Positions 1 to 64,000 of a stretch of 64,000 bases of DNA are shown here, piece by piece. Location: NCBI GenBank assembly GCA_964437555.1, contig CAYTHI010000001.1, positions 35,149 to 99,148 on the forward strand. Direction: 5' to 3'. How positions within the stretch are numbered: the first letter of the stretch is position 1; every line of letters starts with the position of its first letter. The notes under the pieces are model-generated. The model saw only the letters and a list, made by a program, of their open reading frames with translations, ran no database searches and was not told the origin of the DNA. The translations under genes were made by a program, and so were the position numbers. The DNA is from Candidatus Woesearchaeota archaeon (GTDB lineage: Archaea > Nanobdellota > Nanobdellia > Pacearchaeales > GW2011-AR1).

Positions 1-490
1 TGAAATAGAGATAAAACCAGGGCAGGCTGTAAAAGAAGCAAATCAATTAAAATATAAAACTTTAAAGACAAAAATAAAAAAATTATACAGGGGCTCCTAC
101 GAAATACAGGAAATAACGCCCGGAGGAAGCTTGTCAATAGAAACGGAATTAGACATGGCTCTTGGTAAAAAAGACATGCTTTCAGGATGTGTTGTATCAA
201 TCGCAGGCAGTTTAGAGGAAATTACAACAAACATAAAAGTTAAATTCCAATTATTCAAAGAGCTTCCGGGCGTTTCACAGGCAACTATTATTCAGCAAAT
301 CAAGCCTTCTGAAACTTTGATGTTATCTGTAAACACAGCAACAACAGTAGGCGCAGTAAAAAGAATAAGCAAGGATGAAATTGAATTAAACTTAAGAATA
401 CCAATAGTTCCATTTAAAAAAGAAAATGTCGGTATTGCAAGAAACATAAACAATCACTGGAGACTTATTGGATACGGTGAAATCATCTAA
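1..490 (+). CDS. eif2g: translation initiation factor aIF-2 gamma subunit, C-terminal portion (5'-partial; frame open from window start)
   Basis: The frame is open from nt 2 with no stop. 'EIEIKPG' and the C-terminal 'HWRLIGYGEII' match the conserved eIF2-gamma domain II/III ending ('EIEIRPG...SRWRLIGYG'). Confidence 0.72.
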   Translation, partial: EIEIKPGQAVKEANQLKYKTLKTKIKKLYRGSYEIQEITPGGSLSIETELDMALGKKDMLSGCVVSIAGSLEEITTNIKVKFQLFKELPGVSQATIIQQIKPSETLMLSVNTATTVGAVKRISKDEIELNLRIPIVPFKKENVGIARNINNHWRLIGYGEII

Positions 491-785
491 AATGTACCTA
501 ACTCAACAGGAAATTAATAGAATCGCCGCTGGAGTTAGAGCAGTAAAATCTTATACTTCTGAACAAAAAATAGAAGTCTGGGAAAAAGCAATAGAGGTGC
601 ATGGAGATAATTCATTATTAAGAAGAATGCAAAGCAGGGAGTTCAAAATGGCAATTGGGCATAGCACAGATTTTTGCAGAAAAGCCGAAATTCCTTACAC
701 GAGAATGGATGAATATTGGGATTATATCAGGGCAGGTGCTGCTTACGCCAATGATATTGGAGCCAAAAAGAAGATTGCCGCATAA
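468..785 (+). CDS. hypothetical small protein (105 aa)
   Basis: ORF overlaps the aIF2-gamma end by 23 nt. No recognisable motif. Confidence 0.4.
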   Translation: MDTVKSSKMYLTQQEINRIAAGVRAVKSYTSEQKIEVWEKAIEVHGDNSLLRRMQSREFKMAIGHSTDFCRKAEIPYTRMDEYWDYIRAGAAYANDIGAKKKIAA

Positions 786-822
786 TCAAAAGCCTTTTAA
801 TCATCACATCCTAGAAAAATAA

Positions 823-3800
823 ATGATTGATAATCCAATCCAAAAAATAACTGGCCCATGCGTAATCCTCGCAGGCGCAGGAACAGGCAAAACATACACA
901 ATTGTAGAGAAAATAAAATATTTCATTGAAAACAAAACTTACAAGCCAGAAAGGATTGTCTGCATAACTTTCTCAAACGAAGCAGCTAATAACCTTATAT
1001 TAAGAACAGATAAAACCTTGGAGAATGAAGAAAAAAATAAGCCGATAATAAGGACATTTCATGGCTTTTCAGCAGACCTTTTAAGAATATACGGAGATAA
1101 AATAGGAATAAGCAAAGAATTCAAGATTCTTGATACAGACCAGGCAAAAGTTATCCTTCACAGAAATCTAAAAATAAATCCTGTTAATTGCCATAAATAC
1201 ATAAGCACAATAGGAACTGCAAAAGATTTAGGAATAAAACTGGAGGAATTTGAGCAATTCCTAAATGCAAAACTATTAACATATGAAAACATGGACATGG
1301 AAAAGAAACTGGAAAATATGAATTTTGAATTGCAAACATTGCATTTAAGCAAAAACAAAACAGACAAAAAAATTCTCGTCAATGAAATAAAAAAGCTAAG
1401 AAGAATAATTGAGCTAAGAAAATTCGTAAATGCATGGAGAGCTTATGAAAAGCTGAAAAGCAAAGGAAATTACCAGGACTATTCAGACTTAAACAAAAAT
1501 GCTCTCTGTTTGCTGGAAAAAAACCCAGAAATATCGAATGATTTTGATTATGTAATTGTAGACGAGTTTCAAGATACAAATAAGCTTCAGCTAGACTTCC
1601 TGATAAAGCTGGCATCTCATAATAATATAACAGTTGTGGGAGACATGAATCAGAGTATTTACAGATTTAGAGGAGCGTACAAGGAAAATCTCAATCTTTT
1701 CAAACAAGCTTTTGATGTAAAACAAGGCGACATCTTTAACTTATCAAAGTCCCATCGCTCGCCAAATAAGGTATTAAAAACAGCCCATAAATTAATACTA
1801 AACAACTATCAAAATCCTGCTGAATGTTTTTTTGTTGACAACATTTACAATAGAGAAGGCAATAAAGTTGAAGTCTACGAATTAAGCAATGCAAGGGAAG
1901 AAGCAAGAAAAGTCATAGAAATTATCCGGGAAGAAACAAAAAATGGCTGCCCGATAGAAGAAATATGCGTCATGTTCAGAACCCATCAGCAGGGAAGAAT
2001 AATAAAAAGATTTCTGGAGCAGGAAAAAATACCCTATTACGCTGTCTCAAAGTCCTCATTACTAAAGCAAAAGTCAGTCAAAACAATTCATTCTTATCTA
2101 AGTATAATAAACAAGCTAAAAAATAAAGAAAAAGGCGGCGAGGATTCTTGGTGGGGTCTTATTTACAACAGCAATTTCTCAAAAGATGATTTGATAAAAA
2201 TCGGAAAAGAAATAAAGAATTTCTCAAAAAGACACAATGGTAATGAAAGAGAAAGTATAGGAAGTCAGAACAAAGAAAACCAAAGCAAATCAAATTCAGA
2301 CAATAGCTCTAGCTATCCTAATCATCCAATGCCTTACCTTTCAACATATCTTTTAGAAAGTCTTGAAAAACTCCAGCTTTCAGGAGAGGGAAATCTCGGA
2401 GTAAAAATAATAATTGAGAAAATAAAAAAAATGATGGAATTCTCGCAAAAAGGAATATCAGAGCTTGTTAAAGAAGCATGCAGAATATCCGGCTTCATAA
2501 ACGAGCAGAGAACAAAAGAAGAAAAAGAAATAATGCTCAATTTAAACAAATTTTATGAGATAGCTAAGATGCATGAGGATTTCTATGATTCCGACTTATC
2601 CAATTTCCTTTATTATTTAGAAACGTTAGAAACTTTAGAGATAGAGATAGAAGCGTCAAGAATTGAGGAGCCAGGCGTAAGACTAATGACTTCTCACGCC
2701 ACAAAAGGCCTTGAATACAATAAAGTTATAATAACTAATCTGGCACATGGAAGATTTCCTATTGAAAAATATGCTAGCACTAATTTAATACCAACAGAAT
2801 TATTGCCTGAAGTAAAAAATGAAATCGCGGGATTAGACGATGAGCAAAAAGACAATTTTATTCTTTATTATGAAAAATACAATCAGCTTTTAGAAGAAAG
2901 GCGTCTTGCCTATGTTTCTTTCACGAGGGCAAAAGAAAATCTTTTTTTGACATATGCCCGAGAATATGCAGGGAAAAAACTACTGCCTTCCCAATTTCTC
3001 AATGAAATATCTTACAAAAATAATCCTGACATTGCCTTCATTATAGATTTAGAAACAAAATATTCAGAGCCCAAAGCTGAAATAAAGCCGGCATACGGCT
3101 TGCATCAGTTTTTAGATGCAAAAACTCTTGAAACAATCGAATTAAATCAGCCTAATGAGTTAAATAAAGAAAAAGAAGAGCACAAAAGATTCTCCCCTTC
3201 CGCTTTATTGCTATTTGATGAATGCCAGAAGCAGTTTGAATACAAATATGTGTTTAACATGCCTGAAAGAAAAGCTGTTTCATGGGAAGCAATGAGATTA
3301 GGGAGTTTTGTTCATATCGTTCTTGAGCAAGGAGTTAAACAGGCATTCAAGAAAATAGATGACTTCCTTGCTCTTGCAAAAGAAATGTCAATGGATGAAG
3401 ACTGGGAAAGCATTAATCTAAATGAAGCTGAAACCCTCCTGCGAGTTTTTTTTGAAAGAAATAAAGGAAAATACAATGAGGAGAGTGAGACAGAACAATA
3501 TCTTAATCTAAATTTATCAGGAATGAATTTCATAGGCTTCGCAGACAGAATTGACTTTGATGAAGGCGGAAGTGCATCAATAATTGATTACAAAACAGGC
3601 AAAAGCACTATTGCTGTAAAAGACAGGAACTGGCAGCTCGGCTTTTATGCGCTTGCTGCAAAAGAAAAATACAATTCTGTTAAGTGTGTTGTCCTAGACA
3701 TGCTAAAGCAGGACAAGCCGATTGAATTTGATATTGATGAGCAGGGAAATGCGATATGCAAAAGCTCTGACAGGATAGACGGATTTAATATTTATGATGT

Positions 3801-3918
3801 CAGATCAGAACTTATTGAAACAGGAAAGGCAATCCTGCAAGCTTACAAGCAGGGATTTAAGCCCTGTTCCCCTGAAAAAAATTGCGATTTTTGCAATGAA
3901 TTTGTTTGGAAAATATAA
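823..3918 (+). CDS. UvrD/PcrA-family SF1 helicase fused to a C-terminal RecB/Cas4-like PD-(D/E)XK nuclease domain with a Cys cluster
   Basis: Walker A 'AGAGTGKTY' and helicase motif II 'VIVDEFQDTN' are present. The C-terminal region carries 'IIDYKTGK' and the Cys motifs 'FDECQ...' and 'CSPEKNCDFCNEF', typical of Fe-S RecB-family nucleases. There is a low-complexity Ser/Asn insert. Confidence 0.75.
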   Translation: MIDNPIQKITGPCVILAGAGTGKTYTIVEKIKYFIENKTYKPERIVCITFSNEAANNLILRTDKTLENEEKNKPIIRTFHGFSADLLRIYGDKIGISKEFKILDTDQAKVILHRNLKINPVNCHKYISTIGTAKDLGIKLEEFEQFLNAKLLTYENMDMEKKLENMNFELQTLHLSKNKTDKKILVNEIKKLRRIIELRKFVNAWRAYEKLKSKGNYQDYSDLNKNALCLLEKNPEISNDFDYVIVDEFQDTNKLQLDFLIKLASHNNITVVGDMNQSIYRFRGAYKENLNLFKQAFDVKQGDIFNLSKSHRSPNKVLKTAHKLILNNYQNPAECFFVDNIYNREGNKVEVYELSNAREEARKVIEIIREETKNGCPIEEICVMFRTHQQGRIIKRFLEQEKIPYYAVSKSSLLKQKSVKTIHSYLSIINKLKNKEKGGEDSWWGLIYNSNFSKDDLIKIGKEIKNFSKRHNGNERESIGSQNKENQSKSNSDNSSSYPNHPMPYLSTYLLESLEKLQLSGEGNLGVKIIIEKIKKMMEFSQKGISELVKEACRISGFINEQRTKEEKEIMLNLNKFYEIAKMHEDFYDSDLSNFLYYLETLETLEIEIEASRIEEPGVRLMTSHATKGLEYNKVIITNLAHGRFPIEKYASTNLIPTELLPEVKNEIAGLDDEQKDNFILYYEKYNQLLEERRLAYVSFTRAKENLFLTYAREYAGKKLLPSQFLNEISYKNNPDIAFIIDLETKYSEPKAEIKPAYGLHQFLDAKTLETIELNQPNELNKEKEEHKRFSPSALLLFDECQKQFEYKYVFNMPERKAVSWEAMRLGSFVHIVLEQGVKQAFKKIDDFLALAKEMSMDEDWESINLNEAETLLRVFFERNKGKYNEESETEQYLNLNLSGMNFIGFADRIDFDEGGSASIIDYKTGKSTIAVKDRNWQLGFYALAAKEKYNSVKCVVLDMLKQDKPIEFDIDEQGNAICKSSDRIDGFNIYDVRSELIETGKAILQAYKQGFKPCSPEKNCDFCNEFVWKI

Positions 3919-3988
3919 AGTGCAACCTATATAACTTTTTATAGTAAACAGACTAAAAATTTATTAACTCAATTGGCTATTCTATACC

Positions 3989-4399
3989 ATGTCTTATGTC
4001 GCTCAACTTTGTCAAGAACGAGGATATCGCCCAGCGCATGATCTTAACCACGTAATGCCAAAAGAAAGAATTAATCGTGTTGCTAAGGGTATTATGCTGC
4101 CCGATTTGAATTCATTCGCAAGAGTTTTTATGCGTGAAGATTCCTCGGGAGGCATACGCATTGTCTACGATAGCAATCATGGCTTGAAGTTTTTCTATTT
4201 TCAGGATGATGCCGCAATTGCCCAAGCCGATAAGCTTACTCGTCGGAGAACAGATATGAGTTTTGAAGAAGAATTTCCAACACCAAAAGAAAAAAGAAGT
4301 TGGGTTATAGGGTATTTAAATTTAGAAGTACTAGAACCAGTTCATAGGAATGAGCGGGCACTTAGAGAATTACTGGATGAAAAAGTGAGGGCCGCATAA
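3989..4399 (+). CDS. hypothetical protein; locally GC-richer (~45%) than neighbours
   Basis: 136-aa ORF rich in Arg/Ala/Gly, with atypical composition for this genome. A TATA-like 'cctatataac' lies upstream. Confidence 0.45.
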   Translation: MSYVAQLCQERGYRPAHDLNHVMPKERINRVAKGIMLPDLNSFARVFMREDSSGGIRIVYDSNHGLKFFYFQDDAAIAQADKLTRRRTDMSFEEEFPTPKEKRSWVIGYLNLEVLEPVHRNERALRELLDEKVRAA

Positions 4400-4618
4400 A
4401 GTTGCATTCCTTAATCCCTTTGTTCTGAATATGAAAGTTTCAATCAAAGCGTCCCCTTCCTCTTCCCCTCGCCCCGCAATCCCGAGAAAAGAGGCATAGA
4501 AAGATTTATAAGAAAAGGGCAGCTAATTAAAATAGCAGTTTTACTACTGTGAGTATGATCCCCGGTGATCGCAAGGTTGCCGGATGATTTAACTTTTTGA
4601 TAATATTGGAGATTTCTC

Positions 4619-5215
4619 ATGACAGAAGATACCTTAATTTTTGTTGATGACGGTTTCTTTGGCTTGGTTAAAAAAAGTTTTCAGAAAAAAGACGGCAAGC
4701 CAAAAAAATATCTGCAAACTTTCAGAAATATTTGTGAAAAGGAGAATCTTAATATGAAACATCTTTTTATTTATACTGCCCCTCCTTATCAAAGCCCAAA
4801 ACCTACGGAGAAAGAAGGTTTTTTAATGAGTAGATATCAAAGCATGACAAAAATGCTAAGAAAGAAAAAATGGATTACTTTAAGAGAGGGAAGATGCCAA
4901 AAGATAGTTGATAAGCAGGGAAAAGAAAAGTTTTCTCAGAAAGGAATTGATGCATTAATTATCTTGGATATGTATGACATTAGGGAAAATTATCCAAACA
5001 TAAAGAAGATAATATTAATTGCCTCTGATTCTGATTTTGTGCCTGTTATTGAAAGAATGAAAGAAAAAGGTTTTGAGATTATCATTTATACTTATTTTGA
5101 TAGAAAAAGGCACTCTCAATTTTCAACATCTAATCATCTCTTGAAAGTTGCTTCAAGATGGGTAAAATTAAATGAGTCTCATTTTGAAGACGCAAAATTA
5201 ACAGAAATTTTATAG
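4619..5215 (+). CDS. NYN-domain (LabA-like, PIN-like) putative ribonuclease
   Basis: 'IFVDDGFF', 'IILDMYD' and '[17 protein letters not shown]' match NYN/LabA acidic motifs. Confidence 0.6.
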
Positions 5216-7744
5216 CGCGATTTTCGCCTCACCGCTAACGCCTTCAGGCACCGGCACTTTCACAGAAGCGGCAACTCTATCTCCTTCTTTCAAACGCACG
5301 ACGTGCACGCCCTGCGTGGCTCGTCCCATTACACGCAAATCTTTCATATTAACACGCAAAACCATTCCTTTTGTTGTTGTCACAATAACAGAATCTTTGT
5401 CATTAACTGAAAGAGAGGCAACAACTTTTCCTGTCTTGTCAGAAACACTCAAATTAATAACGCCCTTAGCTCCACGGGCTGTCTTCCTGTATTCTTCCAA
5501 TGATGAGCGCTTACCAAATCCTTTTTCAGTAATTGTTAATATTGTTGTTTTTCCGTCCTTTGGCATGCTTTCCATTGAAACAACTTCGTCATTCTTTCCT
5601 AATTCAGCTCCTTTAACTCCGTAGCTTGCTCGTCCCATAGACCTTACTTCATCTGTATTAAATCGTATTGCCTGTCCTTTAGCAGTGCATAACATTATTT
5701 CCTGTGCATCTTCAACTCTTCTGACATCAATTACAATATCGCTCCCATCAACAGGAAGATTAATTATTCTCACTCCTGTATTTCTTGGATTTGAAACATC
5801 TTTCAAAGGCAGTTTTTTTACAACTCCAAGTTTAGTCGCGAACATCAAATATCCTTCATTGAAATCTCGCAGAGCCATTACATTTGCTATGTTCTCATCT
5901 CTTAAGCTAAGAAGATTAACAAGTGCTTTTCCTTTGCTCTGCCTTTCTGAACTAGGAACATCATTTGCCTTAAGCCAGTACAATCTCCCTCGTGTTGTGA
6001 AAAACAATAAATAATCATGGGTTGAGCACGTGAGAATTTTCTTTACAAAGTCTTCTTCTTTCAAGTCAGCTCCTGTAACTCCAGAGCCCCCTCTTCTTTG
6101 CTCTTTGTAAGCAGAAACATCCATTCTCTTTATGTATCCTGTTTCTGTTAACAACACGACAACATCTTTCTTCTCAATCAAATCTTTTTCAGAAATCTCT
6201 GCAACTCTCTTCAAAACAGTTGTTCTTCTTTCATCCCCATACTGCCTCTTAATCTCCTGCACTTCTTTCTTTATTACAGAAAGTATTTCCTGCTCGCTTG
6301 ATAATATTTTTTTCAATTCGAGAATTGTATCTTTAAGCTCTTTTTCTTCATCTTTTAGCTTATCGCCTTCCAATCTTGTAAGCTGTGATAATCTCATCTC
6401 CAATATTGCTTTCACTTGCCTTGCCGTAAAATTAAACTTTTTAACTAAAGATTCAGAAGCTTCACTGGGACTGGCAGACTTCCTTATTATAGCAACAACA
6501 TTATCTATATCTTTTAATGCGATTAATAATCCGAGAACAATTTCTAATCTTTCTTCAGCTTTCTTAAGCTCAAACTGGCTTCTTTTTCTTACAACCCCTG
6601 CTCTATAACTGACATATTCTGAAACATACTCTTTCAAATTCAAAACTTTCGGCTTTCCCTTGACAAGCGCAAGAATATTAGCATCAAAAGAAGTCTGAAC
6701 ATTAGTTAACTGATACAATTTATTTAAAGTAAATTTGGGGTCAACTTCTTTCTTAAGCTCAATAACAACTCTTACCTGCCCCTTGGCAGACTCGTCTCTT
6801 AAATCAGAAACATCAGGCAGTTTTTTCTCTGTTGCTAATCTGGCTATGTCTTTAACAAGTTCTGCCTTATTAACCATATAAGGAACTTCTGTAATTATAA
6901 TGTAAGGCCTGCCTTTATGCTCTTCTATCTTTGTCCTTGCCCTCATTATTATTTTTCCCTTTCCTGTTCTGTACATGTCCTGTATGCCGCTGCCGCTTGC
7001 AAATCCGCCTGTCGGGAAATCAGGGCCAGTAACAATTTCCATAAGCTGCTCAATTGTGGTTTCCGGCTTGTTAATGTAAGAAATAATTGCTTCTGCTATT
7101 TCTGTTAAATTATGAGGAGGAATATTTGTTGCCATTCCAACTGCAATTCCTGTTGCTCCGTTCAATAATAGATTAGGAAGTTTAGCAGGCAGTGTCTCTG
7201 GCTCTTCAGTTGAATTATCAAAGTTAGGCCTCATCTTTACTGTTTCTTTTTCAATATCTGCCAATAACTCGCCGGCAATCTTGGCCAGCTTTACTTCTGT
7301 ATACCTCATTGCCGCAGCACTATCCGCATCAATTGAACCAAAATTTCCCTGTCCGTGAATCAATGGATACCTCAAAGAAAATTCCTGAGCCATACGAACA
7401 AGAGAATCATAAACAGCAACATCCCCATGAGGATGATATTTTCCTAAAACTTCTCCGACAACTGTTGCTGATTTTCTCGTCGGCTTGCTGCTATCAAGAC
7501 CTATATTATGCATCGCATACAAAATTCTTCTATGAACAGGCTTTAATCCGTCTTCAGCAGCAGGCAATGCTCTCTGGACAATAACAGACATGGCATAATC
7601 AATGTAAGATTTCTCCATCTCTTCAACAATTTCTTTTCCGCTAACGCCCAGCTCGTTTCCTATCTGATTCTTTGTCCTTCTTTCCTTTTCCTGGCTTTCA
7701 ATTTCTTCTTCTATCTTGTCTTCGTCCTGTGTTCTTGGCGTCAT
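5210..7744 (-). CDS. gyrA: DNA gyrase subunit A
   Basis: '[12 protein letters not shown]...[13 protein letters not shown]', '[10 protein letters not shown]' and 'YHPHGD' are GyrA hallmark motifs. Length is 844 aa. Confidence 0.92.
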
Positions 7745-7941
7745 TTTTTCCTTCCTAATTTGCTACTATTTCTGCCTTTACTTTGCTCTTTACTCTGTCC
7801 TTCCCTGCCGAGAATCGGCTTTTCAGGAAAAATACTTCCTAAATACCCGCAATTCCTGCACATCCAGCTTCCTGTTATTCCGCCAGCAACTAGTTCAACG
7901 TCATTGCTCCCGCAATTCGGGCAAAATTTCTTTGTTATCAT
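7741..7941 (-). CDS. small zinc-ribbon protein (CxxC...CxxC), translationally coupled to gyrA
   Basis: 'CPNCGSN...CRNCGY' four-Cys ribbon. Its stop overlaps the gyrA start (ATGA). Confidence 0.5.
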
Positions 7942-8246
7942 TTTAAAACTCCATTAATCCAGCCTAAATATTTATGATATCCTGTAAATCTAATTGCAAT
8001 AACTTCTGGCAGTTCATATTTATGATTATCAAGAATAAATCTCCCAAGTTTTTTATAATTATTAGATGAAGTTTTAATATCTAATCTAAACTCATTACTT
8101 GCTTCCAATTTTCCCTTCCAATTATAAAATCCTTTAATACTACTAATCTGCACACATGCTCCTAATCTTGCATTAACTATTTTTTTAGCTAACTCTTCTG
8201 CATCCTTTTTGCTTGCAACTGTTGTGGAAACTATCAAATATGCCAT
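7938..8246 (-). CDS. cutA: divalent-cation tolerance protein CutA1
   Basis: 'MAYLIVSTTVASKKDAEELAKKIVNARLGACVQI...YELPEVIAI' is typical CutA. The start is placed at an internal Met to avoid overlap with the gyrB end. Confidence 0.65.
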   Translation of the reverse strand: MAYLIVSTTVASKKDAEELAKKIVNARLGACVQISSIKGFYNWKGKLEASNEFRLDIKTSSNNYKKLGRFILDNHKYELPEVIAIRFTGYHKYLGWINGVLK

Positions 8247-8247
8247 C

Positions 8248-10593
8248 TTACAAATCAACCTCTGCCTCATGGGCTCTTTCCGCAATGAACTGCCTGCGGG
8301 GCTCAACATCATCACCCATTAATCTTGAAAATACAGAATCTGCTTTTACAGCATCTTCAATAAGAACTTTGTTTAACAGGCGATTTTTAGGATTCATTGT
8401 TGTTTCCCACAATTGTTCAGCATTCATTTCTCCAAGTCCCTTAAATCTCTGGACATTAAGGCTTCCGCCCAGCTTATGAAGAAGCGTTTTCAATTCGTCA
8501 TCAGAATAAACATAATGGTCTTTTTTCTTTCTTACTTTATACAATGGAGGAACAGCAATGTAAATATTGCCATTTTCAATCAAAGGCCTCATAAATCTGA
8601 AGAAAAATGTCAGCAATAAGGTTCTGATATGCGCTCCGTCAACATCAGCATCGGTCATAATAATAACCTTGCTGTATCTTATCTTATCAATATCAAATTG
8701 CTCCCCTACTCCTGTTCCTATGGCTGTTATAAGATTTGCAATTTCTTCGCTTGAAAATACTTTTGTCAAATTTGCTTTTTCAACATTCAATATTTTTCCT
8801 TTTAATGGAAGAATTGCCTGATAATCCTTGTTACGCGCTTGTTTTGCGCTATTATGAACAAATACCCCAGATGCCAAAGCAAAATTATGAGTATTGGGAA
8901 CTTCTATGTCATAAACAGCTATCTTTTTATTGAGATTGGTTTTACTTATAATTTTATGATTTCTCATAGGAACAATTGCAATTGTTTTTTCATAGAGGGG
9001 CATTAAAGAATCCTCATTAGTCAAGTATTTAGCTTCTTTATAACTTCCACCCCTTAACATGAAATTGTGGTCAGGGGTGCAAACAATTTCTTCGCCATTA
9101 TCCAAAATTATCTTAATTACTTCCGCACTTTTCTTGGTAATCCTCGGATTTTCTATTCTTTCTATGCCTATGCTTCCATCTTCTTTGATAGTGTAACAAA
9201 AGTTCTGCTTGCCCTGTTTACCTTCTTCTATTAATTCCTCAAAACTAAGATTTCTTCCGTCTGCAAGAGCGACTTTAGTATCGCCTGAAAAACATCCTCC
9301 GGCTGAATCGCCTTCAACAAGATATACTTCTGTTTCCTCGGTCTTATTGCTTGAGCAGTCAGCAAGCTTTCCAGGCAACCCCCCGACAGAAAATGCGTTT
9401 TTTCTTCTTACCAATTCTTTTGCTTTCTTAGCAGCATTTCTTGCCTGCTGCGCTTCCAACGCTTTTGCAACAATTCTTTTCGCAACATTAGGATTTTCTT
9501 CAAAAAATTCAGACATAGAAGACATAGAAGTGCTTTCAACAATTCCTTTTATTTCTGAATTTCCTAATTTTGTTTTTGTCTGCCCTTCAAACTGCGGCTC
9601 AGGAACTTTAACTGAAATAATAGCTGTAAGGCCTTCTCGAACATCATCTCCTGTCAAACTGCCATCCTTCTCTGACTTAAGCATCTTATTCTTTCTTGCA
9701 TAGTCATTTATCGCCCTTGTTAATGCTGCCTTAAAGCCGACAACATGAGTTCCGCCTTCAACAGTATTTATTGTGTTTACAAAACTCAAAACATTTTCCT
9801 GATAACCTGAATTATACTGGACAGCGCACTCAACAGTCACTCCGCTGTCAACTTTGTAATAATAAACCGGCTTTGCATGAATAGCATCTTTGGATTCATT
9901 AACCCATTTAACAAATTCTATCAGTCCGCCTTCATAATGGAAAGTTTCCTTCTTTCCAGAAATTTCATCATTAACAATTATTTTCAATCCTTTGTTAAGA
10001 AAGGCTATTTCTCTAAAACGAGTTTCCAAAACAGAATAATCAAATTTTGTTGTTGAGAATATCTCATCATCAGGCGTGAAAGTTACAATTGTTCCTGTTT
10101 CTTTTTTGTCGCACTCTCCTATAACCTTTACATCGTATAAGGGCTTTCCTATCTTGTATTCCTGCTGGTAGATTTTTCCGTCTCTTTTTACAACAACTTT
10201 CATATGTTTGGACAAAGCAGCAACAACACTTATTCCTACACCATGCAATCCGCCTGAAACAGCATAGCTTCCCTTGTCAAACTTGCCTCCAGCGTGCAAT
10301 TTAGTAACAACAATCTCCAAAGCCGGCTTTTTATACACAGGATGCACGTCAACAGGGATTCCTCTCCCGTTATCTTCAACAGTCACACTCCCATCCTTAT
10401 TTAGAGCGACTTTTATTGTGTCGCACTGCCCTGCCAATGCTTCGTCAACAGAGTTATCAACAACTTCCCATACCAAATGATGGAGCCCCTGCTTGCTCGT
10501 GCTGCCTATATACATAGCCGGTCTCTTCCGGACTGCTTCAAGGCCTTCCAAAACCTTGATATTTTCTGCTGAATAGTTTTTTTGATCTGTCAT
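8248..10593 (-). CDS. gyrB: DNA gyrase subunit B, interrupted by a mini-intein
   Basis: GHKL ATPase motifs ('VVDNSVDEA', 'DNGRGIP', 'GLHGVG'). The Toprim motif 'LVEGDSAGG' is separated from '[26 protein letters not shown]' by a 148-aa insertion. Confidence 0.9.
8851..9294 (-). other. mini-intein (no homing-endonuclease domain) inserted in the GyrB Toprim motif (GDSAGG^S)
   Basis: N-terminal block A '[13 protein letters not shown]', block B 'TPDHNF', and a C-terminal '...[15 protein letters not shown]' followed by extein +1 Ser. Removing it restores the canonical GyrB 'EGDSAGGSAKQ' sequence. Confidence 0.8.
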
Positions 10594-10703
10594 CTTAATT
10601 AAAATGAATTAATTCTTATAGAAAAATGAAACTTCCTTTATAAACCTTTATATGCATAAAATGAGTTTTATCGACGATAAAATGAAAATCTGCTATAACA
10701 AGA

Positions 10704-10988
10704 TTACTTTTGAATTTTTGCCGCTTTTTTCACAGCTTTCGGCTTTTCCACATCAGATTTTTCCGCCTGGCTTGCTTTTTCTCTCGCCAAATCAGCTTTC
10801 ACAATGCCTCTCGCTCTTGCCAAATGGAAAGCTTCTGTCCATTTCAGCTTTCTTCTGTCTCTTCCCAGCTTCAAATGGTTTTTTCTGCACTTGCTTGAGC
10901 AGTAATAAACAACAATCCCGTCATTCTTAATAAGAAAAACTCCCTTATAATCTGCTTGTTCCTTTCCGCAAAAGATACACTTTGCCAT
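10704..10988 (-). CDS. rpl24e: 50S ribosomal protein L24e
   Basis: 'CIFCGKE...FLIKNDG...YCSSKCRKN' L24e zinc-ribbon signature. Confidence 0.85.
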   Translation of the reverse strand: MAKCIFCGKEQADYKGVFLIKNDGIVVYYCSSKCRKNHLKLGRDRRKLKWTEAFHLARARGIVKADLAREKASQAEKSDVEKPKAVKKAAKIQK

Positions 10989-10989
10989 T

Positions 10990-11298
10990 TTATGCTGCCC
11001 CTCTTATAACAAAATCTTTCCTTGCATCAGCTCTGAAATAAAGTGCCCTGCCGTTTAATTTATGAGGCAAATCCATTCTCTCTACATAAACTCCTTTCCT
11101 CTTTAAAGAATCAATCATATTTTTAATACTGCTAGCATATCCAAAGGCATAGCCTTCAACAGTTCCTAAAACCTCTCTAAAAAAAACTACTGCCCCATTT
11201 AGTTTACCTACATGAAAATCTTCTAGGTCTTCTCCTTTATCTTTTATAAAATCAATAGCCGCATCAAGTGAAGAACAGCCTACCGGATTATTTGTCAT
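10990..11298 (-). CDS. hypothetical protein (102 aa) inserted between rps28e and rpl24e
   Basis: Clean ORF coupled to neighbours. No confident family assignment. Confidence 0.45.
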   Translation of the reverse strand: MTNNPVGCSSLDAAIDFIKDKGEDLEDFHVGKLNGAVVFFREVLGTVEGYAFGYASSIKNMIDSLKRKGVYVERMDLPHKLNGRALYFRADARKDFVIRGAA

Positions 11299-11299
11299 T

Positions 11300-11605
11300 T
11301 TAAACCTGCACCCCTTTTGTTATTTTTCCTCTGACTCTTCTGGCTTCAATTTCAGTTTCTCTCAATTTAAGATAATCTCCGACTCTGACAGGCCCTTTAA
11401 CATTTCTTCTCATTGTCTTTCCTTCATTCCTTCCTTCCAGAACTTTTACTTTTACTTGAGTTACTTCTCCTCTTGCCCCTGTCCTTGCATAAATCTCCTC
11501 AACTAATGCCAAAACAGGCTCTCCAACAGCCAAAGTATTCTTTAATGTGGTTGTCTGCTCGCCAGACTGGCTTTCCTTAACTCTTGGTTTTTTTCCGCCG
11601 CCCAT
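11300..11605 (-). CDS. rps28e: 30S ribosomal protein S28e (with N-terminal extension)
   Basis: '[47 protein letters not shown]' matches the S28e core. Confidence 0.85.
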
Positions 11606-11611
11606 GTTAAA

Positions 11612-11998
11612 TTACTTCTTAAGGTATGCAATGTCTTTCTCAGCATCGCCTGCCTCAATCACAGCAACTGCGGATGTAGGAACTGGAATGCCCACTGCAA
11701 TACCTAATTTTTGTTTAGAATCAACTTCCTGACAAGGGATTCCTTTTTCCTTGCATATGACTGGTATGTGCGCAACAATCTCTTTTGGAGAAACATCAGA
11801 AGCATAAGCAACAAACTTTGCAACACCCCTCTCTATCGCTTTGGTAACCTCGTTAGAACCTTTGTCTATCTTCCCAGTTTTGCGAGCTTTTTCAATAATA
11901 CCATAAACATCCATATTAACCTCCGCCGACACTAAAGCGTCATTGGTTAAGCTTTGATGAAAACTATGCTTTATAAACTTTGCCTTGAGATTTTGCAA
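11612..11998 (-). CDS. rpl7ae: 50S ribosomal protein L7Ae
   Basis: 'GVAKFVAYASDVSPKEIVAHIPVICKEKGIPCQEV' L7Ae/L30e fold signature. Confidence 0.88.
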   Translation of the reverse strand: MQNLKAKFIKHSFHQSLTNDALVSAEVNMDVYGIIEKARKTGKIDKGSNEVTKAIERGVAKFVAYASDVSPKEIVAHIPVICKEKGIPCQEVDSKQKLGIAVGIPVPTSAVAVIEAGDAEKDIAYLKK

Positions 11999-12212
11999 AG
12001 TTTATGCCAGAAAATAAAAATTTTCTAAGTATCAAAAAAACTTTAAGTTGTTAGTTTTTGGATGTCCAAGAAGTTGAGGAGACTTCTTGACATAAATCTT
12101 GCTCTGACAAAAATATTAAATTCTAATTGCGTTTAATTATTCAGGCTAAGCGGAGTTTCAGCGACAATTTTAACAAAAGAATATTTATAACATTGAAATA
12201 CTTATTTTTGGC

Positions 12213-12509
12213 ATGAACATACTATTTGAGGTCGTAGACAAAACAGGCCGAAATCTACGAATGACCGATTACAACTGGCAACATATTGTCAGAAGACATC
12301 CCGAGATAGCTTCTCAAAAAGAAAAGATAATAGAAACTCTCGAAAAACCAGATAAAATTACATATTCTCCAGATGACGAAGAAACTAAGTATTATTACAA
12401 ATACTACAAAAATCTGCCTTCTCCATGGATATTTGTGAGGGTAATAGCAAAATACTTAAACGGCGATGGATTTATAATATCATCACATTTTGTGAGAGCA
12501 ATACAATGA
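12213..12509 (+). CDS. putative toxin of a DUF4258-like family (TA pair with next gene)
   Basis: 98-aa protein. Its stop overlaps the start of the DUF2283-like partner (ATGA). Confidence 0.45.
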   Translation: MNILFEVVDKTGRNLRMTDYNWQHIVRRHPEIASQKEKIIETLEKPDKITYSPDDEETKYYYKYYKNLPSPWIFVRVIAKYLNGDGFIISSHFVRAIQ

Positions 12510-12763
12510 AAAATCAAGTAACATTTGATTTATATTATGATGAATTAGGAGATTTCTTAGAGATATCCTTCGGCCTTCCTCCTGAAACCGAATACACAGA
12601 AGACTTGGAAGAAGGCATTTTTGTAACTAAAGATAGAAAAACAAATGAGGTTAAAAGCATAGGAATAATTAGTTTCAAAAAAAGAGCTAAAGAAGCAATT
12701 TTGAAGAGAGTTCTGGAACGGCTCGGGATGTCTATTCCATTAGAAATAAGTATTTCTAAATAA
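12506..12763 (+). CDS. DUF2283-family putative antitoxin
   Basis: 'VTFDLYYDELGDFLEISFG' resembles the DUF2283 'Y-D-x-E-x-D-x-L-Y-I' pattern. The start is taken at an internal Met coupled to the upstream gene. Confidence 0.5.
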   Translation: MKNQVTFDLYYDELGDFLEISFGLPPETEYTEDLEEGIFVTKDRKTNEVKSIGIISFKKRAKEAILKRVLERLGMSIPLEISISK

Positions 12764-13007
12764 TAACTTGAAAGTTAGGCCAAATATCGTCTTTTACGAA
12801 AAAAGCTATTTGGAAAATTGAGATATTTGCCTTTTATTGGATATTAAGTGACTTTAGCACGAGCTGGCTGACGAAAAGCCCTCGTGTCTTGCAATTTGTT
12901 TGAAAATCGCCTTTGAGCGTGATTGACGGACTATCTTTGTATTTGGGAGGACTCGTTTTATGTTCTTACTTGATAAAGGTGACAATAGAAAGATTTGAAT
13001 AACCCTT

Positions 13008-13382
13008 ATGTTTGTAGAAAATATGACAAACGATAGAAACTCAGACAGAAGTGCAGAGGAAAGATTACTTTATAGTATGTTTCCAGAAATGAAGCCTTCT
13101 AAAGAAAGAATCCCTTATACTCCAGAACAATTAGAAAAAGCGAGAAGAAAAATAGGGAAAGTTTTGAGTACCTTGACGTATAGAGAAAGAGAAGTTCTTA
13201 AATTGCGTTATGGTTTAGGTGATGGATATGCATACACTTTAGGAGAAGTAGGAAAGACTTTCAACATAACTAGAGAAAGAATTAGACAAGTAGAGGCTAA
13301 AGCAATAAGAAAATTACAAAGTCCAGAAAGACGAGCAATATTAGAAAGTTTACTCGATGAACCTCCAAGTACTTCTCAATAA
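13008..13382 (+). CDS. standalone bacterial-type sigma-70 region 4 (4.1/4.2 HTH) domain protein
   Basis: '[63 protein letters not shown]' is near-colinear with RpoD region 4.2 ('LTxREAKVLRMRFGI...[28 protein letters not shown]...'). Regions 2 and 3 are absent. Confidence 0.7.
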
Positions 13383-13759
13383 ATATTTATTAATTCTATA
13401 TTAATTCCTTGCGAAGCAAGACAATTTGTTTTTCTTCAGAAAAACCAAGCCCTCCCAATCCATCCCGTCAATTACGTTTAAACATCATTAAACCCAATCA
13501 ACAGGGCTATTTATCCGTCCGTTTAAGCGTAGCGAAAAGGCGTATTTTCAAATTTATCGAAGATAAACCTCTAATTTAGAAATAAAAATAAGAGGCAAAT
13601 TGCAAGTTCATTTAATACTTCTTAACCGCCCTTTTCACATCGAAAAGGAGGGTAAAGCGTAGGGAACCTTGGTGCCCTCGCGCGCGTTCGGCGCTTCGCG
13701 CCTCACAAATAAAAACCCGCAACAAATTTCTTGGGCTATTTAAATAAGACCCAAAAAAA

Positions 13760-14125
13760 TTATTTGACAAATTCAACACCTTCAGTATCTGAAAATTCCT
13801 TGTCTCCCGTCAAAAACTTTATCCCAAGCTTCTTTGACATTATATACCCAATGCAATCTGTAATTGAAACTCCTCTGTTCTTCCATTTTAATCTGAAAAG
13901 CATCGCTTCTTCTATCCATTCCGGCTTGACAGAATTAATATAATTAGAATATTTCCTTAAATTTTCCTTAGCCGATTTATCCTTATCCCTATAGAGACAA
14001 TAGCATAATTCAGCAAAAATAAAATTATTGATTATTATCTCTGAATCCAGATATTTCTCATACTCTTTATTGCCTCCGATAATCTCAATTATCGCATAAG
14101 TATCAAAAAGATATTTAGAGGTCAT
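13760..14125 (-). CDS. vapC: PIN-domain toxin VapC
   Basis: PIN acidic residues are in place ('LFDTYAI', 'FAEL', 'ITDCIGY', 'LTGDKEF'). Overlaps the upstream antitoxin gene by 11 nt. Confidence 0.75.
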   Translation of the reverse strand: MTSKYLFDTYAIIEIIGGNKEYEKYLDSEIIINNFIFAELCYCLYRDKDKSAKENLRKYSNYINSVKPEWIEEAMLFRLKWKNRGVSITDCIGYIMSKKLGIKFLTGDKEFSDTEGVEFVK

Positions 14126-14336
14126 AAAGTTCCTTGTCAGATTCTTTCATTAGTTTTTTTGCAGATTTAGAGAATTTGTGGGAGCCAAAAGTCTCGCGGA
14201 GCACATTTCCTTTCTTAACAAGAATTGCATCTATCTCTTCGCCTTCTTTCATTCCCTTATCTCTCAAAACTTCATGGGGAATAATTATTCCGTAAGAATT
14301 TCCCCATTTCCTTATCTTTGTCGTAAGTTCTGTCAT
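14115..14336 (-). CDS. vapB: AbrB/SpoVT-MazE-type antitoxin (VapB-like)
   Basis: 'KIRKWGNSYGIIIPHEVL' swapped-hairpin AbrB motif. Confidence 0.7.
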   Translation of the reverse strand: MTELTTKIRKWGNSYGIIIPHEVLRDKGMKEGEEIDAILVKKGNVLRETFGSHKFSKSAKKLMKESDKELYDL

Positions 14337-14361
14337 GTATATACCGTATATACGAAGCTAT

Positions 14362-14598
14362 TTAAAACTTTCTCTTATTTGCTTTCAAAAGACCAAGCTT
14401 CCTTAAATAATCCCGCGCTTTCTCATTAAAATCCCCGCCGTCTCCGAACTTCTTTCTGAAAATCTGCCTGCTCGCAATAATCTGGCTGTCAATCAGCATC
14501 TTATGCTGCCTGAAAAATTTATTATTTTCTTTAAGAGAATTAGCATAAAATTCAACATAGTCGCTGTCATTAATCGGTTTTTTTATGCTTTTTTTCAT
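14362..14598 (-). CDS. small hypothetical protein (78 aa), overlaps the 3' end of the NTase gene
   Basis: Basic protein with 29-nt overlap; last gene of a four-gene minus-strand operon. Confidence 0.35.
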   Translation of the reverse strand: MKKSIKKPINDSDYVEFYANSLKENNKFFRQHKMLIDSQIIASRQIFRKKFGDGGDFNEKARDYLRKLGLLKANKRKF

Positions 14599-15190
14599 TT
14601 TTTACCTCACTAAATATAACCTCGCCGGATTGTTTAAATCTTTCCTCGCTCAAAATAGCTGAAAAGAAATTCCTTAAATGCCTCGCATCCTCCATATCTT
14701 TTCTGCCCGCGAGAACAATTTCTTTATATAAAATCTCAAATTCCAGCATAGGTATCTTAAATTCAAAATCGCCCACTCTGATTTTCTGAAAATGCTCAAA
14801 TTCATACTTCTTGGCTCTCTTGCTTTCATTAAATGGCACAAGTTCTATATTAGGAAAAAGCTCCTTATTTCTGGCAAATCTTAAGCTGGTCATCTGCTCT
14901 AAATAAGAATAGGCGTCATTAAAATCTTCTCCCTGATAACACCAAAATCCTGCCTTCTGCAAATCGCCGAATAAATCTCCAAATTTTTCTTTCTGTATTG
15001 AAGGAAATAAGATATCCACATCTTCAGTTGCTCTTGTTCTCCCTGTTGATATGCTGACGTATCCGCTTACAACAAGATAGTCGCTGTGCTTCTTTAAAAC
15101 TTCAAGAAAATCCTTCGCAAATAAATCGAGCTCGTTTAGGTCTCTTTCAATAATAATGACACCGTTAATTATTTTGTACCCTTTTTCCAT
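14570..15190 (-). CDS. nucleotidyltransferase-fold protein (pol-beta/MNT superfamily; possible AbiEii-like toxin)
   Basis: 'VVSGYVSISTGRTRATEDVDILF' matches the hG[GS]x9-13DxD NTase motif. Confidence 0.55.
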   Translation of the reverse strand: MEKGYKIINGVIIIERDLNELDLFAKDFLEVLKKHSDYLVVSGYVSISTGRTRATEDVDILFPSIQKEKFGDLFGDLQKAGFWCYQGEDFNDAYSYLEQMTSLRFARNKELFPNIELVPFNESKRAKKYEFEHFQKIRVGDFEFKIPMLEFEILYKEIVLAGRKDMEDARHLRNFFSAILSEERFKQSGEVIFSEVKNEKKHKKTD

Positions 15191-15271
15191 AAAATAATAT
15201 AATCAGGTAATATAAAAAGTTTTATCTCCATCCCGCATCAACGTCATCCGTTTTTTCCCTAAGAATTATAC

Positions 15272-15853
15272 CTATTTCAAAGCATTATTTACTTTCTTCT
15301 TAAATTTCTCCGGGTATCTTTTCAAATATTCTTTAAGCTTCTTTTTATCAATTTTTTCCCTGAAAGTATCAATAACTTCCCTGTCCAAAGGCTGCCTGAA
15401 ATAAATCATGTCAATAAATGTTTTTTCAACATCAGAATAAGGAAAATAGAAGTCCCCGTCTTTGTAGTATTCAAAACCAAAAATATATTTTTTGTCTATT
15501 CTCCTAATAAACACGTTCCTATCAAAAATCTTCCTTATTCCTTTTCTCAGATTTCTCGTTGTAACAACAATAGGGTTTGTTTCCTGCTCCCATAAATTAT
15601 GAAAGCTCATTGCATTTTGCAAACCCAGATAAGAAGGCTTAAAACAAAAAACAATCAAAGAAGGATCGTCATAAATGCTATAAAAACCCTTAGTTATTTT
15701 TCTAATTTCGCCTTTCTTCAGTAAATTATTAATAAGCAAGTAAATGTAATCTTTATTCTTTTTTTTAATAAATTTCTTTAACGATTGAATATCAACAACA
15801 GGGCTTTTTTTAAAAAATCTCCTGATATCATTAATATACTTTATTTTACCCAT
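15272..15853 (-). CDS. AbiEi-like type IV TA antitoxin / transcriptional regulator
   Basis: N-terminal wHTH 'LLKKGEIRKITKGFYSI' and C-terminal 'SYLGLQNAMSFHNL...NPIVVTT' resemble the AbiEi/COG5340 architecture. Confidence 0.55.
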   Translation of the reverse strand: MGKIKYINDIRRFFKKSPVVDIQSLKKFIKKKNKDYIYLLINNLLKKGEIRKITKGFYSIYDDPSLIVFCFKPSYLGLQNAMSFHNLWEQETNPIVVTTRNLRKGIRKIFDRNVFIRRIDKKYIFGFEYYKDGDFYFPYSDVEKTFIDMIYFRQPLDREVIDTFREKIDKKKLKEYLKRYPEKFKKKVNNALK

Positions 15854-16491
15854 CTTTTTATCCCCATTAAAAGCTCATTTGAGTTAGGAACAGCTCCAAT
15901 AATAATTATGCTTGATAAATTTGCTTCGTCTTTTGGCTTTTCATAATTTCTGATTAATTTATTTAAAGAAGCTTCAACTAATTTTCTGTTTTCCACATAG
16001 TTAAGCAAAAAATAAATATCATATAAATCTCTTATCTTTTTCCTTTTAAGATATGTTTCAACTTTTTCTAATACCAAGTCTTCTGGGCTTAAAGTATACA
16101 CGTTAATAAAAAAGCTTTCAGAAGTTTCATATTTTTTTGAGAAAGGTTTTTTGCTTTGAAAAGTTGCCTCAAATTTTGTTGCAATATTGTTAAAGTCTAA
16201 TTCAGAATAAATTGAATTTTCCTTTATTCTTTTTTTTATTATTTTAAATCCTTTTGCTTCCAGTGACTTAAAAAATTCTTCAATTTTATTCAAATCTCTG
16301 TTTATATAAACGTCAACATCTTCTGAAAACCTGTTTCCATTATAGCACCTCCATATGCCGGTTCCGCCGTGAATTATAGCATTAGGAAAGAACTTATAGA
16401 GTTCTCCGACAATTATATCCTGGGCATAAGCTATTTCTCTCTCTGATTTCTTTTTCAATTTTAAACTTAGAGGGATATTAACCATTTTCAA
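15841..16491 (-). CDS. AbiEii/DUF1814-like nucleotidyltransferase toxin
   Basis: 'IIHGGTGIWRCYNGNRFSEDVDVYI' matches the GGT...R.SeDiD NTase motif. Overlaps the AbiEi start by 13 nt. Confidence 0.6.
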   Translation of the reverse strand: MKMVNIPLSLKLKKKSEREIAYAQDIIVGELYKFFPNAIIHGGTGIWRCYNGNRFSEDVDVYINRDLNKIEEFFKSLEAKGFKIIKKRIKENSIYSELDFNNIATKFEATFQSKKPFSKKYETSESFFINVYTLSPEDLVLEKVETYLKRKKIRDLYDIYFLLNYVENRKLVEASLNKLIRNYEKPKDEANLSSIIIIGAVPNSNELLMGIKRWVK

Positions 16492-16571
16492 TAATCTACC
16501 AAAGTTATATATATCTATAAGTTGGGTAACTTATAAATCTTTCGCCCTAAGAGGATTAAGGACATTAAATC

Positions 16572-17558
16572 TCATCTCCAAGTCACAAGAACGTCATCCG
16601 TCCTCTCTCTCGGCTTAATATCCACTTTATATGCCTTCATCTTAATCCCCGCATTATACATTATCTCGCCAGTAAATGCAATCATTGCTGCATTATCCAA
16701 AAGGAATTCTTTAGCAGGACAAAAGCACTTTGCTCCTCTTTCCTCGCACATTATCCTGCACATTTCCTGCAATCTTGCGTTGCAAGCAACCCCTCCGCCT
16801 AAAACCAATTCGCACTTTCCTGTGTGCGCCAATGCCCGTTCAGCAGCTTCAACAAGCATTGCAAAAGCTGTTTCCTGAATTGAAAAAGACAAATCCTCAA
16901 TCCTTTTGCCTTTATCATACAATTGCTTTGTCTTTGTAAGCATGCCTGAAAAACTTACGTCCATGCCTTTTATTGAATACGGCAGTTCAATATAACGATT
17001 AGATTGCTTTGCTTTCTGTTCAATAACAAGCCCGCCTGGAAAAGGAATTCCGCAATGCCTTGCAAAAGTATCAATAAAATTTCCTATTCCTAAATCCAAG
17101 GTTTCTCCGAAAACCCGGTATTTGCCTGCGGCAAAAGCAATTATCTGCGTGTTTGCGCCGGAAGCATAAAGCAAAACAGGATCTTTGGCGCCCTCGTGTT
17201 GTCCGATTTCTAAATGCGCAATGCAGTGATTAACAGGTATTAGCGGAATCTTTAATTCTTCTGCTTTCTTCTTCGCAAATCTTAATCCTTCCAATAAACA
17301 TGGAGCTAATCCGGGCGCATTTGAAATTGCAATTGCATCAATATCTTTCTCGCTAACTTCTGCCTTTTCTAATGCTTCTTCATAGATAATTTCTGCGACA
17401 TCGCGATGATGCTTAGCAGAATCCATTGGGATAATTCCTCCCTTCAAAGGTTTATACATATCCCTTACATTTGCAAGAATCTTTCCCTTATTCACAATTC
17501 CAACTCCGAATGTGTGAGCAGTGCATTCTATGCCGAGTATCATTAAATAAAAAGACAA
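16572..17558 (-). CDS. kae1: tRNA N6-adenosine threonylcarbamoyltransferase Kae1
   Basis: 'ILGIECTAHTFGVGIV', 'HCIAHLE' and 'GGGVACNARL' are Kae1/TsaD motifs. Confidence 0.9.
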   Translation of the reverse strand: MSFYLMILGIECTAHTFGVGIVNKGKILANVRDMYKPLKGGIIPMDSAKHHRDVAEIIYEEALEKAEVSEKDIDAIAISNAPGLAPCLLEGLRFAKKKAEELKIPLIPVNHCIAHLEIGQHEGAKDPVLLYASGANTQIIAFAAGKYRVFGETLDLGIGNFIDTFARHCGIPFPGGLVIEQKAKQSNRYIELPYSIKGMDVSFSGMLTKTKQLYDKGKRIEDLSFSIQETAFAMLVEAAERALAHTGKCELVLGGGVACNARLQEMCRIMCEERGAKCFCPAKEFLLDNAAMIAFTGEIMYNAGIKMKAYKVDIKPRERTDDVLVTWR

Positions 17559-17841
17559 TTTGGGTATAAAAAACTAATCAAACTATTAATATTGATTATT
17601 TCTTTTTGCTTAAAAATCTAATAAACTTAGATTTTACAATTATGGATAATTCTGTTGATTAGAGCATAAATTTTCAGAATTATACATTAGAGAATTCTGG
17701 ACAAAAAGTATCATAATTATCAGAATTCTCTATAAGTATCATAAAATTATGACAAGCAGAGCAATACCTATCCTTTTCCACTTATCAATAATAGTCAAAT
17801 AAAACCCAATTAAAAATAAAAAAATAATAATATTCCTTTAA

Positions 17842-17991
17842 TTATCTTCTCTTGCGACGATGATGCTTGGATGCCTTCTTCTTCCTGCCGCCTCTGGCCA
17901 TTACTGCTTCACAAACATTGCCTTGCGAGTCAACGTAGTAAAGATATCCAGACTTCCTCTGCACAATATTCTTTGCAATTACTCTTCCCAT
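17842..17991 (-). CDS. small basic protein (49 aa), unannotated sub-threshold ORF
   Basis: MGRVIAKNIVQRKSGYLYYVDSQGNVCEAVMARGGRKKKASKHHRRKRR. It ends in a Lys/Arg tail and sits in an otherwise empty ~480-nt gap. Confidence 0.3.
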   Translation of the reverse strand: MGRVIAKNIVQRKSGYLYYVDSQGNVCEAVMARGGRKKKASKHHRRKRR

Positions 17992-18037
17992 TTTTTACCT
18001 CCTTTTTCCTGTTAATTAGTAAAATTCATCGACGTAT

Positions 18038-18406
18038 TTAAACTTTTCCATGTTTCCCGACGAAAAACTCAATAATTCTGACATTTTTGTCATTAATGGG
18101 AACTTCCAAAAACTTTCGGTATTTTTTCCCGTGATTAACAGAAAAAGTAAATGGCCTCACAATTTTATAATCCAATACTTTGTTTTTTTCATCAAGCCAC
18201 ACGATTAAAAAATCAAAAAAGACAAACAAAGAAGTTATTTTTATATTCACATCCTTACTAAATTCAAAAATTAAATTCTCCGTCTTCCTGGATTTAAACA
18301 TGAGCCCAAAAATCCTTGATATAAAAGAAACTTTTTTAGCGTCAATTCTAATCTTCTTTCCGCGATAATTTATAGGAAATTTCATAATCTTTTGAAAATA
18401 AGACAA
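18038..18406 (-). CDS. DUF192-family protein
   Basis: 'GLMF' motif and ~120-aa size. Confidence 0.5.
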   Translation of the reverse strand: MSYFQKIMKFPINYRGKKIRIDAKKVSFISRIFGLMFKSRKTENLIFEFSKDVNIKITSLFVFFDFLIVWLDEKNKVLDYKIVRPFTFSVNHGKKYRKFLEVPINDKNVRIIEFFVGKHGKV

Positions 18407-18409
18407 AAA

Positions 18410-18733
18410 TTAAATGTCAGCCATTTCAGATTTTATCTTTGAGACTTTATTCATCTTGTCAGCAACCCTGTCAATCTTTGTCTGCAAATTCTTCTTTCTC
18501 TGATTCAGCTGAGCTTCTTTCTCAATCAGGGCTGCAATCTTATTCTGAAGTTCTTTTTCCTTTTCCCTGTCAACATCTATTGCAGAGCCTGTGCTTTGTA
18601 TCTGCGACTTCAATTCAGACTTTTCCCTGGAAAGCTTTCCAATCTCAAGCTCCAAATCCCTCATAGCTCCCGACAAGGGAGACTTAGCAGGTCTCATGGA
18701 AGAACTTTTTTTGGCACCGCGCCTCTTTTTCAT
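18410..18733 (-). CDS. coiled-coil hypothetical protein
   Basis: Heptad-rich Lys/Glu sequence. Confidence 0.4.
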   Translation of the reverse strand: MKKRRGAKKSSSMRPAKSPLSGAMRDLELEIGKLSREKSELKSQIQSTGSAIDVDREKEKELQNKIAALIEKEAQLNQRKKNLQTKIDRVADKMNKVSKIKSEMADI

Positions 18734-18755
18734 TAACCCTCTAAATCATTATTAT

Positions 18756-19799
18756 TTATAAACGTTTCTTTAACTTTTTTATAAGGGCATTTATATCCTT
18801 AAGGTCACTGCGATAAGTCTGGCTCTTAATATATCCTTTGTCAAAAGCTTCCTTTAGCAGGGATTTTTGGTATTCAAGCTTATTAATTCTCTTATTTATT
18901 CCCTGATAATCAACATCCTTTATATTGCCGATTTTCTTACGCCAGTTTTTAGAGCTGATAATAAGCCTCCTTTTCCAGTAATAATTTACTATAACAAAAG
19001 AAACCATTAAAACAAATAAGATAATAATTGCAAAAAGCGTTATAGAACTGCCATATAACTCGTAAAATGCTTTATCAGTTATAAGAAATTCAGAAGAGCT
19101 TGTTCCTATGAATCCTGTAGCTTTATCGCTGACAAGAGCATAAGCAATATACTCTCCCTTACCAGCATTGTTCGGAATAACAAAGCTTTTCTTTACTTCT
19201 GCCTGCGTTTTGACAAACAAGTCCTGCTCTTCACTGAACAAAATTTTGCCTTCAAAATCCTTGACTTCAAAAAGCAAATGAACATCACCTTCTCTAAGGT
19301 TTAAATTTAATATTTTAATTTTCACCTCAAACTCGTCTCCTGACGGCACTCTTGCAAACCTTGGGGCAATCTCTGTTATTGCATCAAAATAAACACTCTG
19401 GCTTTCAACTTCAAAGATTACAGGAAGGATATAAGATTTATCAGAAGAAGATACATTGATTTCGCCCGTATAAACTCCCTCTGTCAAGTTCTGGCTGCTT
19501 AGAACAACATCAAAAGTCTTTTCCTCTCCGCCTTCTAAAAAGATATCCCTAATTCCTTCATCAATAAAATTGCCTTCCGAATAATAGGTTATAAAAAAAA
19601 TATCATCTCCTCCTGTATTTAATAAAGTTACCGGAAAAGTTACAGATTCTCCTGAATGGATTGAGCTCTTTATGCTGAGACTGCTAAGCTCAAACTCGCT
19701 TGCTCCCACAAAAGATGAAAGCATAAATACCAGCATGACAAATAAAAAACTTTTTAATGACAATTTATCTTCCTCTCTTATATTTAGTATATTTTCCAA
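18756..19799 (-). CDS. surface protein with N-terminal signal peptide and C-terminal TM anchor plus cytoplasmic tail
   Basis: N-terminal hydrophobic signal peptide, then a beta-rich ectodomain with NxS/T sequons. C-terminal 'LFAIIILFVLMVSFVIVNYYWKRRL' TM and a 70-aa basic tail. Confidence 0.55.
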   Translation of the reverse strand: MENILNIREEDKLSLKSFLFVMLVFMLSSFVGASEFELSSLSIKSSIHSGESVTFPVTLLNTGGDDIFFITYYSEGNFIDEGIRDIFLEGGEEKTFDVVLSSQNLTEGVYTGEINVSSSDKSYILPVIFEVESQSVYFDAITEIAPRFARVPSGDEFEVKIKILNLNLREGDVHLLFEVKDFEGKILFSEEQDLFVKTQAEVKKSFVIPNNAGKGEYIAYALVSDKATGFIGTSSSEFLITDKAFYELYGSSITLFAIIILFVLMVSFVIVNYYWKRRLIISSKNWRKKIGNIKDVDYQGINKRINKLEYQKSLLKEAFDKGYIKSQTYRSDLKDINALIKKLKKRL

Positions 19800-21087
19800 G
19801 CCTTTTATATCTTAATATTGAAATAATTGCAACTATTATTGCAGCAACAGAAACTCCTATAAGAATATAGAGAGGGCTAATTTCAAACTTATCAGACACT
19901 TCAAATCTTGCGCTGGAAGTCGCAAAACCTCCTGGATATGAAAACTCCAGAGATAGCAGATATTCTCCGATGGGAAGAGCAGAAGTGTCAAATTCTCTTG
20001 TAAAGCTCTTGCTTCTGTCAACAAAGAAAGTCTCGCTTTCACTCAAAAGAGTGTTGCCATCAAAGTCCTTTACATAATAATTAGCAGTGGCATCAACTTC
20101 AGCATTATCGCCAACCTGAACAAGAGAGATAAATGCCTTTATTGTCTGGCCAGGATGAATAGTTCTGTATATCTGAGGAAGATTCAATGAAACATCAAAA
20201 AGAGAAGAACTGCTCTGAACATTCAGAATAATAAATACTTCTTTACTTATGCCTCCTGCATCAAATAACAATCTGCCCGCATAGACTCCATAAGAATCTG
20301 ATTTCATTATTAATAAGACTGATTTTCTTTCCCCTGGAGATATTGTTAAATGATTTGTATCAGCACTTACCAAATCATTAAAGCCAGATAATGAGACATT
20401 TATGTCAAGCTTTGAAGTTCCTGTATTCTCAAGCGTAACTTCTCTCGTAACAATCTCTCCTAAAGCAAGAATAACATTAATTTCACTCTCAGAAACCAAA
20501 AAGGCCCTTGCAGGTCTTAAAGGAGGATTATATCCTCCGCGCCCGCCTCCTCCGCCTGTTGCTCCTCCTGTTTGCCCTCCGCCGGAAGAGATAGTAACAG
20601 TAAAAGCCACGCTGTCAGAGCCCTCATTGCCTGACGTATCATTGGCATATACTCTCCATGTATTGCTTCCTTCAGAACTCGTTATGCTTGTAACATTATC
20701 GCCGCAGGTTACAGAAGTATTAGTCACTCCGCTGTTTAAGCTATACCAGCAGCTGCCTATTGCCTGATTATCGCTTGCTGTATAATTAAGCGCGGTTACA
20801 TGAGAAGTATAAGTAGTTGCGTCAGGATATGCTATGGAAACAGCAGGAGATTCACTATCGGCCCCTTCTACGGACAGAGAAAGCTCTGCCTGGTTGCTCG
20901 CATATGACTTCGGAAAAAAAGAAAATCCTCCATAAACTACCGCATATAATCCGATAGAATAAATAACAAGAATGAAATTCAAAAATAAGAGCAAGAATAA
21001 TAAAACATGCCTCTTTTTCATCTCTATTGGAATAAAACCTCTATTAAATATTTTCCTACTTCTCGAGATAAACTCCGACATCAACAA
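19765..21087 (-). CDS. surface glycoprotein-like protein, N-terminal signal anchor and C-terminal TM anchor; paralog of the previous gene
   Basis: Gly-rich linker 'GGGQTGGATGGGGGRGG'. Many N-x-S/T sequons. C-terminal 'LYILIGVSVAAIIVAIISILRYKRL'. Confidence 0.55.
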   Translation of the reverse strand: MLMSEFISRSRKIFNRGFIPIEMKKRHVLLFLLLFLNFILVIYSIGLYAVVYGGFSFFPKSYASNQAELSLSVEGADSESPAVSIAYPDATTYTSHVTALNYTASDNQAIGSCWYSLNSGVTNTSVTCGDNVTSITSSEGSNTWRVYANDTSGNEGSDSVAFTVTISSGGGQTGGATGGGGGRGGYNPPLRPARAFLVSESEINVILALGEIVTREVTLENTGTSKLDINVSLSGFNDLVSADTNHLTISPGERKSVLLIMKSDSYGVYAGRLLFDAGGISKEVFIILNVQSSSSLFDVSLNLPQIYRTIHPGQTIKAFISLVQVGDNAEVDATANYYVKDFDGNTLLSESETFFVDRSKSFTREFDTSALPIGEYLLSLEFSYPGGFATSSARFEVSDKFEISPLYILIGVSVAAIIVAIISILRYKRLGKYTKYKRGR

Positions 21088-21466
21088 TTCCTGAATAAAA
21101 TCCTAAACTTGTATTTTCATGAGTAATAACGCTAAAAGGAATAGAAATAGACTCTCCTACCGCAACAGAGTAGCTTTTCTGAAAGACTAATAAATCTGCT
21201 ATATTGCCATTTGCTTCAAGATAAATAATGACTGGAACAGAATATCCGTTTGCAAAAAGCAGGTTTCTTGTTGCGCTTCCCCCTATTGCTATTTTCCCAA
21301 AAGTTAAGGCAGTTGAATTCAAATCAAATCCGCCTGTATTTTCAGTGACCTCAACACTGGCAAAAACTTTCTTAACCTCAACGGGGCGATAAGAAATAAA
21401 AAGAGAAAGTGAGATAATAAAGAGGATTAAAGAAAACCCAAAAAGAAAATAAGCTGCTTTTTTCAT
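21056..21466 (-). CDS. small secreted or membrane protein
   Basis: N-terminal hydrophobic segment. Confidence 0.4.
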   Translation of the reverse strand: MKKAAYFLFGFSLILFIISLSLFISYRPVEVKKVFASVEVTENTGGFDLNSTALTFGKIAIGGSATRNLLFANGYSVPVIIYLEANGNIADLLVFQKSYSVAVGESISIPFSVITHENTSLGFYSGIVDVGVYLEK

Positions 21467-22569
21467 TTTTTAATATTCTTTATCTTTTTTCTTATTATAA
21501 AGATTATTGTAGCAGTCACTATTAATATTGCTGCAATGCTTCCGATAATTATTAATAACAGCATATTAGACTCAAGAATGGCAAGAGTACCGTAAGCAAA
21601 AGATTTTTGCCGTTCATAAGATAAAATAATGCTCGCATTATATCTGCCTTCAAGCTCATCTGTATCTAAAAATCCTTCAATCGTCTTTTTTTCCCAAGGA
21701 TTCAGTATAGCAGAGGGCGTTCTGAAAGTAATGTTTTGAACGCCATTTGTAAGATTAACATCTGCAAAAACTTCTGAAACTTGGCTGTTCCACCCGCTTT
21801 CAATATCTATTAGATATTTCTGAATGCCTTTCTTCTTCAATTCTTTCGTAAAATCAGTTATGTTAACAAATAAAGAGCCGATTCTAAAGCTTTGATTGAG
21901 ATAAAAAATCTCTCCGCCATAATTTACCACTGAACTTGCAAGATAATTATCCGGCTTAAATCCGGTAGTATTAAGATATTTCCTGAAATACCTTTCTTCA
22001 GACGTATTAAGAAAAGCAGATTGAAAATTCATTCTTTCAACTTCATTCATTCCACTATCAAAAAAAAGTATTATCGGGCTAACTTCTATTGACTCTTTTC
22101 CTCTGTTGATAACATGAAGCTCAACAGGTATAACTTCATTAATGTTGCCGTCGCCGACATTTAACTGCACATCAACATATTTTCCCGGATAAGGAACATA
22201 AACATTTACTATCGCCCGAATATTGACAGATGTCGCGATAAACTCGTTCTCTCCCGGAATTTCTCTAACCCCGACAATTAATGTATTTTTTCCTGCTTTC
22301 TCTACTTCTGCCGGCAGGTTAAGAGTTACTTCGAAAGAGCCTCCTCCCCGAAGTTCTCTCTTATTAAGAGTGGCGTATTGCGAAAGGTCGCCTTCAACAT
22401 AAGCTTCTAATTCGCTATCTGGCTCATCGACAATTGCCTCAAATTTAAAAGTATACTGATGATTCGGTTCAAAATTAACTTCAAATTTAGCAGGGCTAAT
22501 TCCTAAGGATGCAGCTGAAATTTTAATAAATAAAACCAAAAGAAAAAATAAAACCACTGCTTTTTTCAT
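21463..22569 (-). CDS. surface protein (signal peptide + C-terminal TM + basic tail)
   Basis: Signal peptide 'MKKAVVLFFLLVLFIKISAASLGISPAKFEV'. C-terminal 'LLLIIIGSIAAILIVTATIIFIIRKKIKNIKK'. Paralogous to 23962..25167 (shared 'VPYPGKY'). Confidence 0.55.
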   Translation of the reverse strand: MKKAVVLFFLLVLFIKISAASLGISPAKFEVNFEPNHQYTFKFEAIVDEPDSELEAYVEGDLSQYATLNKRELRGGGSFEVTLNLPAEVEKAGKNTLIVGVREIPGENEFIATSVNIRAIVNVYVPYPGKYVDVQLNVGDGNINEVIPVELHVINRGKESIEVSPIILFFDSGMNEVERMNFQSAFLNTSEERYFRKYLNTTGFKPDNYLASSVVNYGGEIFYLNQSFRIGSLFVNITDFTKELKKKGIQKYLIDIESGWNSQVSEVFADVNLTNGVQNITFRTPSAILNPWEKKTIEGFLDTDELEGRYNASIILSYERQKSFAYGTLAILESNMLLLIIIGSIAAILIVTATIIFIIRKKIKNIKK

Positions 22570-22754
22570 ATAACAAATTAAAGAAACAAGTTTTTATATC
22601 TTTTCAAAAAGCATCCTTAATATGGCTGCAGCAATAAATTGACTAATAAACTGTATAGCAGATTATATAAATATGATAAAAACAAGTGCAGCAAGCATAA
22701 ATTAATATGTTAAGAACATGCATAAAGAATTCTAAAGTAACATAGAAAGTAAAG

Positions 22755-23423
22755 CTAAAGAGCTGTCACCGTAGCAGTAACGACATCGCCTAACGCTCCT
22801 GTCTGGGAGTTTTCAGGAATAGTAAGATTAAAATCTAATCTTAATAAATCATTTCCTGACTCAAATCTGAACACAGAGCATCCTAAGCCTCCATTCTGCT
22901 GGTAGGCTGTTGTATTGGCCTGAAAGAAGCGATTAAGCCTCAAGCCTTCAGTTCCTCCTGCCACTCCGCTATTGTTTAAGCAAGAATTAGCTTCAACAGC
23001 TGTTAAATTCCACTCATAAACCGGATTGCTTCCGCCTATAAATTCAGACGCATTCTTCCCAACAGATAAATTCAGGCTAACATTAACATTTCCTATATTC
23101 TCCAATCTCAATCCTCCTGCAGTTGTTAATGTCCAGTTTCCGCCTGTAACATTGTCTGTCGCAAATGTAGTCAGGGCAGCAGCGCTTGAAGCAGGATTAA
23201 CTCTTCCCGAGCCCCAGCTTATTGCTCTTGTTGTAAAATTAACATTTGCAAGCGTTTCAACAGTAAGATTTGCCTCTCCTGTTGAAGTGGCAAAAGTCGT
23301 AACTCTACTGACAAGATTAGCAACAGAATAATAAGTAACTCCTGCAGCAATCAAAGAAACAACTACTGCAATCAATGCGAAAACTATTATAACAGAATCA
23401 AAGCTGCTTGATTTATCCGCCAT
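22755..23423 (-). CDS. N-glycosylation-sequon-dense membrane-anchored protein
   Basis: At least 10 N-x-S/T sequons in ~220 aa. N-terminal TM 'VIIVFALIAVVVSLIAAG'. Start set at an internal Met. Confidence 0.45.
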   Translation of the reverse strand: MADKSSSFDSVIIVFALIAVVVSLIAAGVTYYSVANLVSRVTTFATSTGEANLTVETLANVNFTTRAISWGSGRVNPASSAAALTTFATDNVTGGNWTLTTAGGLRLENIGNVNVSLNLSVGKNASEFIGGSNPVYEWNLTAVEANSCLNNSGVAGGTEGLRLNRFFQANTTAYQQNGGLGCSVFRFESGNDLLRLDFNLTIPENSQTGALGDVVTATVTAL

Positions 23424-23616
23424 TTGAACCCTCTTCTGCTTCGCTTGTCTCAACAACAAAATCAATAGTTCCACTGCCTGCCCCGACAACATTCCCTGAA
23501 GTCTTGCCATAAGGAACATTCAGATTCAAAACCTGAAAGCTTACAAATGCTGAAATTGCAGAGAACAGAATAGCAAGAATAAGTAAAGCCAAAACAATTT
23601 TTTGTGTTTTATCCAT
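23413..23616 (-). CDS. small TM protein
   Basis: 'MDKTQKIVLALLILAILFSAISAFVSF'. Confidence 0.35.
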   Translation of the reverse strand: MDKTQKIVLALLILAILFSAISAFVSFQVLNLNVPYGKTSGNVVGAGSGTIDFVVETSEAEEGSNGG

Positions 23617-23961
23617 TCGCTCCTTGTCCATGAATAAAAAGAGCCGAATATTTAAACCTTTCTTCAATAAAACATATTGTTTGATAAAAATAGTTTAATG
23701 GTGATTAGCCAATTTTAGCACTAAAAAGGATTAAATTGAAATTGTAAGCAAACAAATTAATCAGAAAGTTATCTTTTATCTCCGATAGAAATTAATATTA
23801 TCCACTAATTAACTTGAGAAGTATTTAAAGTTCGTATTTTCTATTGCAAGACAGATTTTCTACCTTATTTATGTCAAGAAACATTAAAAAGTTGGTGCAT
23901 TAACTGACTAATCACCAGTTTAATTATTACTGATAGAATAAAACCCTGATTTTATTGCCGG

Positions 23962-25167
23962 CTATTTCCCCTTAACCTTCTTCCTTAGATAAATAAACCA
24001 TAATAAGTTAACCATTATAAGCAGTACAATTACAGCTACAAGAACAATAATCAATGGCTGTGAGAACCTGCCTGAACTTCTGCTTCCTCCAGATGAAATT
24101 ACATAGCCGACACCAACAACATTTATATCATTATCCGAAACTTCAAGCTCTAATTCTCTTTGCTCGGAATTTGCTCCATATTTCAGGAATAATGAAGACT
24201 TGTAAGTGCCTTCCCTAACGCCTTCAGTATCCCAAAACGCAATCATCAGTATTTTACTAAGAGACGGAATATCATAAGTGGCTGACTTAAAATCAGCCAT
24301 CACGGCTCCTTCAGTATTGAACACCTGCATCTGCGCATAAGCTCCGGAAATCTGTTGGCTCCACTTATTCTCAACTAAAATTTCAAATTTGGCTATATCT
24401 CCCAAAGAGAAATCATTTACCTCTACCCCGACAACATCAAGTACCTGATTGCCCAAATTAAACTGCGTTTCAAGAGTAGCAGTAGATTCATCATAAATCA
24501 AAGTCGCGACAGCCCTGTAAGGTCCTGGCGGCGCATCTGATTTCCAAACAGCAACAACATCTCTTCTTTGGCCGCTTGGAATCTCAACTTCATTCGTATT
24601 AATTGTTTCAATCTTTTCATTCAGAGAACTGTATATGTCAATTACAGCCCCAACTCTTACTAAATCAAGCTCGCCTCTGCTTATCACAGGAATAACAAAA
24701 GTAACACTTCCGTCATCGTCAGGCCCGATTACATTAAGAGAAGCCTCGGCATATTTTCCCGGATAAGGAACGAATAAATGTATTTGAGTTGCAACTCCTA
24801 AAGCAGCCCCTATAAAGGCCTGGCTTGTTTCTGCCTTCTTAGGCAGTTGTAATACAACAACTTCCGAAGTATGCAATCCGGGAGACAATCCATTAGGAAT
24901 ATCAACAATATACCTTAATTTCTTTTCTTTGTCTGCGGCTTTCATCGAAAAAGAAACTTCTGAAAGAGAAATGCTTCTGTTTAATTCTCCCTGAACAAAA
25001 ACAACAATATCCATATCCTGATTTTCTGAATTAACCACTGTAAACTCAACTTCTGTCTTTTGTCCGGGTTTGTAATCCAGAACCGTCCTGCCGGGAGTAA
25101 TTCCCAATGCTAAAGCGCCAGAAGACAATAAAACCAGAAGCAAAAGTATAGCCAATAATTTATCCAT
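23962..25167 (-). CDS. surface protein paralog (signal peptide + C-terminal TM anchor)
   Basis: Signal peptide 'MDKLLAILLLLVLLSSGALALGITPG'. C-terminal 'LIIVLVAVIVLLIMVNLLWFIYLRKKVKGK'. Confidence 0.55.
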   Translation of the reverse strand: MDKLLAILLLLVLLSSGALALGITPGRTVLDYKPGQKTEVEFTVVNSENQDMDIVVFVQGELNRSISLSEVSFSMKAADKEKKLRYIVDIPNGLSPGLHTSEVVVLQLPKKAETSQAFIGAALGVATQIHLFVPYPGKYAEASLNVIGPDDDGSVTFVIPVISRGELDLVRVGAVIDIYSSLNEKIETINTNEVEIPSGQRRDVVAVWKSDAPPGPYRAVATLIYDESTATLETQFNLGNQVLDVVGVEVNDFSLGDIAKFEILVENKWSQQISGAYAQMQVFNTEGAVMADFKSATYDIPSLSKILMIAFWDTEGVREGTYKSSLFLKYGANSEQRELELEVSDNDINVVGVGYVISSGGSRSSGRFSQPLIIVLVAVIVLLIMVNLLWFIYLRKKVKGK

Positions 25168-25657
25168 TTTCTCCCCCTATAAATTTAGTTCCTGCAACTT
25201 CCTTGCTTTCATCAACATCAAGAACAATGCTTCCTGTAAGATTTTCATTCTGATAAATATCAACATTAAGCAAGGTGTTTCCTGCATTAACAAGGTCATA
25301 CCTGCTGCCTTCACTTTTCTTCAGCTTCAATGCAACCTCTGAAATGATAGTAAGCTTTCTCACACTGCTTGGCAAAGCTCCCTGAACCTTCCAGTAATAA
25401 GTGCCTGGCTTCAGATTCACTATCAAATTATCTTCAACAAAAATCTCCTGCGGAGAACTAAACTCAAGATTATCATCTATCAGTATTTCATTCGCCTTTT
25501 CAAAACTAAATAGAACCGAATTGTTTGAAGTTGCATAGTCATCAAGAGGAGAGATAACTAATGGGCTTGCATATCCAAACACAAAAACAATCCAGATTAA
25601 TGTTCCGACTATCAAAAGAAAGTCAATTGCCAAGATGTATTTCTTCTCAAATTTCAT
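25160..25657 (-). CDS. N-terminally TM-anchored protein
   Basis: Coupled to neighbours (1-nt gap to the giant gene, 8-nt overlap downstream). Confidence 0.45.
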   Translation of the reverse strand: MKFEKKYILAIDFLLIVGTLIWIVFVFGYASPLVISPLDDYATSNNSVLFSFEKANEILIDDNLEFSSPQEIFVEDNLIVNLKPGTYYWKVQGALPSSVRKLTIISEVALKLKKSEGSRYDLVNAGNTLLNVDIYQNENLTGSIVLDVDESKEVAGTKFIGGENG

Positions 25658-25658
25658 T

Positions 25659-28600
25659 TTATTCTCCCAGACTCCCTGTAAACGTTACAGTGGAGTTTCT
25701 TGCTCCGGCAGCCTCCTGTAAAGGAACAGTTACATTAATGTCAATTTCAGCAGTATCTGTTGCATTTGTATAATTAAGCCGGGCAATTGCCAGAATAGGG
25801 GAAGCAGTAAGAGTAATATTTGTATAAGTAAACTTTGACAATACCCAGTTAAAAGAGCCATTCTCCAAAGTGTAATTATCAATCTTGAATTGATAGTTAG
25901 TGCTCGGATTTGCCTGGCTTCTCCACAAATCAGTTGCTCCTATTGTAACATTCACAAAAGAATTCCCGTCATTCTGGATTAAGAAAGGAAGAGGGGAATT
26001 GTCAGAAGTATCATTGGTTCCAAACTGCGATATCTGCCCAAAATTAATGCTGGAATTAGGCAGGCTCATCTGAATCAATGAAGAAATATTAACTCTGAAG
26101 AAATCTGTCCATGCAGAATAATCCTGCTCGTCATAAGCTCTTATAGACCAGTTATATTGGTAATTATTATCATACAAATACAATAAGTCTCCTGATAGTT
26201 TATGGCTTGTCAAGCCCAATGGAAAAGATATGTGCCTATTATCCTCTCCATATCCGCTGCATCCCCCGCCTAAAATGTTTCTGCATGTTAAATTCAATTC
26301 ATAAAATAATGAATCTCCGTCATCATCGCTGCCGGCAGTCCATACAAAGGTCGGCGTCCTGTCGGTTGTTGAGCTTCCGTCTGCCGGGCTTGACAATGTC
26401 GGAGTTCCTGGAGGTGTATTAATTATAGTAAGATTTGATGAATTTACCCAGTTGCTATACTCCAGGCCATCATATAATCTCATTGAGCAAGTCCAATTAT
26501 GATTTTTAGTAGTATTGCCTGAAAGAAGAGTGGCATTGAAAAAAGAATTATTAGCATAGCTATTATTAAAGTCAACAACAAGATGTGACAAAGAATTATT
26601 AATCCACATGACAGTTACATTAATCCTGTCTCCTTCAGGATCAATTAAAGTGTCAAAGCAATTCAGATTCTCATTTGTCCTGTTTGTTCCAAGAGTTGAA
26701 TTTATCTCCGGAGTGGGGGCTGCTGGGGCATTATTAGAATCCTGGATGCTATAATTGCTAAAGCCGCTTATATTGAATATAACTGTTCCTGCATTTAATG
26801 ATGTGAAATTATAGCAATCATTGCAGATAGCATTGTCCCGATACACTTTAGGATACCTGAAATTGCCCGGCATATTATAGAAAGTGATATTTGCAGTTTT
26901 GTTCAAATGACTGAATATTGTAGAATTTGCAAAAACAAAATTATTCCGTAATTCTGTATTTAGGCTTAGGTTTGTCAAATTAAGGGCAGAAGTTCCTGAA
27001 ATGAATTTTATTTCTCCTCCGGAAGTTGTTCCATTTATTAAAGTAATAGTGATATTATTCCCATAGCTTGAATTCAAGTCGGCAAACTGACCTGAATAAT
27101 TTATTATTAATCTTCCGTGTTTAAAAGTAGGAAAAGCGCTAAGATTAACAGCAATATTAGTAAGATTAATTAATCTTGTATCTTCTATATATGCTAAACC
27201 TCCCTCGCTCGTTGCAGAACCATCCCCTGCACCCATCGCAGCAGATATTTGCTTAGTTACATTTGTATTATAAAGATAAAAAGCTCCTCCTGGCCCTCCT
27301 GATCCTGCTGAAGCAATGCATGTCGCATCGCATATCTCTCCGTTATTCAAAAGCCCCTCTACTTCTGAATCTCTTATTGTAATATTTTTGCCTCCGTTTC
27401 CATTATTGCCTGTATATGTAACACCTATTGAATTGGTAAAGTCAGGAATAAATGTATTTTTTACTGTGAGATTTTCAGCAGGGTCCCGCAATTCAATCCC
27501 ATGAACAGTTCCTATTACGGGCCCTGTATGCTCAATAGTAAATCCCTCTCCTTCTAATGCAATATTTGAGGCATTTACAACCAGGCAGCTTGCTGTTGTA
27601 GATAATGTATTGTTAAGGAAATAGGTCTTTCCTGTTTCATGCAAAGTTGTACAGGCAGAAACAAGAGACACATTAAGACCGAAAGTAACATTAACAGTAA
27701 AATTATTATTGCCCAAAGTGTCATTGGCATAAACTCTGAATACATAAGTTCCTGTTAAAAGAGAATTATTTGAATGCGTAAAAGCAGTTCCAAACTTTCC
27801 TTCATTGCCATTCATTGAAATATTATCTACTCCGTTGTTCATAGAGTATGAAACGCTTCCGTTTTCATCCAAGCTGACATTGAAAGTGAAAGGCAAATCG
27901 CTGAAGGTATAGTTCGCACCCTTAGGGAAGTATACTGTAATATTGGGGGGAGCTGCATCCGCCGGGCTGTAAGTAAGAGTGAAGTTTGAAGTATTGAATG
28001 CCTGATTATGAGGAATTGCATTATCCATAGCAAGAAAATTCCAATAATATGCTCCACTGCCATTAAGCCCGATATTATGCGTAATGTTTCCTACTATGCT
28101 GCTGTTGCCTAATCCTGTAAAGTTCTGTGCTACTAAGTCATTAGTTGAATTGTAAACAAATAATGTTGCATTGCTTACATTAACATCATCGGTAAATAAA
28201 GCTCCGAATGCAGCAATGCCTGTTGTTGTTATAGTATTATTGCTCGGATTTATTAGCATTACTTGAGGAGAAGTCTTATCTGCTGCAGAAGTATCAATTG
28301 TTATATTTGCGAAATAAACATCTGTTGCCTGGTCAGTATAAACAAGCTCCAATTCACTGCTTCCAAGTTGATTGTTAGACGGATAATTGGAACATCTGAC
28401 AGAAGGGAATCTTAATGCTCCTGTATTATCAGAGATCTGCTCTTGAGCAGTGAAAAACCCTGTTGAGGTATATTTTATGTAATCAATAGCTGTATTATTT
28501 TCAAAGACAATATGAGCGTTGTTGTTCGCATCAAGGCATCCCTCGCTATCATTGAAAGTTCCTGCATACGTCGCATTGGAATAAACTATTCCATCACTGC

Positions 28601-31600
28601 TGTTAATCACAACTAAATCCTCGCTTGCCGCATCTATCGCTGTAATCAAAATTGTTGTTCCTCTTATGCTTAAATGCATATTTGAAACAGCTAATCCATA
28701 AGCTATTGTGGTCTGATTTGCTGTAAACGAACCAGAAGAATTAATTACAAGCAAGCTACTTGTGGCAGCATCATCTAAGGCAATATAAACATTTCCATTG
28801 CTGCTCATATCTAAAGAACAGCTTTCAGCAATTCCAGGTCCGCCTGCCGATGCTCGTGTAGTCCATGCCAGAGTAGCACCAAGATTAGTAAACGAAAAAT
28901 CCATGTCAAAATCATCATTATCCATGCTGCAGGCAAGAAACCTGCCGCTTGTTGTAGTGCCGTCAAAAGCAACATCCGGGCGATAATTGTCGTTAGTTCC
29001 TCCGGAAACATCAATGATAGCTCCTGAATTAGCAACATTGCAGTCAGCAGTCACATTGTAAATATAACTTATATCATTCTGACCTCCCGTATCATCAGTA
29101 AACATATAGATAATAGCAGAGCCATTAGTGGCAATAGCCATATCGCTATGAGTTCCAGTTAAAGAATCATAAGTATTCCAATTAACACCTTCATCTGAAG
29201 AATCTGAACAGGAGGCATCACTGCTTGCATCCTGCCACAATGCAATAAGTAAATCGGAATTTAACCTGACTATGTTTTTTCCTGCATTAAATCCGCCAGT
29301 AGTAGTTCCTGTTGCTGTTGTTGATGCGTCCGCATTAATCAGATAGTTAGTTGAAGGGTCAATAATATGGTCAAACTCCACACTGCCTCCTAAAATCCTT
29401 AAGTCAAAACTATCCTGCTCTCCTTCCAATCCTGTAAGAAATACTTTATTATATTCATTATCATTAATGCTTTCAAATTCTGCAATAGTCTTATTTTCAT
29501 TTATTTCATAGACTTCAATCCTCGGACTTCCGTTCACAGCTCTTGGATAAATGCTTATGTCCCTGTCGCTTGTCAAATTCCTCTCAAATTTAACTCTCAC
29601 ATAATGCTCTGCAGGAATAGTTTCACTCCAATTTCCGTCCAGTTTAGAAACTTCAGGATAAATGTCAGAGATAAATGTCCTGTTTGAATCAAGATGCTCT
29701 GCAGAAACAATTTCTATAATTAAATCAAACGTCTGATTGCTCAACTCCGGAATAATCCATTCAGCGTAATCATATATTCCATCTTCATCTAAATCAGAAA
29801 CATTTACAGGAACAACATACGCTTGTTTTTCTTCCCAGTATATTTTTAAATCATCTTTATCAATAAGATTATATGATTCATCTAAATTCGTGAAGGACAA
29901 AACATTCTCATAATGAATTTCATCAGGCCCTATAATCAAAACTTTCTTGCCTATTCGTCCATCAGTTAAATTTTCCTCTATCGCATAAGGAGCAGGAGTA
30001 TAATAACTCACTTTGGCTCCTTTCTCAAACTCGCTTAGCTCAATTAATATTTCTTTTCCTTCTTTTGCTTCTGCTTCTTCAGAAACTGCAAATCCGGTCA
30101 ATCTTAAAATATTTCTAAACCATTTTAAAATTCTGTTTTCCCTGTTCAAACTAAGGTCTGCTGTAACCGCTCCAGTGATTATGCTTCCTGTAATATCAGC
30201 ATTAATGGATTCTGGCTCATTATTAGCGGGCTCTGACACCTCAACATTCTCTTCAACATCGGCAACTTCATCTGTTCCTTCATTATCAAATTCCTTCTCT
30301 ATCTTGTCAATAGAAATATTTTCAGCGATTTCAGGGATAAAAATGCTGAAACTGGCAGGTCCATCAACATTATCAACTTTCTTAACCCATTTAACAGGCT
30401 CGTTAAGCTTTATTTCATCATGAACAAGCTCAACATTTATGGATAAATTAGGCTCAATTGTTTTATTAGGAGAAATTATGCTTTCATTAGAAGTTTTATT
30501 AATGCCAATTTCAGGAACAATTTCCTCATTTTTTTCATCAGATTTATTCAGATTTCCTGAAACTGATATGCCTTGAAATACTTCAACAATTGTTTGTCCT
30601 TCATAAGAAAGCTTAGCAGATAAAACGCCTTCATCAGCCCTAAAATTAAAATCTTCCAAATCAATAATTAAAGTAAGCTTATTATTTCCTAAATATTCTT
30701 TGCCGAATCCTTTTTCCTCTAAATAATAATCAGTTGAAACAATGACTTCATTTCTATTTATATCAACTTTGACATTTTCATCTCCAATTGCCTCTCCATT
30801 CGCAGTTACGCTTCCTGAAATTAATCTTGCACTCTGTCCTTCACTTAGCTCATGCACAAAATCTTGCCCATTAACCGCAGTTCCTGTAATTCCAGATGAA
30901 AATTCAGATATCGCTGCTCCTGTAATTCCCGGAGCAGGGCTTCCACCACCAGATTCACTTCCTCCTCCTGAACTTTCAGAATTACTATCAGAAGTTTCCT
31001 GCTTATTTTCTTCTGAATTTTCTTTAGATTCTGCAGGGGTTTCTTTCTTATCAGCATTCAAATCATCCTGCATCTGGGGCTCATCAATTTTAGAAGAGCC
31101 GCTTCCTGAAGAGCCAGAACCAAATTCTTTTACTATCTCCAATTCAAAACTCACAGAAGGATAAATTTCTCTTATGCCACTTATACCATACCCTTCGCCG
31201 CTTCCTGATAAATCCAAACCTTCCGCATAAAAATCTCCATTAACAGCCTGTTCTGTGATTAAATCTTTCAAAGCAATTTCTCTTTCAATACTATTAAGAC
31301 CAATAAGTACAACAGAATCAACAGGAATAAGTTCCCCCGCTTTCAAATTTAAAATCAAATTGCCTTCTATCTGCTCTCCAAGAACATATCGTGTCTTAAT
31401 ATCAAGCGTTGCATTCCCTGTTAAATTCGCTGAGATGAAAAAGAAAAGTAAGAGAACTCCTAAAACAAAAAAGAAAGCTGCAGGAAAAAGATATTTCTTT
31501 AAATTATTTCTGGATTTTGCATGCCCTAAGTATCTTGTAATTATCTTTCCATCAACTCTTTCTGTTTCATAAAGATATGGGCCAAATCTCTTCCCATTTT

Positions 31601-31625
31601 TATAAGTATATTTTTTATGTACCAC
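25659..31625 (-). CDS. giant (1988-aa) cell-surface protein with N-terminal signal anchor, Gly/Ser linkers, tandem beta-sandwich and beta-helix-like domains, and dense N-glycosylation sequons
   Basis: Basic cytoplasmic N-terminus then TM 'LFPAAFFFVLGVLLLFFFI'. 'GSGSSGSGSS...SGGGSESGGGS' linkers. '...TPTFVWTAGSDDDGDSLFYEL' Ig-like motif. A run of NxT/NxS sequons (e.g. 'NLTNLSLNTELRNNFVFANSTIFSHLNKTANITFYN'). Confidence 0.6.
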   Translation of the reverse strand: MVHKKYTYKNGKRFGPYLYETERVDGKIITRYLGHAKSRNNLKKYLFPAAFFFVLGVLLLFFFISANLTGNATLDIKTRYVLGEQIEGNLILNLKAGELIPVDSVVLIGLNSIEREIALKDLITEQAVNGDFYAEGLDLSGSGEGYGISGIREIYPSVSFELEIVKEFGSGSSGSGSSKIDEPQMQDDLNADKKETPAESKENSEENKQETSDSNSESSGGGSESGGGSPAPGITGAAISEFSSGITGTAVNGQDFVHELSEGQSARLISGSVTANGEAIGDENVKVDINRNEVIVSTDYYLEEKGFGKEYLGNNKLTLIIDLEDFNFRADEGVLSAKLSYEGQTIVEVFQGISVSGNLNKSDEKNEEIVPEIGINKTSNESIISPNKTIEPNLSINVELVHDEIKLNEPVKWVKKVDNVDGPASFSIFIPEIAENISIDKIEKEFDNEGTDEVADVEENVEVSEPANNEPESINADITGSIITGAVTADLSLNRENRILKWFRNILRLTGFAVSEEAEAKEGKEILIELSEFEKGAKVSYYTPAPYAIEENLTDGRIGKKVLIIGPDEIHYENVLSFTNLDESYNLIDKDDLKIYWEEKQAYVVPVNVSDLDEDGIYDYAEWIIPELSNQTFDLIIEIVSAEHLDSNRTFISDIYPEVSKLDGNWSETIPAEHYVRVKFERNLTSDRDISIYPRAVNGSPRIEVYEINENKTIAEFESINDNEYNKVFLTGLEGEQDSFDLRILGGSVEFDHIIDPSTNYLINADASTTATGTTTGGFNAGKNIVRLNSDLLIALWQDASSDASCSDSSDEGVNWNTYDSLTGTHSDMAIATNGSAIIYMFTDDTGGQNDISYIYNVTADCNVANSGAIIDVSGGTNDNYRPDVAFDGTTTSGRFLACSMDNDDFDMDFSFTNLGATLAWTTRASAGGPGIAESCSLDMSSNGNVYIALDDAATSSLLVINSSGSFTANQTTIAYGLAVSNMHLSIRGTTILITAIDAASEDLVVINSSDGIVYSNATYAGTFNDSEGCLDANNNAHIVFENNTAIDYIKYTSTGFFTAQEQISDNTGALRFPSVRCSNYPSNNQLGSSELELVYTDQATDVYFANITIDTSAADKTSPQVMLINPSNNTITTTGIAAFGALFTDDVNVSNATLFVYNSTNDLVAQNFTGLGNSSIVGNITHNIGLNGSGAYYWNFLAMDNAIPHNQAFNTSNFTLTYSPADAAPPNITVYFPKGANYTFSDLPFTFNVSLDENGSVSYSMNNGVDNISMNGNEGKFGTAFTHSNNSLLTGTYVFRVYANDTLGNNNFTVNVTFGLNVSLVSACTTLHETGKTYFLNNTLSTTASCLVVNASNIALEGEGFTIEHTGPVIGTVHGIELRDPAENLTVKNTFIPDFTNSIGVTYTGNNGNGGKNITIRDSEVEGLLNNGEICDATCIASAGSGGPGGAFYLYNTNVTKQISAAMGAGDGSATSEGGLAYIEDTRLINLTNIAVNLSAFPTFKHGRLIINYSGQFADLNSSYGNNITITLINGTTSGGEIKFISGTSALNLTNLSLNTELRNNFVFANSTIFSHLNKTANITFYNMPGNFRYPKVYRDNAICNDCYNFTSLNAGTVIFNISGFSNYSIQDSNNAPAAPTPEINSTLGTNRTNENLNCFDTLIDPEGDRINVTVMWINNSLSHLVVDFNNSYANNSFFNATLLSGNTTKNHNWTCSMRLYDGLEYSNWVNSSNLTIINTPPGTPTLSSPADGSSTTDRTPTFVWTAGSDDDGDSLFYELNLTCRNILGGGCSGYGEDNRHISFPLGLTSHKLSGDLLYLYDNNYQYNWSIRAYDEQDYSAWTDFFRVNISSLIQMSLPNSSINFGQISQFGTNDTSDNSPLPFLIQNDGNSFVNVTIGATDLWRSQANPSTNYQFKIDNYTLENGSFNWVLSKFTYTNITLTASPILAIARLNYTNATDTAEIDINVTVPLQEAAGARNSTVTFTGSLGE

Positions 31626-31734
31626 TATCCCTCTTTTGTAAGAGAACTGCTTTCAGCAGTTCAAATATACTAAAATACTGGTATTTATAAGTATTTCTTT
31701 ATTTTTCCTAAAAATAAATATAAGTTCTCTTACA

Positions 31735-33678
31735 TTATAATCCAACTTGAAATATCCAATTTGCGTCTTCACTGAATCCGCAGGGGTCTATTATTCCTGC
31801 GCTTTCATTATGGATTGTCGTTGCATTGCACGCTCCAAAATAAGACAAGGAGGAAAAGCAGTCTGGGTCTGAATCATCTGTAAACCCATCATAATCATTA
31901 TCCAACCCATCCCTGCATTGAAACAAGCTGGGAGTGGGAATATGTTGGGTTATATCAATATATTTATTATTCCCGAGTGATTTGAAATAAAAAATATTAT
32001 CTTCTTTTCTAACTGTGCTGAAGTTTTTAGATATAAAATTAATTTCTGTAAAATTCCCTATTGGAATCTGTAAAAGCCTCCCGCCCCGCCCTATAAGCCC
32101 GACTTGTCTGAAATTTGGCTGCAAACTTAGGGGAGGAAACCAGTGGCTTAATGTGATTGAATCAAATCCCGCATGCTGTGCAATTGCAATCCCTGATTTT
32201 ATTGAATATCCATAATAATCCTGGCTGAAATTATAAAATGCAGGCGAATATTCTGTTGAGCTTAATCCTTTTCCTGTTATTCCATTATCTCTCCATATTG
32301 CCCTTACAAGATTTGCTATATATTTTCCCTGCTGCGGAAATCCATGATACGTGTGAATATCAAGGTAATCATAATATGCCGAGCCATTAACAGCAACAGC
32401 TTTTAGAAATTCGTAAGTTACTCTTCCTTCCCGGTCTCCTAGAGTTACAATCTTGATTCCGGGGCGGCCATCGCTTGACCTATAATAAAATCCATCAATA
32501 ATATAACTGTCCTCATTAAATCCCGCATAAAGCGCGGCATTATCAACACCTGTTACTCCGAAAGTTAAAACAGGAAGCGATGGAGCAACTTCTTTTACAG
32601 CAAGATAAGAAATATTCATCAAACTTAATATCTGTACCTCTTTATCTGTTCCAAGCGGGCCATAATCGTAGCTGGCATTAACTTCAAATTGATGGCCCCA
32701 CTCATTGCCTATTTGCACCCCAACAAAATAATCTCTGTATACCGGATTGTTGTAATACCTGTCCGTTATGTTTTTTATATAATCTGTCCATTGCTGCTCG
32801 CTTTTCGGATAAGAGTCCGGCTCCTGAAGCCCTATCCCTCCCAAAGTAAATGAGACTGTTGAAAGGTCAGGATGATTTGACCTTACCGTGAGAAGAAATT
32901 TCATATTTGCATTCTTAAAGTTATTGGCTGCCGCATCTAATCCGGTGAAATTGTAGGTTAATGCTGTGCCATTTTGAACATTATACCAGTCTAATATAGA
33001 GCGATGATATTGCACTCCTGTTTGGTTTGTCTGGCTTAACGTAGCTGAAGATGAGCCTACCGAATGAAGTCCCAATACGGGCAGCGGAGTTATGCTTGGA
33101 TTTAGCAAGCCATTTCTTATTCTCGTGCATGTATCTAAATCAAAGTCAGATAGATTAATGATTTTATAGCTGCCGCATGCTCCAACCGGAGGGATATTGC
33201 CGCTGGAAGCCTGTTGCGTGCAAATTGCTTCAAGCCCTGAAAAATCACACAATCCCGAAGATAAAACTCCTGCAACATCAACTGACTCAACTGAAGCACC
33301 CCCTAAATCTAAATCCAAATTAAAATCATAAACTTCAAAGCCAAACTCGCCGGGAAAATTATTTGTTTCTGACAGGATTATGTTTCCGTTAGAAGTCTTA
33401 AATAAAAATTTAATTTCTCTTAGCTGCCCCTGACCTGCTCCTCTGCGAACACCGACTTCAATTCTGTTTCCATCAATAATCAAGTCACAATTCTCAGCTT
33501 TCAAATCCAAATCAAAACAGCTTAGCAGTCTGCCCTGCTCTCCGCTTCCTCCTTCTCCTGTTCCTAAAATCTTAGTTACCGGAGGCTGAACAAAAATCCA
33601 AACAATTGCAATAGCAACAAGTGCAATCAATATCACAAGAACAGTTGTAACAATGCTACTAATTCCTCTTTTTCGCAT
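31735..33678 (-). CDS. secreted protein with archaeal prepilin-like (class III-type) N-terminus and a conserved Cys-containing N-module; C-terminal region carries a glycoside-hydrolase-like 'GNEW' motif (tentative)
   Basis: 'MRKRG|ISSIVTTVLVILIALVAIAIVWIFVQP'. The N-module is homologous to that of 39146..41413. 'VGVQIGNEWGHQF' resembles a GH-A acid/base motif. Confidence 0.5.
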   Translation of the reverse strand: MRKRGISSIVTTVLVILIALVAIAIVWIFVQPPVTKILGTGEGGSGEQGRLLSCFDLDLKAENCDLIIDGNRIEVGVRRGAGQGQLREIKFLFKTSNGNIILSETNNFPGEFGFEVYDFNLDLDLGGASVESVDVAGVLSSGLCDFSGLEAICTQQASSGNIPPVGACGSYKIINLSDFDLDTCTRIRNGLLNPSITPLPVLGLHSVGSSSATLSQTNQTGVQYHRSILDWYNVQNGTALTYNFTGLDAAANNFKNANMKFLLTVRSNHPDLSTVSFTLGGIGLQEPDSYPKSEQQWTDYIKNITDRYYNNPVYRDYFVGVQIGNEWGHQFEVNASYDYGPLGTDKEVQILSLMNISYLAVKEVAPSLPVLTFGVTGVDNAALYAGFNEDSYIIDGFYYRSSDGRPGIKIVTLGDREGRVTYEFLKAVAVNGSAYYDYLDIHTYHGFPQQGKYIANLVRAIWRDNGITGKGLSSTEYSPAFYNFSQDYYGYSIKSGIAIAQHAGFDSITLSHWFPPLSLQPNFRQVGLIGRGGRLLQIPIGNFTEINFISKNFSTVRKEDNIFYFKSLGNNKYIDITQHIPTPSLFQCRDGLDNDYDGFTDDSDPDCFSSLSYFGACNATTIHNESAGIIDPCGFSEDANWIFQVGL

Positions 33679-33872
33679 GCCTAATATTAAACAGGCGCTT
33701 ATTTAAAATTAATCAAAGAAGGTTATTATTTTGATACTGAAAAAATTAAGTGGATTTTAATGAACTGCTTAAGATATAAATATGTGCTTTAATATGTCAG
33801 GATTTATTTTTTGCGTAAACTCCCAACTTTAGTTCGTGATGAAGCAAAAATCAAAACACGTTCTTAACAAAC

Positions 33873-35444
33873 TTACTGCGGTCTGTTCCTCGCCGGATTA
33901 GGAACATTGCATTCCTGATTATAATCCGACTGTGCAGAAACCGGAGAATTTAAGTTATTCGGCTGTGTTATAACTTTTGCAGTATTCTCTATATGAACAG
34001 AAGTCTGCCCCCATTCTATCTTCCTTGCGGCAACATCGTTTATAAAACCGATTAATGTATAAGAGCTCTGTCCGTTGTTCGGGCTAATCATCTCCGTAGT
34101 TTCTGCCGGACCTTTAAATCCATGAACTCTCTTTAAATCTCCTGTTCCTTTTTTGATAAAAAGCCAATCTGTCCAAACAAAAGTATCCTGCTCTTTGTTC
34201 CCATATTGGGCATATCTGTGTATTGTCTGGCAGAGAGCAAGTAATTTAGCTGGAAATTCAGGGGCATTCTGGTCTCCTAAACCCGAAACAGCAATTAAAT
34301 CTTCCTTATTAATTACTGGCAGGATTCTTAAATCCAGGTTTCCGAATCTTGAATGATAGTGTTCTGTTAAATCTAAAACATCAAGGCATTCATCTCCTCC
34401 GGAATAAGTAGCTCCGTTCTGTTCGCAGGGCTGTAAGACATTATAATTATCAAGTCGATTCTGCAAATCTGCCTTTTTTTGAGCATTTGTTACTATATCA
34501 TTCCCGTCCCATACTCTCGCTGTTGGAGAACCAGCCTGAGGAATTATAGTGAATTTTGCATTTGGCTTATTATAAATTAAATCTCCTATTCTCCACGCAT
34601 TATACCATACTCCGAATCCTCCTGCTGAACTGCCTGTCATTAGTATCTCTGCATTATTTAAGTTAAAGCCCGTTGGCTGTAATCTTTCAAAGACTTTATC
34701 TAATCCTAATTCAACATTTTTTGCTCCGTCATGCAATATATTAAAATAGACTTTCTCAACTTCAAACCTGCCATTAATGTTAGTGCCTTGAATTTCTAAT
34801 CCTTTTATTTGCGATTGTATTTCCTGTATTGTATTCCCCCTATTGTTGAGCAACGTCTCAATCTCCTGCACTATTTTCGTAACTTCTGAAAAATCATATC
34901 TCTTGGCTGATGTTTCTCTCCCTGAATGGAAATCCTGCGTGCAATAAGGTATAGTAACCCAGTTGGCATCTTTGACGAATAATTCATTGTCTGGATGGTC
35001 AATAAAAATAAATTGCTCAATTTCTAATGGCCCGCCTCTTTTTGGAGATGTTAATGCCCGCATTTCTTTCAGACTCCCTATGGCTGTATTCAGAGTTCCG
35101 TCTATATTTTTAGAAGTTGAGCCCCCGCCAGGAAACCAGATTACCAGACGATTGTTTGGCTTATTATTTAAAGAAGGTCCTTGCGAGAATAAGATTTGAT
35201 ATGGCTCTCCATTGCCGCATTTTGCGCCGTCAACTATTATTGTTTCCCATTCGCTTCTGTCTGTGAAGATAGGGAAGTTCGGGATTTCTTCCTCCTCTTC
35301 TTCTCCTCCCCCGGAGCCTCCTCCGCCTCCTTTTCCCCCTTTCTTAAAAATACCAAGCCGCGGAGCCAGCACAGCAAGTAAAAGCACGACTATTATAAGA
35401 GCAGCAATGATAATAATTATGGTTTTTTGCTGGCTTTTTTCCAT
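33873..35444 (-). CDS. membrane-anchored alpha/beta-hydrolase-fold esterase (GxSAGG nucleophile elbow)
   Basis: N-terminal TM then 'KKGGKGGGGGSGGGEEEEEE' linker. 'ILMTGSSAGGFGVW' and 'VIWFPGGGS' are esterase/pectin-acetylesterase-like motifs. Confidence 0.5.
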   Translation of the reverse strand: MEKSQQKTIIIIIAALIIVVLLLAVLAPRLGIFKKGGKGGGGGSGGGEEEEEEIPNFPIFTDRSEWETIIVDGAKCGNGEPYQILFSQGPSLNNKPNNRLVIWFPGGGSTSKNIDGTLNTAIGSLKEMRALTSPKRGGPLEIEQFIFIDHPDNELFVKDANWVTIPYCTQDFHSGRETSAKRYDFSEVTKIVQEIETLLNNRGNTIQEIQSQIKGLEIQGTNINGRFEVEKVYFNILHDGAKNVELGLDKVFERLQPTGFNLNNAEILMTGSSAGGFGVWYNAWRIGDLIYNKPNAKFTIIPQAGSPTARVWDGNDIVTNAQKKADLQNRLDNYNVLQPCEQNGATYSGGDECLDVLDLTEHYHSRFGNLDLRILPVINKEDLIAVSGLGDQNAPEFPAKLLALCQTIHRYAQYGNKEQDTFVWTDWLFIKKGTGDLKRVHGFKGPAETTEMISPNNGQSSYTLIGFINDVAARKIEWGQTSVHIENTAKVITQPNNLNSPVSAQSDYNQECNVPNPARNRPQ

Positions 35445-35648
35445 TCAATATTCAGGGAAAAATGTTATATAAAACTTTCCTCTTTGTTGGCTTTGTTTAA
35501 TAAGTAGTCGCTGTTTAAAAAGTCCTTAAAAAAAATTTAAGATTTTTTCTTTTTCTTTAATGCTTCTTAATTGAATAATGCAAAGAACTTATTCATCAGG
35601 CAAAGGAAATTGTTTATACAAAGAAAAGTAAAGGAATAGCATAAAAAC

Positions 35649-36074
35649 TTAATCAAAAATTTTTCCCTTTTTAAAACTCATAAATCTATCATGCAAGATT
35701 TCAACATTTCTGTCGCAGACAAAATCATGCTGCCTGAAGCCGCCGCCAAAGCTTTTTGGTATGTGCATCAGCTCATGAATAATTACTTTATCCTGTTCTT
35801 CTCTGCCTAATTTATCAAATTTTTCCAAGAACTCTATCGCATAATGGGCTTTTGTATTCATCGCTTTCTGCATAAGCTTTCCTATTGTGTGACAGCGGGC
35901 TAAAGTCCTTCTTGTTGAAGAGCCAAAACCTCTAAAGCATTTGACTCTGCTAACATCTATGTGAGCCATTTCCAGAACAGCAACAATCTCATTCATTCTT
36001 GCCTGCAAATCAGGCGCATGTTCATATTTCATCCAAGTTATTTTATCCTCTGCTTTATAATTTTTCCTGTGCAA
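35649..36074 (-). CDS. HExxH zinc-metallopeptidase-like protein (SprT/WLM-like minimal)
   Basis: 'VIIHELMHIP' HExxH motif in a 141-aa protein. Confidence 0.5.
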   Translation of the reverse strand: MHRKNYKAEDKITWMKYEHAPDLQARMNEIVAVLEMAHIDVSRVKCFRGFGSSTRRTLARCHTIGKLMQKAMNTKAHYAIEFLEKFDKLGREEQDKVIIHELMHIPKSFGGGFRQHDFVCDRNVEILHDRFMSFKKGKIFD

Positions 36075-36176
36075 GCTAATTTCTCAGTAAAAGAACATTA
36101 ACAATTTTCTTTTAATCTCCTCTTTTATTATAAGTATTTACCAATTAAGGGAAAAATGCCCAGAGATAGACTATTT

Positions 36177-36255
36177 GAAAAGCAGGAGCCTCGTCAAGAG
36201 GATCCCTGTCGCAGTAGAGGTTAAGCCTGTTGTCGTCGGCGTCGAACCTGACAGC
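36177..36255. repeat. GC-rich 79-bp direct repeat, copy 1 (decayed copy of the 3' end of gene 36574..37236)
   Basis: About 88% identical to 36591..36669; differences are mostly C>T. On the minus strand it encodes 'AVRFDADDNRLNLYCDRDPLDEAPAF', preceded by an in-frame TGA. Confidence 0.7.
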
Positions 36256-36573
36256 TCAATGTAGCCAATTAATCGCGTGAACTTCTTCACGTCGGGAATC
36301 TCGCCCGCACAAAGCAAATTAATTGCTCACTGGAACTTCTCGCAAGTCGCTCCTGAATTTTATGGCTTAAAATAAATTTCAACAATGCCCTGATTAACTG
36401 GCGTGTAGTCCATCCGGTTTTCTTCTTGTCTTCAGTTGCTCATGCTGAAATCCAGAGAAAGAAAACTTTCTGGGCGAAAAACAGAAGAAAGCTTGCTTTA
36501 AATTTTTTGCGGCGCGCAGTGCGCACATCATCACAAGAAAAAAATCAAACAAAAGCGAGCAAAACAGATTTAC

Positions 36574-37236
36574 TTAATCTGCCGATACCCGAAAAGCAGG
36601 AGCCCCGTCAAGAGGACCCCCGTCGCAGCAGAGGCCAAGCCCGTAGTCGCCGGCGTCGAACCTGACAGCCCTTTTTTCAAGTTGCACTGGTCTTAAACTT
36701 TCTCTCCAAAGATAAAAATCTGTCCCATTAATCCAGTTAGAAACTCTATTAATCTGCTGAATATCTTGTGTTCCAATAATTCTTTTCAAGACTTGCTTAT
36801 CTGGAATTTGAGCAATCCAGTCAACTGGGCCAACAATATTTCCTTTTAAAGCATATTGGTCTGAAACCCCAACATTATGCAAAACAGAGTCTCCTTCCGG
36901 AGAGTAATCTATTCCTGTTGAAGTATTTACCCAATTCCTAAAGGCGGCCCTAAGAACATCTCTAAGTCTCTCGCCTGCTTCAGTTGAACGAAGTTCATAA
37001 CCTCTTTGAGCAATAGCCCATACTTCTTGGGCATTTGCAGGGTAAGGATTTCCTGCCTGTCTTTCTCTCTCATGAAACTCGTTAAGCTGTTCTTGATTCA
37101 TCGCAGGAGTCATATTATCAAAAAGAGAATAAGTCTTTATGGCATCCCTATGAAAAACTCCTGGAACTACAAGTCTGCCTTCATTTCTCCAAGTAGTTAT
37201 ATATGGGGGGACGTATTTAATTCCTATTTCTGCCAT
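36574..37236 (-). CDS. hypothetical protein (220 aa) whose C-terminus is encoded by the GC-rich repeat
   Basis: ORF; composition atypical for the genome (Ala/Arg/Gly/Pro-richer). Confidence 0.45.
   Translation of the reverse strand: MAEIGIKYVPPYITTWRNEGRLVVPGVFHRDAIKTYSLFDNMTPAMNQEQLNEFHERERQAGNPYPANAQEVWAIAQRGYELRSTEAGERLRDVLRAAFRNWVNTSTGIDYSPEGDSVLHNVGVSDQYALKGNIVGPVDWIAQIPDKQVLKRIIGTQDIQQINRVSNWINGTDFYLWRESLRPVQLEKRAVRFDAGDYGLGLCCDGGPLDGAPAFRVSAD
36591..36669. repeat. GC-rich 79-bp direct repeat, copy 2 (forms the 3' coding end of gene 36574..37236)
   Basis: Encodes 'AVRFDAGDYGLGLCCDGGPLDGAPAF' on the minus strand. GC ~65% within a ~33% GC genome. Confidence 0.7.
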
Positions 37237-37430
37237 GTCTTTCCTAAAAAATAGGACTATTTAAATCTTTCTATTATGTTACCACTATTTAGAAATACCT
37301 TGATTTAAAGATGAGGGGATATTGCTCGAATAATTTATTTGCTCTTTGTAAATCAAAAATTAAATGCACAGGGCAGGATTAAGATTTTCTAATTGCCTGA
37401 TACTTTTTACTTATCCTTTATTTCTCTTTT

Positions 37431-37652
37431 TTATTTCTCTTTTATCTCAATTATCTTATTCCTGCTGGCAGGATTTTTAATCTTTATACTTTTCCAGCCA
37501 ACTCCAAGCTCTTTGGAAAGCAGATTAATTAATCTCCTATTTGCTTTCCCGTCTTCAGCAGGCTCTTTGACAGAAACATGGTATTCATTATCTCCAATTT
37601 TCTCAATTTTCTCCTCTTTCGCGCCTGGCTTTACTTTGACTTTTATTATCAT
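37431..37652 (-). CDS. DUF167 (YggU-like) protein
   Basis: 'KVKVKPGAKEEKI...DGKANRRLINLLSKELGV' matches the DUF167 pattern. Confidence 0.6.
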   Translation of the reverse strand: MIIKVKVKPGAKEEKIEKIGDNEYHVSVKEPAEDGKANRRLINLLSKELGVGWKSIKIKNPASRNKIIEIKEK

Positions 37653-37926
37653 AAAGTTAAAAGAACAATAAAGATTATAATCCTTGCTGAAAAAATTAAG
37701 GATAAAAATAATTAATCCTGGATATTAATCCCGCGATTCAATCTTGCTGGCTGAAGGCGGGGAAGGTTATGATTAATAATATCTATGTTTTCTATATAAG
37801 TTTCTCTAAAACCAGTTATGTAAAGTTATAATAAACTGCAAACAACCTAAAGATAAGGTTTCTTAATAAATTCCCTGCAAAAGTTAAAATGGAAAACTTT
37901 ATATACTTAGTTACTTAGTAACCAGT

Positions 37927-38178
37927 ATGGAATCAAAGGGCGTAAAAATAAGCGATGAGAATTACCGCTGGCTCGCAACTCTGGCTGCTGAATTGCAAAA
38001 GCAGAAGCAGCGTCCGATATCATTAGACGAAGCTCTTACGGAGATAAAAATGAAAAAATCAGATAAAAAAAACATATTGTCCTTTGCAGGAATGTGGAAA
38101 ATAAGCGACAAGGAAGCTGACAAATTAAAAAGCAAAGTCAGAGCAGGATGGGTTAAATGGAAAACAAAGCCTGCTTAG
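37927..38178 (+). CDS. putative antitoxin (VapB-like) of second VapBC pair
   Basis: 83-aa protein overlapping the downstream PIN gene by 22 nt. Confidence 0.45.
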   Translation: MESKGVKISDENYRWLATLAAELQKQKQRPISLDEALTEIKMKKSDKKNILSFAGMWKISDKEADKLKSKVRAGWVKWKTKPA

Positions 38179-38552
38179 ACACAGATTTCTTAATTGACTT
38201 TTTAAGAAATAAAAAAGAAAAAGTAGAATGGATAAAGAATAATTCAGAAGCAAGCTTAGCAACAACTATAATTAACGTGTTTGAATTGTATTATGGAGAA
38301 TATAAATTAGAATCAAGAAAAAATTTAGAAAAACTGGAAGATTTCCTGAATAGTTTTTATATTCTGAATTTAAATAATGAAATAGTAAAAAAAGCAGGGG
38401 AAGTTGCCGCCCAGCTTGAAAAGCAGGGTAATATGCTGGAATTTAGGGATATATTAATTGCAGTAACAGCATCACATAATAATTATTCATTAAAGACAAA
38501 TAACAAAAAGCATTTTGAAAGAATAAAAGATTTGAAGATACTGGATGACTAA
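38157..38552 (+). CDS. vapC: PIN-domain toxin VapC (second copy)
   Basis: 'LDTDFLIDFL', 'VFELYYG' and 'FRDILIAVTA' carry the PIN catalytic residues. Confidence 0.7.
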   Translation: MENKACLDTDFLIDFLRNKKEKVEWIKNNSEASLATTIINVFELYYGEYKLESRKNLEKLEDFLNSFYILNLNNEIVKKAGEVAAQLEKQGNMLEFRDILIAVTASHNNYSLKTNNKKHFERIKDLKILDD

Positions 38553-39130
38553 AACCCCAATTCCTTTTTTATACCATTCAAAGCACTAATAACAATCTCA
38601 AAATGCCCTTTCCTATTAACTCCCAACTCCTTAATCCCAAGTTCAATATCTTCCCGGCTAATCGCCTTGGCAAAATCCTTTTTCTTCATCGCTTTTTCAA
38701 CGCTTTCGCCAGTAATACTGGCAAAATTATCGGGCTTTACTTTAGCTAAAGCGACTATTAATCCGCATAATTCATCAACAGCAAAAAGAGTTTTTGCCAT
38801 CAAGCTATTTCTAGGCAAATGATGTGGATTATAATAATTGTGCCCTTTAATTGCCTCAATTATTTCAGCATCATATCCCTGCTTTTCTAATTCTTCACAT
38901 CCCGGGAAAGGATGCCTGTCCATTATAGGATATTTCTCCCAGTCAAAATCGTGCAATAATCCTGCAATAAACCATTTTTCTATTTCATTTTCGCTTAAAT
39001 TATTTTTAATAGCATAAGCTTCCATTGCAGAAGCAACAGCAAGGCAATGTCTTCTCAAACTTTCAGAAGAAACCCATTCTTTCAATAGTTGCAAAGCATC
39101 GCTGCGTGTTTTCATATCCCGCAGAAACAA
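38549..39130 (-). CDS. HD-domain phosphohydrolase
   Basis: 'HCLAVASAME...GLLHDFD' is the H...HD metal-binding motif. Confidence 0.65.
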   Translation of the reverse strand: MFLRDMKTRSDALQLLKEWVSSESLRRHCLAVASAMEAYAIKNNLSENEIEKWFIAGLLHDFDWEKYPIMDRHPFPGCEELEKQGYDAEIIEAIKGHNYYNPHHLPRNSLMAKTLFAVDELCGLIVALAKVKPDNFASITGESVEKAMKKKDFAKAISREDIELGIKELGVNRKGHFEIVISALNGIKKELGF

Positions 39131-39145
39131 ATTGGTTTTATAAAA

Positions 39146-41413
39146 CTAATTATCCGGCTTAATTTCCAATAAAGATGCTTCGCACAAAGGCTCATTAATC
39201 AAGAAGGTAGAAGTGGCAACACTCGCATCCTTATATTGCCCGCCTTTAACAGCTCTAACATAGCACCCTATATAATTATTAGCCCCTTCGGGCCAGCCAA
39301 CATCACTGATAGAATTAACATTCGCGCTATACCTGCCATTTCCTAAATCATCCATAGTTATGTTTTCCATGTAAGAATATCTTAAATCAGGAGCCACAGG
39401 ATTGAAATCAGTATCTTCGTTATTCAGGCTTGGGCAGGTAGGAGGGATATTCCTATTTCTTAAAGTTGGAGGCCATGCGTTTCTATTATTATTGAAAGGA
39501 GGATAATCATCTAAGTCTCCCTGTGTACACCATAGCTCAACTCTTACGTCACTGAAATCATTAGTTCCTGTAATTGTTGCGTTTACAATCTCATTTTCAA
39601 GATAATATTTAGCATCAACTTTTAAATAATCAGAATTTCCTGCCAATGTCTTATTAACAAGTGTCCTGAATAGGATAGCATGGTCAACAGTTCCGAATCC
39701 GTGCCCGTAATTAGGAACAGCAAGCAGTCTTAGATTAGAAGGCATGCTGTTTATAAATAAAGATTCAGCTCCTTCTGCATAAAAAGTATCTATGCTTCCA
39801 AAACTTCTTGCAACAATCTTTCCGTTCCAAAGATTAATGTCCCATTTTACAGGGTCGTAATAATCAAGCCATTTTTCTTTCCCCTGGGAAAAAACTAACT
39901 CATCCCGTTCACGTTTATAAACATCAGAAGGATAAGTATTTCCAAACAAAGAAATTCTTTGTGCTAGTAAATCCAAATAATTCCCTGCATTTGCATGCCC
40001 TATCAGTCCTGCCTTAACTCTCGGCTCTGCAACAATAAATTCCTCCATTGCACTGCCTCTCTTTGAGCCACCCATTGCAATCACATTATTGAAATTGAAA
40101 GAATAAATGTTGTCTTGGCTGTCTCTCCAATTCCCTTGGATAGCTGTCTGATTAAGCACAGCTTGAGAAACATCAATCAATCTGCTTGCAGCAACAGAAT
40201 AAAACAAAGTAGGATGCTGGTCAATATAAGGCCAACCATCATTATAATCCACAAAAGATAGCGTGTTCAAACACCCATGAACAATTGGTTCACTAGTTAA
40301 CTGGCCTGAACATTCATTATCGTCGCATAAAAAAGTCGGCGACCTCTCCTGTGCAAGTGCATTTAGTTTGCTCTGAATTGCGGGGGTGAACTGAATCCAT
40401 CTTCCGCTTCCTGCAGGAACAACACCATAAAATACCATTGGGACATTAAATTCTGCTACAACGGAGCCAAATGATTTCTGGAAATTGCCTTGTGTATCTG
40501 TTCCGGCATACCAAGAAGGAATTTCATTCGCGTTTCTCACTGGGTCTGTTCCCAGAGGACTGCCTCCCGAAGTGCCTGGCTGCATGCTTAATGCCAGTGT
40601 GTTTTTATTAATCTGCCTGATTGAAGGGTCAGGAACAAGTAAAACAGCCTCTGCTTCCCAATTAGAAGTAAATGGTGCATTATTATAAGACGGCTCAAAC
40701 GGCCTGAATCTAAAAGTAATAACTTTAACATTAACTCCATTGATATTTAAATCGCTAATCTGCGGAACACTCCTCACTCCAAGATTATTTCCGACAGGAT
40801 AAAGGGAATTCAATCTGGAATAAGCACCTAAAATACTTCTGTTATTTCCAGGAAGCAGCTCATCAGGAGCGCAGTAGCTTAATCCCTGCGTTCCTCCACC
40901 GCCTCCGCCTCCCCCATCGCCTCCGGCAGAGCACGCAGAAGCAAGCCCGCTAAATCCACATACAACTCCATCTCCGATTATGCTGGCGACATCAATGCTC
41001 TTTATCTCATCATCAGTAATGCCAGACAAATCAAATTTATATCTGACAGAGCCAAACTCTCTCGGAAAATCAGTGTTATTAGATAAAATAAATTCATCGT
41101 TCGCCGTCTTGAACTTAAAAACGATTTCCTTAAATTCAGTTTCTCCAGCCCCTCTTTCAACTAATATCTCATACATTCCATTATCAAGAGCATTGCAATC
41201 AGAGCTTTTCAGCTTCAGGTCAACGCACCCTATAAAATTTCTAACCTCTCCGCCTTCGTCCTTATCGCCGAAGGTTTTTGTTATTGACGGCTGGATAAAA
41301 ACCCAGAGGATTCCTATAAGGATAAGCACAATTAACATAATCAACACAATAGTAATTACTTCTGAAAGCCCTCTTTTATGCACAAGGATCTTTTCATTCC
41401 TCTTTTTATTCAT
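39146..41413 (-). CDS. large secreted protein with prepilin-like N-terminus, a conserved Cys N-module and an alpha/beta-hydrolase-like region
   Basis: 'HKRG|LSEVITIVLIMLIVLILIGILWVFIQP'. The N-terminal ~150 aa are homologous to 31735..33678 ('C.DL.LK..C...RGAG...FKT.N..ILS.N.FP.EFG'). Poly-Gly linker. 'NVIAMGGSKRGSAM'. Confidence 0.5.
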   Translation of the reverse strand: MNKKRNEKILVHKRGLSEVITIVLIMLIVLILIGILWVFIQPSITKTFGDKDEGGEVRNFIGCVDLKLKSSDCNALDNGMYEILVERGAGETEFKEIVFKFKTANDEFILSNNTDFPREFGSVRYKFDLSGITDDEIKSIDVASIIGDGVVCGFSGLASACSAGGDGGGGGGGGTQGLSYCAPDELLPGNNRSILGAYSRLNSLYPVGNNLGVRSVPQISDLNINGVNVKVITFRFRPFEPSYNNAPFTSNWEAEAVLLVPDPSIRQINKNTLALSMQPGTSGGSPLGTDPVRNANEIPSWYAGTDTQGNFQKSFGSVVAEFNVPMVFYGVVPAGSGRWIQFTPAIQSKLNALAQERSPTFLCDDNECSGQLTSEPIVHGCLNTLSFVDYNDGWPYIDQHPTLFYSVAASRLIDVSQAVLNQTAIQGNWRDSQDNIYSFNFNNVIAMGGSKRGSAMEEFIVAEPRVKAGLIGHANAGNYLDLLAQRISLFGNTYPSDVYKRERDELVFSQGKEKWLDYYDPVKWDINLWNGKIVARSFGSIDTFYAEGAESLFINSMPSNLRLLAVPNYGHGFGTVDHAILFRTLVNKTLAGNSDYLKVDAKYYLENEIVNATITGTNDFSDVRVELWCTQGDLDDYPPFNNNRNAWPPTLRNRNIPPTCPSLNNEDTDFNPVAPDLRYSYMENITMDDLGNGRYSANVNSISDVGWPEGANNYIGCYVRAVKGGQYKDASVATSTFLINEPLCEASLLEIKPDN

Positions 41414-41444
41414 CTAAAAATAAAAGAAAACACTTTATATAAAA

Positions 41445-42290
41445 TTATTGCACAGCAGCATCCGCGCTTACTGCTGGAACTTCTTCAACTTCAGAAGAAA
41501 AAGCACTCCACCACGGCTTATCAATATCAATAACTCCGTCATCAGCATCAATCTCTGCTCTCACTTCAGCTCTCTTCTCAAACAATCCAAATACTCTGAA
41601 TCTCTTTTCAGCCCTAATTTCATATCTCAATCTGCCGCTGTCATCAATTTCATCATCCTCAACTTCATCTGCAGAATCATCCTCTGCTTCATCATTAGCA
41701 TCGTCATCATCTCTGTCTCTTCCAACATCTTTTAGCACAATTGTGCAGTTATTTTCAGGAGAACAAGCATGCAATCTTAATGCTTCAAGAGCGCGGGCAG
41801 CCGCAACATCGGGCATAATTTTGATACTGGCATTCGTGCCATCCCTCAGCTTTACCCTTAATCTTGTTCGGTTCCTGTTAGAACTATCATCCCCAACCTC
41901 GTCTTCAACTTCTATCTCATCTTCCAATTCAACCTCAACTTCTTCATCTCTTACTTTAATCTTTATTATCTGCTCAATTCTTCCATCCTCTCTTTCCCTA
42001 TACTCAAATCTTATTTCTCTTTCAATTCCATCCTCACCAACAACTCTTATTCTTTCTCTTATCCTGAAAACATCTCTGCCGCTTCCGCTGCTATCATCAG
42101 AGTCATCATCTTCTCCAGAATCACTATCATCGTCTCCGTCATCGCCCCCATTTCCAGAGCCGCTACCGCTATTTCCATTTCTTCTGCCAGAACCTTCATC
42201 AGCGATAGTATAAGGAACACTTCCTATTACATAGAGTACAATAAACAAAAGAAGAAAAGCATTAATTATCTGCCTCTTTTTCATGCACAT
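41445..42290 (-). CDS. secreted, highly acidic (Asp/Glu-rich) protein with internal Arg/Glu repeats
   Basis: Signal peptide 'MKKRQIINAFLLLFIVLYVIGSV'. Asp/Glu/Ser tracts. Repeated 'R.RE.IR...E..IERE' units. Confidence 0.45.
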   Translation of the reverse strand: MCMKKRQIINAFLLLFIVLYVIGSVPYTIADEGSGRRNGNSGSGSGNGGDDGDDDSDSGEDDDSDDSSGSGRDVFRIRERIRVVGEDGIEREIRFEYREREDGRIEQIIKIKVRDEEVEVELEDEIEVEDEVGDDSSNRNRTRLRVKLRDGTNASIKIMPDVAAARALEALRLHACSPENNCTIVLKDVGRDRDDDDANDEAEDDSADEVEDDEIDDSGRLRYEIRAEKRFRVFGLFEKRAEVRAEIDADDGVIDIDKPWWSAFSSEVEEVPAVSADAAVQ

Positions 42291-42463
42291 AACAATAATT
42301 AAGAATATTTAAAGCTTAGCGGGGTATTAAGTCTAGTCCATAAGTTAACATTTTGTATAATAATTATTAATGGTAACGGTTCTTTTTAATTAATTTCTAG
42401 TTTATTATTGCGAATGATTGATGCTACTGCCCTAAGATTATATAATGTAAACTATGTTAAGTT

Positions 42464-42944
42464 AGAAGGTTTACTTTACACGGGGAGATTTATCAGGACA
42501 AAATTTACTATAATCCTCCGCCCTATCAATTCTATCAAATTCGGCCTTGCTTCTTTTAATAGCTATCTCAACTGCTTTTTCACTCTTTCTCGGTTTACGA
42601 GGAAAATAAAACTCCCTTATACAAGCATCATAACGATTTACCAGATAGCCTGTAAAAGGTTCTTCTACTCTAAATAAAGGAATTAATGCCCTGATTTTTT
42701 CTCCTGCTCTTACCGGAGAAGTCCCTTCAAAAGTCAGCTGTCTAATAGGTAAATCAGAATCAACTGGCTCAACCTACAGTTCCAATTGCCCTGTCATCCC
42801 TGCTTCATAGCTATTGCTTCCAACAACACCCTTAACAACAAATTCATGATAGGCAACCAGTTTTCTTAATGGTTTAAATATCTTTTTTAAAAGTTTAGTC
42901 TTTCTATCAATCTCTCTACGTATTGAATCCCTGTAATCCCGCAT
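42464..42944 (-). pseudogene. ~160-codon ORF interrupted by an in-frame TAG (42775..42777); unknown family
   Basis: The ATG at 42944 is followed by 55 codons ('...GMTGQLEL'), then TAG, then 103 more codons with no internal start, ending at a TAA. TAG serves as a genuine stop elsewhere in this window (the NYN gene ending at 5215). Confidence 0.4.
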
Positions 42945-42980
42945 ATTAAAAAAACCAGCTTAAAGTATTTAAAGATTTAG

Positions 42981-44156
42981 CTACCGCGTCATTATCTCCA
43001 GCCCGTCGCCATTCTTCAGCTTATAATCTTTCCCGACAGCCTTCTTTGTCTTGACATCAATTGCTTTTACAAAGTTATTTCCGATATCAGTATGCAGTCT
43101 ATAAGCAAAATCCAAAGCAGTTGAATTTGGAGGCATTAAAAAGCAATCAGGCAATATATTTCCCTTGCTATCAGACAATTTAGCACCCGCAGGATAAATT
43201 GCGACATATTTCAAAAGCTCAAAAATAGTTTTGTTCAACACGTCTTGCACTCCTGTTGAGCCAAATTCCTTAATTATTTTCTGAATATTGTCAAGCGCAT
43301 TCTTCTGTCCATCGTTTAGCTTCTTAACAACTTCAAATTTATTATCTCCTGGAATATATTCTATAAGCCCTGCCTTATCTGCCTCTCTCAAAGCTAATTC
43401 GCCCTCTGCAAAGCAGGGAATAATAGGATAATCAAATTCCTTTTTAACTCTCTCATAATTATTCTTTCCGTCAGACCTGTCAATTTTATTTGCCGCAATT
43501 ATCATGGGCTTTGTTGTTTTCCTTAATTCCTTGGCAAATTTAATCAAATTATCAGAACTCCATAAGCTTGGCTTTTCAGCATTTAAACCAGTTCTAAGCA
43601 AAACAGACTTAACATCATCTTCTGTTACCTTTAATCCTGAAAATTGCTTTGCAACTGCCTCTGCGAATTTTGATTTCTGCATTTCAACACTTCTTGCAAA
43701 CTTCTCCCATGTTTTTTTTAAAATACCAAGATACCACAAATCCAATTCCTTTTCTACTACTCTTAAATCTTTCCCGGGATAATAATTTTCTGTCGGCTTC
43801 CCTTCACTATCAAGTTCTCCGGACATATCAACAACATGAATAAATGCATCCGCAGAAGCCAAATCATTAAGAAATTCATTCCCTAATCCTTTTCCTTCAG
43901 AAGCCCCTTCAACTAAGCCAGCAACATCCATCAACTCAAATGGCACAAACCTCCAATCTTTCTTTACATAACCCTCACGAGGATTGCTATGCTTCCCGAA
44001 TTCAACAGCTAAATCCTTTATTTTCACATAAGCAATCGCATGATTTGGCTTTATTGTTGCGAATGGATAATTCGCAATTAACACGTCCATGAGCGTTGCC
44101 GCTTTAAAAAACGTTGATTTTCCTGCGTTTGGCTTGCCTAAGATGCCGACTAACAT
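42981..44156 (-). CDS. Obg/DRG/YchF-family GTPase with C-terminal TGS domain
   Basis: 'ILGKPNAGKSTFF' P-loop, 'DVAGL' G3, 'NKID' G4. C-terminal '...GDGLEIMTR' is TGS-like. Confidence 0.75.
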   Translation of the reverse strand: MLVGILGKPNAGKSTFFKAATLMDVLIANYPFATIKPNHAIAYVKIKDLAVEFGKHSNPREGYVKKDWRFVPFELMDVAGLVEGASEGKGLGNEFLNDLASADAFIHVVDMSGELDSEGKPTENYYPGKDLRVVEKELDLWYLGILKKTWEKFARSVEMQKSKFAEAVAKQFSGLKVTEDDVKSVLLRTGLNAEKPSLWSSDNLIKFAKELRKTTKPMIIAANKIDRSDGKNNYERVKKEFDYPIIPCFAEGELALREADKAGLIEYIPGDNKFEVVKKLNDGQKNALDNIQKIIKEFGSTGVQDVLNKTIFELLKYVAIYPAGAKLSDSKGNILPDCFLMPPNSTALDFAYRLHTDIGNNFVKAIDVKTKKAVGKDYKLKNGDGLEIMTR

Positions 44157-44206
44157 GCTTGAGAAAGAAATAAAGAGGTTTTAAATTTAAGGGTTTTTAA
44201 ATCGGT

Positions 44207-44695
44207 TCAAAAGAACCAGGCATATCCTTCAATAACAAGCTTAACAAGAACTGCAATCGCAAGGAAAGTGTAAGAATATCGCAGGTATTTGAATTTCTGC
44301 TCTATTATGACTGCCAAAGATTTTGTATTATTAAGGTAATCTGATATGACGTCGTCATTATTCCAACGCTTCATTTTAGTTAATAGTTTATTTGCATCTA
44401 TAGATAAAGTGTCTTTGAAATACAACAAAGAGTTTCTTCCGCTGGCCCTCATAGCTCTAGGATACAAAGTCAGGAATGCAAAATAACCTGAAACAAGAAA
44501 AGGAACAATTACTATAATAATAAGGGGCATTGAAAAAGTCGCAAAAGACCTGAAGAAATTAAAAAACAAGGATAAAATTACTCCAATTAAAACAAGAACA
44601 ATATTTGCCTTAGTATCAGCAAGCCTTATCAAATTCTGATTTTCAGAATAAGCTATTGTTAAATAATCGCTCAATAATTTCATATCAGTTTTCAT
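44207..44695 (-). CDS. 2-TM membrane protein with conserved N-terminal 'ADTKAN' motif (SLATT/2TM-effector-like, tentative)
   Basis: 'LIRLADTKANIVLVLIGVILSLFF' plus a second TM. Confidence 0.35.
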   Translation of the reverse strand: MKTDMKLLSDYLTIAYSENQNLIRLADTKANIVLVLIGVILSLFFNFFRSFATFSMPLIIIVIVPFLVSGYFAFLTLYPRAMRASGRNSLLYFKDTLSIDANKLLTKMKRWNNDDVISDYLNNTKSLAVIIEQKFKYLRYSYTFLAIAVLVKLVIEGYAWFF

Positions 44696-45028
44696 TATTA
44701 AAAATATGAATCTTGATATATAAATTTATCAGGTAAGCGACAAACGATTTATTAATGATTATATCCACTGATTTGAAAGAAGTTATCGAATTTTTTACTT
44801 CTGAAGTTATACCTGCATATTTGTGAACCTTCTATTTTATAGGGATAACTTATCTATTAATAATTTTTTATTTGGTATTTTAAGCAAGTTTGTTCAAAAG
44901 CTCTTCTCTCAAAATATCAGAATAAGAAAAATGCTCAAACCCTTTTTCCTGAAGAAAATTCATGAAAGACGTCGTGCCAGAGCACATCGGTCCAGTAACT
45001 CCGATTATCATTTAACTGGAAAAAACTT

Positions 45029-45038
45029 AAACTTTATA
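45029..45038 (+). promoter_or_regulatory. TATA-like box upstream of tRNA-Ile
   Basis: 'ctttatatat' lies at about -35..-26 relative to tRNA position 1 (45064). Confidence 0.3.
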
Positions 45039-45063
45039 TATGCTCTCCCTTTGATTTTATAAC

Positions 45064-45218
45064 GAGCCCATAGCTCAGCCCGGTTAGAGCACTGCTCTTA
45101 TAAGAGTGCGTCTCGCCAGAGACGTATCATTCGGCCTCTTAGGAGGTTGATGTTCAAGGAACCTAGGTTCCTTAACTAGGAAAGGCAGGGGTCCCAGGTT
45201 CAAATCCTGGTGGGCTCA
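45064..45218 (+). tRNA. tRNA-Ile (anticodon UAU) with ~80-nt intron at canonical 37/38 position
   Basis: Manual cloverleaf: acceptor GAGCCCA/TGGGCTC, D-arm GCTC...GAGC, anticodon stem CTGCT/GGCAG (one G-U pair), loop CTTATA^[intron 45103..45182]A, T-arm CCAGG-TTCAAAT-CCTGG, discriminator A. Confidence 0.6.
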
Positions 45219-45233
45219 TGTAATCATTAGGAT

Positions 45234-45575
45234 TTGAAAATGAATCAAATAGCACTTGATAATAGATTAACATATTTTGATATACCGCAAAAAGCAACAA
45301 ACATCGCAAGGTTAGTTGGGCTTATTTATATAGTAAGCACGATTTATTCACATAACCCTTTAGAAAATCAATTTGCAAATATATTAACTACAACAGCCGC
45401 AGCATTTGCAGCTTATTCCAGATTAGGCGTGAAAGCCGTGTTGGATATTTCAGGAGAAGCAGCAGGCATTTTAGTGGAAAAAAGCATAACCGGAACAAAC
45501 AGGGCAATAGAATCAATGCAAAACCTGGGAAGAACACTCATCAGAGGAACAATAATCCTTGAAGATTTAGTTTAA
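45234..45575 (+). CDS. hypothetical protein
   Basis: ORF only. Confidence 0.35.
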   Translation: MKMNQIALDNRLTYFDIPQKATNIARLVGLIYIVSTIYSHNPLENQFANILTTTAAAFAAYSRLGVKAVLDISGEAAGILVEKSITGTNRAIESMQNLGRTLIRGTIILEDLV

Positions 45576-45639
45576 TAATTATTTGTAAAGCAAATTCTCC
45601 GTGTAACGCGGGCTCATTATACATAATTTTTATTATTAG

Positions 45640-45960
45640 CTATGCACTTCCCAACAATCTCTTTCTCATAAAGTCTCGCCCCGAGGGGAGTGAATCTTAA
45701 GCGCAGGTCTTCCAACTCAACTAATTCTAATTGAACTAAGTGTCCAATTGCTACTGGATCAAATAAAGCAGGATGATACACAATAGATGCAGGATTAAAA
45801 TCTTATAATAAGGCCATCAAGCTTCTTTCAGAATCACTAAACATGTTATGGCTTCTTCTTTCTTTATGCACCACTTCAAAAAGATCCGGAGCTTTGCTTC
45901 TGTTATGTGCGGGCTCCTGCCCATTTTGCCCATTATGAATCATTGCAACCTTGAAATACA
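45640..45960 (-). pseudogene. possible frameshifted gene remnant downstream of the methyltransferase gene
   Basis: Two adjacent coding-like segments in different frames ('MIHNGQNGQEPAHNRSKAPDLFEVVHKERRSHNMF...' and 'DFNPASIVYHPALFDPVAIGHLVQLELVELEDLRLRFTPLGARLYEKEIVGK'), neither with a normal start/stop structure. Locally GC-richer. Confidence 0.25.
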
Positions 45961-45990
45961 GAATAGCGTATTTATATAATTATAGATAAA

Positions 45991-46947
45991 TCATTTCCTG
46001 CAGATATAAAGAGCATATTCTTTTCCTAAATCCTTTAATTGTTCTATGTCAGAGAAATATAAATCAAAAAATTCCTTCCATTCATTCTCAAAATATTTAT
46101 ATTGGCAGCCAACAATAACCTGGTCTCCTTTCTTAAAATTAATTTCATAGCGCTTATGATTTACTTTCTTATTCTTTTTTAGAATAAATCCGAATTCAAG
46201 CCTGCCATTCCTGAACCTTGGGGCATATCCAACTTCTGATTCTTTGAATCCGAGGCCTCTCATTACATGAATAAACCAATCATTAAACAGCTTGTGTTTA
46301 TACTTATCAAGCTCTACAAACCTTTCCCCTACTCTGTAGCCATTTCCAATAATAATCATATCGGACTTCCACATAGGGTCAGATAAATTATAGAGCAATT
46401 CGCTGACTTCATAGTGAGAAATAGTCTCTCCAAGGAACAAAATTACATTTCTCTGATAGTGCGGGCTTCTAACCATTCCGATTATATTTTCAAAATCCTT
46501 AAAATCAGAAAGAATCGGCTTTACTTCTATTTTTCTCGTCCTGCCAAGCTTCCTAACCTCGCCTTCTGCCTTCCTAAGAAAAAATTTACTGACATCGACA
46601 GGACAGTATCTTATCTTCACATTTTCAGGAATAGTTTTTATGAAAGCTGCTGCCTTCTTTCCATTTCCGCATCCCAAGTCAATTAAATTAAAGGGCTCAC
46701 TGCCAACATTTTTAGCTATCGTTTTCGCATTTTGATTAATAAGGTCAAATTCCGTATCTATGACCTTCATCCTATAAGGAAAATAATTCTCCAAATTGAG
46801 AAAACCTTCAGACAATTCAGGCGTGATGTACCAAACCTTAGACTCTGACATATCCCATACCTTATTCTCATTGGCAAGAGAATATCCTCTCTTAACTAAT
46901 TCTCTGAAGATTGAGTTGTCAATTTTCACAAAATTCTTAACATACAA
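45991..46947 (-). CDS. class I SAM-dependent methyltransferase (EgtD-like fold, tentative)
   Basis: Motif I 'LIDLGCGNGKKAAAF'. Length 318 aa. Confidence 0.55.
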   Translation of the reverse strand: MYVKNFVKIDNSIFRELVKRGYSLANENKVWDMSESKVWYITPELSEGFLNLENYFPYRMKVIDTEFDLINQNAKTIAKNVGSEPFNLIDLGCGNGKKAAAFIKTIPENVKIRYCPVDVSKFFLRKAEGEVRKLGRTRKIEVKPILSDFKDFENIIGMVRSPHYQRNVILFLGETISHYEVSELLYNLSDPMWKSDMIIIGNGYRVGERFVELDKYKHKLFNDWFIHVMRGLGFKESEVGYAPRFRNGRLEFGFILKKNKKVNHKRYEINFKKGDQVIVGCQYKYFENEWKEFFDLYFSDIEQLKDLGKEYALYICRK

Positions 46948-47042
46948 TCATTTTTATGTCTTGCTATTTCTCATTCATCCCAAGTCAATAGTAACTAAAA
47001 TAGGAAGGTTTAAAAGTAAATTTTTTTTAGTCACATTATTAA

Positions 47043-47115
47043 GCCCGAATAGTCTAGAGGCCAAGGACAGCGCCCTTTCGCGGCGCAAACCCGGGTTCGA
47101 ATCCCGGTTCGGGCA
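47043..47115 (+). tRNA. tRNA-Glu (anticodon UUC)
   Basis: Cloverleaf: GCCCGAA...TTCGGGC acceptor, anticodon loop CTTTCGC, T-arm CCGGG-TTCGAAT-CCCGG. Confidence 0.85.
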
Positions 47116-47252
47116 TTTTTCTATCTTTAAAAAAACCAAAAGAAAGTTTTATAAAGTTCATCAAGCCATATACCAATGATATATGCTCTGTATGGTCTTC
47201 GGGCAATACAGAGCCACTATATTCTCAATTAACAATTTTAGGCAATAACTTA

Positions 47253-47765
47253 TTAAGATGGATTGAACGATTTGCAAGCGTTTCTTAGATTAAAAGATGA
47301 ACCTGAACTAAACCATGCGTTCTCAATTTTCTTTCCCAGTTTTTTGACTCTATTAATAGGAGAGACAAAGTCTTCATCGCCGCTCACAATAATCGCAGTG
47401 TCGTAAAGATTTTCATACGCTTCGCCTACAAGATCACTTACTAAATGCGTATCATCGCCTTTCACTTCATACTCAATCTTACCATTCCTAGTAACCTTTC
47501 TTTGTTTACATAAAATTACTTCAAATTTAGGAATATTTCTTAAAATATTAAAGAACTTTTGCTGTTTCCAATAAATTGCTTGATTAACACTAATGTCCAA
47601 AGGAGAGTTGTAATAAAAAGCTTTAACAAACTCTCTGTTTCCAATTAGTTCATTAATCAACTTTTGAAAATTAACTTTATCGCTAATTTTCAATTTTTTC
47701 GAACTATGGTAAAAGTTACTGCCATCTATAAAGACAGCAACTCTCTCGGGTTTTTTCTTATCCAT
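47253..47765 (-). CDS. NYN-domain (LabA-like) protein, second paralog
   Basis: 'VAVFIDGSNF', 'KGDDTHLVSDLV' and 'AIIVSGDEDFVSPINRVKKLGKKI'. Confidence 0.6.
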   Translation of the reverse strand: MDKKKPERVAVFIDGSNFYHSSKKLKISDKVNFQKLINELIGNREFVKAFYYNSPLDISVNQAIYWKQQKFFNILRNIPKFEVILCKQRKVTRNGKIEYEVKGDDTHLVSDLVGEAYENLYDTAIIVSGDEDFVSPINRVKKLGKKIENAWFSSGSSFNLRNACKSFNPS

Positions 47766-47824
47766 TATAAAAAGAAACTTCAGAGCTTTAAGTATTTTAT
47801 CGGTTTATAAATAAAAAGCTGATT

Positions 47825-48457
47825 TCATCGCATCCAATTATCTTCCCATCTTCTGACAGAACTTTCATCAACATAAAATCTTTCTCTCTTGATGCCTTGA
47901 TGTCTCCAATCCCTGAAAAATAATCCAAATATTAATCCAACAATCATTCCCGAAAGATGAGCAAAATTCCCTGTGTTGCTTATAGGATTTCCTGTGAGGA
48001 AAGCAACAGCGCCTAAAGCATCTCCGGCACCCCATAAAATTCCAGCTATAAAAATAGGCATTGGTATTCCGAAGGCCCAGGCAGTCAGCATCGGTCTGAC
48101 AATTATCAAAGCTCCAATAATTCCGAATATTGCTCCTGAAGCTCCCAAAGATGAAAAATAAAAATTAACCGCTATGAGATTTGCTAATATTCCTGAAACA
48201 AAGAATATAAAAAGAAATTTCCTGGTCCTAACTAATCTTTCCAAAACACTTCCAAACAAAGTCAAAGCAAAAATATTGTATAAAAGATGTGCAATATCAC
48301 CATGCAAAAACATCGCAGTCAAAAATCTCCATGGCTGATACCATGAATCAGCATTTAGTAAAAAAAGCTCTGTGAAACCCGGAATTAAAAGCTGAAGCAA
48401 AAACACAATTACGCAAATTCCTGATAGCTTGAAAGCGTAATATTTGAATCTGTTCAT
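47825..48457 (-). CDS. rhomboid-family intramembrane serine protease
   Basis: 'GASGAIFGIIGA' GxSG motif and catalytic His in 'FAHLSGMIVG'. Multi-TM. Confidence 0.8.
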   Translation of the reverse strand: MNRFKYYAFKLSGICVIVFLLQLLIPGFTELFLLNADSWYQPWRFLTAMFLHGDIAHLLYNIFALTLFGSVLERLVRTRKFLFIFFVSGILANLIAVNFYFSSLGASGAIFGIIGALIIVRPMLTAWAFGIPMPIFIAGILWGAGDALGAVAFLTGNPISNTGNFAHLSGMIVGLIFGLFFRDWRHQGIKRERFYVDESSVRRWEDNWMR

Positions 48458-48542
48458 AAACTTATAAATTACTCATTTAATAAAAACCTACCTATAATCC
48501 GAATAAAAGTCTTTAAAAACTAATATCCTTGTATAATATCAT

Positions 48543-48614
48543 GGCGGTTGTAGTTTAACGGTAGAACGACGGACTGTGGCTCCGTAGACGAGGGTTCGAC
48601 TCCCTTCTTCCGCT
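48543..48614 (+). tRNA. tRNA-His-like (anticodon GUG) with possible G-1 and two U-U mismatches in the acceptor stem
   Basis: D-arm GTTT/GAAC, anticodon stem ACGGA/TCCGT with loop CTGTGGC, T-arm GAGGG-TTCGACT-CCCTT. The acceptor GCGGTTG vs CTTCCGC pairs only 5 of 7. Confidence 0.5.
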
Positions 48615-48639
48615 TTCGTAAAGACATTAAAGCGTAAAA

Positions 48640-49101
48640 ATGATGAAAATCAAAAAAACTTTAAGAAAAGCAGGAATTGAATATCTTGATATTATTTGTA
48701 AAATAGAATATGAAAGTGGTTATCCGATGGCTATGAAAAAAAAGAGATTTAAAGAACGCATGAAACATGACTTAAAAGACAAGAAAATCCATGCTTATAT
48801 TTTATGGACAAAGAATAAGCCAGCAGGCTATTTTTTGCTCTCAATCTCCCGTAAAGTCTCATATATGTGTTACTTTGCGATATCTAAAAGATATCAAAAA
48901 AAAGGACTTTCAAAAATTTTAATGAAAAAAGCAATTAAAGTCTCACGCACTAATAAATGCAAGAAAATAACCCTCAAGGTATGGGCTAAGAATTACTCCG
49001 CAATTGGCTTGTATAACAAATATGGATTTTGTGTTACTAAATACTATAAGAAGTTTTACCCAAATGGCGATGGAAAATTGGCTATGGAAAAAATGCTTTG
49101 A
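48640..49101 (+). CDS. GNAT-family N-acetyltransferase
   Basis: 'KRYQKKGLSKILMKKAI' (acetyl-CoA binding motif A-like) and 'AIGLYNKYGF'. Confidence 0.6.
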   Translation: MMKIKKTLRKAGIEYLDIICKIEYESGYPMAMKKKRFKERMKHDLKDKKIHAYILWTKNKPAGYFLLSISRKVSYMCYFAISKRYQKKGLSKILMKKAIKVSRTNKCKKITLKVWAKNYSAIGLYNKYGFCVTKYYKKFYPNGDGKLAMEKML

Positions 49102-49207
49102 GCCACATAAGAAAAATGACGCGATTTAATAAAAATAGACATTTTTGTTCAGAGTTGTTTTTCCCGCTTTTAATAAACTATAAAAACGCCAGTCTTCTTC
49201 TCACTTC

Positions 49208-50431
49208 ATGATAATAGAACCAGACGCAGTAAAAGGATTTCAGGACTTCTTGCCTCCGGAATCTCAGAAAAGAGATGCTGTGAGGAAGATAGTTGAGAAG
49301 AACTTCAGGGCATACGGATTTCTCCCAGTTGAAACTCCGACAATTGAATTGGATGAACTAATGCGCTCAGACACTTTGGGAGAAGAAGATGAAGCAATAT
49401 CAGACAGATTCAGGCTAAAGGACAAGGCAGGAAGGAATTTAGGAATAAGATATGAATTTACATTTCAGCTTGCAAGAATTTTCAAGCAAAATCCAAATAT
49501 AAAAACGCCTTTTAGGAGATATCAGATAGGGCAGAACTTCAGGGATGAGCCAACTTCAGCAGGAAGGTTCAAAGAATTCACTCAATGTGACCTAGATATA
49601 ATAGGAGATTCATCACAGGAATGTGAGGCAGAATGCCTTGCCTGCTTTTCAGATATTCTGAAAGAACTGAAAATAAAAGCAGAATTCCAGATAAACAGCA
49701 GAAAATTAATCAATGCAATTCTTGAAAGCGTAAAGATAAGAAGCAAGGAAGAAGCAATGCGCGAATTGGACAAAATAGACAAGATAGGAGAAGACCAGGT
49801 AAAATCAAACCTGAAAAAGCATGCAGATTCAATGCAGGTATTGACTTTGTTCAAGCTATTGGAAAAAAACCTTGATTTTTTCATAGAAAACCTGTTTGAC
49901 GGAGCTGAAGAAATAAGAAATCTTGAAAAACTGCTAAAAAACTATGGAGTAAAAATAAAATTTAATCCTTTCTTAATGCGCGGCTTATCATACTATACAG
50001 GAAACATTGTGGAAATAAGATTGCCAGGAGAGAAAAATTCAATAGGCGGAGGAGGAAGATATGATAAAGTAGTTGGAAAGTATTTGGGAAGAGAGGTTCC
50101 TGCATTTGGATTGTCCTGCGGGTTAGAAAGGCTTTCAAGTCTCGCGCAGGTAAATATGGATAATACAAAGGCAGTTATAATATCATTAGACCAGGAAAAA
50201 GTCTCAATAAAATTGATTCAAAAATTAAGAAAAGAAGGAATTTCATCAATAATTTTCTTCGGAAAGCCAGGAAAAGCATTGGAATATGCAGACTCTTACA
50301 AGATAAAATACGCAGTTTTCATAGGAGAGCAGGAAATAAAAAAGAACAAATTCAAGCTAAGAAACATGCAATCGGGCGATGAAAAAATGCTCTCTGAAAA
50401 ACAGATTATGAATGCATTAAAGAAAGATTAA
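49208..50431 (+). CDS. hisS: histidyl-tRNA synthetase
   Basis: 'GFQDFLPPE' motif 1 region, 'FRDEPTSAGRFKEFTQCDLDIIG' motif 2, 'GGGRYD' motif 3, and a C-terminal anticodon-binding domain. Confidence 0.88.
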   Translation: MIIEPDAVKGFQDFLPPESQKRDAVRKIVEKNFRAYGFLPVETPTIELDELMRSDTLGEEDEAISDRFRLKDKAGRNLGIRYEFTFQLARIFKQNPNIKTPFRRYQIGQNFRDEPTSAGRFKEFTQCDLDIIGDSSQECEAECLACFSDILKELKIKAEFQINSRKLINAILESVKIRSKEEAMRELDKIDKIGEDQVKSNLKKHADSMQVLTLFKLLEKNLDFFIENLFDGAEEIRNLEKLLKNYGVKIKFNPFLMRGLSYYTGNIVEIRLPGEKNSIGGGGRYDKVVGKYLGREVPAFGLSCGLERLSSLAQVNMDNTKAVIISLDQEKVSIKLIQKLRKEGISSIIFFGKPGKALEYADSYKIKYAVFIGEQEIKKNKFKLRNMQSGDEKMLSEKQIMNALKKD

Positions 50432-51264
50432 TCTTCAGCTTTCTCTTCCTCATCCATTTCTTTAAACTCATTTTCCATAAAATCATCAACTTCTTTCTTA
50501 AGCTGCTCAAATTTCTCCTTATTTTTTTCCATATAAATCCTTTTCAATAAAATCCAGATTTCATCAAAATGTTCTTCCTGCTCAAGCCATACTTTTTGCT
50601 GATTATCCAAGTGCAATAAAGAAACAAAAGCTCTGATTTTATCTTCCCTGCCTTCATGCTCAAGGCTTGAAAAAGCTACTTTTTCCTCGCCTTTATCCAA
50701 AACCCCTAATAGCTTTGAATATATCTCTCTAATCTTGCTCTCAAGAGAAAAAAAGCTCTTTGGAAGAGCAACTTGAGTTTCAAATTCCTGCTGCCTAAGG
50801 ACAAGAGTTCTCTTTATTCTTCTGCTCTCCGTCTTTATGGCTGTTCCGAGAGCATCCATAAGTTCCTGCAAAGTTACTTTCTTAAATCTTGGCAGAGGCG
50901 TGCGGGGAATTAAATTGGGAATCTCCTCATCAAGCTCAATTCTTTCCTGAACATATCTTCTTTCTTCTTTTTTTCCAAATAATATTTCATCAAGACCGGG
51001 TATATCTTGATGAAGTAAGATGTCAGATTTCATCCTCAAAAGAATTGAAGCGGCAAGCAAAACTTTGGAAGAAACATAGAAATTAGCTTCTTCTAATTCT
51101 CTCACTTTCACAAGATATTTGTCAACGAGCAAAGAAAGATTCACATCCCAAGGATCCAATTGCTCCGAATTAACAAGGTCATAAATAATGGCATGCCAGC
51201 TCAATTCTTCGCCGAAAAGCAAATCGTGTATTTGCTCCTGATTTACTTTTCCAATTTCTGTCAT
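50428..51264 (-). CDS. scpA: segregation and condensation protein A (kleisin ScpA)
   Basis: 'SWHAIIYDLVNSEQLDPWDVNLSLLVDKYL' N-terminal ScpA motif. Confidence 0.7.
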   Translation of the reverse strand: MTEIGKVNQEQIHDLLFGEELSWHAIIYDLVNSEQLDPWDVNLSLLVDKYLVKVRELEEANFYVSSKVLLAASILLRMKSDILLHQDIPGLDEILFGKKEERRYVQERIELDEEIPNLIPRTPLPRFKKVTLQELMDALGTAIKTESRRIKRTLVLRQQEFETQVALPKSFFSLESKIREIYSKLLGVLDKGEEKVAFSSLEHEGREDKIRAFVSLLHLDNQQKVWLEQEEHFDEIWILLKRIYMEKNKEKFEQLKKEVDDFMENEFKEMDEEEKAED

Positions 51265-51315
51265 CTTAAAGCATTAATGCTAAAACTTTAAATATCTACT
51301 CTTTATGAAAATTCC

Positions 51316-51831
51316 ATGAATTCAAAATACAGAGGGCTCACAATAAGAGCTGCATGCGGAATCTCAGCATTTTTAGCAGGAAGTTTAATGATGGGCCAAG
51401 GAGTCTCAATTACAATTAATGAGCAAAATGAACAAATCAGGACTTTTGAAGCAAATCCTATAGTGATTCAATACAGAAAAGCTTTCAATACAATGTATGA
51501 GCTGCAACAGCCAGGCGACCCAAATCCAGAATTTCTTACTTATGGGCCGACACATATCCGCCCCTCTATTGAGCAGACATTGGAAGGAAGTATAAAAGAA
51601 CAAGCATCAAATAGAGCTATTGAGCTAATACAATCAGATATTCAGGAGATAAGAAAACAGTATCCTGTAGAATATGTTTACGCTTCAGCAGGAAGGATAT
51701 TAGCAGAAAATGAAAATTCAGGTAATAACTTATGTTTAACAGGGTTATTGGTTTCAGTTTTAGGTATGGGATTTCTTGGAACAGCAGTAAGAGAGTTTAG
51801 TGATAAACTTAAGGAAAAAGAGTTCGGTTAA
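51316..51831 (+). CDS. secreted/membrane hypothetical protein
   Basis: N-terminal hydrophobic segment. Confidence 0.4.
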   Translation: MNSKYRGLTIRAACGISAFLAGSLMMGQGVSITINEQNEQIRTFEANPIVIQYRKAFNTMYELQQPGDPNPEFLTYGPTHIRPSIEQTLEGSIKEQASNRAIELIQSDIQEIRKQYPVEYVYASAGRILAENENSGNNLCLTGLLVSVLGMGFLGTAVREFSDKLKEKEFG

Positions 51832-52156
51832 CTAAAAAAGAGCACTCTGATTCTAAAAATAAGTTCGTTTTAATATATTATATCCAATAAAAGTGGTAAC
51901 GCCTCCTACCTATCAGAGAAAGACAACAAAAAAATAGCTGTTCCTATTAGAAAGTTACAACACACCGAAAGATTTAAATACCTAAATTCTATCTGAATAT
52001 TATCACCTCTTTTTCCCCAGGAGAGGACGTTTAGTCCATCTTTTTGAAGGATTAGGCCTCCTCTTCCAGGGTTTAATTAAATATTAAGTAAAAAAGAAAG
52101 AAAATATATTATTAATGGACTTATAACTTAATGCAAGAAGAGGTGAGGAATTCTAT

Positions 52157-52375
52157 TTATTTCATTGTAAATTCAGTATAATTGCATTTGCCACAATGCT
52201 TCCTGTTTTCCCTGTCAGCCAAAAATATTCCTGGCCCGCATCTCGGACAAAAAGATTTTCTTTTCACTTCGCCTCCGGAAATAGAATACATTGAATATTT
52301 CTTGCTTGCTGGCTTATTTTTATGCGGCTTTTTCCCCTTTCCTGTTTTAGCTGCTCCGCCTGCTCTTTCAGACAT
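52157..52375 (-). CDS. rps27ae: 30S ribosomal protein S27ae (S31e)
   Basis: 'CPRCGPGIFLADRENRKHCGKCNYTEF' zinc ribbon. Start set at an internal Met abutting the S24e stop. Confidence 0.85.
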   Translation of the reverse strand: MSERAGGAAKTGKGKKPHKNKPASKKYSMYSISGGEVKRKSFCPRCGPGIFLADRENRKHCGKCNYTEFTMK

Positions 52376-52376
52376 C

Positions 52377-52652
52377 TTAACTTGCTCCTCCAGCAACTTT
52401 CTTAACCTTGAGCTTCCTCTCAATTTTTTCCTTGGCTTCAGAAGAATTATAAAGCAAAGCACTTACATGAAATTTATTGCTTCCGAAATTGCCTCTGATA
52501 CCCTGAACAACTAATAAAGAACCATCAGCCTTCAACTTTTCAGAAAGTTTAGCAGAAGCTTCCTCAAAGGTCGGATTCTTCACAGATTCCATCTCAACAA
52601 GCAATTCCTTTCTGCTCAAAAGATCATTTTTAAAATTTTTTATTATGTTCAT
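52377..52652 (-). CDS. rps24e: 30S ribosomal protein S24e
   Basis: 'KNDLLSRKELLVEMESVKNPTFEEASAKLSEKLKADGSLLVVQGIRGNFGSNKFHVSALLYNSSE'. Confidence 0.82.
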   Translation of the reverse strand: MNIIKNFKNDLLSRKELLVEMESVKNPTFEEASAKLSEKLKADGSLLVVQGIRGNFGSNKFHVSALLYNSSEAKEKIERKLKVKKVAGGAS

Positions 52653-52837
52653 CTCAATCTCACAGCAAATTCTCCCTTGTCTTTTATTTTTAGATTGTTA
52701 GCAAGCTCGGACTGCTCGGAATTAAATACATGAATCTTACCCTTAAAGCTCTCTGTAAATTCAGCACTCCCGCATTTAGGGCATTTCGGACCTTCATAAA
52801 TTGTTCTGCACTGCTTGCATGCTTTTTCTTTTGCCAT
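52649..52837 (-). CDS. spt4: transcription elongation factor Spt4 (RpoE''-like)
   Basis: 'ACKQCRTIYEGPKCPKCGS...GKIHVFNSEQSELANNL'. Confidence 0.8.
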   Translation of the reverse strand: MAKEKACKQCRTIYEGPKCPKCGSAEFTESFKGKIHVFNSEQSELANNLKIKDKGEFAVRLR

Positions 52838-53428
52838 TTACTTCTTTCCTCCTTTCTTTCCGGGCTTCTTTTCAGACTTAGCAACATTACCTTTCTTTCT
52901 CCTTGCTTCCTCAAGCCACTCTATCTTTCCCAATCCTGGCTGTCTCATTGTCAAACCTATTTTTGGCTCTCCTGCCTTGAAACTTATCGCAACAATTCTT
53001 GCTAAACAATTGTCGCCCTTAGCGATGCTTCTCTTTGTATTTTTTCCTGATAAAGTTCCTGTCTTGCTCATGGAAACATAGTCTTCCATTGTCTGCGATA
53101 TGTGAATCATTCCCTGGATTATGCCCATGTCAATGAAAGCTCCAAAATTTGCAATTTCAGAGATTGTTCCGTAAACCAATTCATGCAATTCCGGTCTCCA
53201 TACTAATATTTTAAATATAGATTTATAATAAGCAGAGCCATCGCCAGGGATTATAACTCCGTCTATTACATCATCAACAGAAACAACACTTATCACATAT
53301 CCAAGCTCCTTATTAACTTTGTCAACATAGCTTTCATTTAGCTGTTTTTCTACAGCCTCACGAGTAAGCAAGCCAAAATGCTTGGGCTCCACTCTGACAT
53401 GATCCTCAACTTCAGCAAGATAGAACAT
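52838..53428 (-). CDS. rpoE: DNA-directed RNA polymerase subunit E' (Rpo7)
   Basis: 'MFYLAEVEDHVRVEPKHFG' N-terminal domain plus an S1 domain. Confidence 0.85.
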   Translation of the reverse strand: MFYLAEVEDHVRVEPKHFGLLTREAVEKQLNESYVDKVNKELGYVISVVSVDDVIDGVIIPGDGSAYYKSIFKILVWRPELHELVYGTISEIANFGAFIDMGIIQGMIHISQTMEDYVSMSKTGTLSGKNTKRSIAKGDNCLARIVAISFKAGEPKIGLTMRQPGLGKIEWLEEARRKKGNVAKSEKKPGKKGGKK

Positions 53429-53838
53429 TCTAATCTTTTAATAAAAACATGGTTTTTAAAGGTTTCTTTTAGCACAGGCTTAGTTGAAAAAGTCCTCAGG
53501 GTAAAGATTAATCTACCCTGAGAATGTGTATCTATTTGAGGTGATACACATGAAAAAGTCATGTAAACTAGTTAAAAAACTTAGCTCTTTGCTAAAACAA
53601 TTAAATTGCAGAAGTTATCTGCACCATTTTGGACCTAAAAAATATAAACTGCTTCAGCATTTGTTTGCCTTGCTGACAATGGCCATATGCAGACTTTCAT
53701 TTGCTTGAACTGCATTCCAAATGGCCAAGAAAAAAGGGCAGTCATCCACAGGCACCATACAGACCAAACACATACATGCTTGCAGAAATCAGAGAAACTG
53801 AAAAATTTGTGCAAGATCATCCTGAATCCTGCTCTTAA

Positions 53839-54285
53839 CTATCCTTTTTCAATACCGACACTACTCTTAGACTTGAGAATAACAACTGTTTTCGGAACTT
53901 TCCTTTTTATTTCCCTGTCAAGAGTAGCGATATAAGCTCCTTCCACGCCCTTTTTTATAAGAGAATCATCAACTTTTCCCTGTCCAAAACTTATTTTCTT
54001 TAATTTGCTGTTATCAATCATCTCCAAAGCAACCCCTAATGCAACTCTGTCTTCGTGGGATATTCTTCCCTTCTTTAATCCTCGTAATTCCTGCAAAACT
54101 TCTCTCGGAACAACAATCTTGAAGCCCTGCTCTTCAAGCTGAGATAAAAAGTCTATTTTATTTCTTATGCATGAGATTATAAAACTGCTGTCTAAAATAA
54201 CTTCCACAACAAAGGCAGGAAAAATAAGTATATTAACTTTTATATAGTTTGAAAAGTTATAGATTAAATGGAAGAAAAAGAGCAT
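53839..54285 (-). CDS. PIN-domain protein, Fcf1/Utp24-like (conserved partner of rpoE-spt4 cluster)
   Basis: 'VILDSSFII...KIVVPREVLQEL...YIATLDREIKRK'. Confidence 0.65.
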   Translation of the reverse strand: MLFFFHLIYNFSNYIKVNILIFPAFVVEVILDSSFIISCIRNKIDFLSQLEEQGFKIVVPREVLQELRGLKKGRISHEDRVALGVALEMIDNSKLKKISFGQGKVDDSLIKKGVEGAYIATLDREIKRKVPKTVVILKSKSSVGIEKG

Positions 54286-54825
54286 TTGATTTGGCTTTTA
54301 AGAGAAACAAAAAAAGCTCTTGAAACAGACAATGTTATAGAGTTGCAATCCCTCTCTGACCAAACGATCCATTCAGCTTCAACAGAACAGCATACGGATT
54401 ATATTCTTATAGCAATAATAATATACAGCATTGGAAAAATAGCTGCAAAAAGAGACTCATTAAAAATAAAAAATTGGCCTGAATTAGTAGCTAAAATAAA
54501 TAAGCGGCTTGAAGATGCAGTTACATCATTAGAGCAAAATAACATAGTTGCTTTCGGACAGGCACTAAAAGGAACAAGAAGGATTCTGACAGATAATCTT
54601 TCTCTTAAGCCGTTCATAGAAGATGTTCTAAAAAAAGCATCTATAAATAAAGCATCAAAAATATACGAGCATGGCATCTCCCTTTCACAAACAGCAAAAT
54701 TACTCGGGCTGTCCAAATGGGAGTTGGCTGAATATGTAGGGCAGAAAAACCTTGGAAAAGATGAATATAGCCAAACAATAGACATAAAAAAAAGGGCAAC
54801 AATTGCCCTGGAGTTTTTCTCTTAA
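54268..54825 (+). CDS. hypothetical protein with C-terminal HTH-like segment
   Basis: 'ISLSQTAKLLGLSKWELAEYVG'. Confidence 0.4.
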   Translation: MEEKEHLIWLLRETKKALETDNVIELQSLSDQTIHSASTEQHTDYILIAIIIYSIGKIAAKRDSLKIKNWPELVAKINKRLEDAVTSLEQNNIVAFGQALKGTRRILTDNLSLKPFIEDVLKKASINKASKIYEHGISLSQTAKLLGLSKWELAEYVGQKNLGKDEYSQTIDIKKRATIALEFFS

Positions 54826-55501
54826 AATGAAAATTCTTATCTTGGATTCTGGGCCTATAATAAACCTGTCAATGAACGGTCTGCTTTATTTATTTGAAGA
54901 AATAAAAAAATCAGGAAATATAAGAATAATCCTGACAGATTCTGTAAAAAAAGAAGTCATAGACAGACCGATGGACATACCTCGTTTTGAACTGGGAGCA
55001 ATAAGAGTTGACGAATTAATAAGTGAAAATATCTTTGAGATGTCTGACAAGATAGGGATAAGCAACAGCAGCATAATGGAAAGAACGCAAAAAATATTAA
55101 ACAAATTGAATTCAACAATAAAGGTAAATGGAAAATTCATCACAATTGTAAGCGAGGCAGAATGCTCCTGCCTTGCATTGAGCCAGATTCTGAACGAAAA
55201 AGGTATTGAAAATCTGATTGCAATAGATGAAAGAACAACAAGGGCAATATTTGAAAAGCCGGAAAATCTCATAAGGCTGATGCAGAAAAGGCTGCATAAA
55301 AAAGCCATAATAGAAAACAACGATTTCAGAAAGATAGGCCGTTTTAAATTTATAAGGTCTTCCGAAATCGTCTTTGTTGCGCATAAGAAAAATATGACTC
55401 ACATCAGAGGAAAAAAAGCTCTTGAAGCGCTGATTTATGCGACAAAATATAAGGGATGCGCAATCTCTGATGAAGAAATAAATCAGCTAAAAAAATTATG
55501 A
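54803..55501 (+). CDS. hypothetical protein (possible PIN-like N-terminus)
   Basis: 'MKILILDSGPIINL'. Confidence 0.35.
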   Translation: MPWSFSLKMKILILDSGPIINLSMNGLLYLFEEIKKSGNIRIILTDSVKKEVIDRPMDIPRFELGAIRVDELISENIFEMSDKIGISNSSIMERTQKILNKLNSTIKVNGKFITIVSEAECSCLALSQILNEKGIENLIAIDERTTRAIFEKPENLIRLMQKRLHKKAIIENNDFRKIGRFKFIRSSEIVFVAHKKNMTHIRGKKALEALIYATKYKGCAISDEEINQLKKL

Positions 55502-55502
55502 A

Positions 55503-55573
55503 TGGACCCGGAGGGAATCGAACCCCCGACCTCTGCTCTGGAGGCAGAAATTATGCCATTTAACTACGGGTCC
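55503..55573 (-). tRNA. tRNA-Trp (anticodon CCA), intronless
   Basis: The reverse complement folds as GGACCCG...CGGGTCC acceptor, anticodon stem TCTGC/GCAGA with loop CTCCAGA, T-arm GGGGG-TTCGATT-CCCTC. Confidence 0.8.
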
Positions 55574-55656
55574 TTGCTCATATCACAAGATTAGAGGTTT
55601 TAAGCTTTACCAATACACTTAGGAATCTTTATAAATATCCCAGCCCTAAAATAAAC

Positions 55657-56028
55657 ATGGCAAGAAAGAGGCAAAAATCCGCTGCTGGTTCTAAAAAAAT
55701 CGAGGACAAACTTATAGAAAACATGATAGAGCTACAGAAGCTTAATATAAGAATGGTTGAGAAATTTGAAATGCTTAATTCGCAGATAAGTGCATTGCTA
55801 AATTTGTTCGAATCGGCTGCAAAATCTTTTGCTCTGGCGCCTTCTACAGAGATGACATTTAAAGACAAAGAATTCCTGGATAAAGTGGACAGATTGCTTG
55901 AACAAAATAAAACTTTGGCAAAAGGATTAACTTTAATGGAACAAAGATTGAGGGGCAAAATTTACGGAGAAAATTCGCAGGAAGAGGCGTCTCATTCCTT
56001 TACAAGAAGATTAGAGCCTGAATTCTAA
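55657..56028 (+). CDS. coiled-coil hypothetical protein, coupled to the next gene
   Basis: ORF; its stop overlaps the downstream start. Confidence 0.4.
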   Translation: MARKRQKSAAGSKKIEDKLIENMIELQKLNIRMVEKFEMLNSQISALLNLFESAAKSFALAPSTEMTFKDKEFLDKVDRLLEQNKTLAKGLTLMEQRLRGKIYGENSQEEASHSFTRRLEPEF

Positions 56029-56615
56029 TGGCAAGACTAACTGAGGAAAAAAATAAGTTAAGATGGATTTTGATTAGAGAATTTACCAAGCATCTTATCA
56101 TAAATTCCAAAAAAGAAGAATTTATAAGAAAACCTATAATAGTTAGAAAAGAACAGCCTAAAAAAAAGCAATACGAAATAAAGCAGAATTTAATGATGGC
56201 TTCCCCAAGAACAAGGTTCAATGAAAACGTATTTCAGAATCTGGCTAAACAGGATGATTATCCAAAAAACATTAAGCCTGCAATAGGAGCTGTTAATCTT
56301 GGCAAACTTAATCTCCTGATATCCGATCCAAGAGTAAAAGAAATTGATTGCTACGGCCCAAATAGGGAGATGCTGGTTAAAATAGGAAATTCAACGCAGA
56401 AAACAAAAATCTCCTTAAGTCAGGAGGAAATAACCAGCATCATAAAAGACTTCTCAGAAAAGACACGCATTCCGTTAATGAAGGGCGTGTTTAAAGCCGC
56501 TCTGGGAAACATTATAATTACCGCATTTATCTCAGACTTTGTAGAAACCAAATTTACAATACAAAAAAGGACCCCGTTTGAGCCTCTCCTGCCTTCAGGA
56601 AAGGCTAATTCATAA
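56028..56615 (+). CDS. FlaI/VirB11/GspE-family secretion ATPase N-terminal domain only (ATPase domain absent; truncated gene)
   Basis: 'ISDPRVKEIDCYGPNREMLVKIGN...ALGNIIITAFISDFVETKFTIQKR' matches the pre-Walker-A 'dp.vtEI..ng...v...G...a.L.dGsR......TIRK' segment. The ORF ends 15 codons later, with no P-loop. Confidence 0.5.
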   Translation: MARLTEEKNKLRWILIREFTKHLIINSKKEEFIRKPIIVRKEQPKKKQYEIKQNLMMASPRTRFNENVFQNLAKQDDYPKNIKPAIGAVNLGKLNLLISDPRVKEIDCYGPNREMLVKIGNSTQKTKISLSQEEITSIIKDFSEKTRIPLMKGVFKAALGNIIITAFISDFVETKFTIQKRTPFEPLLPSGKANS

Positions 56616-57819
56616 AAGATATATCAACTCTGCTGACACGCCTGTCCGAAGTTTTCGCATCGATTTTAGCTATAAGCTCCTTTGAAGATTCATCGAAGAC
56701 CTGCAAGAAAATAGAATCCTCTTGTGCAGAATCTCTGACAACGACAATTTCCTTTTTTTGCTCACAGGCGTAAACTACTTTTTTGCTGGCACAAAGATTT
56801 GAGCATGTAACCACATTTACAAGGCCTTTCTTTATATTTCCTTGCAAAACCGCATCTGAATCAAAATTAGGGAGAACGCATTCCTGAATAGAGCACTTAG
56901 TCTCGCCGCAATTAGTTATCTGAGGTATTTGCTCCCTGCTTTTTCCAAAAAGAATTTCTCTTAGATTAGAATTTGGAGACGACTTAACAGATATCGGAAC
57001 ATAAATCTCCCCGCCTTCTTTAATCAAATTCTCTCCTTTATATTTTATAGATATGGCAATCTCTCCGAGCTTCGTTTTCGCCCCAAAAGAAGAAAGAGGT
57101 ATTTTCAACGCCTTTCCTTTTCCAAACCCCCTGACATTCTCCTTATAATCGCTCATAATGTTAACTTTATTTTCAGCTATATAATATCTTATTAAATCCA
57201 AAGAAACAGGAGTTCCATCATTTAGCTTAGCGCTCTTTATTACTACTTCTGTAATTATTGAATCTTCTTCAAAAGAGATAGTGCTGTCAGATTGAGAGCT
57301 TATAGTAGTGATGGTTACATGAGTCAAAATGCCTCCTCCAGAGCCACTCCCTGAACTTCCGCTGCCACTCCCTGTACTTTCCCCAGGGGAATCCGGAGAG
57401 TCAGCTGCAACAAATCCGCTTATAGAATTTCCTGAACCCCCACTATTTCCAGTCGGGCTTCGGACAAAAACCTCCATCTCAACCTTAACTTCAGGATATA
57501 TAGTAAGATCCGGCTCTATATTGCTCTTCTGCTCTTCATCCAATACAAAAAAAAGCGGCTTTTCAATAATCTGGTCACCGACTCTCAAAATAACAATTGA
57601 ATCTGAGGGTAACACGCCATCAGAAAGTATTCTTAGGGAGCCGGAAAGCGTTTCACCTTCAATTAATCTCTTCTGAAATATAAAATCTGCAGACACATTT
57701 CCCGTGACATTGCCTATATTTGAAAAAACAACTAAAAAGATGAAAATTCCCATCAAAAACACAAGGGCAAAATAACGCAGACCAATGTTAACATATTCTT
57801 CCATGACTAAAAAAGACAT
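56605..57819 (-). CDS. TM-anchored surface protein sharing the N-terminal module of the 1988-aa giant protein
   Basis: 'SNIGNVTGNVSADFIFQKRLIEGETLSGSLRILSDGVLPSDSIVILRVGDQIIEKPL' is homologous to the giant's 'SANLTGNATLDIKTRYVLGEQIEGNLILNLKAGELIPVDSVVLIGLNSIE'. Both are followed by a Gly/Ser linker. Confidence 0.5.
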   Translation of the reverse strand: MSFLVMEEYVNIGLRYFALVFLMGIFIFLVVFSNIGNVTGNVSADFIFQKRLIEGETLSGSLRILSDGVLPSDSIVILRVGDQIIEKPLFFVLDEEQKSNIEPDLTIYPEVKVEMEVFVRSPTGNSGGSGNSISGFVAADSPDSPGESTGSGSGSSGSGSGGGILTHVTITTISSQSDSTISFEEDSIITEVVIKSAKLNDGTPVSLDLIRYYIAENKVNIMSDYKENVRGFGKGKALKIPLSSFGAKTKLGEIAISIKYKGENLIKEGGEIYVPISVKSSPNSNLREILFGKSREQIPQITNCGETKCSIQECVLPNFDSDAVLQGNIKKGLVNVVTCSNLCASKKVVYACEQKKEIVVVRDSAQEDSIFLQVFDESSKELIAKIDAKTSDRRVSRVDISFMN

Positions 57820-57842
57820 TTGATATATATAAAAGTTCTTAG

Positions 57843-58424
57843 CTACTCATAATACCTGGAAGAAAAAGCCTGAATTGGAGCAAAAAAATCAGCATTAATC
57901 CTTTCAAAAATAAGCCTTATCCTCTTTTCATGCTTTAAAACAGGAACAATTGGAGAAGCAACCTGAACACCTGAATATTCCTGCCCCTGATAAATCTCCC
58001 TTGCATATCTAACATCAAAAAATTTCCTTGACTCGCCAAAAGTCTTTCTGTGCGCAGCCAACCTCCTCGGATCCATATGGGAAAAATGCTCTCTTAATCC
58101 ATGAACAAAATCAGGCGTCGCACTTTCAGGAATCGCAACAGCAAGAACAGAAACACCCAGGCGAGACCTCTCTTCCGGCAGCCTGTCAGGAAGTTGACCT
58201 CCCCTATAAAGCTCGTTATCCGGGCCAAAACTAATTAAAAATATTCTTGACAATCTGCCATACTCAACTTTTACAGAGCTGTCAAAGCATTCTAAGCTTA
58301 TATTCGGCATTTTTACTCTGCCTCCTGCCTGCATTATTCTTGAAGCAGAAAGCTGTATTCTCTTATCAAGCCAGCCAGAATACCTTTTAGCTAAGCCTGA
58401 AGCATCAACAGCCATGAAAATCAT
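57843..58424 (-). CDS. hypothetical protein
   Basis: ORF only. Confidence 0.4.
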   Translation of the reverse strand: MIFMAVDASGLAKRYSGWLDKRIQLSASRIMQAGGRVKMPNISLECFDSSVKVEYGRLSRIFLISFGPDNELYRGGQLPDRLPEERSRLGVSVLAVAIPESATPDFVHGLREHFSHMDPRRLAAHRKTFGESRKFFDVRYAREIYQGQEYSGVQVASPIVPVLKHEKRIRLIFERINADFFAPIQAFSSRYYE

Positions 58425-58506
58425 ATATAAGCCAGCTTAAAAAGAATTGGTATACTTGAAAATATCTGTTGAAACAATTTAAATAACTAATTTAACTTAA
58501 TCTTAA

Positions 58507-59193
58507 ATGAAAAAATTGGTCGTCATAAGCCTTGGTGGAAGCCTGATAGCTCCCAGAGAAGACAATCCTAATTACCTAAAAAAGCTGGAAAGAGTTTTAT
58601 CAAAGAATTTTAGCAGATACAAATTCATAATAGTCTGCGGGGGAGGAGCAATAGCAAGAACTTACATAAAAGCACTAAAAGAGCAAAACAAAAGCAAACT
58701 TGAGCAATCCCTCGCTGGGATAAAGGCAACAAGAATGAATGCTTCGCTTTTGATGCAAATCTTTGGAAAAACAGCCAATGATGTAATCCCGACCTCAATG
58801 AAAGACGTCAGGGATTATTTGGCAAAAAACAAGATAGTTATATGCGGAGCCTTGAGATATGCGGCCAATGAAACATCTGACAGCACTGCTGCAAAACTTT
58901 CCAATTACTTCAGGACAGATTTCATAAATATCACAAACGTAGACGGATTATACAGTTCAAATCCGTTAAAAAATAAAAATGCAAAGTTTATACCTTTTAT
59001 CAGCTGGAAAGACTTTGAAAAAATGGCTCTAAAAATAAAATTCAGGCCAGGCCAGCATTTTGTGCTTGACCAGGATGCAGCAAGAATAATAAAAAAGGAT
59101 AAAATAAAAACATATATTATCGGCCCAAAAACAAAAAACCTTGATAGTTTATTAAATAATAAAAAGTTCAAAGGAACAACAATTTATGGCTGA
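58507..59193 (+). CDS. pyrH: uridylate (UMP) kinase, archaeal type
   Basis: 'VVISLGGSLI', 'IIVCGGGAIARTY' and 'ICGALRYAANETSDSTAAKL' amino-acid-kinase family motifs. Confidence 0.8.
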   Translation: MKKLVVISLGGSLIAPREDNPNYLKKLERVLSKNFSRYKFIIVCGGGAIARTYIKALKEQNKSKLEQSLAGIKATRMNASLLMQIFGKTANDVIPTSMKDVRDYLAKNKIVICGALRYAANETSDSTAAKLSNYFRTDFINITNVDGLYSSNPLKNKNAKFIPFISWKDFEKMALKIKFRPGQHFVLDQDAARIIKKDKIKTYIIGPKTKNLDSLLNNKKFKGTTIYG

Positions 59194-59626
59194 AATAATC
59201 TCTGAAACCGGCATTGAAAAGACAAAAAAATTGATAAAATCCTCAAAAAAGCCAATAATAATTCTGGCTCAAGATGAAAATTATAACAGGAAAATGCTGG
59301 AATATGGAAATTTTGACATCCTCTTATCGCCTGAGATTATTACAGGAAAAAGCAGGGTAAAACAGGAAGATTCCGGCTTAAATCATGTTCTTGCAAAAAT
59401 AGCTGCAAAAAATAATATTAGTATCGGCATAGACATGGATAAAATATCAAAATTAGACAAAAAAGACAAAGCTATAAGGCTCGCAAAAATAAGGCAAAAT
59501 ATCAAAATCTGCAGAAGAGCCAAGACAAAGATAAAAATAATAAACTCTGGGAACAAGGAAGAAGCGAGAGCGTTCCTTCTCTCTCTTGGCGCATCAACGC
59601 AGCAGGCAAAGGAAGCAATTTCTTAA
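59186..59626 (+). CDS. rnp3: RNase P protein component 3 (Rpp30/Rnp3), short form
   Basis: 'GLNHVLAKIAAKNNISIGIDM' and C-terminal 'AKEAIS' resemble archaeal Rpp30 ('GIDHVLAKL..KKNVALGFSL...AKASIS'). Only 146 aa. Confidence 0.55.
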   Translation: MAEIISETGIEKTKKLIKSSKKPIIILAQDENYNRKMLEYGNFDILLSPEIITGKSRVKQEDSGLNHVLAKIAAKNNISIGIDMDKISKLDKKDKAIRLAKIRQNIKICRRAKTKIKIINSGNKEEARAFLLSLGASTQQAKEAIS

Positions 59627-59877
59627 TTACCTAAAATTAAAGCAACAAGAGTTTTATCAGCCCTTACCAGCAGGATTCCGGAATGTCTATTAGCCGGAAT
59701 GTAGCCGACAACTCTTACATCATCAGGCTTATCTCCCCTAAAGGGCTCATATCTCGAGTCAGATGGATCCCAAAAGATTCCTCCGATTCCTAACCTTATC
59801 TCCCCAACCTTCTCTTGTGTAATCTCAGAAGGGTCATATGATATCCCTCTTATTCCTAACCTATACGATTCAACCAT
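59623..59877 (-). CDS. hypothetical protein with internal duplication
   Basis: 'LGIRGISYDPSEITQEK' and 'LGIGGIFWDPSDSRYEP' repeat. Confidence 0.35.
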   Translation of the reverse strand: MVESYRLGIRGISYDPSEITQEKVGEIRLGIGGIFWDPSDSRYEPFRGDKPDDVRVVGYIPANRHSGILLVRADKTLVALILGN

Positions 59878-59960
59878 GAGGAATAATAGGCAAATATATA
59901 TTTAATCCTTTGTATCTGAATAAGCAATAACTTTTTAACGTCCCAAAGCGTGAAAATAAA

Positions 59961-61460
59961 ATGGACAATAATATAGAAAAAATAACAGAATCCCTCTCTC
60001 CACTAGAGCTAAAAGTCATTCCATTCCTTAACAGCAGCATTGAAGAAATAATCAAAAAAACAGGCCTTGACATGGTTTCTCTTTTAAGGGCATTCAAATT
60101 TCTTGAGGCAAAGGGTCTTCTAAAATTAAGCCAGGAGAAAAAGGAGGTTATAGACCTCGGAGTAAACGGACTATATTATAAAAAGAATAGCCTTCCGGAA
60201 AGAAAGCTGCTAACTTTGCTTGTAATGAACAAGCTATTGACTCTTCAGGAAGCTAAAAGCCTGTCAAAACTTTCAGACAATGAATTTAAAGTTTCTCTCG
60301 GCGTTCTTAAAAAAAGAGCAGCCATAGAAATAAAGGAAGGAAGAATAATCCTAAGAGCAACAAAGCAGGAAATAGTCAATAAAACTCCTGAAGAAAAGCT
60401 AATTGAATCCCTGCCTTTAAAGCTCCAGGAATTGAATGGAGAGCAAAAGCATTCGCTTGAAGAATTAAGGTCAAGAAAAGAGATAATAGAAATAAAAAAA
60501 GACACTGAAACACACATAGAGCTTACCGAACTTGGAAAAAAAATAGCTGGAAAAGAAATAAATCTTGATCTAATTGAGGAAGTCACTCCTGAAATAATAA
60601 AAGACCCCAATAACAAAAAGTTCAGAAGATATGACATAAAAGCTCCTGTTCCTAAAATAAAAGCTGGGAAGAGACATTTCGTAAACAAGGCAATCAAAGA
60701 CGGAAGAAAAATATGGACAGACATGGGATTCAAAGAAATGGAAGGCGATTATGCAGTTACATCTTTCTGGAACTTTGATGCATTATTTACTGCGCAGGAC
60801 CATCCTATAAGAGAGATGCATGATACTTTCTTCATAAAAAAACTCATCGGCTCCCTCCCTCAAAAAGAAATTGTTGAAAAAGTTAAAAAAGCCCATGAAT
60901 CAGGCGTTGAAGGAAGCAGGGGCTGGCAATATTCATGGAATGAAAAAGAAGCCAGAAAAGTTTTACTGCGAACGCACACTACCTGCTTATCAGCAAAAAC
61001 CCTTGCAAAAATAAAACCAGGATTTGCAGGAAAATATTTCGCAATAGGCAAAGTTTTCAGAAATGAAACAGTAGACTGGAGCCACGGATTTGAATTCAAC
61101 CAAAGCGAAGGAATAGTAATAGACCCTAACGCAAACTTCCGCCATCTAATCGGCTATTTAAAGCAATTCGCGGAGAAAATGGGATATAAAAAACTGAGGA
61201 TACAGCCGGCATATTTCCCTTATACAGAACCAAGCTTGGAAGGAGCAGCATGGAATGAAGAAAAACAAAAATGGGTTGAAGTCCTTGCTGCAGGAATATT
61301 CAGGCCCGAAGTAACTTATCCTTTGCTTGGAACAGCAATGCCTGTCCTTGCCTGGGGTCCTGGATTTGACAGGCTAATGATGCAAGCCCATAAAATCAAA
61401 GACCTGCGTGAATTGTACAGCAATGATATTAAAAATCTCAGGGAGAAGCCTGTAATCTAA
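59961..61460 (+). CDS. pheS: phenylalanyl-tRNA synthetase alpha subunit (archaeal type)
   Basis: 'HPIREMHDTFFI', 'FRNETVDWSHGFEFNQSEG' and the class II core. Confidence 0.88.
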   Translation: MDNNIEKITESLSPLELKVIPFLNSSIEEIIKKTGLDMVSLLRAFKFLEAKGLLKLSQEKKEVIDLGVNGLYYKKNSLPERKLLTLLVMNKLLTLQEAKSLSKLSDNEFKVSLGVLKKRAAIEIKEGRIILRATKQEIVNKTPEEKLIESLPLKLQELNGEQKHSLEELRSRKEIIEIKKDTETHIELTELGKKIAGKEINLDLIEEVTPEIIKDPNNKKFRRYDIKAPVPKIKAGKRHFVNKAIKDGRKIWTDMGFKEMEGDYAVTSFWNFDALFTAQDHPIREMHDTFFIKKLIGSLPQKEIVEKVKKAHESGVEGSRGWQYSWNEKEARKVLLRTHTTCLSAKTLAKIKPGFAGKYFAIGKVFRNETVDWSHGFEFNQSEGIVIDPNANFRHLIGYLKQFAEKMGYKKLRIQPAYFPYTEPSLEGAAWNEEKQKWVEVLAAGIFRPEVTYPLLGTAMPVLAWGPGFDRLMMQAHKIKDLRELYSNDIKNLREKPVI

Positions 61461-61461
61461 A

Positions 61462-63084
61462 ATGACAAACATAAAATTTCCAAGAAAAGAAATAGAAAAA
61501 CATCTGCATTTAACGGAGGAAACAATAGAGAAAATAAGCCTGTTTGGAACCCCTCTTGAAAGGATTGATTCAGATTCCTTAGAAATAGAAGTCTTCCCAA
61601 ATCGCCCTGACTTAATTTCAATGCATGGTTTCCTTAGAGGTTTCAAAGCATTCTTGGGCAAAGAAACAGGCATTAAAAAATACAAAGCAAGCGCTTCAGG
61701 AAATAAATTGATAATTGATAAATCTGTAAAAGATGTAAGGCCTTACGCTGTCTGCGCAATAATAAAAGATATCCATCTGGACGATGAAAGAATAAAAGAA
61801 ATAATAGACATGCAGGAAAAACTGCACATTACCTTGGGAAGAAACAGGGAAAAAGTGGCAATAGGCATATATCCTCTGGATAAAATAAAATTCCCCATAA
61901 CTTACACGGCAAAAAGCCCTGCCTCAATAACCTTCTGTCCTTTGGAAGAAAAAAAAGCTCTAAGTGCCTCGCAGATTCTGACAAAAAGCCCTGCGGGAAA
62001 AAAATACAGCTATTTACTAAAAGGAAAGAAAAAATACCCTGTATTCATGGATTCGGATAATAAAATACTTTCAATGCCTCCGATAATAAATAGTGAAGAC
62101 ACAGGCAGAGTAAGCGAATCAACAAAAGATATTTTTATTGAGTGCTCTGGAAACGATGAAAATGCATTAGATAAAACGCTTAATATAATAGTAACAGCAT
62201 TGGCAGAAATGGGTGGAAAAATATATTCAGTTGACATACACGATGCCAAAGCAAAAATAACTCCTAATCTTGCAAGCACAAGAATGAAAGTTTCTCTGGA
62301 AAATGCAAATAAATTGCTTGGATTAGATTTAAAGGAAAAAGACTTGCCTAAGCTTCTTTCCAGAATGGGATATGAATATAAGAACAAAAAAGTTTCTATT
62401 CCTGCATGGAGAACGGATGTATTGCATGAAGTGGATATAATTGAGGACATTGCAATATCCTATGGTTATAACAAAATAACTCCTGAAATACCTAACATAT
62501 CAACAATAGGAGAAGAGACAAAAGCAACCAAAATGAAAGACAACATTACAGAACTTCTGCTTGGCCTCGGCTTGCTAGAAATCTCCTCATATCATTTAAT
62601 AAAAAAAGAGGAAGCCGATACGATGAAATTAAAAAAAATTCTTGAGCTTGAAGACTCGAAGACAGAATACAAAATCTTAAGGCCAAATCTCCTAATCCCT
62701 TCATTAAGGATTATATCTGAGAACATTGACGCAGATTATCCGCAGAAAATATTTGAAATTGGAAGGACTTTTGTCAATAATCAAGAAAAAGAAACAGGTA
62801 TAGAAGAAAAAGATAATCTTATCATCTCCCTTACGCCGTCAAATTTCACAGAGGCAAAACAGCATCTGGATTACTTATTCTCAGCATTAAACCTGAAGTA
62901 TGAAATAGGCGATGATGAAATTCACGGATTGATTGAAGGCAGGACCGGCTCAATAAAATTAAGTGGCAAAAAAATAGGATACCTTGGTGAATTACATCCG
63001 AAAATGCTTAATGGCTGGAAAATTAAAATGCCTATCGCAGTAATAGAAATCTCCCTTAACGAAATATTTAATGCCTTAAATTAA
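61462..63084 (+). CDS. pheT: phenylalanyl-tRNA synthetase beta subunit (archaeal type)
   Basis: N-terminal 'LEIEVFPNRPDLISMHGFLRGF' B3/4 domain. 540 aa. Lies 1 nt downstream of pheS. Confidence 0.85.
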   Translation: MTNIKFPRKEIEKHLHLTEETIEKISLFGTPLERIDSDSLEIEVFPNRPDLISMHGFLRGFKAFLGKETGIKKYKASASGNKLIIDKSVKDVRPYAVCAIIKDIHLDDERIKEIIDMQEKLHITLGRNREKVAIGIYPLDKIKFPITYTAKSPASITFCPLEEKKALSASQILTKSPAGKKYSYLLKGKKKYPVFMDSDNKILSMPPIINSEDTGRVSESTKDIFIECSGNDENALDKTLNIIVTALAEMGGKIYSVDIHDAKAKITPNLASTRMKVSLENANKLLGLDLKEKDLPKLLSRMGYEYKNKKVSIPAWRTDVLHEVDIIEDIAISYGYNKITPEIPNISTIGEETKATKMKDNITELLLGLGLLEISSYHLIKKEEADTMKLKKILELEDSKTEYKILRPNLLIPSLRIISENIDADYPQKIFEIGRTFVNNQEKETGIEEKDNLIISLTPSNFTEAKQHLDYLFSALNLKYEIGDDEIHGLIEGRTGSIKLSGKKIGYLGELHPKMLNGWKIKMPIAVIEISLNEIFNALN

Positions 63085-63088
63085 CAAT

Positions 63089-63562
63089 TCATCCGAAATA
63101 ATCTTTCTCTTTTCTTAACGGCTTATCAGCATTCCACGAGGCCTCAAGAGCAGACATAACTTTTTTCATCTCTCCTTTAAGCTTGTTCCAAGTCTGATAA
63201 ATATCAATAATTATTGCAGATTCTTCATCCTCGCTGTAATCTACTTCTTTCTCCAAAGCTTTTAACTCAAGCTCTATGAATGTCTTGTAAATTTTCCGCA
63301 CAGATTCCTTAATTTCGTTGCTCATATCGATAGCCATGCTCATATAAGACAAGGGAGCTTGCGAAGGGTTAAGAAGCATCTCAGAAAATCTTATATAGCC
63401 GACAATTTTGTCCATCATAACTTTCCTCACCTGCCTTAACAACAAATCGCTTTCTTTTTCTATCCTCTCTATCTCAAAAATCTCATTCAATTCTTTGAAG
63501 GAAGGAAGCTTATGTTTCCTGCTTAATTTCTCATATTCCGCCTTTAATTCCGACAACTCCAT
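63089..63562 (-). CDS. hypothetical protein
   Basis: ORF only. Confidence 0.4.
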   Translation of the reverse strand: MELSELKAEYEKLSRKHKLPSFKELNEIFEIERIEKESDLLLRQVRKVMMDKIVGYIRFSEMLLNPSQAPLSYMSMAIDMSNEIKESVRKIYKTFIELELKALEKEVDYSEDEESAIIIDIYQTWNKLKGEMKKVMSALEASWNADKPLRKEKDYFG

Positions 63563-63604
63563 AAAAGGACAATAAAAAATTGATTTAAATACTTAACCTA
63601 TTTT

Positions 63605-63928
63605 CTAGCCGGAAGTTGAATTGACTCCCCAGTCATGGCTTACAGCATATCCTACAACATCCCTTGTGCCAGTAAAAAACTGCCCAAGCCATGAAAAATA
63701 GAGCTTGAAAAAAGCAAGAGAGCCATTAAAGCTACCTAAATCAGGCCTAACCTTTAGATAAACATAAATACCTGTGCCAGCAAAGAAAAGCAGAAAGCCG
63801 ATAATAATAAGGTTGAAAACATTGCCCTGAAAGCTCTGATACTTGTTCTGGTACTTATTAAAAAAATAAAATACTACAAGAATGACAATCACCCAAAATA
63901 TTATTCCTATCATGAAATACAAAAGCAT
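63605..63928 (-). CDS. small membrane protein
   Basis: Two hydrophobic helices. Confidence 0.4.
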   Translation of the reverse strand: MLLYFMIGIIFWVIVILVVFYFFNKYQNKYQSFQGNVFNLIIIGFLLFFAGTGIYVYLKVRPDLGSFNGSLAFFKLYFSWLGQFFTGTRDVVGYAVSHDWGVNSTSG

Positions 63929-63951
63929 GGATAATATAAAAAGTTATTGAA

Positions 63952-64000
63952 AGCCTCTGCCGAGGATTGAACTCGGGACCCCGTCCTTACCAAGGACGTA
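63952..64000 (-). tRNA. tRNA-Thr (anticodon GGU), 3' portion; 5' part beyond window end
   Basis: The reverse complement gives anticodon stem CGTCC/GGACG, loop TTGGTAA, T-arm CCGAG-TTCAATC-CTCGG, acceptor 3' strand CAGAGGC. Confidence 0.6.

Follow-up and report, generated by a model that had tools for sequence, protein, structure and literature searches.

The B subunit of DNA gyrase, GyrB, is listed as a host of inteins, with 33 bacterial cases from Actinobacteria, Chloroflexi, Cyanobacteria and Proteobacteria and further cases in archaea, and selfish inteins as a general rule insert in conserved catalytic motifs (PMC4760082). The gyrB intein of Synechocystis sp. PCC 6803 (Ssp GyrB), as well as an engineered mini form of it from which the endonuclease was deleted, showed more than 90% splicing in Escherichia coli (PMC3620165), and this intein has become a standard tool in split-intein engineering (PMC3443213, PMC3620165). 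A gyrB allele is common to Halobacteria and bacteria (PMC4071816), and a survey of archaeal gyrases found 61 intein-containing GyrB sequences, which were set aside (PMC9348778). A natural GyrB mini-intein of 123 aa has been described from Desulfonema ishimotonii, with reported relatives in candidate phyla, Archaea and Cyanobacteria (PMC6390638). GyrB inteins, natural mini and archaeal forms included, are already in the literature, and the gyrB intein allele at exactly the site considered here is widespread and documented.

We analyzed a 148-aa insert in the gyrB gene of an archaeal window, by which we mean the whole stretch of 64,000 nucleotides under study. In our assessment the insert is, with high probability, a cis-splicing class-1 mini-intein residing in the GyrB of a DPANN-type archaeon, an endonuclease-deleted derivative, and it is an individually undescribed further member of the well-known and very widespread gyrB allele. 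It agrees with the gyrB allele of cyanobacteria and other bacteria, of which Ssp GyrB is the type example, in host gene, insertion site, Cys1, TPDH, terminal His-Asn and Ser+1. The cyanobacterial gyrB inteins that we retrieved are mostly 435 aa long and contain an endonuclease region, whereas the archaeal intein of the window is a naturally occurring deletion form of 148 aa. The link to the Synechocystis intein itself is drawn from the literature; the best match (84%) to a probe modelled on the N-terminal part of Ssp GyrB came from an uncultured cyanobacterium, and the scan retrieved no Synechocystis locus. The Desulfonema mini-intein is free of an endonuclease like that of the window but differs in host lineage and length. 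The full-length gyrB inteins (~431 aa) of Nanoarchaeota, Pacearchaeota and Woesearchaeota occupy the same site, have the same lobes and sit in host exteins 70-80% identical to those of the window, but they keep between their lobes ~283 aa, comprising an HNH-type motif and a repeat-rich segment, all of which the window intein lacks. Npu DnaE, the Ssp DnaB mini-intein and NrdJ-1 share with the window intein the HINT fold (TM 0.79-0.85) and the residues of blocks A, B, F and G, but they are only 19-26% identical to it and reside in different hosts, and DnaE has Cys at +1 where the window has Ser.

The gyrB gene and its insert

The GyrB precursor scored 944.8 bits against the NCBIfam gyrB model TIGR01059 (cut-off 882.4) and contains the Pfam domains HATPase_c, DNA_gyraseB, Toprim and DNA_gyraseB_C. 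A 781-aa protein identical to the precursor (P0033) is present in NCBI data. The host is a DPANN-type archaeon, and its nearest named relatives are labelled Nanoarchaeota or Pacearchaeota. As listed in Table 1, the insert lies within one uninterrupted 781-aa open reading frame, so its halves are not on separate genes as those of a split intein would be, and the raw DNA and the translation agree codon by codon on its boundaries. It separates EGDSAGG from SAKQAR in the Toprim domain and begins 7 residues past the glutamate of EGDSAGG (E427), which we take, from what is established for GyrB, to be the catalytic Toprim glutamate (E424 in E. coli). The Toprim Pfam match in the precursor picks up again at residue 582, at profile position 13, which means that the intein breaks Toprim shortly past E427 and ahead of the DADVDG acidic motif. 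The first-pass annotation of this DNA had reported a 148-aa insert in GyrB within Toprim; our translation reproduced its coordinates and quoted strings, VFVHN among them, and the placement in Toprim proved correct. That annotation gave no strand, and the insert is on the minus strand.

The partner subunit gene gyrA, located downstream of gyrB, is without an intein, and an HMM built from the gyrB intein family found no second copy when all six reading frames of the window were searched. With a G+C content of 0.34, the intein differs unremarkably from the exteins (0.39) and from the window overall (0.36).

Table 1. Positions of the gyrB gene, its insert and the neighbouring gyrA gene in the window
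Feature	Positions	Strand	Description and basis
gyrB precursor gene, host of the intein	8248..10593	minus	781 aa + stop; ORF call, TIGR01059, Pfam
N-extein, GyrB residues 1-433	9295..10593	minus	ATPase and transducer domains and start of Toprim; ends EGDSAGG
Predicted class-1 mini-intein, 148 aa, GyrB residues 434-581	8851..9294	minus	First residue C434 (codon 9294..9292), last residue N581 (codon 8853..8851); PF14890, TIGR01445, TIGR01443, AlphaFold2 model, PDB fold matches
N-terminal splicing lobe, intein residues 1-102	8989..9294	minus	Cys1 (9294..9292); block B T73-P-D-H76 (9078..9067)
Short linker, intein residues ~103-111	8962..8988	minus	KTIAIVPMR; alignment with 431-aa homologues
C-terminal splicing lobe, intein residues 112-148	8851..8961	minus	D129 (8910..8908), H136 (8889..8887), H147-N148 (8856..8851); TIGR01443
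C-extein, GyrB residues 582-781 + stop	8248..8850	minus	Ser+1 nucleophile S582 (codon 8850..8848), remaining Toprim with DADVDG acidic motif, GyrB C-terminal domain
gyrA, partner subunit, 844 aa	5210..7744	minus	Pfam DNA_topoisoIV 518.8 bits and six DNA_gyraseA_C repeats; downstream of gyrB

Intein profiles, splicing residues and fold

Against the Pfam model Intein_splicing (PF14890) the whole protein scored 55.8 bits and the insert alone 62.6 bits (cut-off 35.8). Similarly, TIGR01445, which describes the intein N-terminal region, gave 46.7 and 51.8 bits, respectively (cut-off 24.5), its match spanning intein residues 1-79, and TIGR01443, for the C-terminal region, gave 31.6-31.7 bits (cut-off 15.6). 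Judged by these sequence profiles, the resemblance of the insert to inteins lies far beyond a chance match. Pfam and NCBIfam profile searches of the insert returned no match to endonuclease families (HNH, LAGLIDADG).

The residues expected of a splicing domain are all in place. From block F/G to Ser+1 the sequence reads VYD129IEVPNTH136NF...VH147N148, followed by S582. In a set of 76 gyrB inteins, bacterial as well as archaeal, C1, T73, H76, D129, H147 and N148 were invariant, while the block F histidine H136 was kept in 75; likewise Cys1, the terminal His-Asn and Ser+1 were invariant in all 120 best-scoring intein-containing GyrB homologues. When the PDB was searched by sequence with the insert, the significant matches were all inteins (NrdJ-1, PhoCDC21-1, Npu DnaE and Pho RadA), and block F/G of the insert aligned to VYDIGVERDHNFALKNGFIA of Npu DnaE.

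Structure prediction led to the same family. An AlphaFold2 model of the insert, built with 45 homologues, is nearly all beta, with a mean pLDDT of 91.2 and a pTM of 0.83; residues 103-106 form its only disordered stretch and the sole segment with pLDDT below 50. In a Foldseek comparison with the PDB the top 50 matches were all HINT-fold domains, nearly all of them inteins, at a probability of 1.00, the best being Npu DnaE (4kl5, TM 0.81/0.85) and the Ssp DnaB mini-intein (1mi8, TM 0.81/0.85). The first-pass annotation had called the insert an intein with the full splicing signature (Cys1, TxxH, His-Asn and Ser) and a mini-intein without an endonuclease domain, and had proposed a search for a Hint domain as a check. 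Its reading is borne out, as intein models match above their curated cut-offs, the signature residues are invariant in homologues and the 148 aa contain zero HNH or LAGLIDADG matches. It had also named two outcomes that would speak against an intein, the lack of a Hint match and a loop without the junction residues in homologues; both were examined, and what we found was the reverse in each case.

Excision in silico and empty sites

Deletion of residues 434-581 in silico produced a GyrB of 633 aa, which aligned with solved mycobacterial-type GyrB chains (8s7k and 6gau) with no gap at the junction. When this spliced sequence was used as the query, the matches listed included 115 intein-free GyrBs of 628-664 aa, 76-82% identical to it over 99-100% coverage and belonging, where named, to Candidatus Pacearchaeota, Nanoarchaeota or Nanoarchaeia. 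All 115 carry EG[DE]SAxG directly followed by S/T, and 37 carry exactly EGDSAGGSAKQAR, the predicted ligated junction. Thus the deletion proposed in the first-pass annotation does yield a contiguous GyrB like its intein-free homologues, and removal of precisely these residues restores the conserved Toprim motif. The distribution of the intein is sporadic, empty sites being at least as common as filled ones among the closest relatives in this search. The mature GyrB is expected to have 633 aa and not 781, and phylogenies and structure models should take the spliced sequence.

Relatives and loss of the endonuclease region

We also used the precursor as the query and considered the best 120 matches listed, a list that favours intein carriers, since a shared intein raises the score. 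Every one of the 120 has its insert at the same site; 58 of these inserts are mini forms (140-211 aa) and the other 62 are long forms (355-431 aa, in most cases 431). The long inteins carry between their lobes a HxHHxDFNKxNNNPxN motif, for example HKHHIDFNKRNNNPSNIIRLSKEEHLMLH, and this region scored 19.2 bits against Pfam HNH_3, below the cut-off of 24.8, so that the HNH call stands on the motif together with a sub-threshold match. They also hold between the lobes a lysine- and tryptophan-rich repetitive region of ~200 aa, which is probably DNA-binding.

The window intein aligns on either side of the endonuclease region of its 431-aa relatives and is without ~283 aa. The alignment thus indicates that it derives from a ~431-aa HNH-type gyrB intein by a deletion of ~283 aa between the lobes, and the linker at residues ~103-111 is the scar left by the missing HNH endonuclease and DNA-binding region of the full-length allele. 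At least 10 distinct linker scars were seen among the mini forms, some of them being clean fusions of both edges of the endonuclease region (for example ...KIGGRITIEGYEMLEAINNWNHKI). The window intein belongs to the commonest mini class, 148 aa long with the linker PLYEKEIGIxPRxNHKI, an architecture found in 25 of the 120 best-scoring relatives. On quick neighbour-joining trees of exteins and of inteins the mini and long forms were interspersed, with ~30 changes of state; these trees are rough and to be read qualitatively only, the figure is noisy, and part of the changes could reflect re-invasion instead of independent deletions.

Identity to relatives was 63-78% for the intein and 68-79% for the whole protein. 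The intein is, therefore, about as conserved as its host, which is consistent with selection keeping splicing competence. Empty, full and several independently shortened sites, taken together, make up the classic homing cycle, in which invasion is followed by decay of the endonuclease and then by loss. The gyrB family offers a natural series of empty, full (HNH-bearing) and independently shortened sites in one archaeal lineage, which could serve studies of this cycle.

Proposed splicing and alternative readings

The splicing steps we infer from the chemistry of class-1 inteins and from homology to the Ssp GyrB intein, for which splicing has been demonstrated (PMC3620165). The 781-aa precursor would fold a 148-aa HINT domain, whose Cys1 would attack the Gly433-Cys434 bond in an N-S acyl shift helped by Thr73 and His76 of block B. 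The hydroxyl of Ser+1 (Ser582) would then take the N-extein by transesterification, after which Asn148 (Asn581), helped by His147 and by Asp129 and His136 of block F, would cyclise and release the intein. Finally, an O-N shift would give a normal peptide bond and a 633-aa GyrB reading EGDSAGG-SAKQAR. Splicing itself and its efficiency are in the same way predicted, and splicing may be necessary for viability, for which the first-pass annotation had called it obligatory. Since the insert lies between the Toprim glutamate (E427) and the DxD acidic motif, the precursor should have no DNA-cleaving activity before splicing, and splicing would presumably be required for gyrase function. The mini-intein is a degenerate mobile element which is no longer capable of self-homing and is inherited with its gene.

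We considered whether an intein that splices might, in addition, have been co-opted as a conditional switch, responding for instance to redox state or temperature, which times the appearance of active gyrase. Such a role is compatible with splicing as proposed above. Several features would suit it, namely the insertion site in a catalytic motif, the long persistence of endonuclease-free forms, and an extra cysteine (C72) directly before the block B TPDH, which is invariant in all 76 gyrB inteins, a second one, C33, being present in 58 of them; disulfide-gated conditional splicing is known in other inteins. Yet many of the closest relatives have an intein-free GyrB, implying that the lineage needs no such switch, and selfish inteins as a rule insert into conserved catalytic motifs anyway (PMC4760082). 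We therefore regard a switch of this kind as quite unlikely. The narrower proposal that the 148-aa form, with its conserved linker and invariant C72, is a domesticated switch gating active gyrase in reduced-genome archaea, for example by redox, appears to us slightly less probable still.

A second possibility is that the intein has decayed, so that it no longer splices or only cleaves, leaving this copy of gyrB non-functional. The endonuclease is gone, which places the element at the degenerating stage of the homing cycle, and the linker, of the shortest class that is common, received low model confidence. Against this, the catalytic residues are all unchanged, the open reading frame is intact, gyrA is intact just downstream, and the 25 relatives of the same 148-aa architecture keep every block residue despite 20-30% divergence, which argues for purifying selection on splicing. 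A decayed intein is accordingly most improbable. Weakest of all is the reading of the insert as a lineage-specific GyrB loop that is never removed, the protein functioning with its 148 extra residues: in some lineages GyrB does contain large insertions that are not spliced out (that of E. coli has 804 aa against ~640 aa in others), but matches to curated intein models above cut-off, invariant splice-junction residues, the HINT fold, the position within the Toprim acidic cluster and close relatives (~80% identity) that precisely lack the insert contradict it, and we reject it as having practically no likelihood.

An assembly artefact was likewise rejected, the open reading frame being continuous and the same 148-aa architecture recurring in 25 relatives.

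Distribution of the gyrB intein allele

The mini-intein of the window is an ordinary representative of its family, as hundreds of public gyrB genes, bacterial and archaeal, contain the same element. We scanned one genome per prokaryotic species with a probe modelled on the N-lobe of Ssp GyrB, which yielded 317 relatives, and we retained 80 loci. All 79 gyrB loci for which upstream sequence was available have EG[DEN]SA[GAS]G directly before the intein, which starts with C. The hosts of the retrieved loci are cyanobacteria, Chloroflexota, Acidobacteriota, Armatimonadota, CPR bacteria, Methanoperedens and DPANN archaea, and the gyrB inteins measure 430-435 aa when full and 143-334 aa when shortened. 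The window intein is 57-59% identical to three cyanobacterial gyrB inteins and 61-70% identical to those of Chloroflexota, Acidobacteriota, CPR bacteria and Methanoperedens.

The practical consequences of the present locus are small and leave current understanding unchanged; the family does supply compact natural variants (140-166 aa, with Ser+1) of an intein whose cyanobacterial cousin already serves protein engineering. When 1.84 billion cluster representatives were searched exhaustively and without a profile, 4872 proteins matched at E<=1e-3, 2799 of them at E<=1e-10; many of these proteins match in more than one stretch, which suggests that they contain several inteins.

Related inteins in other hosts

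The NCBIfam model NF052663, described as 'intein-containing RtcB family protein', scored 126.8 bits on the N lobe of the gyrB intein (window 8851..9294, minus strand), and thus RtcB-family genes host a very close relative of this intein, which suggests transfer between host genes. Among the intein-matching proteins P0153-P0301 some carried up to 9 separate stretches matching the gyrB intein, for example P0156 (3009 aa) and P0153 (2039 aa, with 8), and proteins of this type look like heavily multi-intein proteins, all of whose inteins are mutually related. In the GyrB relative P0109 (1352 aa), the insertion site used in the window is occupied by a mini-intein of 165 aa. P0109 also has the precomputed Pfam domains LAGLIDADG_3 and HTH, and there is probably a second, unrelated intein at another place in its gyrB.

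In full-length relatives of the intein, such as that of P0048, the HNH motif is followed at residues ~180-390 by a repetitive Lys/Trp/Glu-rich segment of ~200 aa, in which the motifs 'QWKDxxY' and 'EYRxK' recur. Pfam returned nothing significant for it, the best match being a faint DUF1889 (E 0.11, below the cut-off). The homing endonuclease presumably binds DNA through this segment.

Cysteines at intein positions 72 and 33

The cysteine directly before block B (Cys72, C-TPDH) was invariant across 76 bacterial and archaeal gyrB inteins (76/76), of which 58 also had C33. Since Cys72 is without an assigned catalytic role, a disulfide with Cys1 is conceivable.

Genes around gyrB and elsewhere in the window

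The features are listed in the table below. In its longest reading, from a GTG start, the CutA1-family ORF shares 68 nt with the 3' end of gyrB (8248..8315), and for this reason its true start is probably an internal ATG. At least two of the three small ORFs upstream of gyrB appear to resemble archaeal ribosomal proteins, one L24e-like (MAKCIFCGKE...) and one S28e-like, in agreement with the archaeal origin to which those GyrB relatives that have names point.

Coordinates of features in the window
Feature	Position	Strand	Remark
CutA1-family ORF	7938..8315	-	between gyrB and gyrA
Intein residue C72	9081..9079	-	codon
Three small ORFs	10704..11605	-	directly upstream of gyrB
1988-aa ORF	25659..31625	-	no Pfam family
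647-aa ORF	31735..33678	-	adjoins 1988-aa ORF; no Pfam family
1031-aa helicase-nuclease protein	823..3918	+	UvrD-type helicase domains, PD-(D/E)XK nuclease
tRNA-Glu(TTC)	47043..47115	+	
tRNA-His(GTG)	48543..48615	+	
tRNA-Trp(CCA)	55503..55573	-	
PheRS alpha and beta subunits	59961..63084	+	

Pfam at E<=1e-3 gave no match for the 1988-aa ORF or the neighbouring 647-aa ORF, which may encode large surface or unknown-function proteins of a type common in DPANN archaea. In the 1031-aa protein the nuclease domain is C-terminal and joined to the helicase domains, an architecture like that of AddA/PcrA-like helicase-nucleases, here in an archaeal context.

Follow-up and report, generated by a model that had tools for sequence, protein, structure and literature searches.

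A variable insertion site between kae1 and L7Ae in a Woesearchaeota archaeon and the probable layered origin of its toxin-antitoxin-like content

Gene content and composition of the interval

The window, 64,000 nucleotides of contig CAYTHI010000001.1 from a Candidatus Woesearchaeota archaeon, contains a 4.57-kb gap (11999-16571) between kae1 and L7Ae. The upstream anchor, kae1 (16572-17558, minus strand; Pfam TsaD, E = 1e-74), encodes a tRNA t6A synthesis protein; the downstream anchor, L7Ae (11612-11998, minus strand; Logan gene call PF01248), is the first gene in a conserved block, L7Ae-S28e-orf102-L24e, in which L7Ae-S28e-L24e spans 10704-11998. The nine ORFs of the gap, their start/stop overlaps and two quoted hairpins were all found at the positions given in a preliminary description of this DNA.

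The L7Ae side carries i1 (98 aa; 12213-12509, plus strand) and i2 (85 aa; 12506-12763, plus strand), whose stop and start codons overlap in a 4-nt ATGA; the two are kept as a pair in relatives L096 and L108. i1 itself gives sub-threshold matches to PBECR3 and PBECR2. Its family has 484 representatives, and among 56 members PBECR2 is matched by 45 (best E = 1e-9), PBECR3 by 17 and DUF4258 by 10, with residues D9, H24 and H29 nearly invariant. The earlier label DUF4258 holds only at the superfamily level, PBECR2 being the commoner match. The DUF2283 match of i2 (E = 4e-3; 2.7e-4 for the L108 homologue) lies below the Pfam threshold (17.7 bits versus a cut-off of 23). We regard i1 as a putative toxin, a nuclease-like protein of the BECR (Barnase-EndoU-ColicinE5/D-RelE) fold, and i2 as its putative antitoxin.

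The next ORF (124 aa; 13008-13382, plus strand) encodes a bacterial-type, stand-alone sigma region 4 with an HTH DNA-binding domain only (Pfam Sigma70_r4, E = 4e-17; NCBIfam MzaA C-terminus, E = 4.7e-29, and RpoD C-terminus, E = 2.5e-27). It had been taken for a sigma fragment, a reading that we reject: tblastx found no remnant of sigma region 2 or 3 upstream of the ORF, and the homologues are likewise short region-4-only proteins with a common N-terminal helix, one of them in a CPR bacterium beside pemK, making this a full-length family member. The protein is probably an ordinary DNA-binding regulator, since the bacterial core polymerase that it would bind is absent from archaea.

VapC (13760-14125, minus strand; Pfam PIN, E = 6e-10) and VapB (14115-14336, minus strand; Pfam MazE_antitoxin, E = 2.7e-6; NCBIfam doc_partner, E = 2e-10) overlap by 11 nt and bear out the original annotation as an AbrB-type antitoxin with a PIN protein. 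The acidic residues D8, E39, D90 and D108 are present in the VapC translation, consistent with a PIN-domain VapC-type toxin of putative activity beside a VapB-type antitoxin of the AbrB/MazE fold.

What had been described as an AbiE-like four-gene unit separates into two modules. The first consists of a 206-aa ORF (14570-15190, minus strand; no Pfam model) and its constant partner, a basic 78-aa ORF (14362-14598, minus strand) that overlaps it by 29 nt and had no family match in profile searches including Pfam and NCBIfam. The 206-aa protein has 555 homologues (the top 120 at 59-65% identity, one at 80%) with the invariant motifs G..GR.R.TED.D and K-D..D..H, and the best Foldseek match of its AF2 model (pLDDT 91.9) is the MenT1 toxin 8an4 (E = 1e-5, TM ~0.5); the model thus indicates a MenT/AbiEii-like nucleotidyltransferase of a conserved DPANN family. 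An ORF of 70-78 aa likewise comes after the nucleotidyltransferase gene in L116-L118 and in L115, where it is 72% identical. Separate from AbiE, the pair forms a module that is conserved and widespread in DPANN; kept like a core gene at ~65% identity all round, it may be neither mobile nor toxic.

The second module is a 1.3-kb, low-GC cassette of AbiEii (15841-16491, minus strand; Pfam AbiEii, E = 4.5e-19; PADLOC AbiEii, E = 4e-19) followed, with a 13-nt overlap, by AbiEi (15272-15853, minus strand; PADLOC AbiEi, E = 4.8e-20). The AbiEii translation shows the motifs GG-T...SEDVDV and K-IRDLYD, as fits an AbiEii-type nucleotidyltransferase and putative toxin, AbiEi being the putative antitoxin or regulator. 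Upstream of AbiEii, the cassette has its own promoter-like region (16502-16537, minus strand), comprising a TATA-like TTTATAA (16531-16537) and the palindrome AACTTATAGATATATATAACTT (16502-16523). This region is conserved in five genomes with four different neighbourhoods, and the spacer 16492-16571 matches L126, L127 and L119-L124; it would act as a promoter or operator.

The AbiE pair is also the compositionally deviant part of the interval, with a GC content of 0.24-0.30 and a tetranucleotide z of 2.8. The deviation is confined to 14.5-16.5 kb, and the left 2.5 kb is typical (z 0.2 to 0.9). The ORF-free DNA had been called GC-rich and unlike the backbone; its excess is real and modest (0.41 at 13450-13749 versus ~0.36), the true outlier being the low-GC AbiE pair. 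No integrase, tRNA or flanking repeats of the whole interval were found, nor any recombinase, transposase or homing endonuclease within it.

Conserved noncoding elements

Three noncoding elements lie in the ORF-free stretches, none of them matched in Rfam despite their conservation. nc1 (12757-12946, plus strand; ~190 nt, five helices) follows directly 3' of the i1-i2 pair and was detected by nhmmer in 10 fetched loci besides the window (E 1e-51 to 3e-12). Its 49 pairs include 20 with compensatory changes, and 90.8% of cells are paired, a level reached by none of 500 shuffles; slid controls pair at 52% or less. The plus strand is assigned because of G-U pairs. The fold energy of 12764-13007 is no better than that of shuffles (z -1.35 and 0.0), and it is the strong covariation in this comparative analysis that identifies nc1 as a structured RNA.

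On either strand, the 13383-13759 stretch has a better fold energy than its shuffles (z ~-3.6). Element A (13587-13742, minus strand tentatively) holds both quoted hairpins, ggcgcttcgcgcc at 13690-13702 and ccttttcacatcgaaaagg at 13630-13648, and is laid out as GTGAGGCGCGAAGCGCCGAACGCGC, a variable hairpin and then AAAAGGGCG-TTAAG..ATTAA..GAA. This pattern occurs once in the window versus 0 expected, and in 3 kae1 loci and 22 metagenome loci; nhmmer scores are all-or-none, 84-118 bits or nothing. Pairing in the first hairpin is 100%, and one sequence contributes two compensatory pairs; covariation is slight because the element hardly varies, and length differences are not multiples of 3. No tRNA match was found. 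In other lineages element A usually adjoins an RsmB/NOP2-type RNA methyltransferase gene (10 loci). Beside it, nc2a (13470-13585, plus strand) forms a 12-bp helix, ATTACGTTTAAAC / GTTTAAGCGTAG, and matches L096 (69% over 186 nt) and L098 (73% over 104 nt) by blastn, with 2-3 compensatory pairs among three sequences only. With so little covariation, element A and nc2a are weak candidates for RNAs. Taken together, the ORF-free stretches are conserved RNA-like elements common to related genomes, not debris.

A variable site between two core blocks

We fetched 80 related Pacearchaeota/Woesearchaeota loci via kae1. The order u122-u49-kae1-[gap]-L7Ae-S28e-L24e-gyrB is kept in 51 of the 80, supporting the proposal that both flanks are conserved, and the length of the kae1-L7Ae gap varies between -9 and 8215 bp (median 1.07 kb). 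Gaps above 1 kb are seen in 55% of genomes and gaps above 3 kb in 20%, as against 0-25% and 0-5% for the five neighbouring junctions, making this the most variable of six consecutive junctions. Its cargo in relatives is heterogeneous (epimerases, NosD, radical SAM, HisRS, a transposase, an AEP primase, RM methylases) and mostly non-defence, chiefly ordinary metabolic or surface genes, which marks a general insertion site. The suggested accessory hot-spot is thereby upheld: the same order with typical composition does not recur across the lineage, and the kae1-L7Ae interval is truly a variable site of insertion, with a conserved core block on each side.

A toxin-antitoxin-rich filling is seen in the source genome and in L115. 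Gene order in DPANN genomes is generally fluid, and general flux may account for part of the gap variability.

Copies of the kae1 3' end and a layered origin

The last ~50 nt of kae1 are duplicated, in degenerate form, at the far end of the AbiE cassette (15222-15272, minus strand; nhmmer E = 3.5e-4), beginning directly after the AbiEi stop codon. By alignment and translation this displaced copy reads ...ILREKTDDVDAGWR*, versus ...KPRERTDDVLVTWR* at the true kae1 end, and blastn and tblastx match it to the kae1 ends of many relatives. The two copies are ~72% identical (hand count on the alignment) and have in common only a 12-nt identical core, ACGGATGACGTT; given this divergence, a recent site-specific event is unsupported.

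An HMM of the kae1 3' end recovered 83 true ends plus extra copies, with equivalents in L115 (three), L126, L013, L076 and L070. Across 1.5 Mb of loci, the motif has 203 matches on the kae1-sense strand versus 5 on the opposite strand. Such copies flank cargo of unrelated kinds in no fewer than three independent cases: AbiE, MNT-HepT and a LAGLIDADG gene. In L115 one copy follows each of three two-gene cassettes, while in L013 the copy beyond the LAGLIDADG endonuclease gene has the canonical C-terminus and the kae1 end in use is divergent. In L076 and L070 a 76-nt unit, the kae1 end plus a hairpin, is simply repeated in tandem, without cargo between.

These tandem repeats could mean that the copies are incidental, arising by tandem duplication or replication slippage in DPANN genomes that shuffle genes everywhere and with no preference for this site. 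The u49-kae1 and L24e-gyrB junctions, likewise longer than 1 kb in 23-25% of genomes, and the mostly ordinary cargo of relatives fit such a reading. We nevertheless consider it rather unlikely, since kae1-L7Ae is clearly the most variable junction, the copies bracket three kinds of cargo independently, two lineages with kae1 genes ~30% different share a ~90%-identical cassette at this site, and the L013 arrangement is as expected if incoming DNA supplied a new end.

The shared cassette carries a signature of transfer. Between the window and L126 it is 86-94% identical (16517 to 15320), as against 64-78% for kae1, in which one 100-nt stretch reaches 91%; beyond the kae1-end remnant, identity falls to ~52%, so that high identity is limited to 1.25 kb. 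The 889 AbiEi homologues grade without a break from 93% down to 65% identity, and all that bear a source name are from Nano-/Pacearchaeota. The AbiE pair is found with its order unchanged in other genomic contexts; a 21-nt direct repeat of the start of the adjacent gene borders it on both sides in L123, and no flanking repeat was seen in L127. On these comparisons the AbiE pair, alone in the interval, behaves as a discrete mobile unit.

With all source-named AbiEi homologues coming from this clade, the interval could instead be largely housekeeping, both pairs and the RNAs being conserved genes of the lineage that serve the cell, for example in RNA modification, and the toxin-antitoxin labels reflecting fold likeness only. 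The nucleotidyltransferase family is ~65% identical across Nano-, Pace- and Woesearchaeota, element A and nc1 are conserved at a level typical of RNA genes, and the methyltransferase neighbour of element A points the same way. Such a housekeeping role is improbable: neither pair lies near kae1 in other kae1 loci, except a 35%-identical nucleotidyltransferase in L038, the neighbourhoods of both pairs vary between genomes, the AbiE cassette differs in composition and is far closer than kae1 between the window and L126, and both AbiE proteins match curated AbiE models.

Toxin-antitoxin modules often stabilise integrated elements, and the preliminary description had raised the possibility of a remnant integrated element. 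The whole interval would then be what is left of one provirus, plasmid or integrative element that lost its integrase and most genes; the deviant AbiE block and a kae1-end repeat resembling an attL/attR pair would suit this. The idea is weakened to the point of being very improbable. There is no integrase, tRNA or repeat bracketing the whole interval, only 14.5-16.5 kb deviates in composition, the high identity with L126 stops at the cassette, and the element-A pattern gave only chance GC-rich matches in viral contigs. Relatives, moreover, carry differing subsets: L091 has only VapBC, L126 only AbiE (after kae1), and L115 has AbiE, the nucleotidyltransferase and MNT-HepT.

These layers of different age make it probable, in our assessment, that the interval is a layered mosaic at a true insertion site and not the product of one integration. 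The relative L091 (Kae1 84% identical) has the order kae1-VapB-VapC-element A-L7Ae and none of the other genes, its VapB and VapC being 72% and 66% identical to those at the same position here; VapBC, common to this closest relative, thus appears to be an older resident, along with element A, nc2a and nc1. The MenT-like nucleotidyltransferase and its small ORF would have arrived first beside kae1, followed by the AbiEii-AbiEi cassette, which would have brought a promoter and palindromic operator of its own and is placed between the working kae1 end and the displaced, decaying copy. Incoming DNA would recombine in or beside the kae1 3' end, restoring that end and pushing the previous one distally. 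Each arrival would displace the previous end, so that successive arrivals would stack with one end copy after each. On the L7Ae side lie the BECR-nuclease/DUF2283 pair, then nc1, then the sigma region-4-only HTH protein.

L115 shares the order AbiEii-AbiEi-[kae1-end copy]-nucleotidyltransferase-small ORF, then has MNT-HepT in place of VapBC. A kae1-end copy follows the small ORF in L115, whereas the window has none in the 25-nt spacer after the 78-aa ORF, where stacking predicts one. We take the four protein modules here to be toxin-antitoxin or abortive-infection systems whose putative toxins, a PIN RNase, a BECR RNase and two nucleotidyltransferases, presumably attack RNA or tRNA.

A variable interval between kae1 and L7Ae

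The window has a GC content of about 0.36 and comes from a DPANN archaeon of Pacearchaeota/Woesearchaeota type, whose Kae1 has a best identity of 83-84% across the genome and metagenome collections. Its island fills the interval 11999-16571 between kae1 (16572-17558, minus strand) and L7Ae (11612-11998, minus strand). The nine ORFs and their overlaps, as well as the two hairpins quoted in the preliminary description, were all found in the positions reported there, and the local assembly was independently reproduced by the short Logan contigs L081 and L082 (run SRR12113430). NCBI entries place the sigma-like and AbiEi proteins on a contig of 102,494 bp; look-ups of the exact Kae1 and sigma-like sequences gave no record.

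The window proteins were mapped onto each of 80 loci around Kae1 relatives, with one genome per species. The island had been taken for an accessory hot-spot, and the synteny comparison bore this out. The backbone u122-u49-kae1-[gap]-L7Ae-S28e-L24e-gyrB is conserved in 51 of the 80 loci, while the kae1-L7Ae gap ranges from about 0 (L075, L079, L012 and L027) to 8.2 kb (L023 and L047) with a median of 1.07 kb, compared with 4.57 kb in the window. It is the most variable of six consecutive junctions, exceeding 1 kb in 55% and 3 kb in 20% of genomes; the remaining junctions exceed these lengths in 0-25% and 0-5% of genomes, respectively. The 109 ORFs found in the gaps of relatives are a mixed cargo, including sugar epimerases, NosD/beta-helix proteins, radical SAM enzymes, arylsulfotransferases, HisRS, an AI-2E transporter, a DDE transposase, an AEP primase and RM methylases. 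Because this cargo is so heterogeneous, the gap is an insertion site of a general kind; an abundance of TA genes is particular to the window genome and the related locus L115. None of the window island genes occurs in the gaps of the 80 species representatives, the only traces being a fragment in L042 and a nucleotidyltransferase in L038 (35% identical).

Three related loci share part of the island. L091, whose Kae1 is 84% identical, has the order kae1-VapB (72%)-VapC (66%)-element A-L7Ae, the position of VapBC being common to this locus and the window; VapBC and the noncoding element A have therefore been in the island for longer. In L115 the order is AbiEii (46%, C-terminal part)-AbiEi (65%)-[kae1-end copy]-nucleotidyltransferase (80%)-small ORF (72%), with MNT-HepT next in the place of VapBC. 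L126 has kae1-AbiEii-AbiEi (93%)-[kae1-end copy] with unrelated DNA beyond.

Several features outside the island were also recorded. A 102-aa ORF between S28e and L24e (10990-11298, minus strand) has no Pfam or NCBIfam match and no tblastn match in any of the 80 related loci. The 781-aa product of gyrB (8248-10593, minus strand) contains an intein-like insert, which is absent from most relatives since the tblastn match runs contiguously across that point; L013, L053, L054 and L076 show a gap there. The window's most extreme tetranucleotide deviation (z up to 3.6, 27.5-29.5 kb) falls on a single ORF of 1988 aa (25659-31625, minus strand). An RT-16 RNA (Rfam RF03019; 78 bits against a gathering score of 50), a motif associated with reverse transcriptases, lies at 36256-36460 (minus strand) in this DPANN genome and adjoins a 220-aa ORF (36574-37236). 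The Rfam tRNA model spans 155 nt at 45064-45218 (plus strand), implying a long intron; ARAGORN makes no call there.

The AbiE cassette and copies of the kae1 3' end

AbiE is a type IV TA and abortive-infection system (AbiEi-AbiEii) of Lactococcus lactis and Streptococcus agalactiae, in which the antitoxin gene abiEi comes first and the toxin gene abiEii second. The pair next to kae1 resembles it in having two overlapping genes, one fitting AbiEii models and the other AbiEi models. AbiEii matches Pfam PF08843 (E=4.5e-19; 69.8 bits, cut-off 22.5) and PADLOC AbiEii (E=3.7e-19), and its translation shows the catalytic motifs GG-T...SEDVDV and K-IRDLYD. AbiEi, whose family combines a winged HTH at the N-terminus with an antitoxin domain at the C-terminus, matches the PADLOC model over residues 16-180 (E=4.8e-20) and, more weakly, Pfam AbiEi_4 (E=8e-3, sub-threshold) and NCBIfam TAA_AbiEi (E=7e-3). 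With both partners recognized by curated models, the earlier AbiE assignment holds for these two genes. Unlike known AbiE systems, the order is reversed on the minus strand, with AbiEii (16491 to 15841) ahead of AbiEi (15853 to 15272); the host is an archaeon, and the pair behaves as an independent cassette of 1.3 kb with copies of the neighbouring gene's end at its flanks. The AbiEii-first order recurs in L119, L123, L126 and L127 and holds for all Pacearchaeota copies seen. The two genes always overlap by 13 nt, and every copy has an upstream TATA-like box and a palindrome. AbiEi-type negative autoregulation acts through inverted repeats in the promoter, and the conserved promoter-region palindrome is suggestive of such control. 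A scan for bacterial promoters and terminators gave counts at chance level, its consensus being bacterial and not applicable to archaea.

The AbiE cassette is mobile. Its 889 AbiEi homologues form a continuum from 93% to 65% identity, and all those with a named source come from Nano-/Pacearchaeota. Elsewhere, the pair adjoins an ABC transporter (L119), an RsmB/F-type methyltransferase (L123/L124) or an aminoacyl-tRNA synthetase (L127). The L123 cassette is bracketed by a 21-nt direct repeat (20/21 identical, 1422 nt apart) that corresponds to the start of the neighbouring methyltransferase gene; a search for flanking repeats around the L127 pair found none. In a sliding comparison of the window with L126, kae1 shows 64-78% nucleotide identity (91% in one 100-nt window), the segment from 16517 to 15320 shows 86-94%, and identity drops to about 52% past the displaced kae1 end. 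As judged from these alignments, about 90% identity in the cassette against about 70% in the flanking gene is a clear signature of recent transfer. Composition, too, sets the AbiE block apart from the rest of the island (GC 0.24-0.30, tetranucleotide z=2.8). Just upstream of the L119 pair, at about 5985-6175 (minus strand), lies a class II tRNA-like sequence with an intron of about 100 nt (5' part GCGGGGATGCCGGAGTGG, 3' part TTCGAATCCTGTTCCCCGCA), which is not called by ARAGORN.

AbiEi is separated from the gene that follows it by an 81-nt spacer, which matches the kae1 3' ends of many relatives; the match starts directly after the AbiEi stop codon. This displaced copy (15222-15272, minus strand) reads ...ILREKTDDVDAGWR followed by a stop, and the true kae1 end reads ...KPRERTDDVLVTWR followed by a stop. 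It splits the AbiE pair from the genes for a 206-aa nucleotidyltransferase and a 78-aa small ORF, so that the supposed four-gene AbiE-like unit falls into two. An HMM built on the last 66 nt of kae1 recovered all 83 true ends and identified extra copies in the window, L081, L115 (three), L126, L013, L076 (two), L070 (two) and, weakly, L066. In loci totalling 1.5 Mb, the kae1-end motif matched 203 times on the kae1-sense strand versus 5 times on the opposite strand. L115 contains three two-gene cassettes (AbiE, nucleotidyltransferase plus small ORF, and MNT-HepT), and behind each of them lies a copy. The copies in the window and L126 are, by eye, more alike than either is to its own kae1 end. 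Stacking would predict a further copy after the small ORF of the window; this prediction fails, only a 25-nt spacer being present there.

In L013, a free-standing LAGLIDADG endonuclease gene (10966-11997, minus strand; Pfam E=1e-8) lies between kae1 and a copy at 12052-12116. The canonical C-terminus (DIAPRERTDMVDVTWK followed by a stop) is found only in this distal copy, and the end in use is divergent (TDQVIIKYK followed by a stop), an arrangement expected if incoming DNA had supplied a replacement end. Two loci contain tandem ends with no cargo in between. In L076 (10949-11136), a unit made up of the kae1 end and a hairpin occurs three times at a period of 76 nt, and L070 (9763-10040) has a tandem of the same period comprising the true end and two further copies, one of them beside masked sequence.

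The preliminary description had also raised the possibility of a remnant integrated element. None of the nine island ORFs matched an integrase family, no tRNA was found in the island, and searches for repeats bracketing 12.0-16.6 kb returned AT-rich chance matches only, which speaks against this reading; within the island only the AbiE cassette is bracketed, by the kae1-end copies.

Other protein modules and noncoding elements

The protein modules of the island belong to known TA families, either as ordinary members or as variants. In Pfam, NCBIfam and PADLOC, AbiEii models included, no match was obtained for the 206-aa protein. It has 555 homologues, and the top 120 are all 59-65% identical to it, apart from one at 80%, and mutually equidistant. 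Its structure was modelled with a pLDDT of 91.9, and the best Foldseek match was the MenT1 toxin (8an4/8an5; E=1e-5, probability 1.0), followed by other AbiEii/AbiGii-type nucleotidyltransferases and then by LnuA and ANT(2''). MenT proteins, including that of MenAT1, are nucleotidyltransferase toxins of Mycobacterium tuberculosis and belong to the AbiEii/AbiGii family. The 206-aa protein shares with them the fold, the motifs G..GR..T.D.D and K.D..D, and a small protein partner. It differs from MenT1 in that the TM-score is only about 0.5 with 14% identity, and from MenAT1 in that the partner, an ORF of 70-78 aa, always lies 3' of the nucleotidyltransferase gene rather than upstream; unlike MenT, the family shows a core-gene level of conservation throughout DPANN. 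On the modelled fold, this widespread DPANN family, which lacks a Pfam model, is a predicted MenT/AbiEii-like nucleotidyltransferase. The pair may consist of a MenT-like toxin and a small antitoxin, or may represent a domesticated enzyme.

VapBC was correctly identified in the earlier account. VapC matches PIN (E=6e-10), with the four acidic residues D8, E39, D90 and D108 visible in the translation, and VapB matches the MazE/AbrB antitoxin family (E=2.7e-6). The VapB gene overlaps the VapC gene by 11 nt, as in other type II TA systems that pair an AbrB/MazE-type antitoxin with a PIN toxin, and the window pair is an ordinary member of this group.

The pair closest to L7Ae encodes a 98-aa protein (i1; 12213-12509, plus strand) and an 85-aa protein (i2; 12506-12763, plus strand) with an ATGA overlap, and recurs as a pair in L096 and L108. 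The i1 protein had been labelled DUF4258. It shows no match to Pfam DUF4258 (PF14076) at E<=0.1, and its matches to PBECR3 and PBECR2 are sub-threshold. A search of 1.84 billion representatives returned 484 relatives; in the family scan, 45 of 56 matched PBECR2 (best E=1e-9), 17 of 56 PBECR3 and 10 of 56 DUF4258 (best E=3e-5). Since the family matches mostly PBECR2, the label is right at the level of the BECR superfamily but not of the family. Alignment of i1 with a true DUF4258 protein by hhalign gave a probability of 2.7% with a shallow profile of three sequences, and a single-sequence structure model (pLDDT 52) was not used. By these family matches, i1 is a BECR-fold nuclease-like putative toxin. 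The i2 protein scores 17.7 bits against Pfam DUF2283 (PF10049) and its L108 homologue 21.5 bits, the cut-off being 23.

The sigma-like protein of 124 aa consists of region 4 (Sigma70_r4, E=4.4e-17) and an N-terminal helix. Among NCBIfam models it fits the C-terminus of MzaA best (E=4.7e-29, residues 11-119), MzaA being a sigma-70 family member that belongs to the MZA anti-phage system, and next the C-terminus of RpoD; these alignments are confined to the last 70-110 residues of the models, with scores far below the cut-off. Regions 2 and 3 are absent from the protein and no remnant of them is present in the upstream DNA. Its relatives include many short region-4-only proteins with a common N-terminal helix, such as P0027, encoded between pemK and ftsZ in a CPR bacterium, and P0037, annotated as Parcubacteria, as well as fusions of an XRE HTH to region 4. 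Thus, the region 4 noted in the preliminary description is confirmed, but the "sigma fragment" belongs to a region-4-only family shared with CPR bacteria. In all six contigs of a CPR bacterium from different samples (L083-L088), a PemK toxin gene and ftsZ flank a gene for a region-4-only protein of 115 aa, and a DUF4258/DUF2283 pair follows 2.4-2.8 kb downstream. In L108, an XRE-HTH protein occupies the equivalent place after the BECR/DUF2283 pair and nc1, the first of the noncoding elements, which suggests that the region-4 protein is an HTH regulator of the BECR/DUF2283 module. Sigma-70 genes have been reported in DPANN, especially in Woesearchaeota (Castelle et al., 2021; PMC8204110). Consistent with PMC8204110, a full-length 277-aa sigma-70 family gene was seen on a 623-kb Nanoarchaeia contig (L059, 3206-4039), flanked by an Elp3-like gene and a GTPase gene (functions assigned by eye from the translations). 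Like these genes, the window protein brings a bacterial-type sigma-70 region 4 into a DPANN genome; unlike MzaA and the full-length DPANN genes, it is without regions 2 and 3. A literature search on MZA and on DPANN noncoding RNA families found nothing directly relevant beyond the works cited.

The noncoding stretches (12764-13007 and 13383-13759) are the least expected part of the locus. They hold three elements, none of which has a match in Rfam. A search of 11900-13900 against Rfam 15 (4227 families) gave no match at 12757-12946 or 13470-13742 at E<=10, a gathering-score search of the whole window found nothing at the three elements, and element A in 12 other loci was likewise without a match at E<=10. 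Except for the kae1 end, tblastx and blastn against the related loci, including the full-length sigma gene, detected no coding remnants in the noncoding stretches of the island.

The element nc1 (12757-12946, plus strand) was found by nhmmer in the window and 10 fetched loci. RNAalifold predicts 49 pairs, 20 of them with compensatory changes as counted on an alignment of only five sequences; 90.8% of cells are paired, the observed values are reached in 0 of 500 shuffles, and slid controls remain at or below 52%. G-U pairs fit the plus strand. In the window and L108 the element immediately follows the BECR/DUF2283 pair on its 3' side; in L115 it follows a PemK pair in the same way. A new structured RNA is well supported for nc1. 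The second element, nc2a (about 13470-13585), has conserved counterparts in L096 and L098 and contains a 12-bp helix with 2-3 compensatory changes among only three sequences.

Element A (13587-13742, strand uncertain) carries both hairpins quoted in the preliminary description. Its pattern has a single match in the window, where 0 are expected, and the same search located it in L004, L011 and L016, in the same gap and orientation, and in 22 metagenome contigs. Loci carry either the complete element (84-118 bits) or none of it, and its commonest neighbour in other lineages is an RsmB/NOP2-type methyltransferase gene. The first block of 25 nt is invariant except in L104, whose hairpin has two compensatory pair changes; covariation is thin because the sequence barely varies. 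Fixed positions in the element accept inserted hairpins that vary and whose lengths are not multiples of 3, and in the second hairpin only 78% of cells are paired. Conservation of this kind makes element A a candidate RNA, a very highly conserved RNA-like element. Long-range helices proposed by RNAalifold on 4 sequences were not upheld on 24. A small protein was rejected since the length differences are not multiples of 3 and the reading frames differ. The architecture is, by eye, wrong for 5S rRNA, SRP RNA, RNase P RNA, K-turn, C/D and H/ACA, without covariance-model support for any of these, and ARAGORN finds no tRNA or split tRNA, also with introns allowed. In a scan of viral contigs, block 1 gave four matches, all due to chance in GC-rich DNA.

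All three elements contain UUAAGCG, as read from the alignments (window regions 12860, 13535 and 13600); the context of TTAAGCG is GATATTAAGYGAC in nc1, GTTTAAGCGTAGCGA in nc2a and GATTAAGCGAA in element A. Either nc1 or element A could be a divergent housekeeping RNA or a new TA-linked regulator.

The kae1 end as a proposed site of gene gain and its known counterparts

From the displaced ends we infer that the kae1 3' end is a preferred recombination point where cargo accretes. Small self-contained two-gene TA cassettes would be added one after another, every addition restoring the kae1 end and leaving one copy behind, to build an integron-analogous array on the end of a protein gene. The process might be seeded or driven by free-standing homing endonucleases such as that of L013. 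No recombinase was found in the window island; the mechanism could involve a trans-acting recombinase, repair triggered by an endonuclease, or illegitimate recombination, with selection keeping only those products in which kae1 is intact. The combined proposal for this Pacearchaeota lineage, in which the 3' end of the essential gene kae1 is a serial docking site for recombinase-less TA cassettes together with up to three new RNA families, is speculative and in our judgement somewhat doubtful as a whole.

The genomes of DPANN archaea are tiny, and these organisms presumably depend on hosts. To our knowledge, their gain and retention of accessory genes are poorly understood, and we know of no Rfam families specific to this lineage. 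The kae1 end provides a concrete, repeatedly used entry point for genes with molecular scars, and the locus offers the kind of evidence needed for finding the responsible enzyme or showing recombination-driven homing in uncultured DPANN. It also yields at least one new structured RNA (nc1) and one RNA-like element (A). If the combined proposal were true, up to three undescribed DPANN RNA families would share UUAAGCG, with nc1 recurring directly 3' of TA operons. Annotation is sharpened as well, for the 206-aa family as probably MenT/AbiEii-like and for the "sigma fragment" as one of the region-4-only proteins.

Integron cassette arrays reportedly exist in Archaea (Ghaly et al., 2022; PMC9668308). 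The kae1 locus resembles integrons in its small, promoter-poor or self-contained, TA-rich cassettes, a recurring separator sequence and a single chromosomal site. It differs in that the separator is a kae1 3'-end copy and not an attC hairpin, and in that the AbiE cassette has its own putative promoter; no IntI gene was found in the island or the fetched DNA.

Some elements enter a gene at its 3' end and supply a new end in place of the old one, which persists as a remnant, as do integrative elements at the ends of tRNA and protein genes and the endonuclease-linked foreign atp6 C-terminus of the fungus Allomyces. In contrast to such elements, the cassettes of the window, L115 and L126 carry neither integrase nor endonuclease, the target is the protein gene kae1, and the cargo consists of tiny (0.9-1.4 kb) two-gene TA modules. 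Like these elements, the island shows a working end, cargo and a displaced copy of the same end. L013 further parallels the endonuclease-linked ends, its cargo being a LAGLIDADG gene and its displaced copy the canonical one, and the serial copies of L115 resemble tandem accretion.

Follow-up and report, generated by a model that had tools for sequence, protein, structure and literature searches.

A window of archaeal DNA (the whole stretch analysed, 64 kb) encodes a 124-aa protein that is region 4 (sigma-4) of a group 1 (RpoD/SigA-type) sigma factor. We found that it belongs with a family of small bacterial proteins, in which sigma-4 is naturally fused to a copy of the flap-tip helix (FTH) of the RNA polymerase (RNAP) beta subunit. 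Its identity, its membership of this FTH-sigma4 family and its horizontal acquisition are, taken jointly, highly probable. The complete explanation that we favour, with moderate confidence, is that a horizontally acquired FTH-sigma4 fusion acts as a self-capped -35-type DNA binder in the archaeon.

The archaeal protein is region 4 of a primary sigma factor

The gene and its parts were located as follows.

13008..13382, + strand: FTH-sigma4 gene, ATG start, 124 aa
13053..13088, + strand: FTH-like motif, aa 16-27, copied from the flap-tip helix of RNAP beta and diverged
13089..13109, + strand: linker from the FTH-like helix to the sigma70-colinear part, low pLDDT
13110..13361, + strand: sigma70-colinear part, aa 35-118, matching E. 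coli sigma70 530-613 (phmmer against the PDB)
13269..13289, + strand: -35 recognition helix TRERIRQ, aa 88-94, identical to E. coli sigma70 T583-Q589

The gene call of a Logan assembly (P0002) begins instead at Met6 (13023), and the FTH-like motif is kept from either start. A sequence-only reading of this DNA had described the protein as near-colinear with RpoD regions 4.1/4.2, devoid of regions 1-3, and suited to an HMM check against Sigma70_r4. The Pfam search was positive: Sigma70_r4 (PF04545) matched aa 52-104 (13161-13319) with 61.8 bits, the cutoff being 24.1, and was the sole Pfam match at E<=0.01. The best NCBIfam alignments fell on the C-terminal ends of the RpoD, MzaA and SigA models. 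The phmmer alignment confirmed the colinearity, with aa 35-118 taking in the last part of the 3.2/4 linker, regions 4.1 and 4.2, and the C-terminal tail. All 58 PDB matches at E<=1e-10 were sigma factors (57 primary, RpoD/SigA/HrdB, and one SigB), with identities of up to 62%. The closest region-4 sequences, among them a Planctomycetota RpoD at 65% identity, were all bacterial. Similarly, two AF2 models (pLDDT 75-78) showed the sigma-4 helices, and their best Foldseek matches were primary-sigma region 4, with an rmsd of 0.7-1.6 A across ~70 residues. Residues were mapped to sigma70 as n to n+495 from the phmmer alignment, while codons were taken straight from the sequence. In sigma70, these shared T583-Q589 residues serve in contact with the -35 element.

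The absence of regions 1-3 was also verified. When full-length RpoDs were used in tblastn searches of the 64-kb window, the sole match was at 13143-13355, so that neither remnants of regions 1-3 nor an ORF bearing region 2, as the partner of a split sigma, was found there. Judged as a functional sigma-70, the protein has region 4 and lacks region 2, the part for core binding, -10 recognition and melting. Two other identities were discarded. A LuxR/GerE-type HTH, named beforehand as the competing assignment, was rejected because no GerE match was obtained at E<=0.01 and every PDB sequence match was a sigma factor. MzaA, the sigma of the MZA anti-phage system, was rejected because the match, at 101.7 bits, stayed far below the cutoff of 800 and covered profile positions 616-717 of 726 alone; PADLOC detected no other Mza component among the proteins of the surrounding island.

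The N-terminus resembles the RNAP beta flap-tip helix

The flap-tip helix of RNAP beta is the natural docking partner of sigma region 4. The E. coli counterpart of the archaeal motif is beta P897-E908 (PEEKLLRAIFGE), with 6 of 12 positions identical and Gly907 replaced by Pro. The four positions of the hydrophobic patch were kept as L20, L21, M24 and F25, and the equivalents of beta L901, L902, I905 and F906 were among the best conserved motif positions across 15 family members. Two AF2 runs predicted a helix at aa 16-24 (pLDDT 67-72), while aa 25-38 had low pLDDT and no secondary structure.

To identify the motif, a family profile of 26 positions built from nine N-terminal segments was searched against the PDB. 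As many as 49 of the 51 matches, with E from 2e-6 to 3.5e-3, were engineered sigma4-FTH chimeras or bacterial beta flap tips (E. coli 893-911, M. tuberculosis 806-823, Thermus 765-782, Bacillus 851-869 and cyanobacteria); noise began at E 0.48. Archaeal and eukaryotic polymerase subunits were absent from these matches. In the PDB, the N-terminal peptide of one family member, P0076, matched nothing except an RpoS-FTH chimera and the E. coli beta flap (LTPEEKLLRAIFGE). A degenerate region 3.2 was rejected as the origin of the N-terminus, being unlike the RpoD 'ESEDSYFGDFIED' segment and given that the profile matches almost only beta flap tips.

Scored alone, the archaeal motif fell short of significance (E 0.7-2.7) and ranked 2-3 among the 980 window ORFs, and by motif score it was the second most diverged of the 15 (28, the members spanning 21-47). 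Within the whole protein, the N-terminus did count. Against an HMM built from the bacterial family members only, the archaeal protein scored 132.8 bits, compared with 121.6 bits without its N-terminus and 122.6+-1.3 bits with a shuffled one, and none of 500 shuffles attained the native score. The native N-terminus thus contributes ~11 bits, and the HMM alignment sets aa 16-27 onto the family motif. The hydrophobic motif, the length of 124 aa and the 28-aa spacing between FTH and 'LTYRE' (family range 21-32) all agree with family membership. At the sequence level, these results indicate that the bacterial family and the archaeal protein are natural flap-tip-helix/sigma-4 fusions. The earlier remark that the protein cannot bind core was, in this respect, an understatement, as the protein has, built in, a mimic of that surface of the core to which region 4 binds.

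FTH-sigma4 proteins form a family in bacteria

The family comprises about 15 small bacterial proteins (~105-160 aa) with a single sigma-4 domain. P0027, a bacterial standalone protein, was colinear with the archaeal protein over the full length (49% identity over 91%), and so were P0024 and P0076. The term 'sigma fragment', used in the first description, is therefore inappropriate, the archaeal protein being a full-length member of a family of small standalone bacterial proteins. P0027 was found identical on 13 contigs; its six loci listed correspond to six samples and share a fixed FtsA-PemK-x-FtsZ context, in which the gene lies 200 bp downstream of a PemK toxin gene without obvious antitoxin and a DUF4258/DUF2283 pair is 2.4 kb off. 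Further members adjoin SpoIID/glycosyltransferase genes or MurJ, without toxin-antitoxin (TA) genes nearby, and some occur in high-GC bacteria. The member P0031 adds the C-terminal domain of RNAP alpha, a third promoter-reading module. We found no shared partner or neighbourhood pointing to a bacterial role and no viral carriage, the motif being present in 0 of 15 viral loci. Altogether, this is a genuine family, and bacteria maintain it.

Single-protein scans of GTDB representatives, JGI metagenomes and IMG/VR returned only tails of bacterial RpoDs, along with a few family members, and no close relative of the archaeal protein. Planctomycetota RpoD C-terminal fragments dominated a profile search of a word-indexed database. 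A partial literature search retrieved neither a natural FTH-sigma4 fusion nor a standalone region 4 protein, which is absence of evidence only. As far as this search shows, the fusion is new as a natural family, whereas sigma-70-family genes in DPANN archaea were already known (PMC8204110).

The gene lies in a variable island of an archaeal genome

The window carries the archaeal markers S28e, L24e, L7Ae and Kae1 and an intron-bearing tRNA, in agreement with the initial view that the surroundings are unambiguously archaeal. Its Kae1 shows 76-83% identity to that of Pacearchaeota/Nanoarchaeota MAGs, and the Kae1-L7Ae-S28e-L24e-GyrB-GyrA backbone is common to the window and its relatives, indicating that the host is a Pacearchaeota/Nanoarchaeota-like DPANN archaeon. 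The neighbourhood was annotated as follows.

11999..16571, no strand: variable island, ~4.6 kb, between L7Ae and Kae1 (tblastx against the relatives L042, L043 and L044)
12213..12763, + strand: candidate TA pair upstream of the FTH-sigma4 gene, overlapping ORFs
12213-12509, + strand: PBECR/DUF4258-like toxin, weak Pfam match below the gathering cutoff
12506-12763, + strand: DUF2283-like antitoxin, weak Pfam match below the gathering cutoff
12764..13007, no strand: ORF-free spacer upstream of the gene, hairpin 12857-12887, z of the fold -1.5 (+) and -0.35 (-)
13383..13759, no strand: downstream ORF-free spacer, fold z -2.1 to -2.4
13760..14336, - strand: convergent TA pair downstream of the FTH-sigma4 gene (Pfam)
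13760-14125, - strand: PIN toxin, Pfam PIN 40.2 bits
14115-14336, - strand: MazE/AbrB-type antitoxin, Pfam MazE_antitoxin 27.7 bits
15272..16491, - strand: AbiEi/AbiEii type IV TA / abortive-infection pair (Pfam, PADLOC)
15272-15853, - strand: AbiEi, PADLOC 70.1 bits
15841-16491, - strand: AbiEii, Pfam 69.8 bits, PADLOC 67.3 bits

The annotation corroborates the location of the gene inside a TA/Abi island, with weak matches for the PBECR-like and DUF2283 genes. Homology to the three relatives ended at 11938 and returned at 16575 (tblastx). Their gap between Kae1 and L7Ae measured 186 bp in L042 and ~700 bp in L044, and contained other genes in L043. The sequence-only reading had advised a search for the sigma-4 gene in related archaeal MAGs; at this locus in the three relatives it was absent. 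The comparison indicates a hypervariable, mobile island with the FTH-sigma4 gene as cargo.

Contig integrity was supported by several data. GC content was uniform, and an independent Logan assembly was 100% identical over 12721-13711, a segment that contains the whole gene and reaches into the DUF2283 gene. The codon adaptation index (CAI) of the gene was within the host range (0.686, host 0.706+-0.026) and 13 of its 15 Arg codons were AGA; its GC3 (0.184) was below the host mean (0.324). All homolog-bearing loci with computed GC had 40-69% GC. A chimeric contig, the main technical concern raised at the outset, was discarded on the basis of GC, codon use, the independent assembly and two-sided synteny. 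The bacterial-type protein, the archaeal DNA and the absence of the island in relatives point to horizontal acquisition of the gene from bacteria, as first proposed for a sigma C-terminal domain. The accompanying premise, that archaea work without sigma factors, is correct, yet sigma-70-family genes are on record in DPANN (PMC8204110).

The ORF-free flanks with GC-rich hairpins do exist; they are unremarkable, with a small folding advantage over shuffled sequences (z -1.5 to -2.4). In the downstream spacer, a terminator-like hairpin (13408-13420) precedes a T-run, and a GC-rich multi-hairpin occupies 13621-13706. Neither flank had a credible Rfam match (the lone miRNA match, E 0.28, is meaningless) and neither was repeated elsewhere; a structured RNA was rejected on the Rfam result and a fold z of just about -2. 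Long inverted repeats bounding the gene at its termini, or a MITE, were also rejected, as the stringent alignment was not significant (27 compared with 19.4+-2.6 in shuffles, maximum 30); the permissive alignment of inverted repeats was marginal (20 compared with 13.5+-2.2, 2 of 300 shuffles).

A proposed self-capped -35 binder and the alternatives

How could a sigma-4 domain be of use in an archaeon? By analogy with laboratory constructs, we propose a self-capping, DNA-binding mechanism, whose operation in the archaeon is plausible and tentative. Engineered sigma4-beta-tip chimeras mimic the sigma4/beta contact, with a beta-tip that binds sigma4 either in cis or in trans (PMC10245118). The FTH copy would fold back within the chain and fill the hydrophobic groove of the sigma-4 domain; alternatively, FTH copies would be swapped between two molecules to form a dimer. 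Such capping would stabilise an otherwise labile sigma-4 domain, and would remove both the need for bacterial RNA polymerase and the ability to dock on it. The product would be an autonomous helix-turn-helix protein reading TTGACA-like DNA. Because the docking partner comes in the same chain, the protein could function where sigma factors and a bacterial-type flap are lacking, as in an archaeal cell. There it would behave as an ordinary protein that binds specific DNA sequences, in the simplest case to repress or occlude, rather than as an initiation factor. TTGACA was mildly over-represented in the window (56 occurrences, 36.8+-7.3 expected), which is weak as a hint of a target.

The leading rival, possible and on the whole rather unlikely, is that the gene is neutral or decaying cargo, dropped into a TA/defence hotspot by horizontal transfer and still intact through its recent arrival. 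The archaeal copy is a singleton, missing from the three syntenic relatives and from all collection scans. Turnover in the hotspot is rapid, with a content that differs in each relative, and the archaeon has neither sigma factor nor bacterial flap as a partner. The divergence of the FTH motif, second highest among the 15, agrees with decay, and the low GC3 would fit an AT-rich mobile donor. However, the reading frame is unbroken, its recognition helix matches that of sigma70 exactly, and the four FTH hydrophobic positions and the C-terminal tail have been kept despite an identity of only ~50% to the nearest full-length homolog. The host-range CAI and the terminator-like hairpin 3' of the gene also argue against this rival.

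Regulation of the island itself, in which the sigma-4 HTH would control the adjacent TA/Abi module, for example as third component of the PBECR-like/DUF2283 pair, or serve in defence, appears quite improbable. The gene does lie 244 bp downstream of the DUF2283 gene on the same strand and all remaining island genes are TA/Abi genes; the gene of P0027, the nearest homolog, has PemK and a DUF4258/DUF2283 pair in its vicinity; and the defence-associated sigma MzaA is the best PADLOC/NCBIfam name for the protein. In contrast, each flanking TA pair is complete, with its own DNA-binding antitoxin, and the MzaA match is to a generic sigma C-terminus, far below the cutoff and without any other Mza component. 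There is also no co-inheritance, the island proteins having no homolog in any sigma4-bearing locus examined, and other family members are found among housekeeping or cell-envelope genes. A type II antitoxin or TA-module regulator was discarded on these same grounds, the two complete neighbouring pairs and the lack of island genes in homolog loci.

A trans-acting modulator of bacterial transcription (anti-sigma, sigma appropriation or decoy) aimed at a bacterial partner is highly improbable in the archaeon, its two variants counted together: the FTH binding a primary sigma-4, or the sigma-4 binding the flap or soaking up activators or phage proteins. Both halves of the protein copy natural interaction partners, crystals of engineered chimeras show the beta-tip on the sigma-4 of another molecule (PMC10245118), and phage proteins that target sigma-4 exist, such as 4g6d among the Foldseek matches; for bacterial family members this role is plausible. 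Nevertheless, the protein has no signal peptide and no secretion or delivery gene is adjacent. Nothing in these data ties the archaeon to a bacterial host and, according to PMC8204110, the known hosts of DPANN archaea are other archaea (episymbiosis). Moreover, the recognition helix is the same as in the host sigmas, and a swap would leave promoter specificity unchanged. The decoy or anti-sigma role against a bacterial host, suggested initially, thus lacks support.

Finally, an artefact (a chimeric contig, bacterial contamination or a misread archaeal LuxR/GerE/Tfx-type HTH), compatible with the bacterial origin of the closest region-4 sequences and with the fact that archaeal HTH proteins can trip sigma-r4 signatures (PMC5413776), is effectively refuted by the synteny with archaeal relatives on both island flanks, the uniform GC, a host-like codon use set against the 40-69% GC of homolog-bearing loci, the identical Logan assembly, and a Sigma70_r4 model as sole Pfam match with PDB matches that are all sigma factors, nearly all primary.

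Comparison with known systems

Region 4 of primary sigma factors (RpoD/SigA) has the same fold as the archaeal domain, ~45-65% identity, and the C-terminal tail and TRERIRQ in common. In contrast to a primary sigma, the archaeal protein has no regions 1.1-3, and hence no region-2 core binding, melting or -10 reading; it is a separate protein of 124 aa with an added N-terminal FTH copy, encoded in an archaeon. The RNAP beta flap tip shares its motif, including the L901, L902, I905 and F906 positions, with the FTH-sigma4 family, which has copied the helix only, without the flap domain, and the archaeal copy has diverged.

The top structural matches of the archaeal protein, also matched by the motif profile, were engineered sigma4-FTH chimeras (PDB 3t72, 6ido, 7kuf/7kug, 8cwt/8cwr and 8d5v), which join the same two parts in one chain through a flexible linker. 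In the laboratory chimeras the helix is C-terminal of sigma-4, behind an artificial linker, while in the natural family it is N-terminal, with a spacer of 21-32 residues. The former are laboratory constructs, whereas the natural proteins are evolved, conserved genes.

A detached RpoD-type region 4 also occurs in phage standalone sigma-4 proteins (59-104 aa; P0026 and P0062 in phage contigs) and in XRE-HTH + sigma-4 fusions (190-240 aa). The phage proteins differ in lying in phage structural or regulatory contexts and in the missing FTH motif. The two-subunit sigma SigO-RsoA of Bacillus subtilis illustrates that a polypeptide bearing region 4 can stand apart from region 2, and it needs a region-2 partner and the bacterial core polymerase. 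Here, in contrast, the host is archaeal and the 64-kb window has no region-2-like ORF. Castelle et al. 2021 (PMC8204110) described sigma-70-family genes in DPANN archaea as fam00359; mis-binning was excluded, and a partner anti-sigma is lacking. Like the archaeal FTH-sigma4 gene, fam00359 is a bacterial sigma-70-type gene in DPANN, a comparison made by description, as no architecture is given. Its prevalence is described for Woesearchaeota, whereas the FTH-sigma4 copy is a singleton in a Pacearchaeota-like genome.

Implications

The contact between sigma region 4 and the beta flap tip is among the best studied in bacterial transcription. It sets the spacing between -35 and -10 elements, and anti-sigmas, phage appropriators and many activators act on it. 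To obtain a well-behaved sigma-4, structural biologists have fused it by hand to the flap-tip helix. Conserved natural genes for such fusions suggest that bacteria have a use for a free, self-capped sigma-4, possibly in promoter occlusion, titration of sigma-4-binding factors or targeting. The family also offers a simple test protein for transcription laboratories.

The archaeal copy fits the idea of a polymerase-independent module, because its host has no sigma factor and no bacterial-type flap. It adds a concrete, well-delimited case of a gene of bacterial type housed in a DPANN defence/TA hotspot and provides an architecture for a 'sigma-70'-type gene in DPANN, likened to fam00359 by description. 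A bolder reading, which we consider unlikely, is that FTH-sigma4 proteins constitute an unrecognised class of polymerase-free promoter-element readers that has been recruited across domains as an archaeal DNA-binding regulator. The FTH copy would make sigma region 4 a stable, portable -35-box binder, to which some lineages may have added an alpha-CTD (P0031), or which they may have employed, in cis or in trans, to block or re-wire sigma70 promoters. If true, this would be a natural demonstration of a sigma domain functioning without bacterial RNA polymerase. The finding at the family level would stand even if the archaeal copy were inert cargo.

The 124-aa protein is region 4 of a primary sigma factor

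The sequence-only reading had reported a sigma-70 region 4, and this observation and the protein sequence were confirmed by the ORF itself, by Pfam and by PDB sequence and fold matches.

13008-13382, + strand: sigma-4 gene, an ORF with an ATG start that encodes 124 aa

Sigma70_r4 (PF04545) matched aa 52-104 with 61.8 bits (gathering score 24.1) and was the sole Pfam match at E<=0.01. A phmmer search of all PDB sequences aligned residues 35-118 with E. coli sigma70 530-613, through the last residue of sigma70, and all 58 matches at E<=1e-10 were sigma factors (57 primary, one SigB). According to this alignment (n to n+495), T88-R89-E90-R91-I92-R93-Q94 were identical to sigma70 T583-Q589, the helix that reads the -35 hexamer. 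NCBIfam models, with RpoD/SigA types and the RpoD-like MzaA at the head, aligned by their C-terminal ends alone, with all scores far under the full-length cutoffs. Two AlphaFold2 runs (mean pLDDT 77.8 and 75.4) contained the expected region-4 helices, and the best Foldseek PDB matches were primary-sigma region 4 (rmsd 0.7-1.6 Å over ~70 residues). No remnants of regions 1-3 were present in the 64 kb, where tblastn with full-length RpoDs from the fetched loci matched 13143-13355 only. Together the matches identify the protein as a primary-sigma region 4; a LuxR-type HTH, considered earlier as an alternative, is refuted by the sole Pfam match and by PDB sequence matches that are all sigma factors.

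The gene is cargo of a turnover hotspot in an archaeal genome

Genes for S28e, L24e and L7Ae lie 1-2.3 kb upstream of the sigma-4 gene and Kae1 lies 3.2 kb downstream; together with a window tRNA with a long intron, they bear out the archaeal surroundings initially described. With 76-83% identity between its Kae1 and proteins that carry the names of Candidatus Pacearchaeota and Nanoarchaeota MAGs, the host is a DPANN archaeon. GC was flat across the region (0.32-0.35), while all homolog-bearing loci with GC computed had 40-69%. Codon adaptation of the gene to the window genes was 0.686 versus 0.706+-0.026 in host genes, and 13 of 15 Arg codons in the gene were AGA, which the host prefers. Run SRR12113430, assembled independently by Logan, gave 100% identity over 12721-13711, into the upstream DUF2283 gene. 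The contig is sound and its host archaeal; an assembly artefact or contamination, including the chimerism that had been raised, is refuted by flat GC, host-like codons, the independent assembly and a gene backbone common to relatives.

This backbone (Kae1 - L7Ae - S28e - L24e - GyrB - GyrA - DUF2238 - UvrD-like helicase) was common to three related genomes. The Kae1-L7Ae gap measured 186 bp in L042 and ~700 bp, with two small ORFs, in L044, and was occupied by ~3.6 kb of unrelated genes in L043. The tblastx homology of the window to these relatives ended at 11938 and restarted at 16575, so that ~4.6 kb are specific to the window's genome.

11999-16571, strand not applicable: Kae1-L7Ae island, 4.6 kb of TA/Abi content
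Island member: PBECR/DUF4258-like and DUF2283-like pair (weak, sub-threshold Pfam matches)
Other island members: sigma-4 gene; PIN/MazE-type pair; two unknown ORFs; AbiEi/AbiEii

None of the island genes had a counterpart at the Kae1-L7Ae locus in L042, L043 or L044. This archaeal group has a turnover hotspot at the junction, with content that differs by genome; here its cargo includes the sigma-4 gene, acquired horizontally, in agreement with the transfer and the TA/Abi setting first proposed.

Several further features were recorded. The Logan contig of the same run ends at 12721 and 13711, on both sides of the sigma-4 gene, and a degenerate inverted repeat (12807-12959 / 13584-13442; marginal, 2/300 shuffles) brackets it; neither is significant alone, and taken together they may point to strain heterogeneity or a small cassette. 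Three exact TTGACA hexamers (13764, 13834 and 13926, + strand) lie within 170 bp just downstream of the gene, in the 3' part of the convergent PIN gene; they may be due to chance (56 in the window, 36.8+-7.3 expected). The tRNA gene at 45064-45218 (+, 155 nt), an Rfam match missed by ARAGORN, presumably carries a long archaeal-type intron. GyrB (8248-10593, -) has 781 aa versus 630-631 aa in two related genomes; its extra block of ~150 aa (roughly 8878-9290, right flank '...VFVHNS'), absent from the relatives, looks like a mini-intein. An RT-16 RNA (Rfam RF03019; 36256-36460, -; 78.3 bits, gathering score 50) adjoins a 'putative phage metallopeptidase' ORF (35649-36074, -), and none of the neighbouring ORFs tested was recognised as a reverse transcriptase. 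The 1988-aa ORF at 25659-31625 (-) had no Pfam match at E<=0.001.

Complete small homologs are encoded in bacteria

The best full-length homolog, P0027 (115 aa), shared 49% identity across 91% of the query. It was found identical on 13 contigs, and in all six places listed, from six samples, it lay between FtsA-PemK and FtsZ, near YbeY, Pth, HisRS and TsaD, a bacterial, CPR-like context by gene content. Of the other complete small homologs, one adjoined SpoIID and glycosyltransferase genes in a CPR MAG whose label is Parcubacteria or Saccharibacteria depending on the record, one followed MurJ and two came from high-GC bacteria. The 'fragment' label given at first did not hold: judged from these complete genes, the 124-aa protein is not a fragment. 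On the six P0027 contigs (L001-L006, ~7406-8348), the gene preceding the homolog encodes a PemK/MazF-type toxin and begins 10 bp after ftsA, with no recognisable antitoxin upstream.

Among 1.84 billion representatives searched exhaustively by HMM, 75,310 were region-4 proteins (E<=1e-3); of the best 150, ~10 cluster representatives extended through the N-terminal motif described below. No close relatives of the archaeal protein were found in the GTDB representative, JGI metagenome and IMG/VR scans. On viral contigs, RpoD-type region 4 stood alone (59-104 aa) or was joined to an XRE HTH (190-240 aa), and none of 15 viral loci had the motif. The phage fusions were on L047, L050, L052, L053-L055 and L058 (proteins P0039 and P0045). 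P0062, a bare region 4 on a phage contig, sits immediately ahead of an intein-bearing 535-aa gene, and a Mu-type portal comes two genes after the latter. The same exhaustive search yielded P0428 (938 aa) and P0304 (1692 aa), which consist of 11 and 14 diverged HTH repeats of the sigma-region-4 type in tandem and are not simple assembly duplications; P0303, P0318 and P0419 look duplicated.

The N-terminal motif matches the RNA polymerase beta flap-tip helix

All complete small homologs had a motif upstream of region 4 (consensus PEEKLLxAIFG; aa 16-27 in the archaeal version) that RpoD lacks. The lead to its origin was the Foldseek list, headed by engineered 'sigmaA r4 - RNAP beta flap tip' chimeras. 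The 39-residue N-terminus of another member, P0076, matched only two PDB sequences: an E. coli beta flap fragment (LTPEEKLLRAIFGE, 14/16 identical) and an RpoS-flap-tip-helix chimera. A 26-position HMM built from nine N-terminal segments alone gave 51 PDB matches at E<=10, 49 of which (E 2e-6 to 3.5e-3) fell exactly on the flap tip of bacterial beta subunits or on engineered sigma4-flap-tip chimeras; noise began at E>=0.48. It covered beta 893-911 in E. coli, 806-823 in M. tuberculosis, 765-782 in Thermus and 851-869 in Bacillus, and cyanobacterial enzymes as well. No archaeal or eukaryotic subunits were among these matches, which fits the absence of a flap tip from their polymerases. In a table of 15 members, the motif lay 21-32 residues ahead of region 4.1, and its most conserved positions included those equivalent to beta L901, L902, I905 and F906, the hydrophobic patch that contacts region 4. 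By sequence, the family motif is a copy of the beta flap-tip helix.

The archaeal N-terminus alone did not match the motif profile significantly (E 0.7-2.7; second or third of 980 window ORFs). In an anchored test with a full family HMM from bacterial members only, the native protein scored 132.8 bits versus 121.6 for region 4 alone, and none of 500 shuffled N-termini (122.6+-1.3, maximum 130.4) equalled 132.8 bits. The alignment set aa 16-27 on the motif; all four hydrophobic positions were kept (L, L, M, F), and the Gly-to-Pro change also occurred in the bacterial member of L031. Because of the significant anchored score, the kept positions and the shared change, we count the archaeal protein as a diverged family member.

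A proposed polymerase-free mode of action

One chain holds copies of both partners of a known protein-protein contact, with the DNA-reading helix intact. Engineered sigma4-beta-tip chimeras were designed 'to mimic the interaction between sigmaA and the beta subunit', and their tip touches sigma-4 of its own chain or, in one crystal form, that of an adjacent molecule in trans (PMC10245118); by their titles, PDB 3t72 and 7kuf contain such chimeras on DNA with an activator. By analogy, the natural helix (pLDDT 67-72 in the archaeal model) would cap the groove of its own sigma-4 or swap into a dimer. Capping would stabilise the domain, make it independent of bacterial polymerase and unable to dock on it, and the recognition helix would be left free for TTGACA-like DNA. 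Only this polymerase-free mode would make sense in the archaeon, since it has neither sigma nor flap tip, and the simplest candidate role there is a sequence-specific DNA binder or repressor. P0031 (209 aa, on an ENA contig of 1137 bp outside the window), one of the ~10 motif-bearing cluster representatives, combines the motif with Sigma70_r4 (63.8 bits) and a bacterial RNAP alpha C-terminal domain (RNA_pol_A_CTD, 66.1 bits), three promoter-recognition pieces without a polymerase, an architecture that points towards a DNA-targeting role.

The main rival is that the archaeal copy is neutral cargo with no use in its host, as would suit a singleton in a fast-turnover hotspot whose motif is among the more diverged of the family; against this, ~50% divergence from the nearest relative has left the ORF and every key residue intact. 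Regulation of the adjacent TA modules is possible but unsupported, as the neighbouring TA pairs are complete and no island gene is co-inherited with sigma-4 genes elsewhere. A weapon or decoy against bacterial transcription is plausible for the bacterial members, but the decoy or anti-sigma role suggested earlier is unsupported for the archaeon, in which there is no sign of a delivery system.

As to novelty, Castelle et al. 2021 (PMC8204110) already described sigma-70-family genes in genomes of DPANN archaea and excluded mis-binning, so a sigma-like gene in such a genome is not new as such. No description of a natural flap-tip-helix/sigma-4 fusion family, or of its archaeal presence, was found in the searchable literature, nor in Pfam, NCBIfam, PHROGs or PADLOC. 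The domains are familiar; the architecture and the polymerase-free use that it would imply are unfamiliar. The archaeal copy may perhaps be inert; the finding at the family level is surprising and directly testable.
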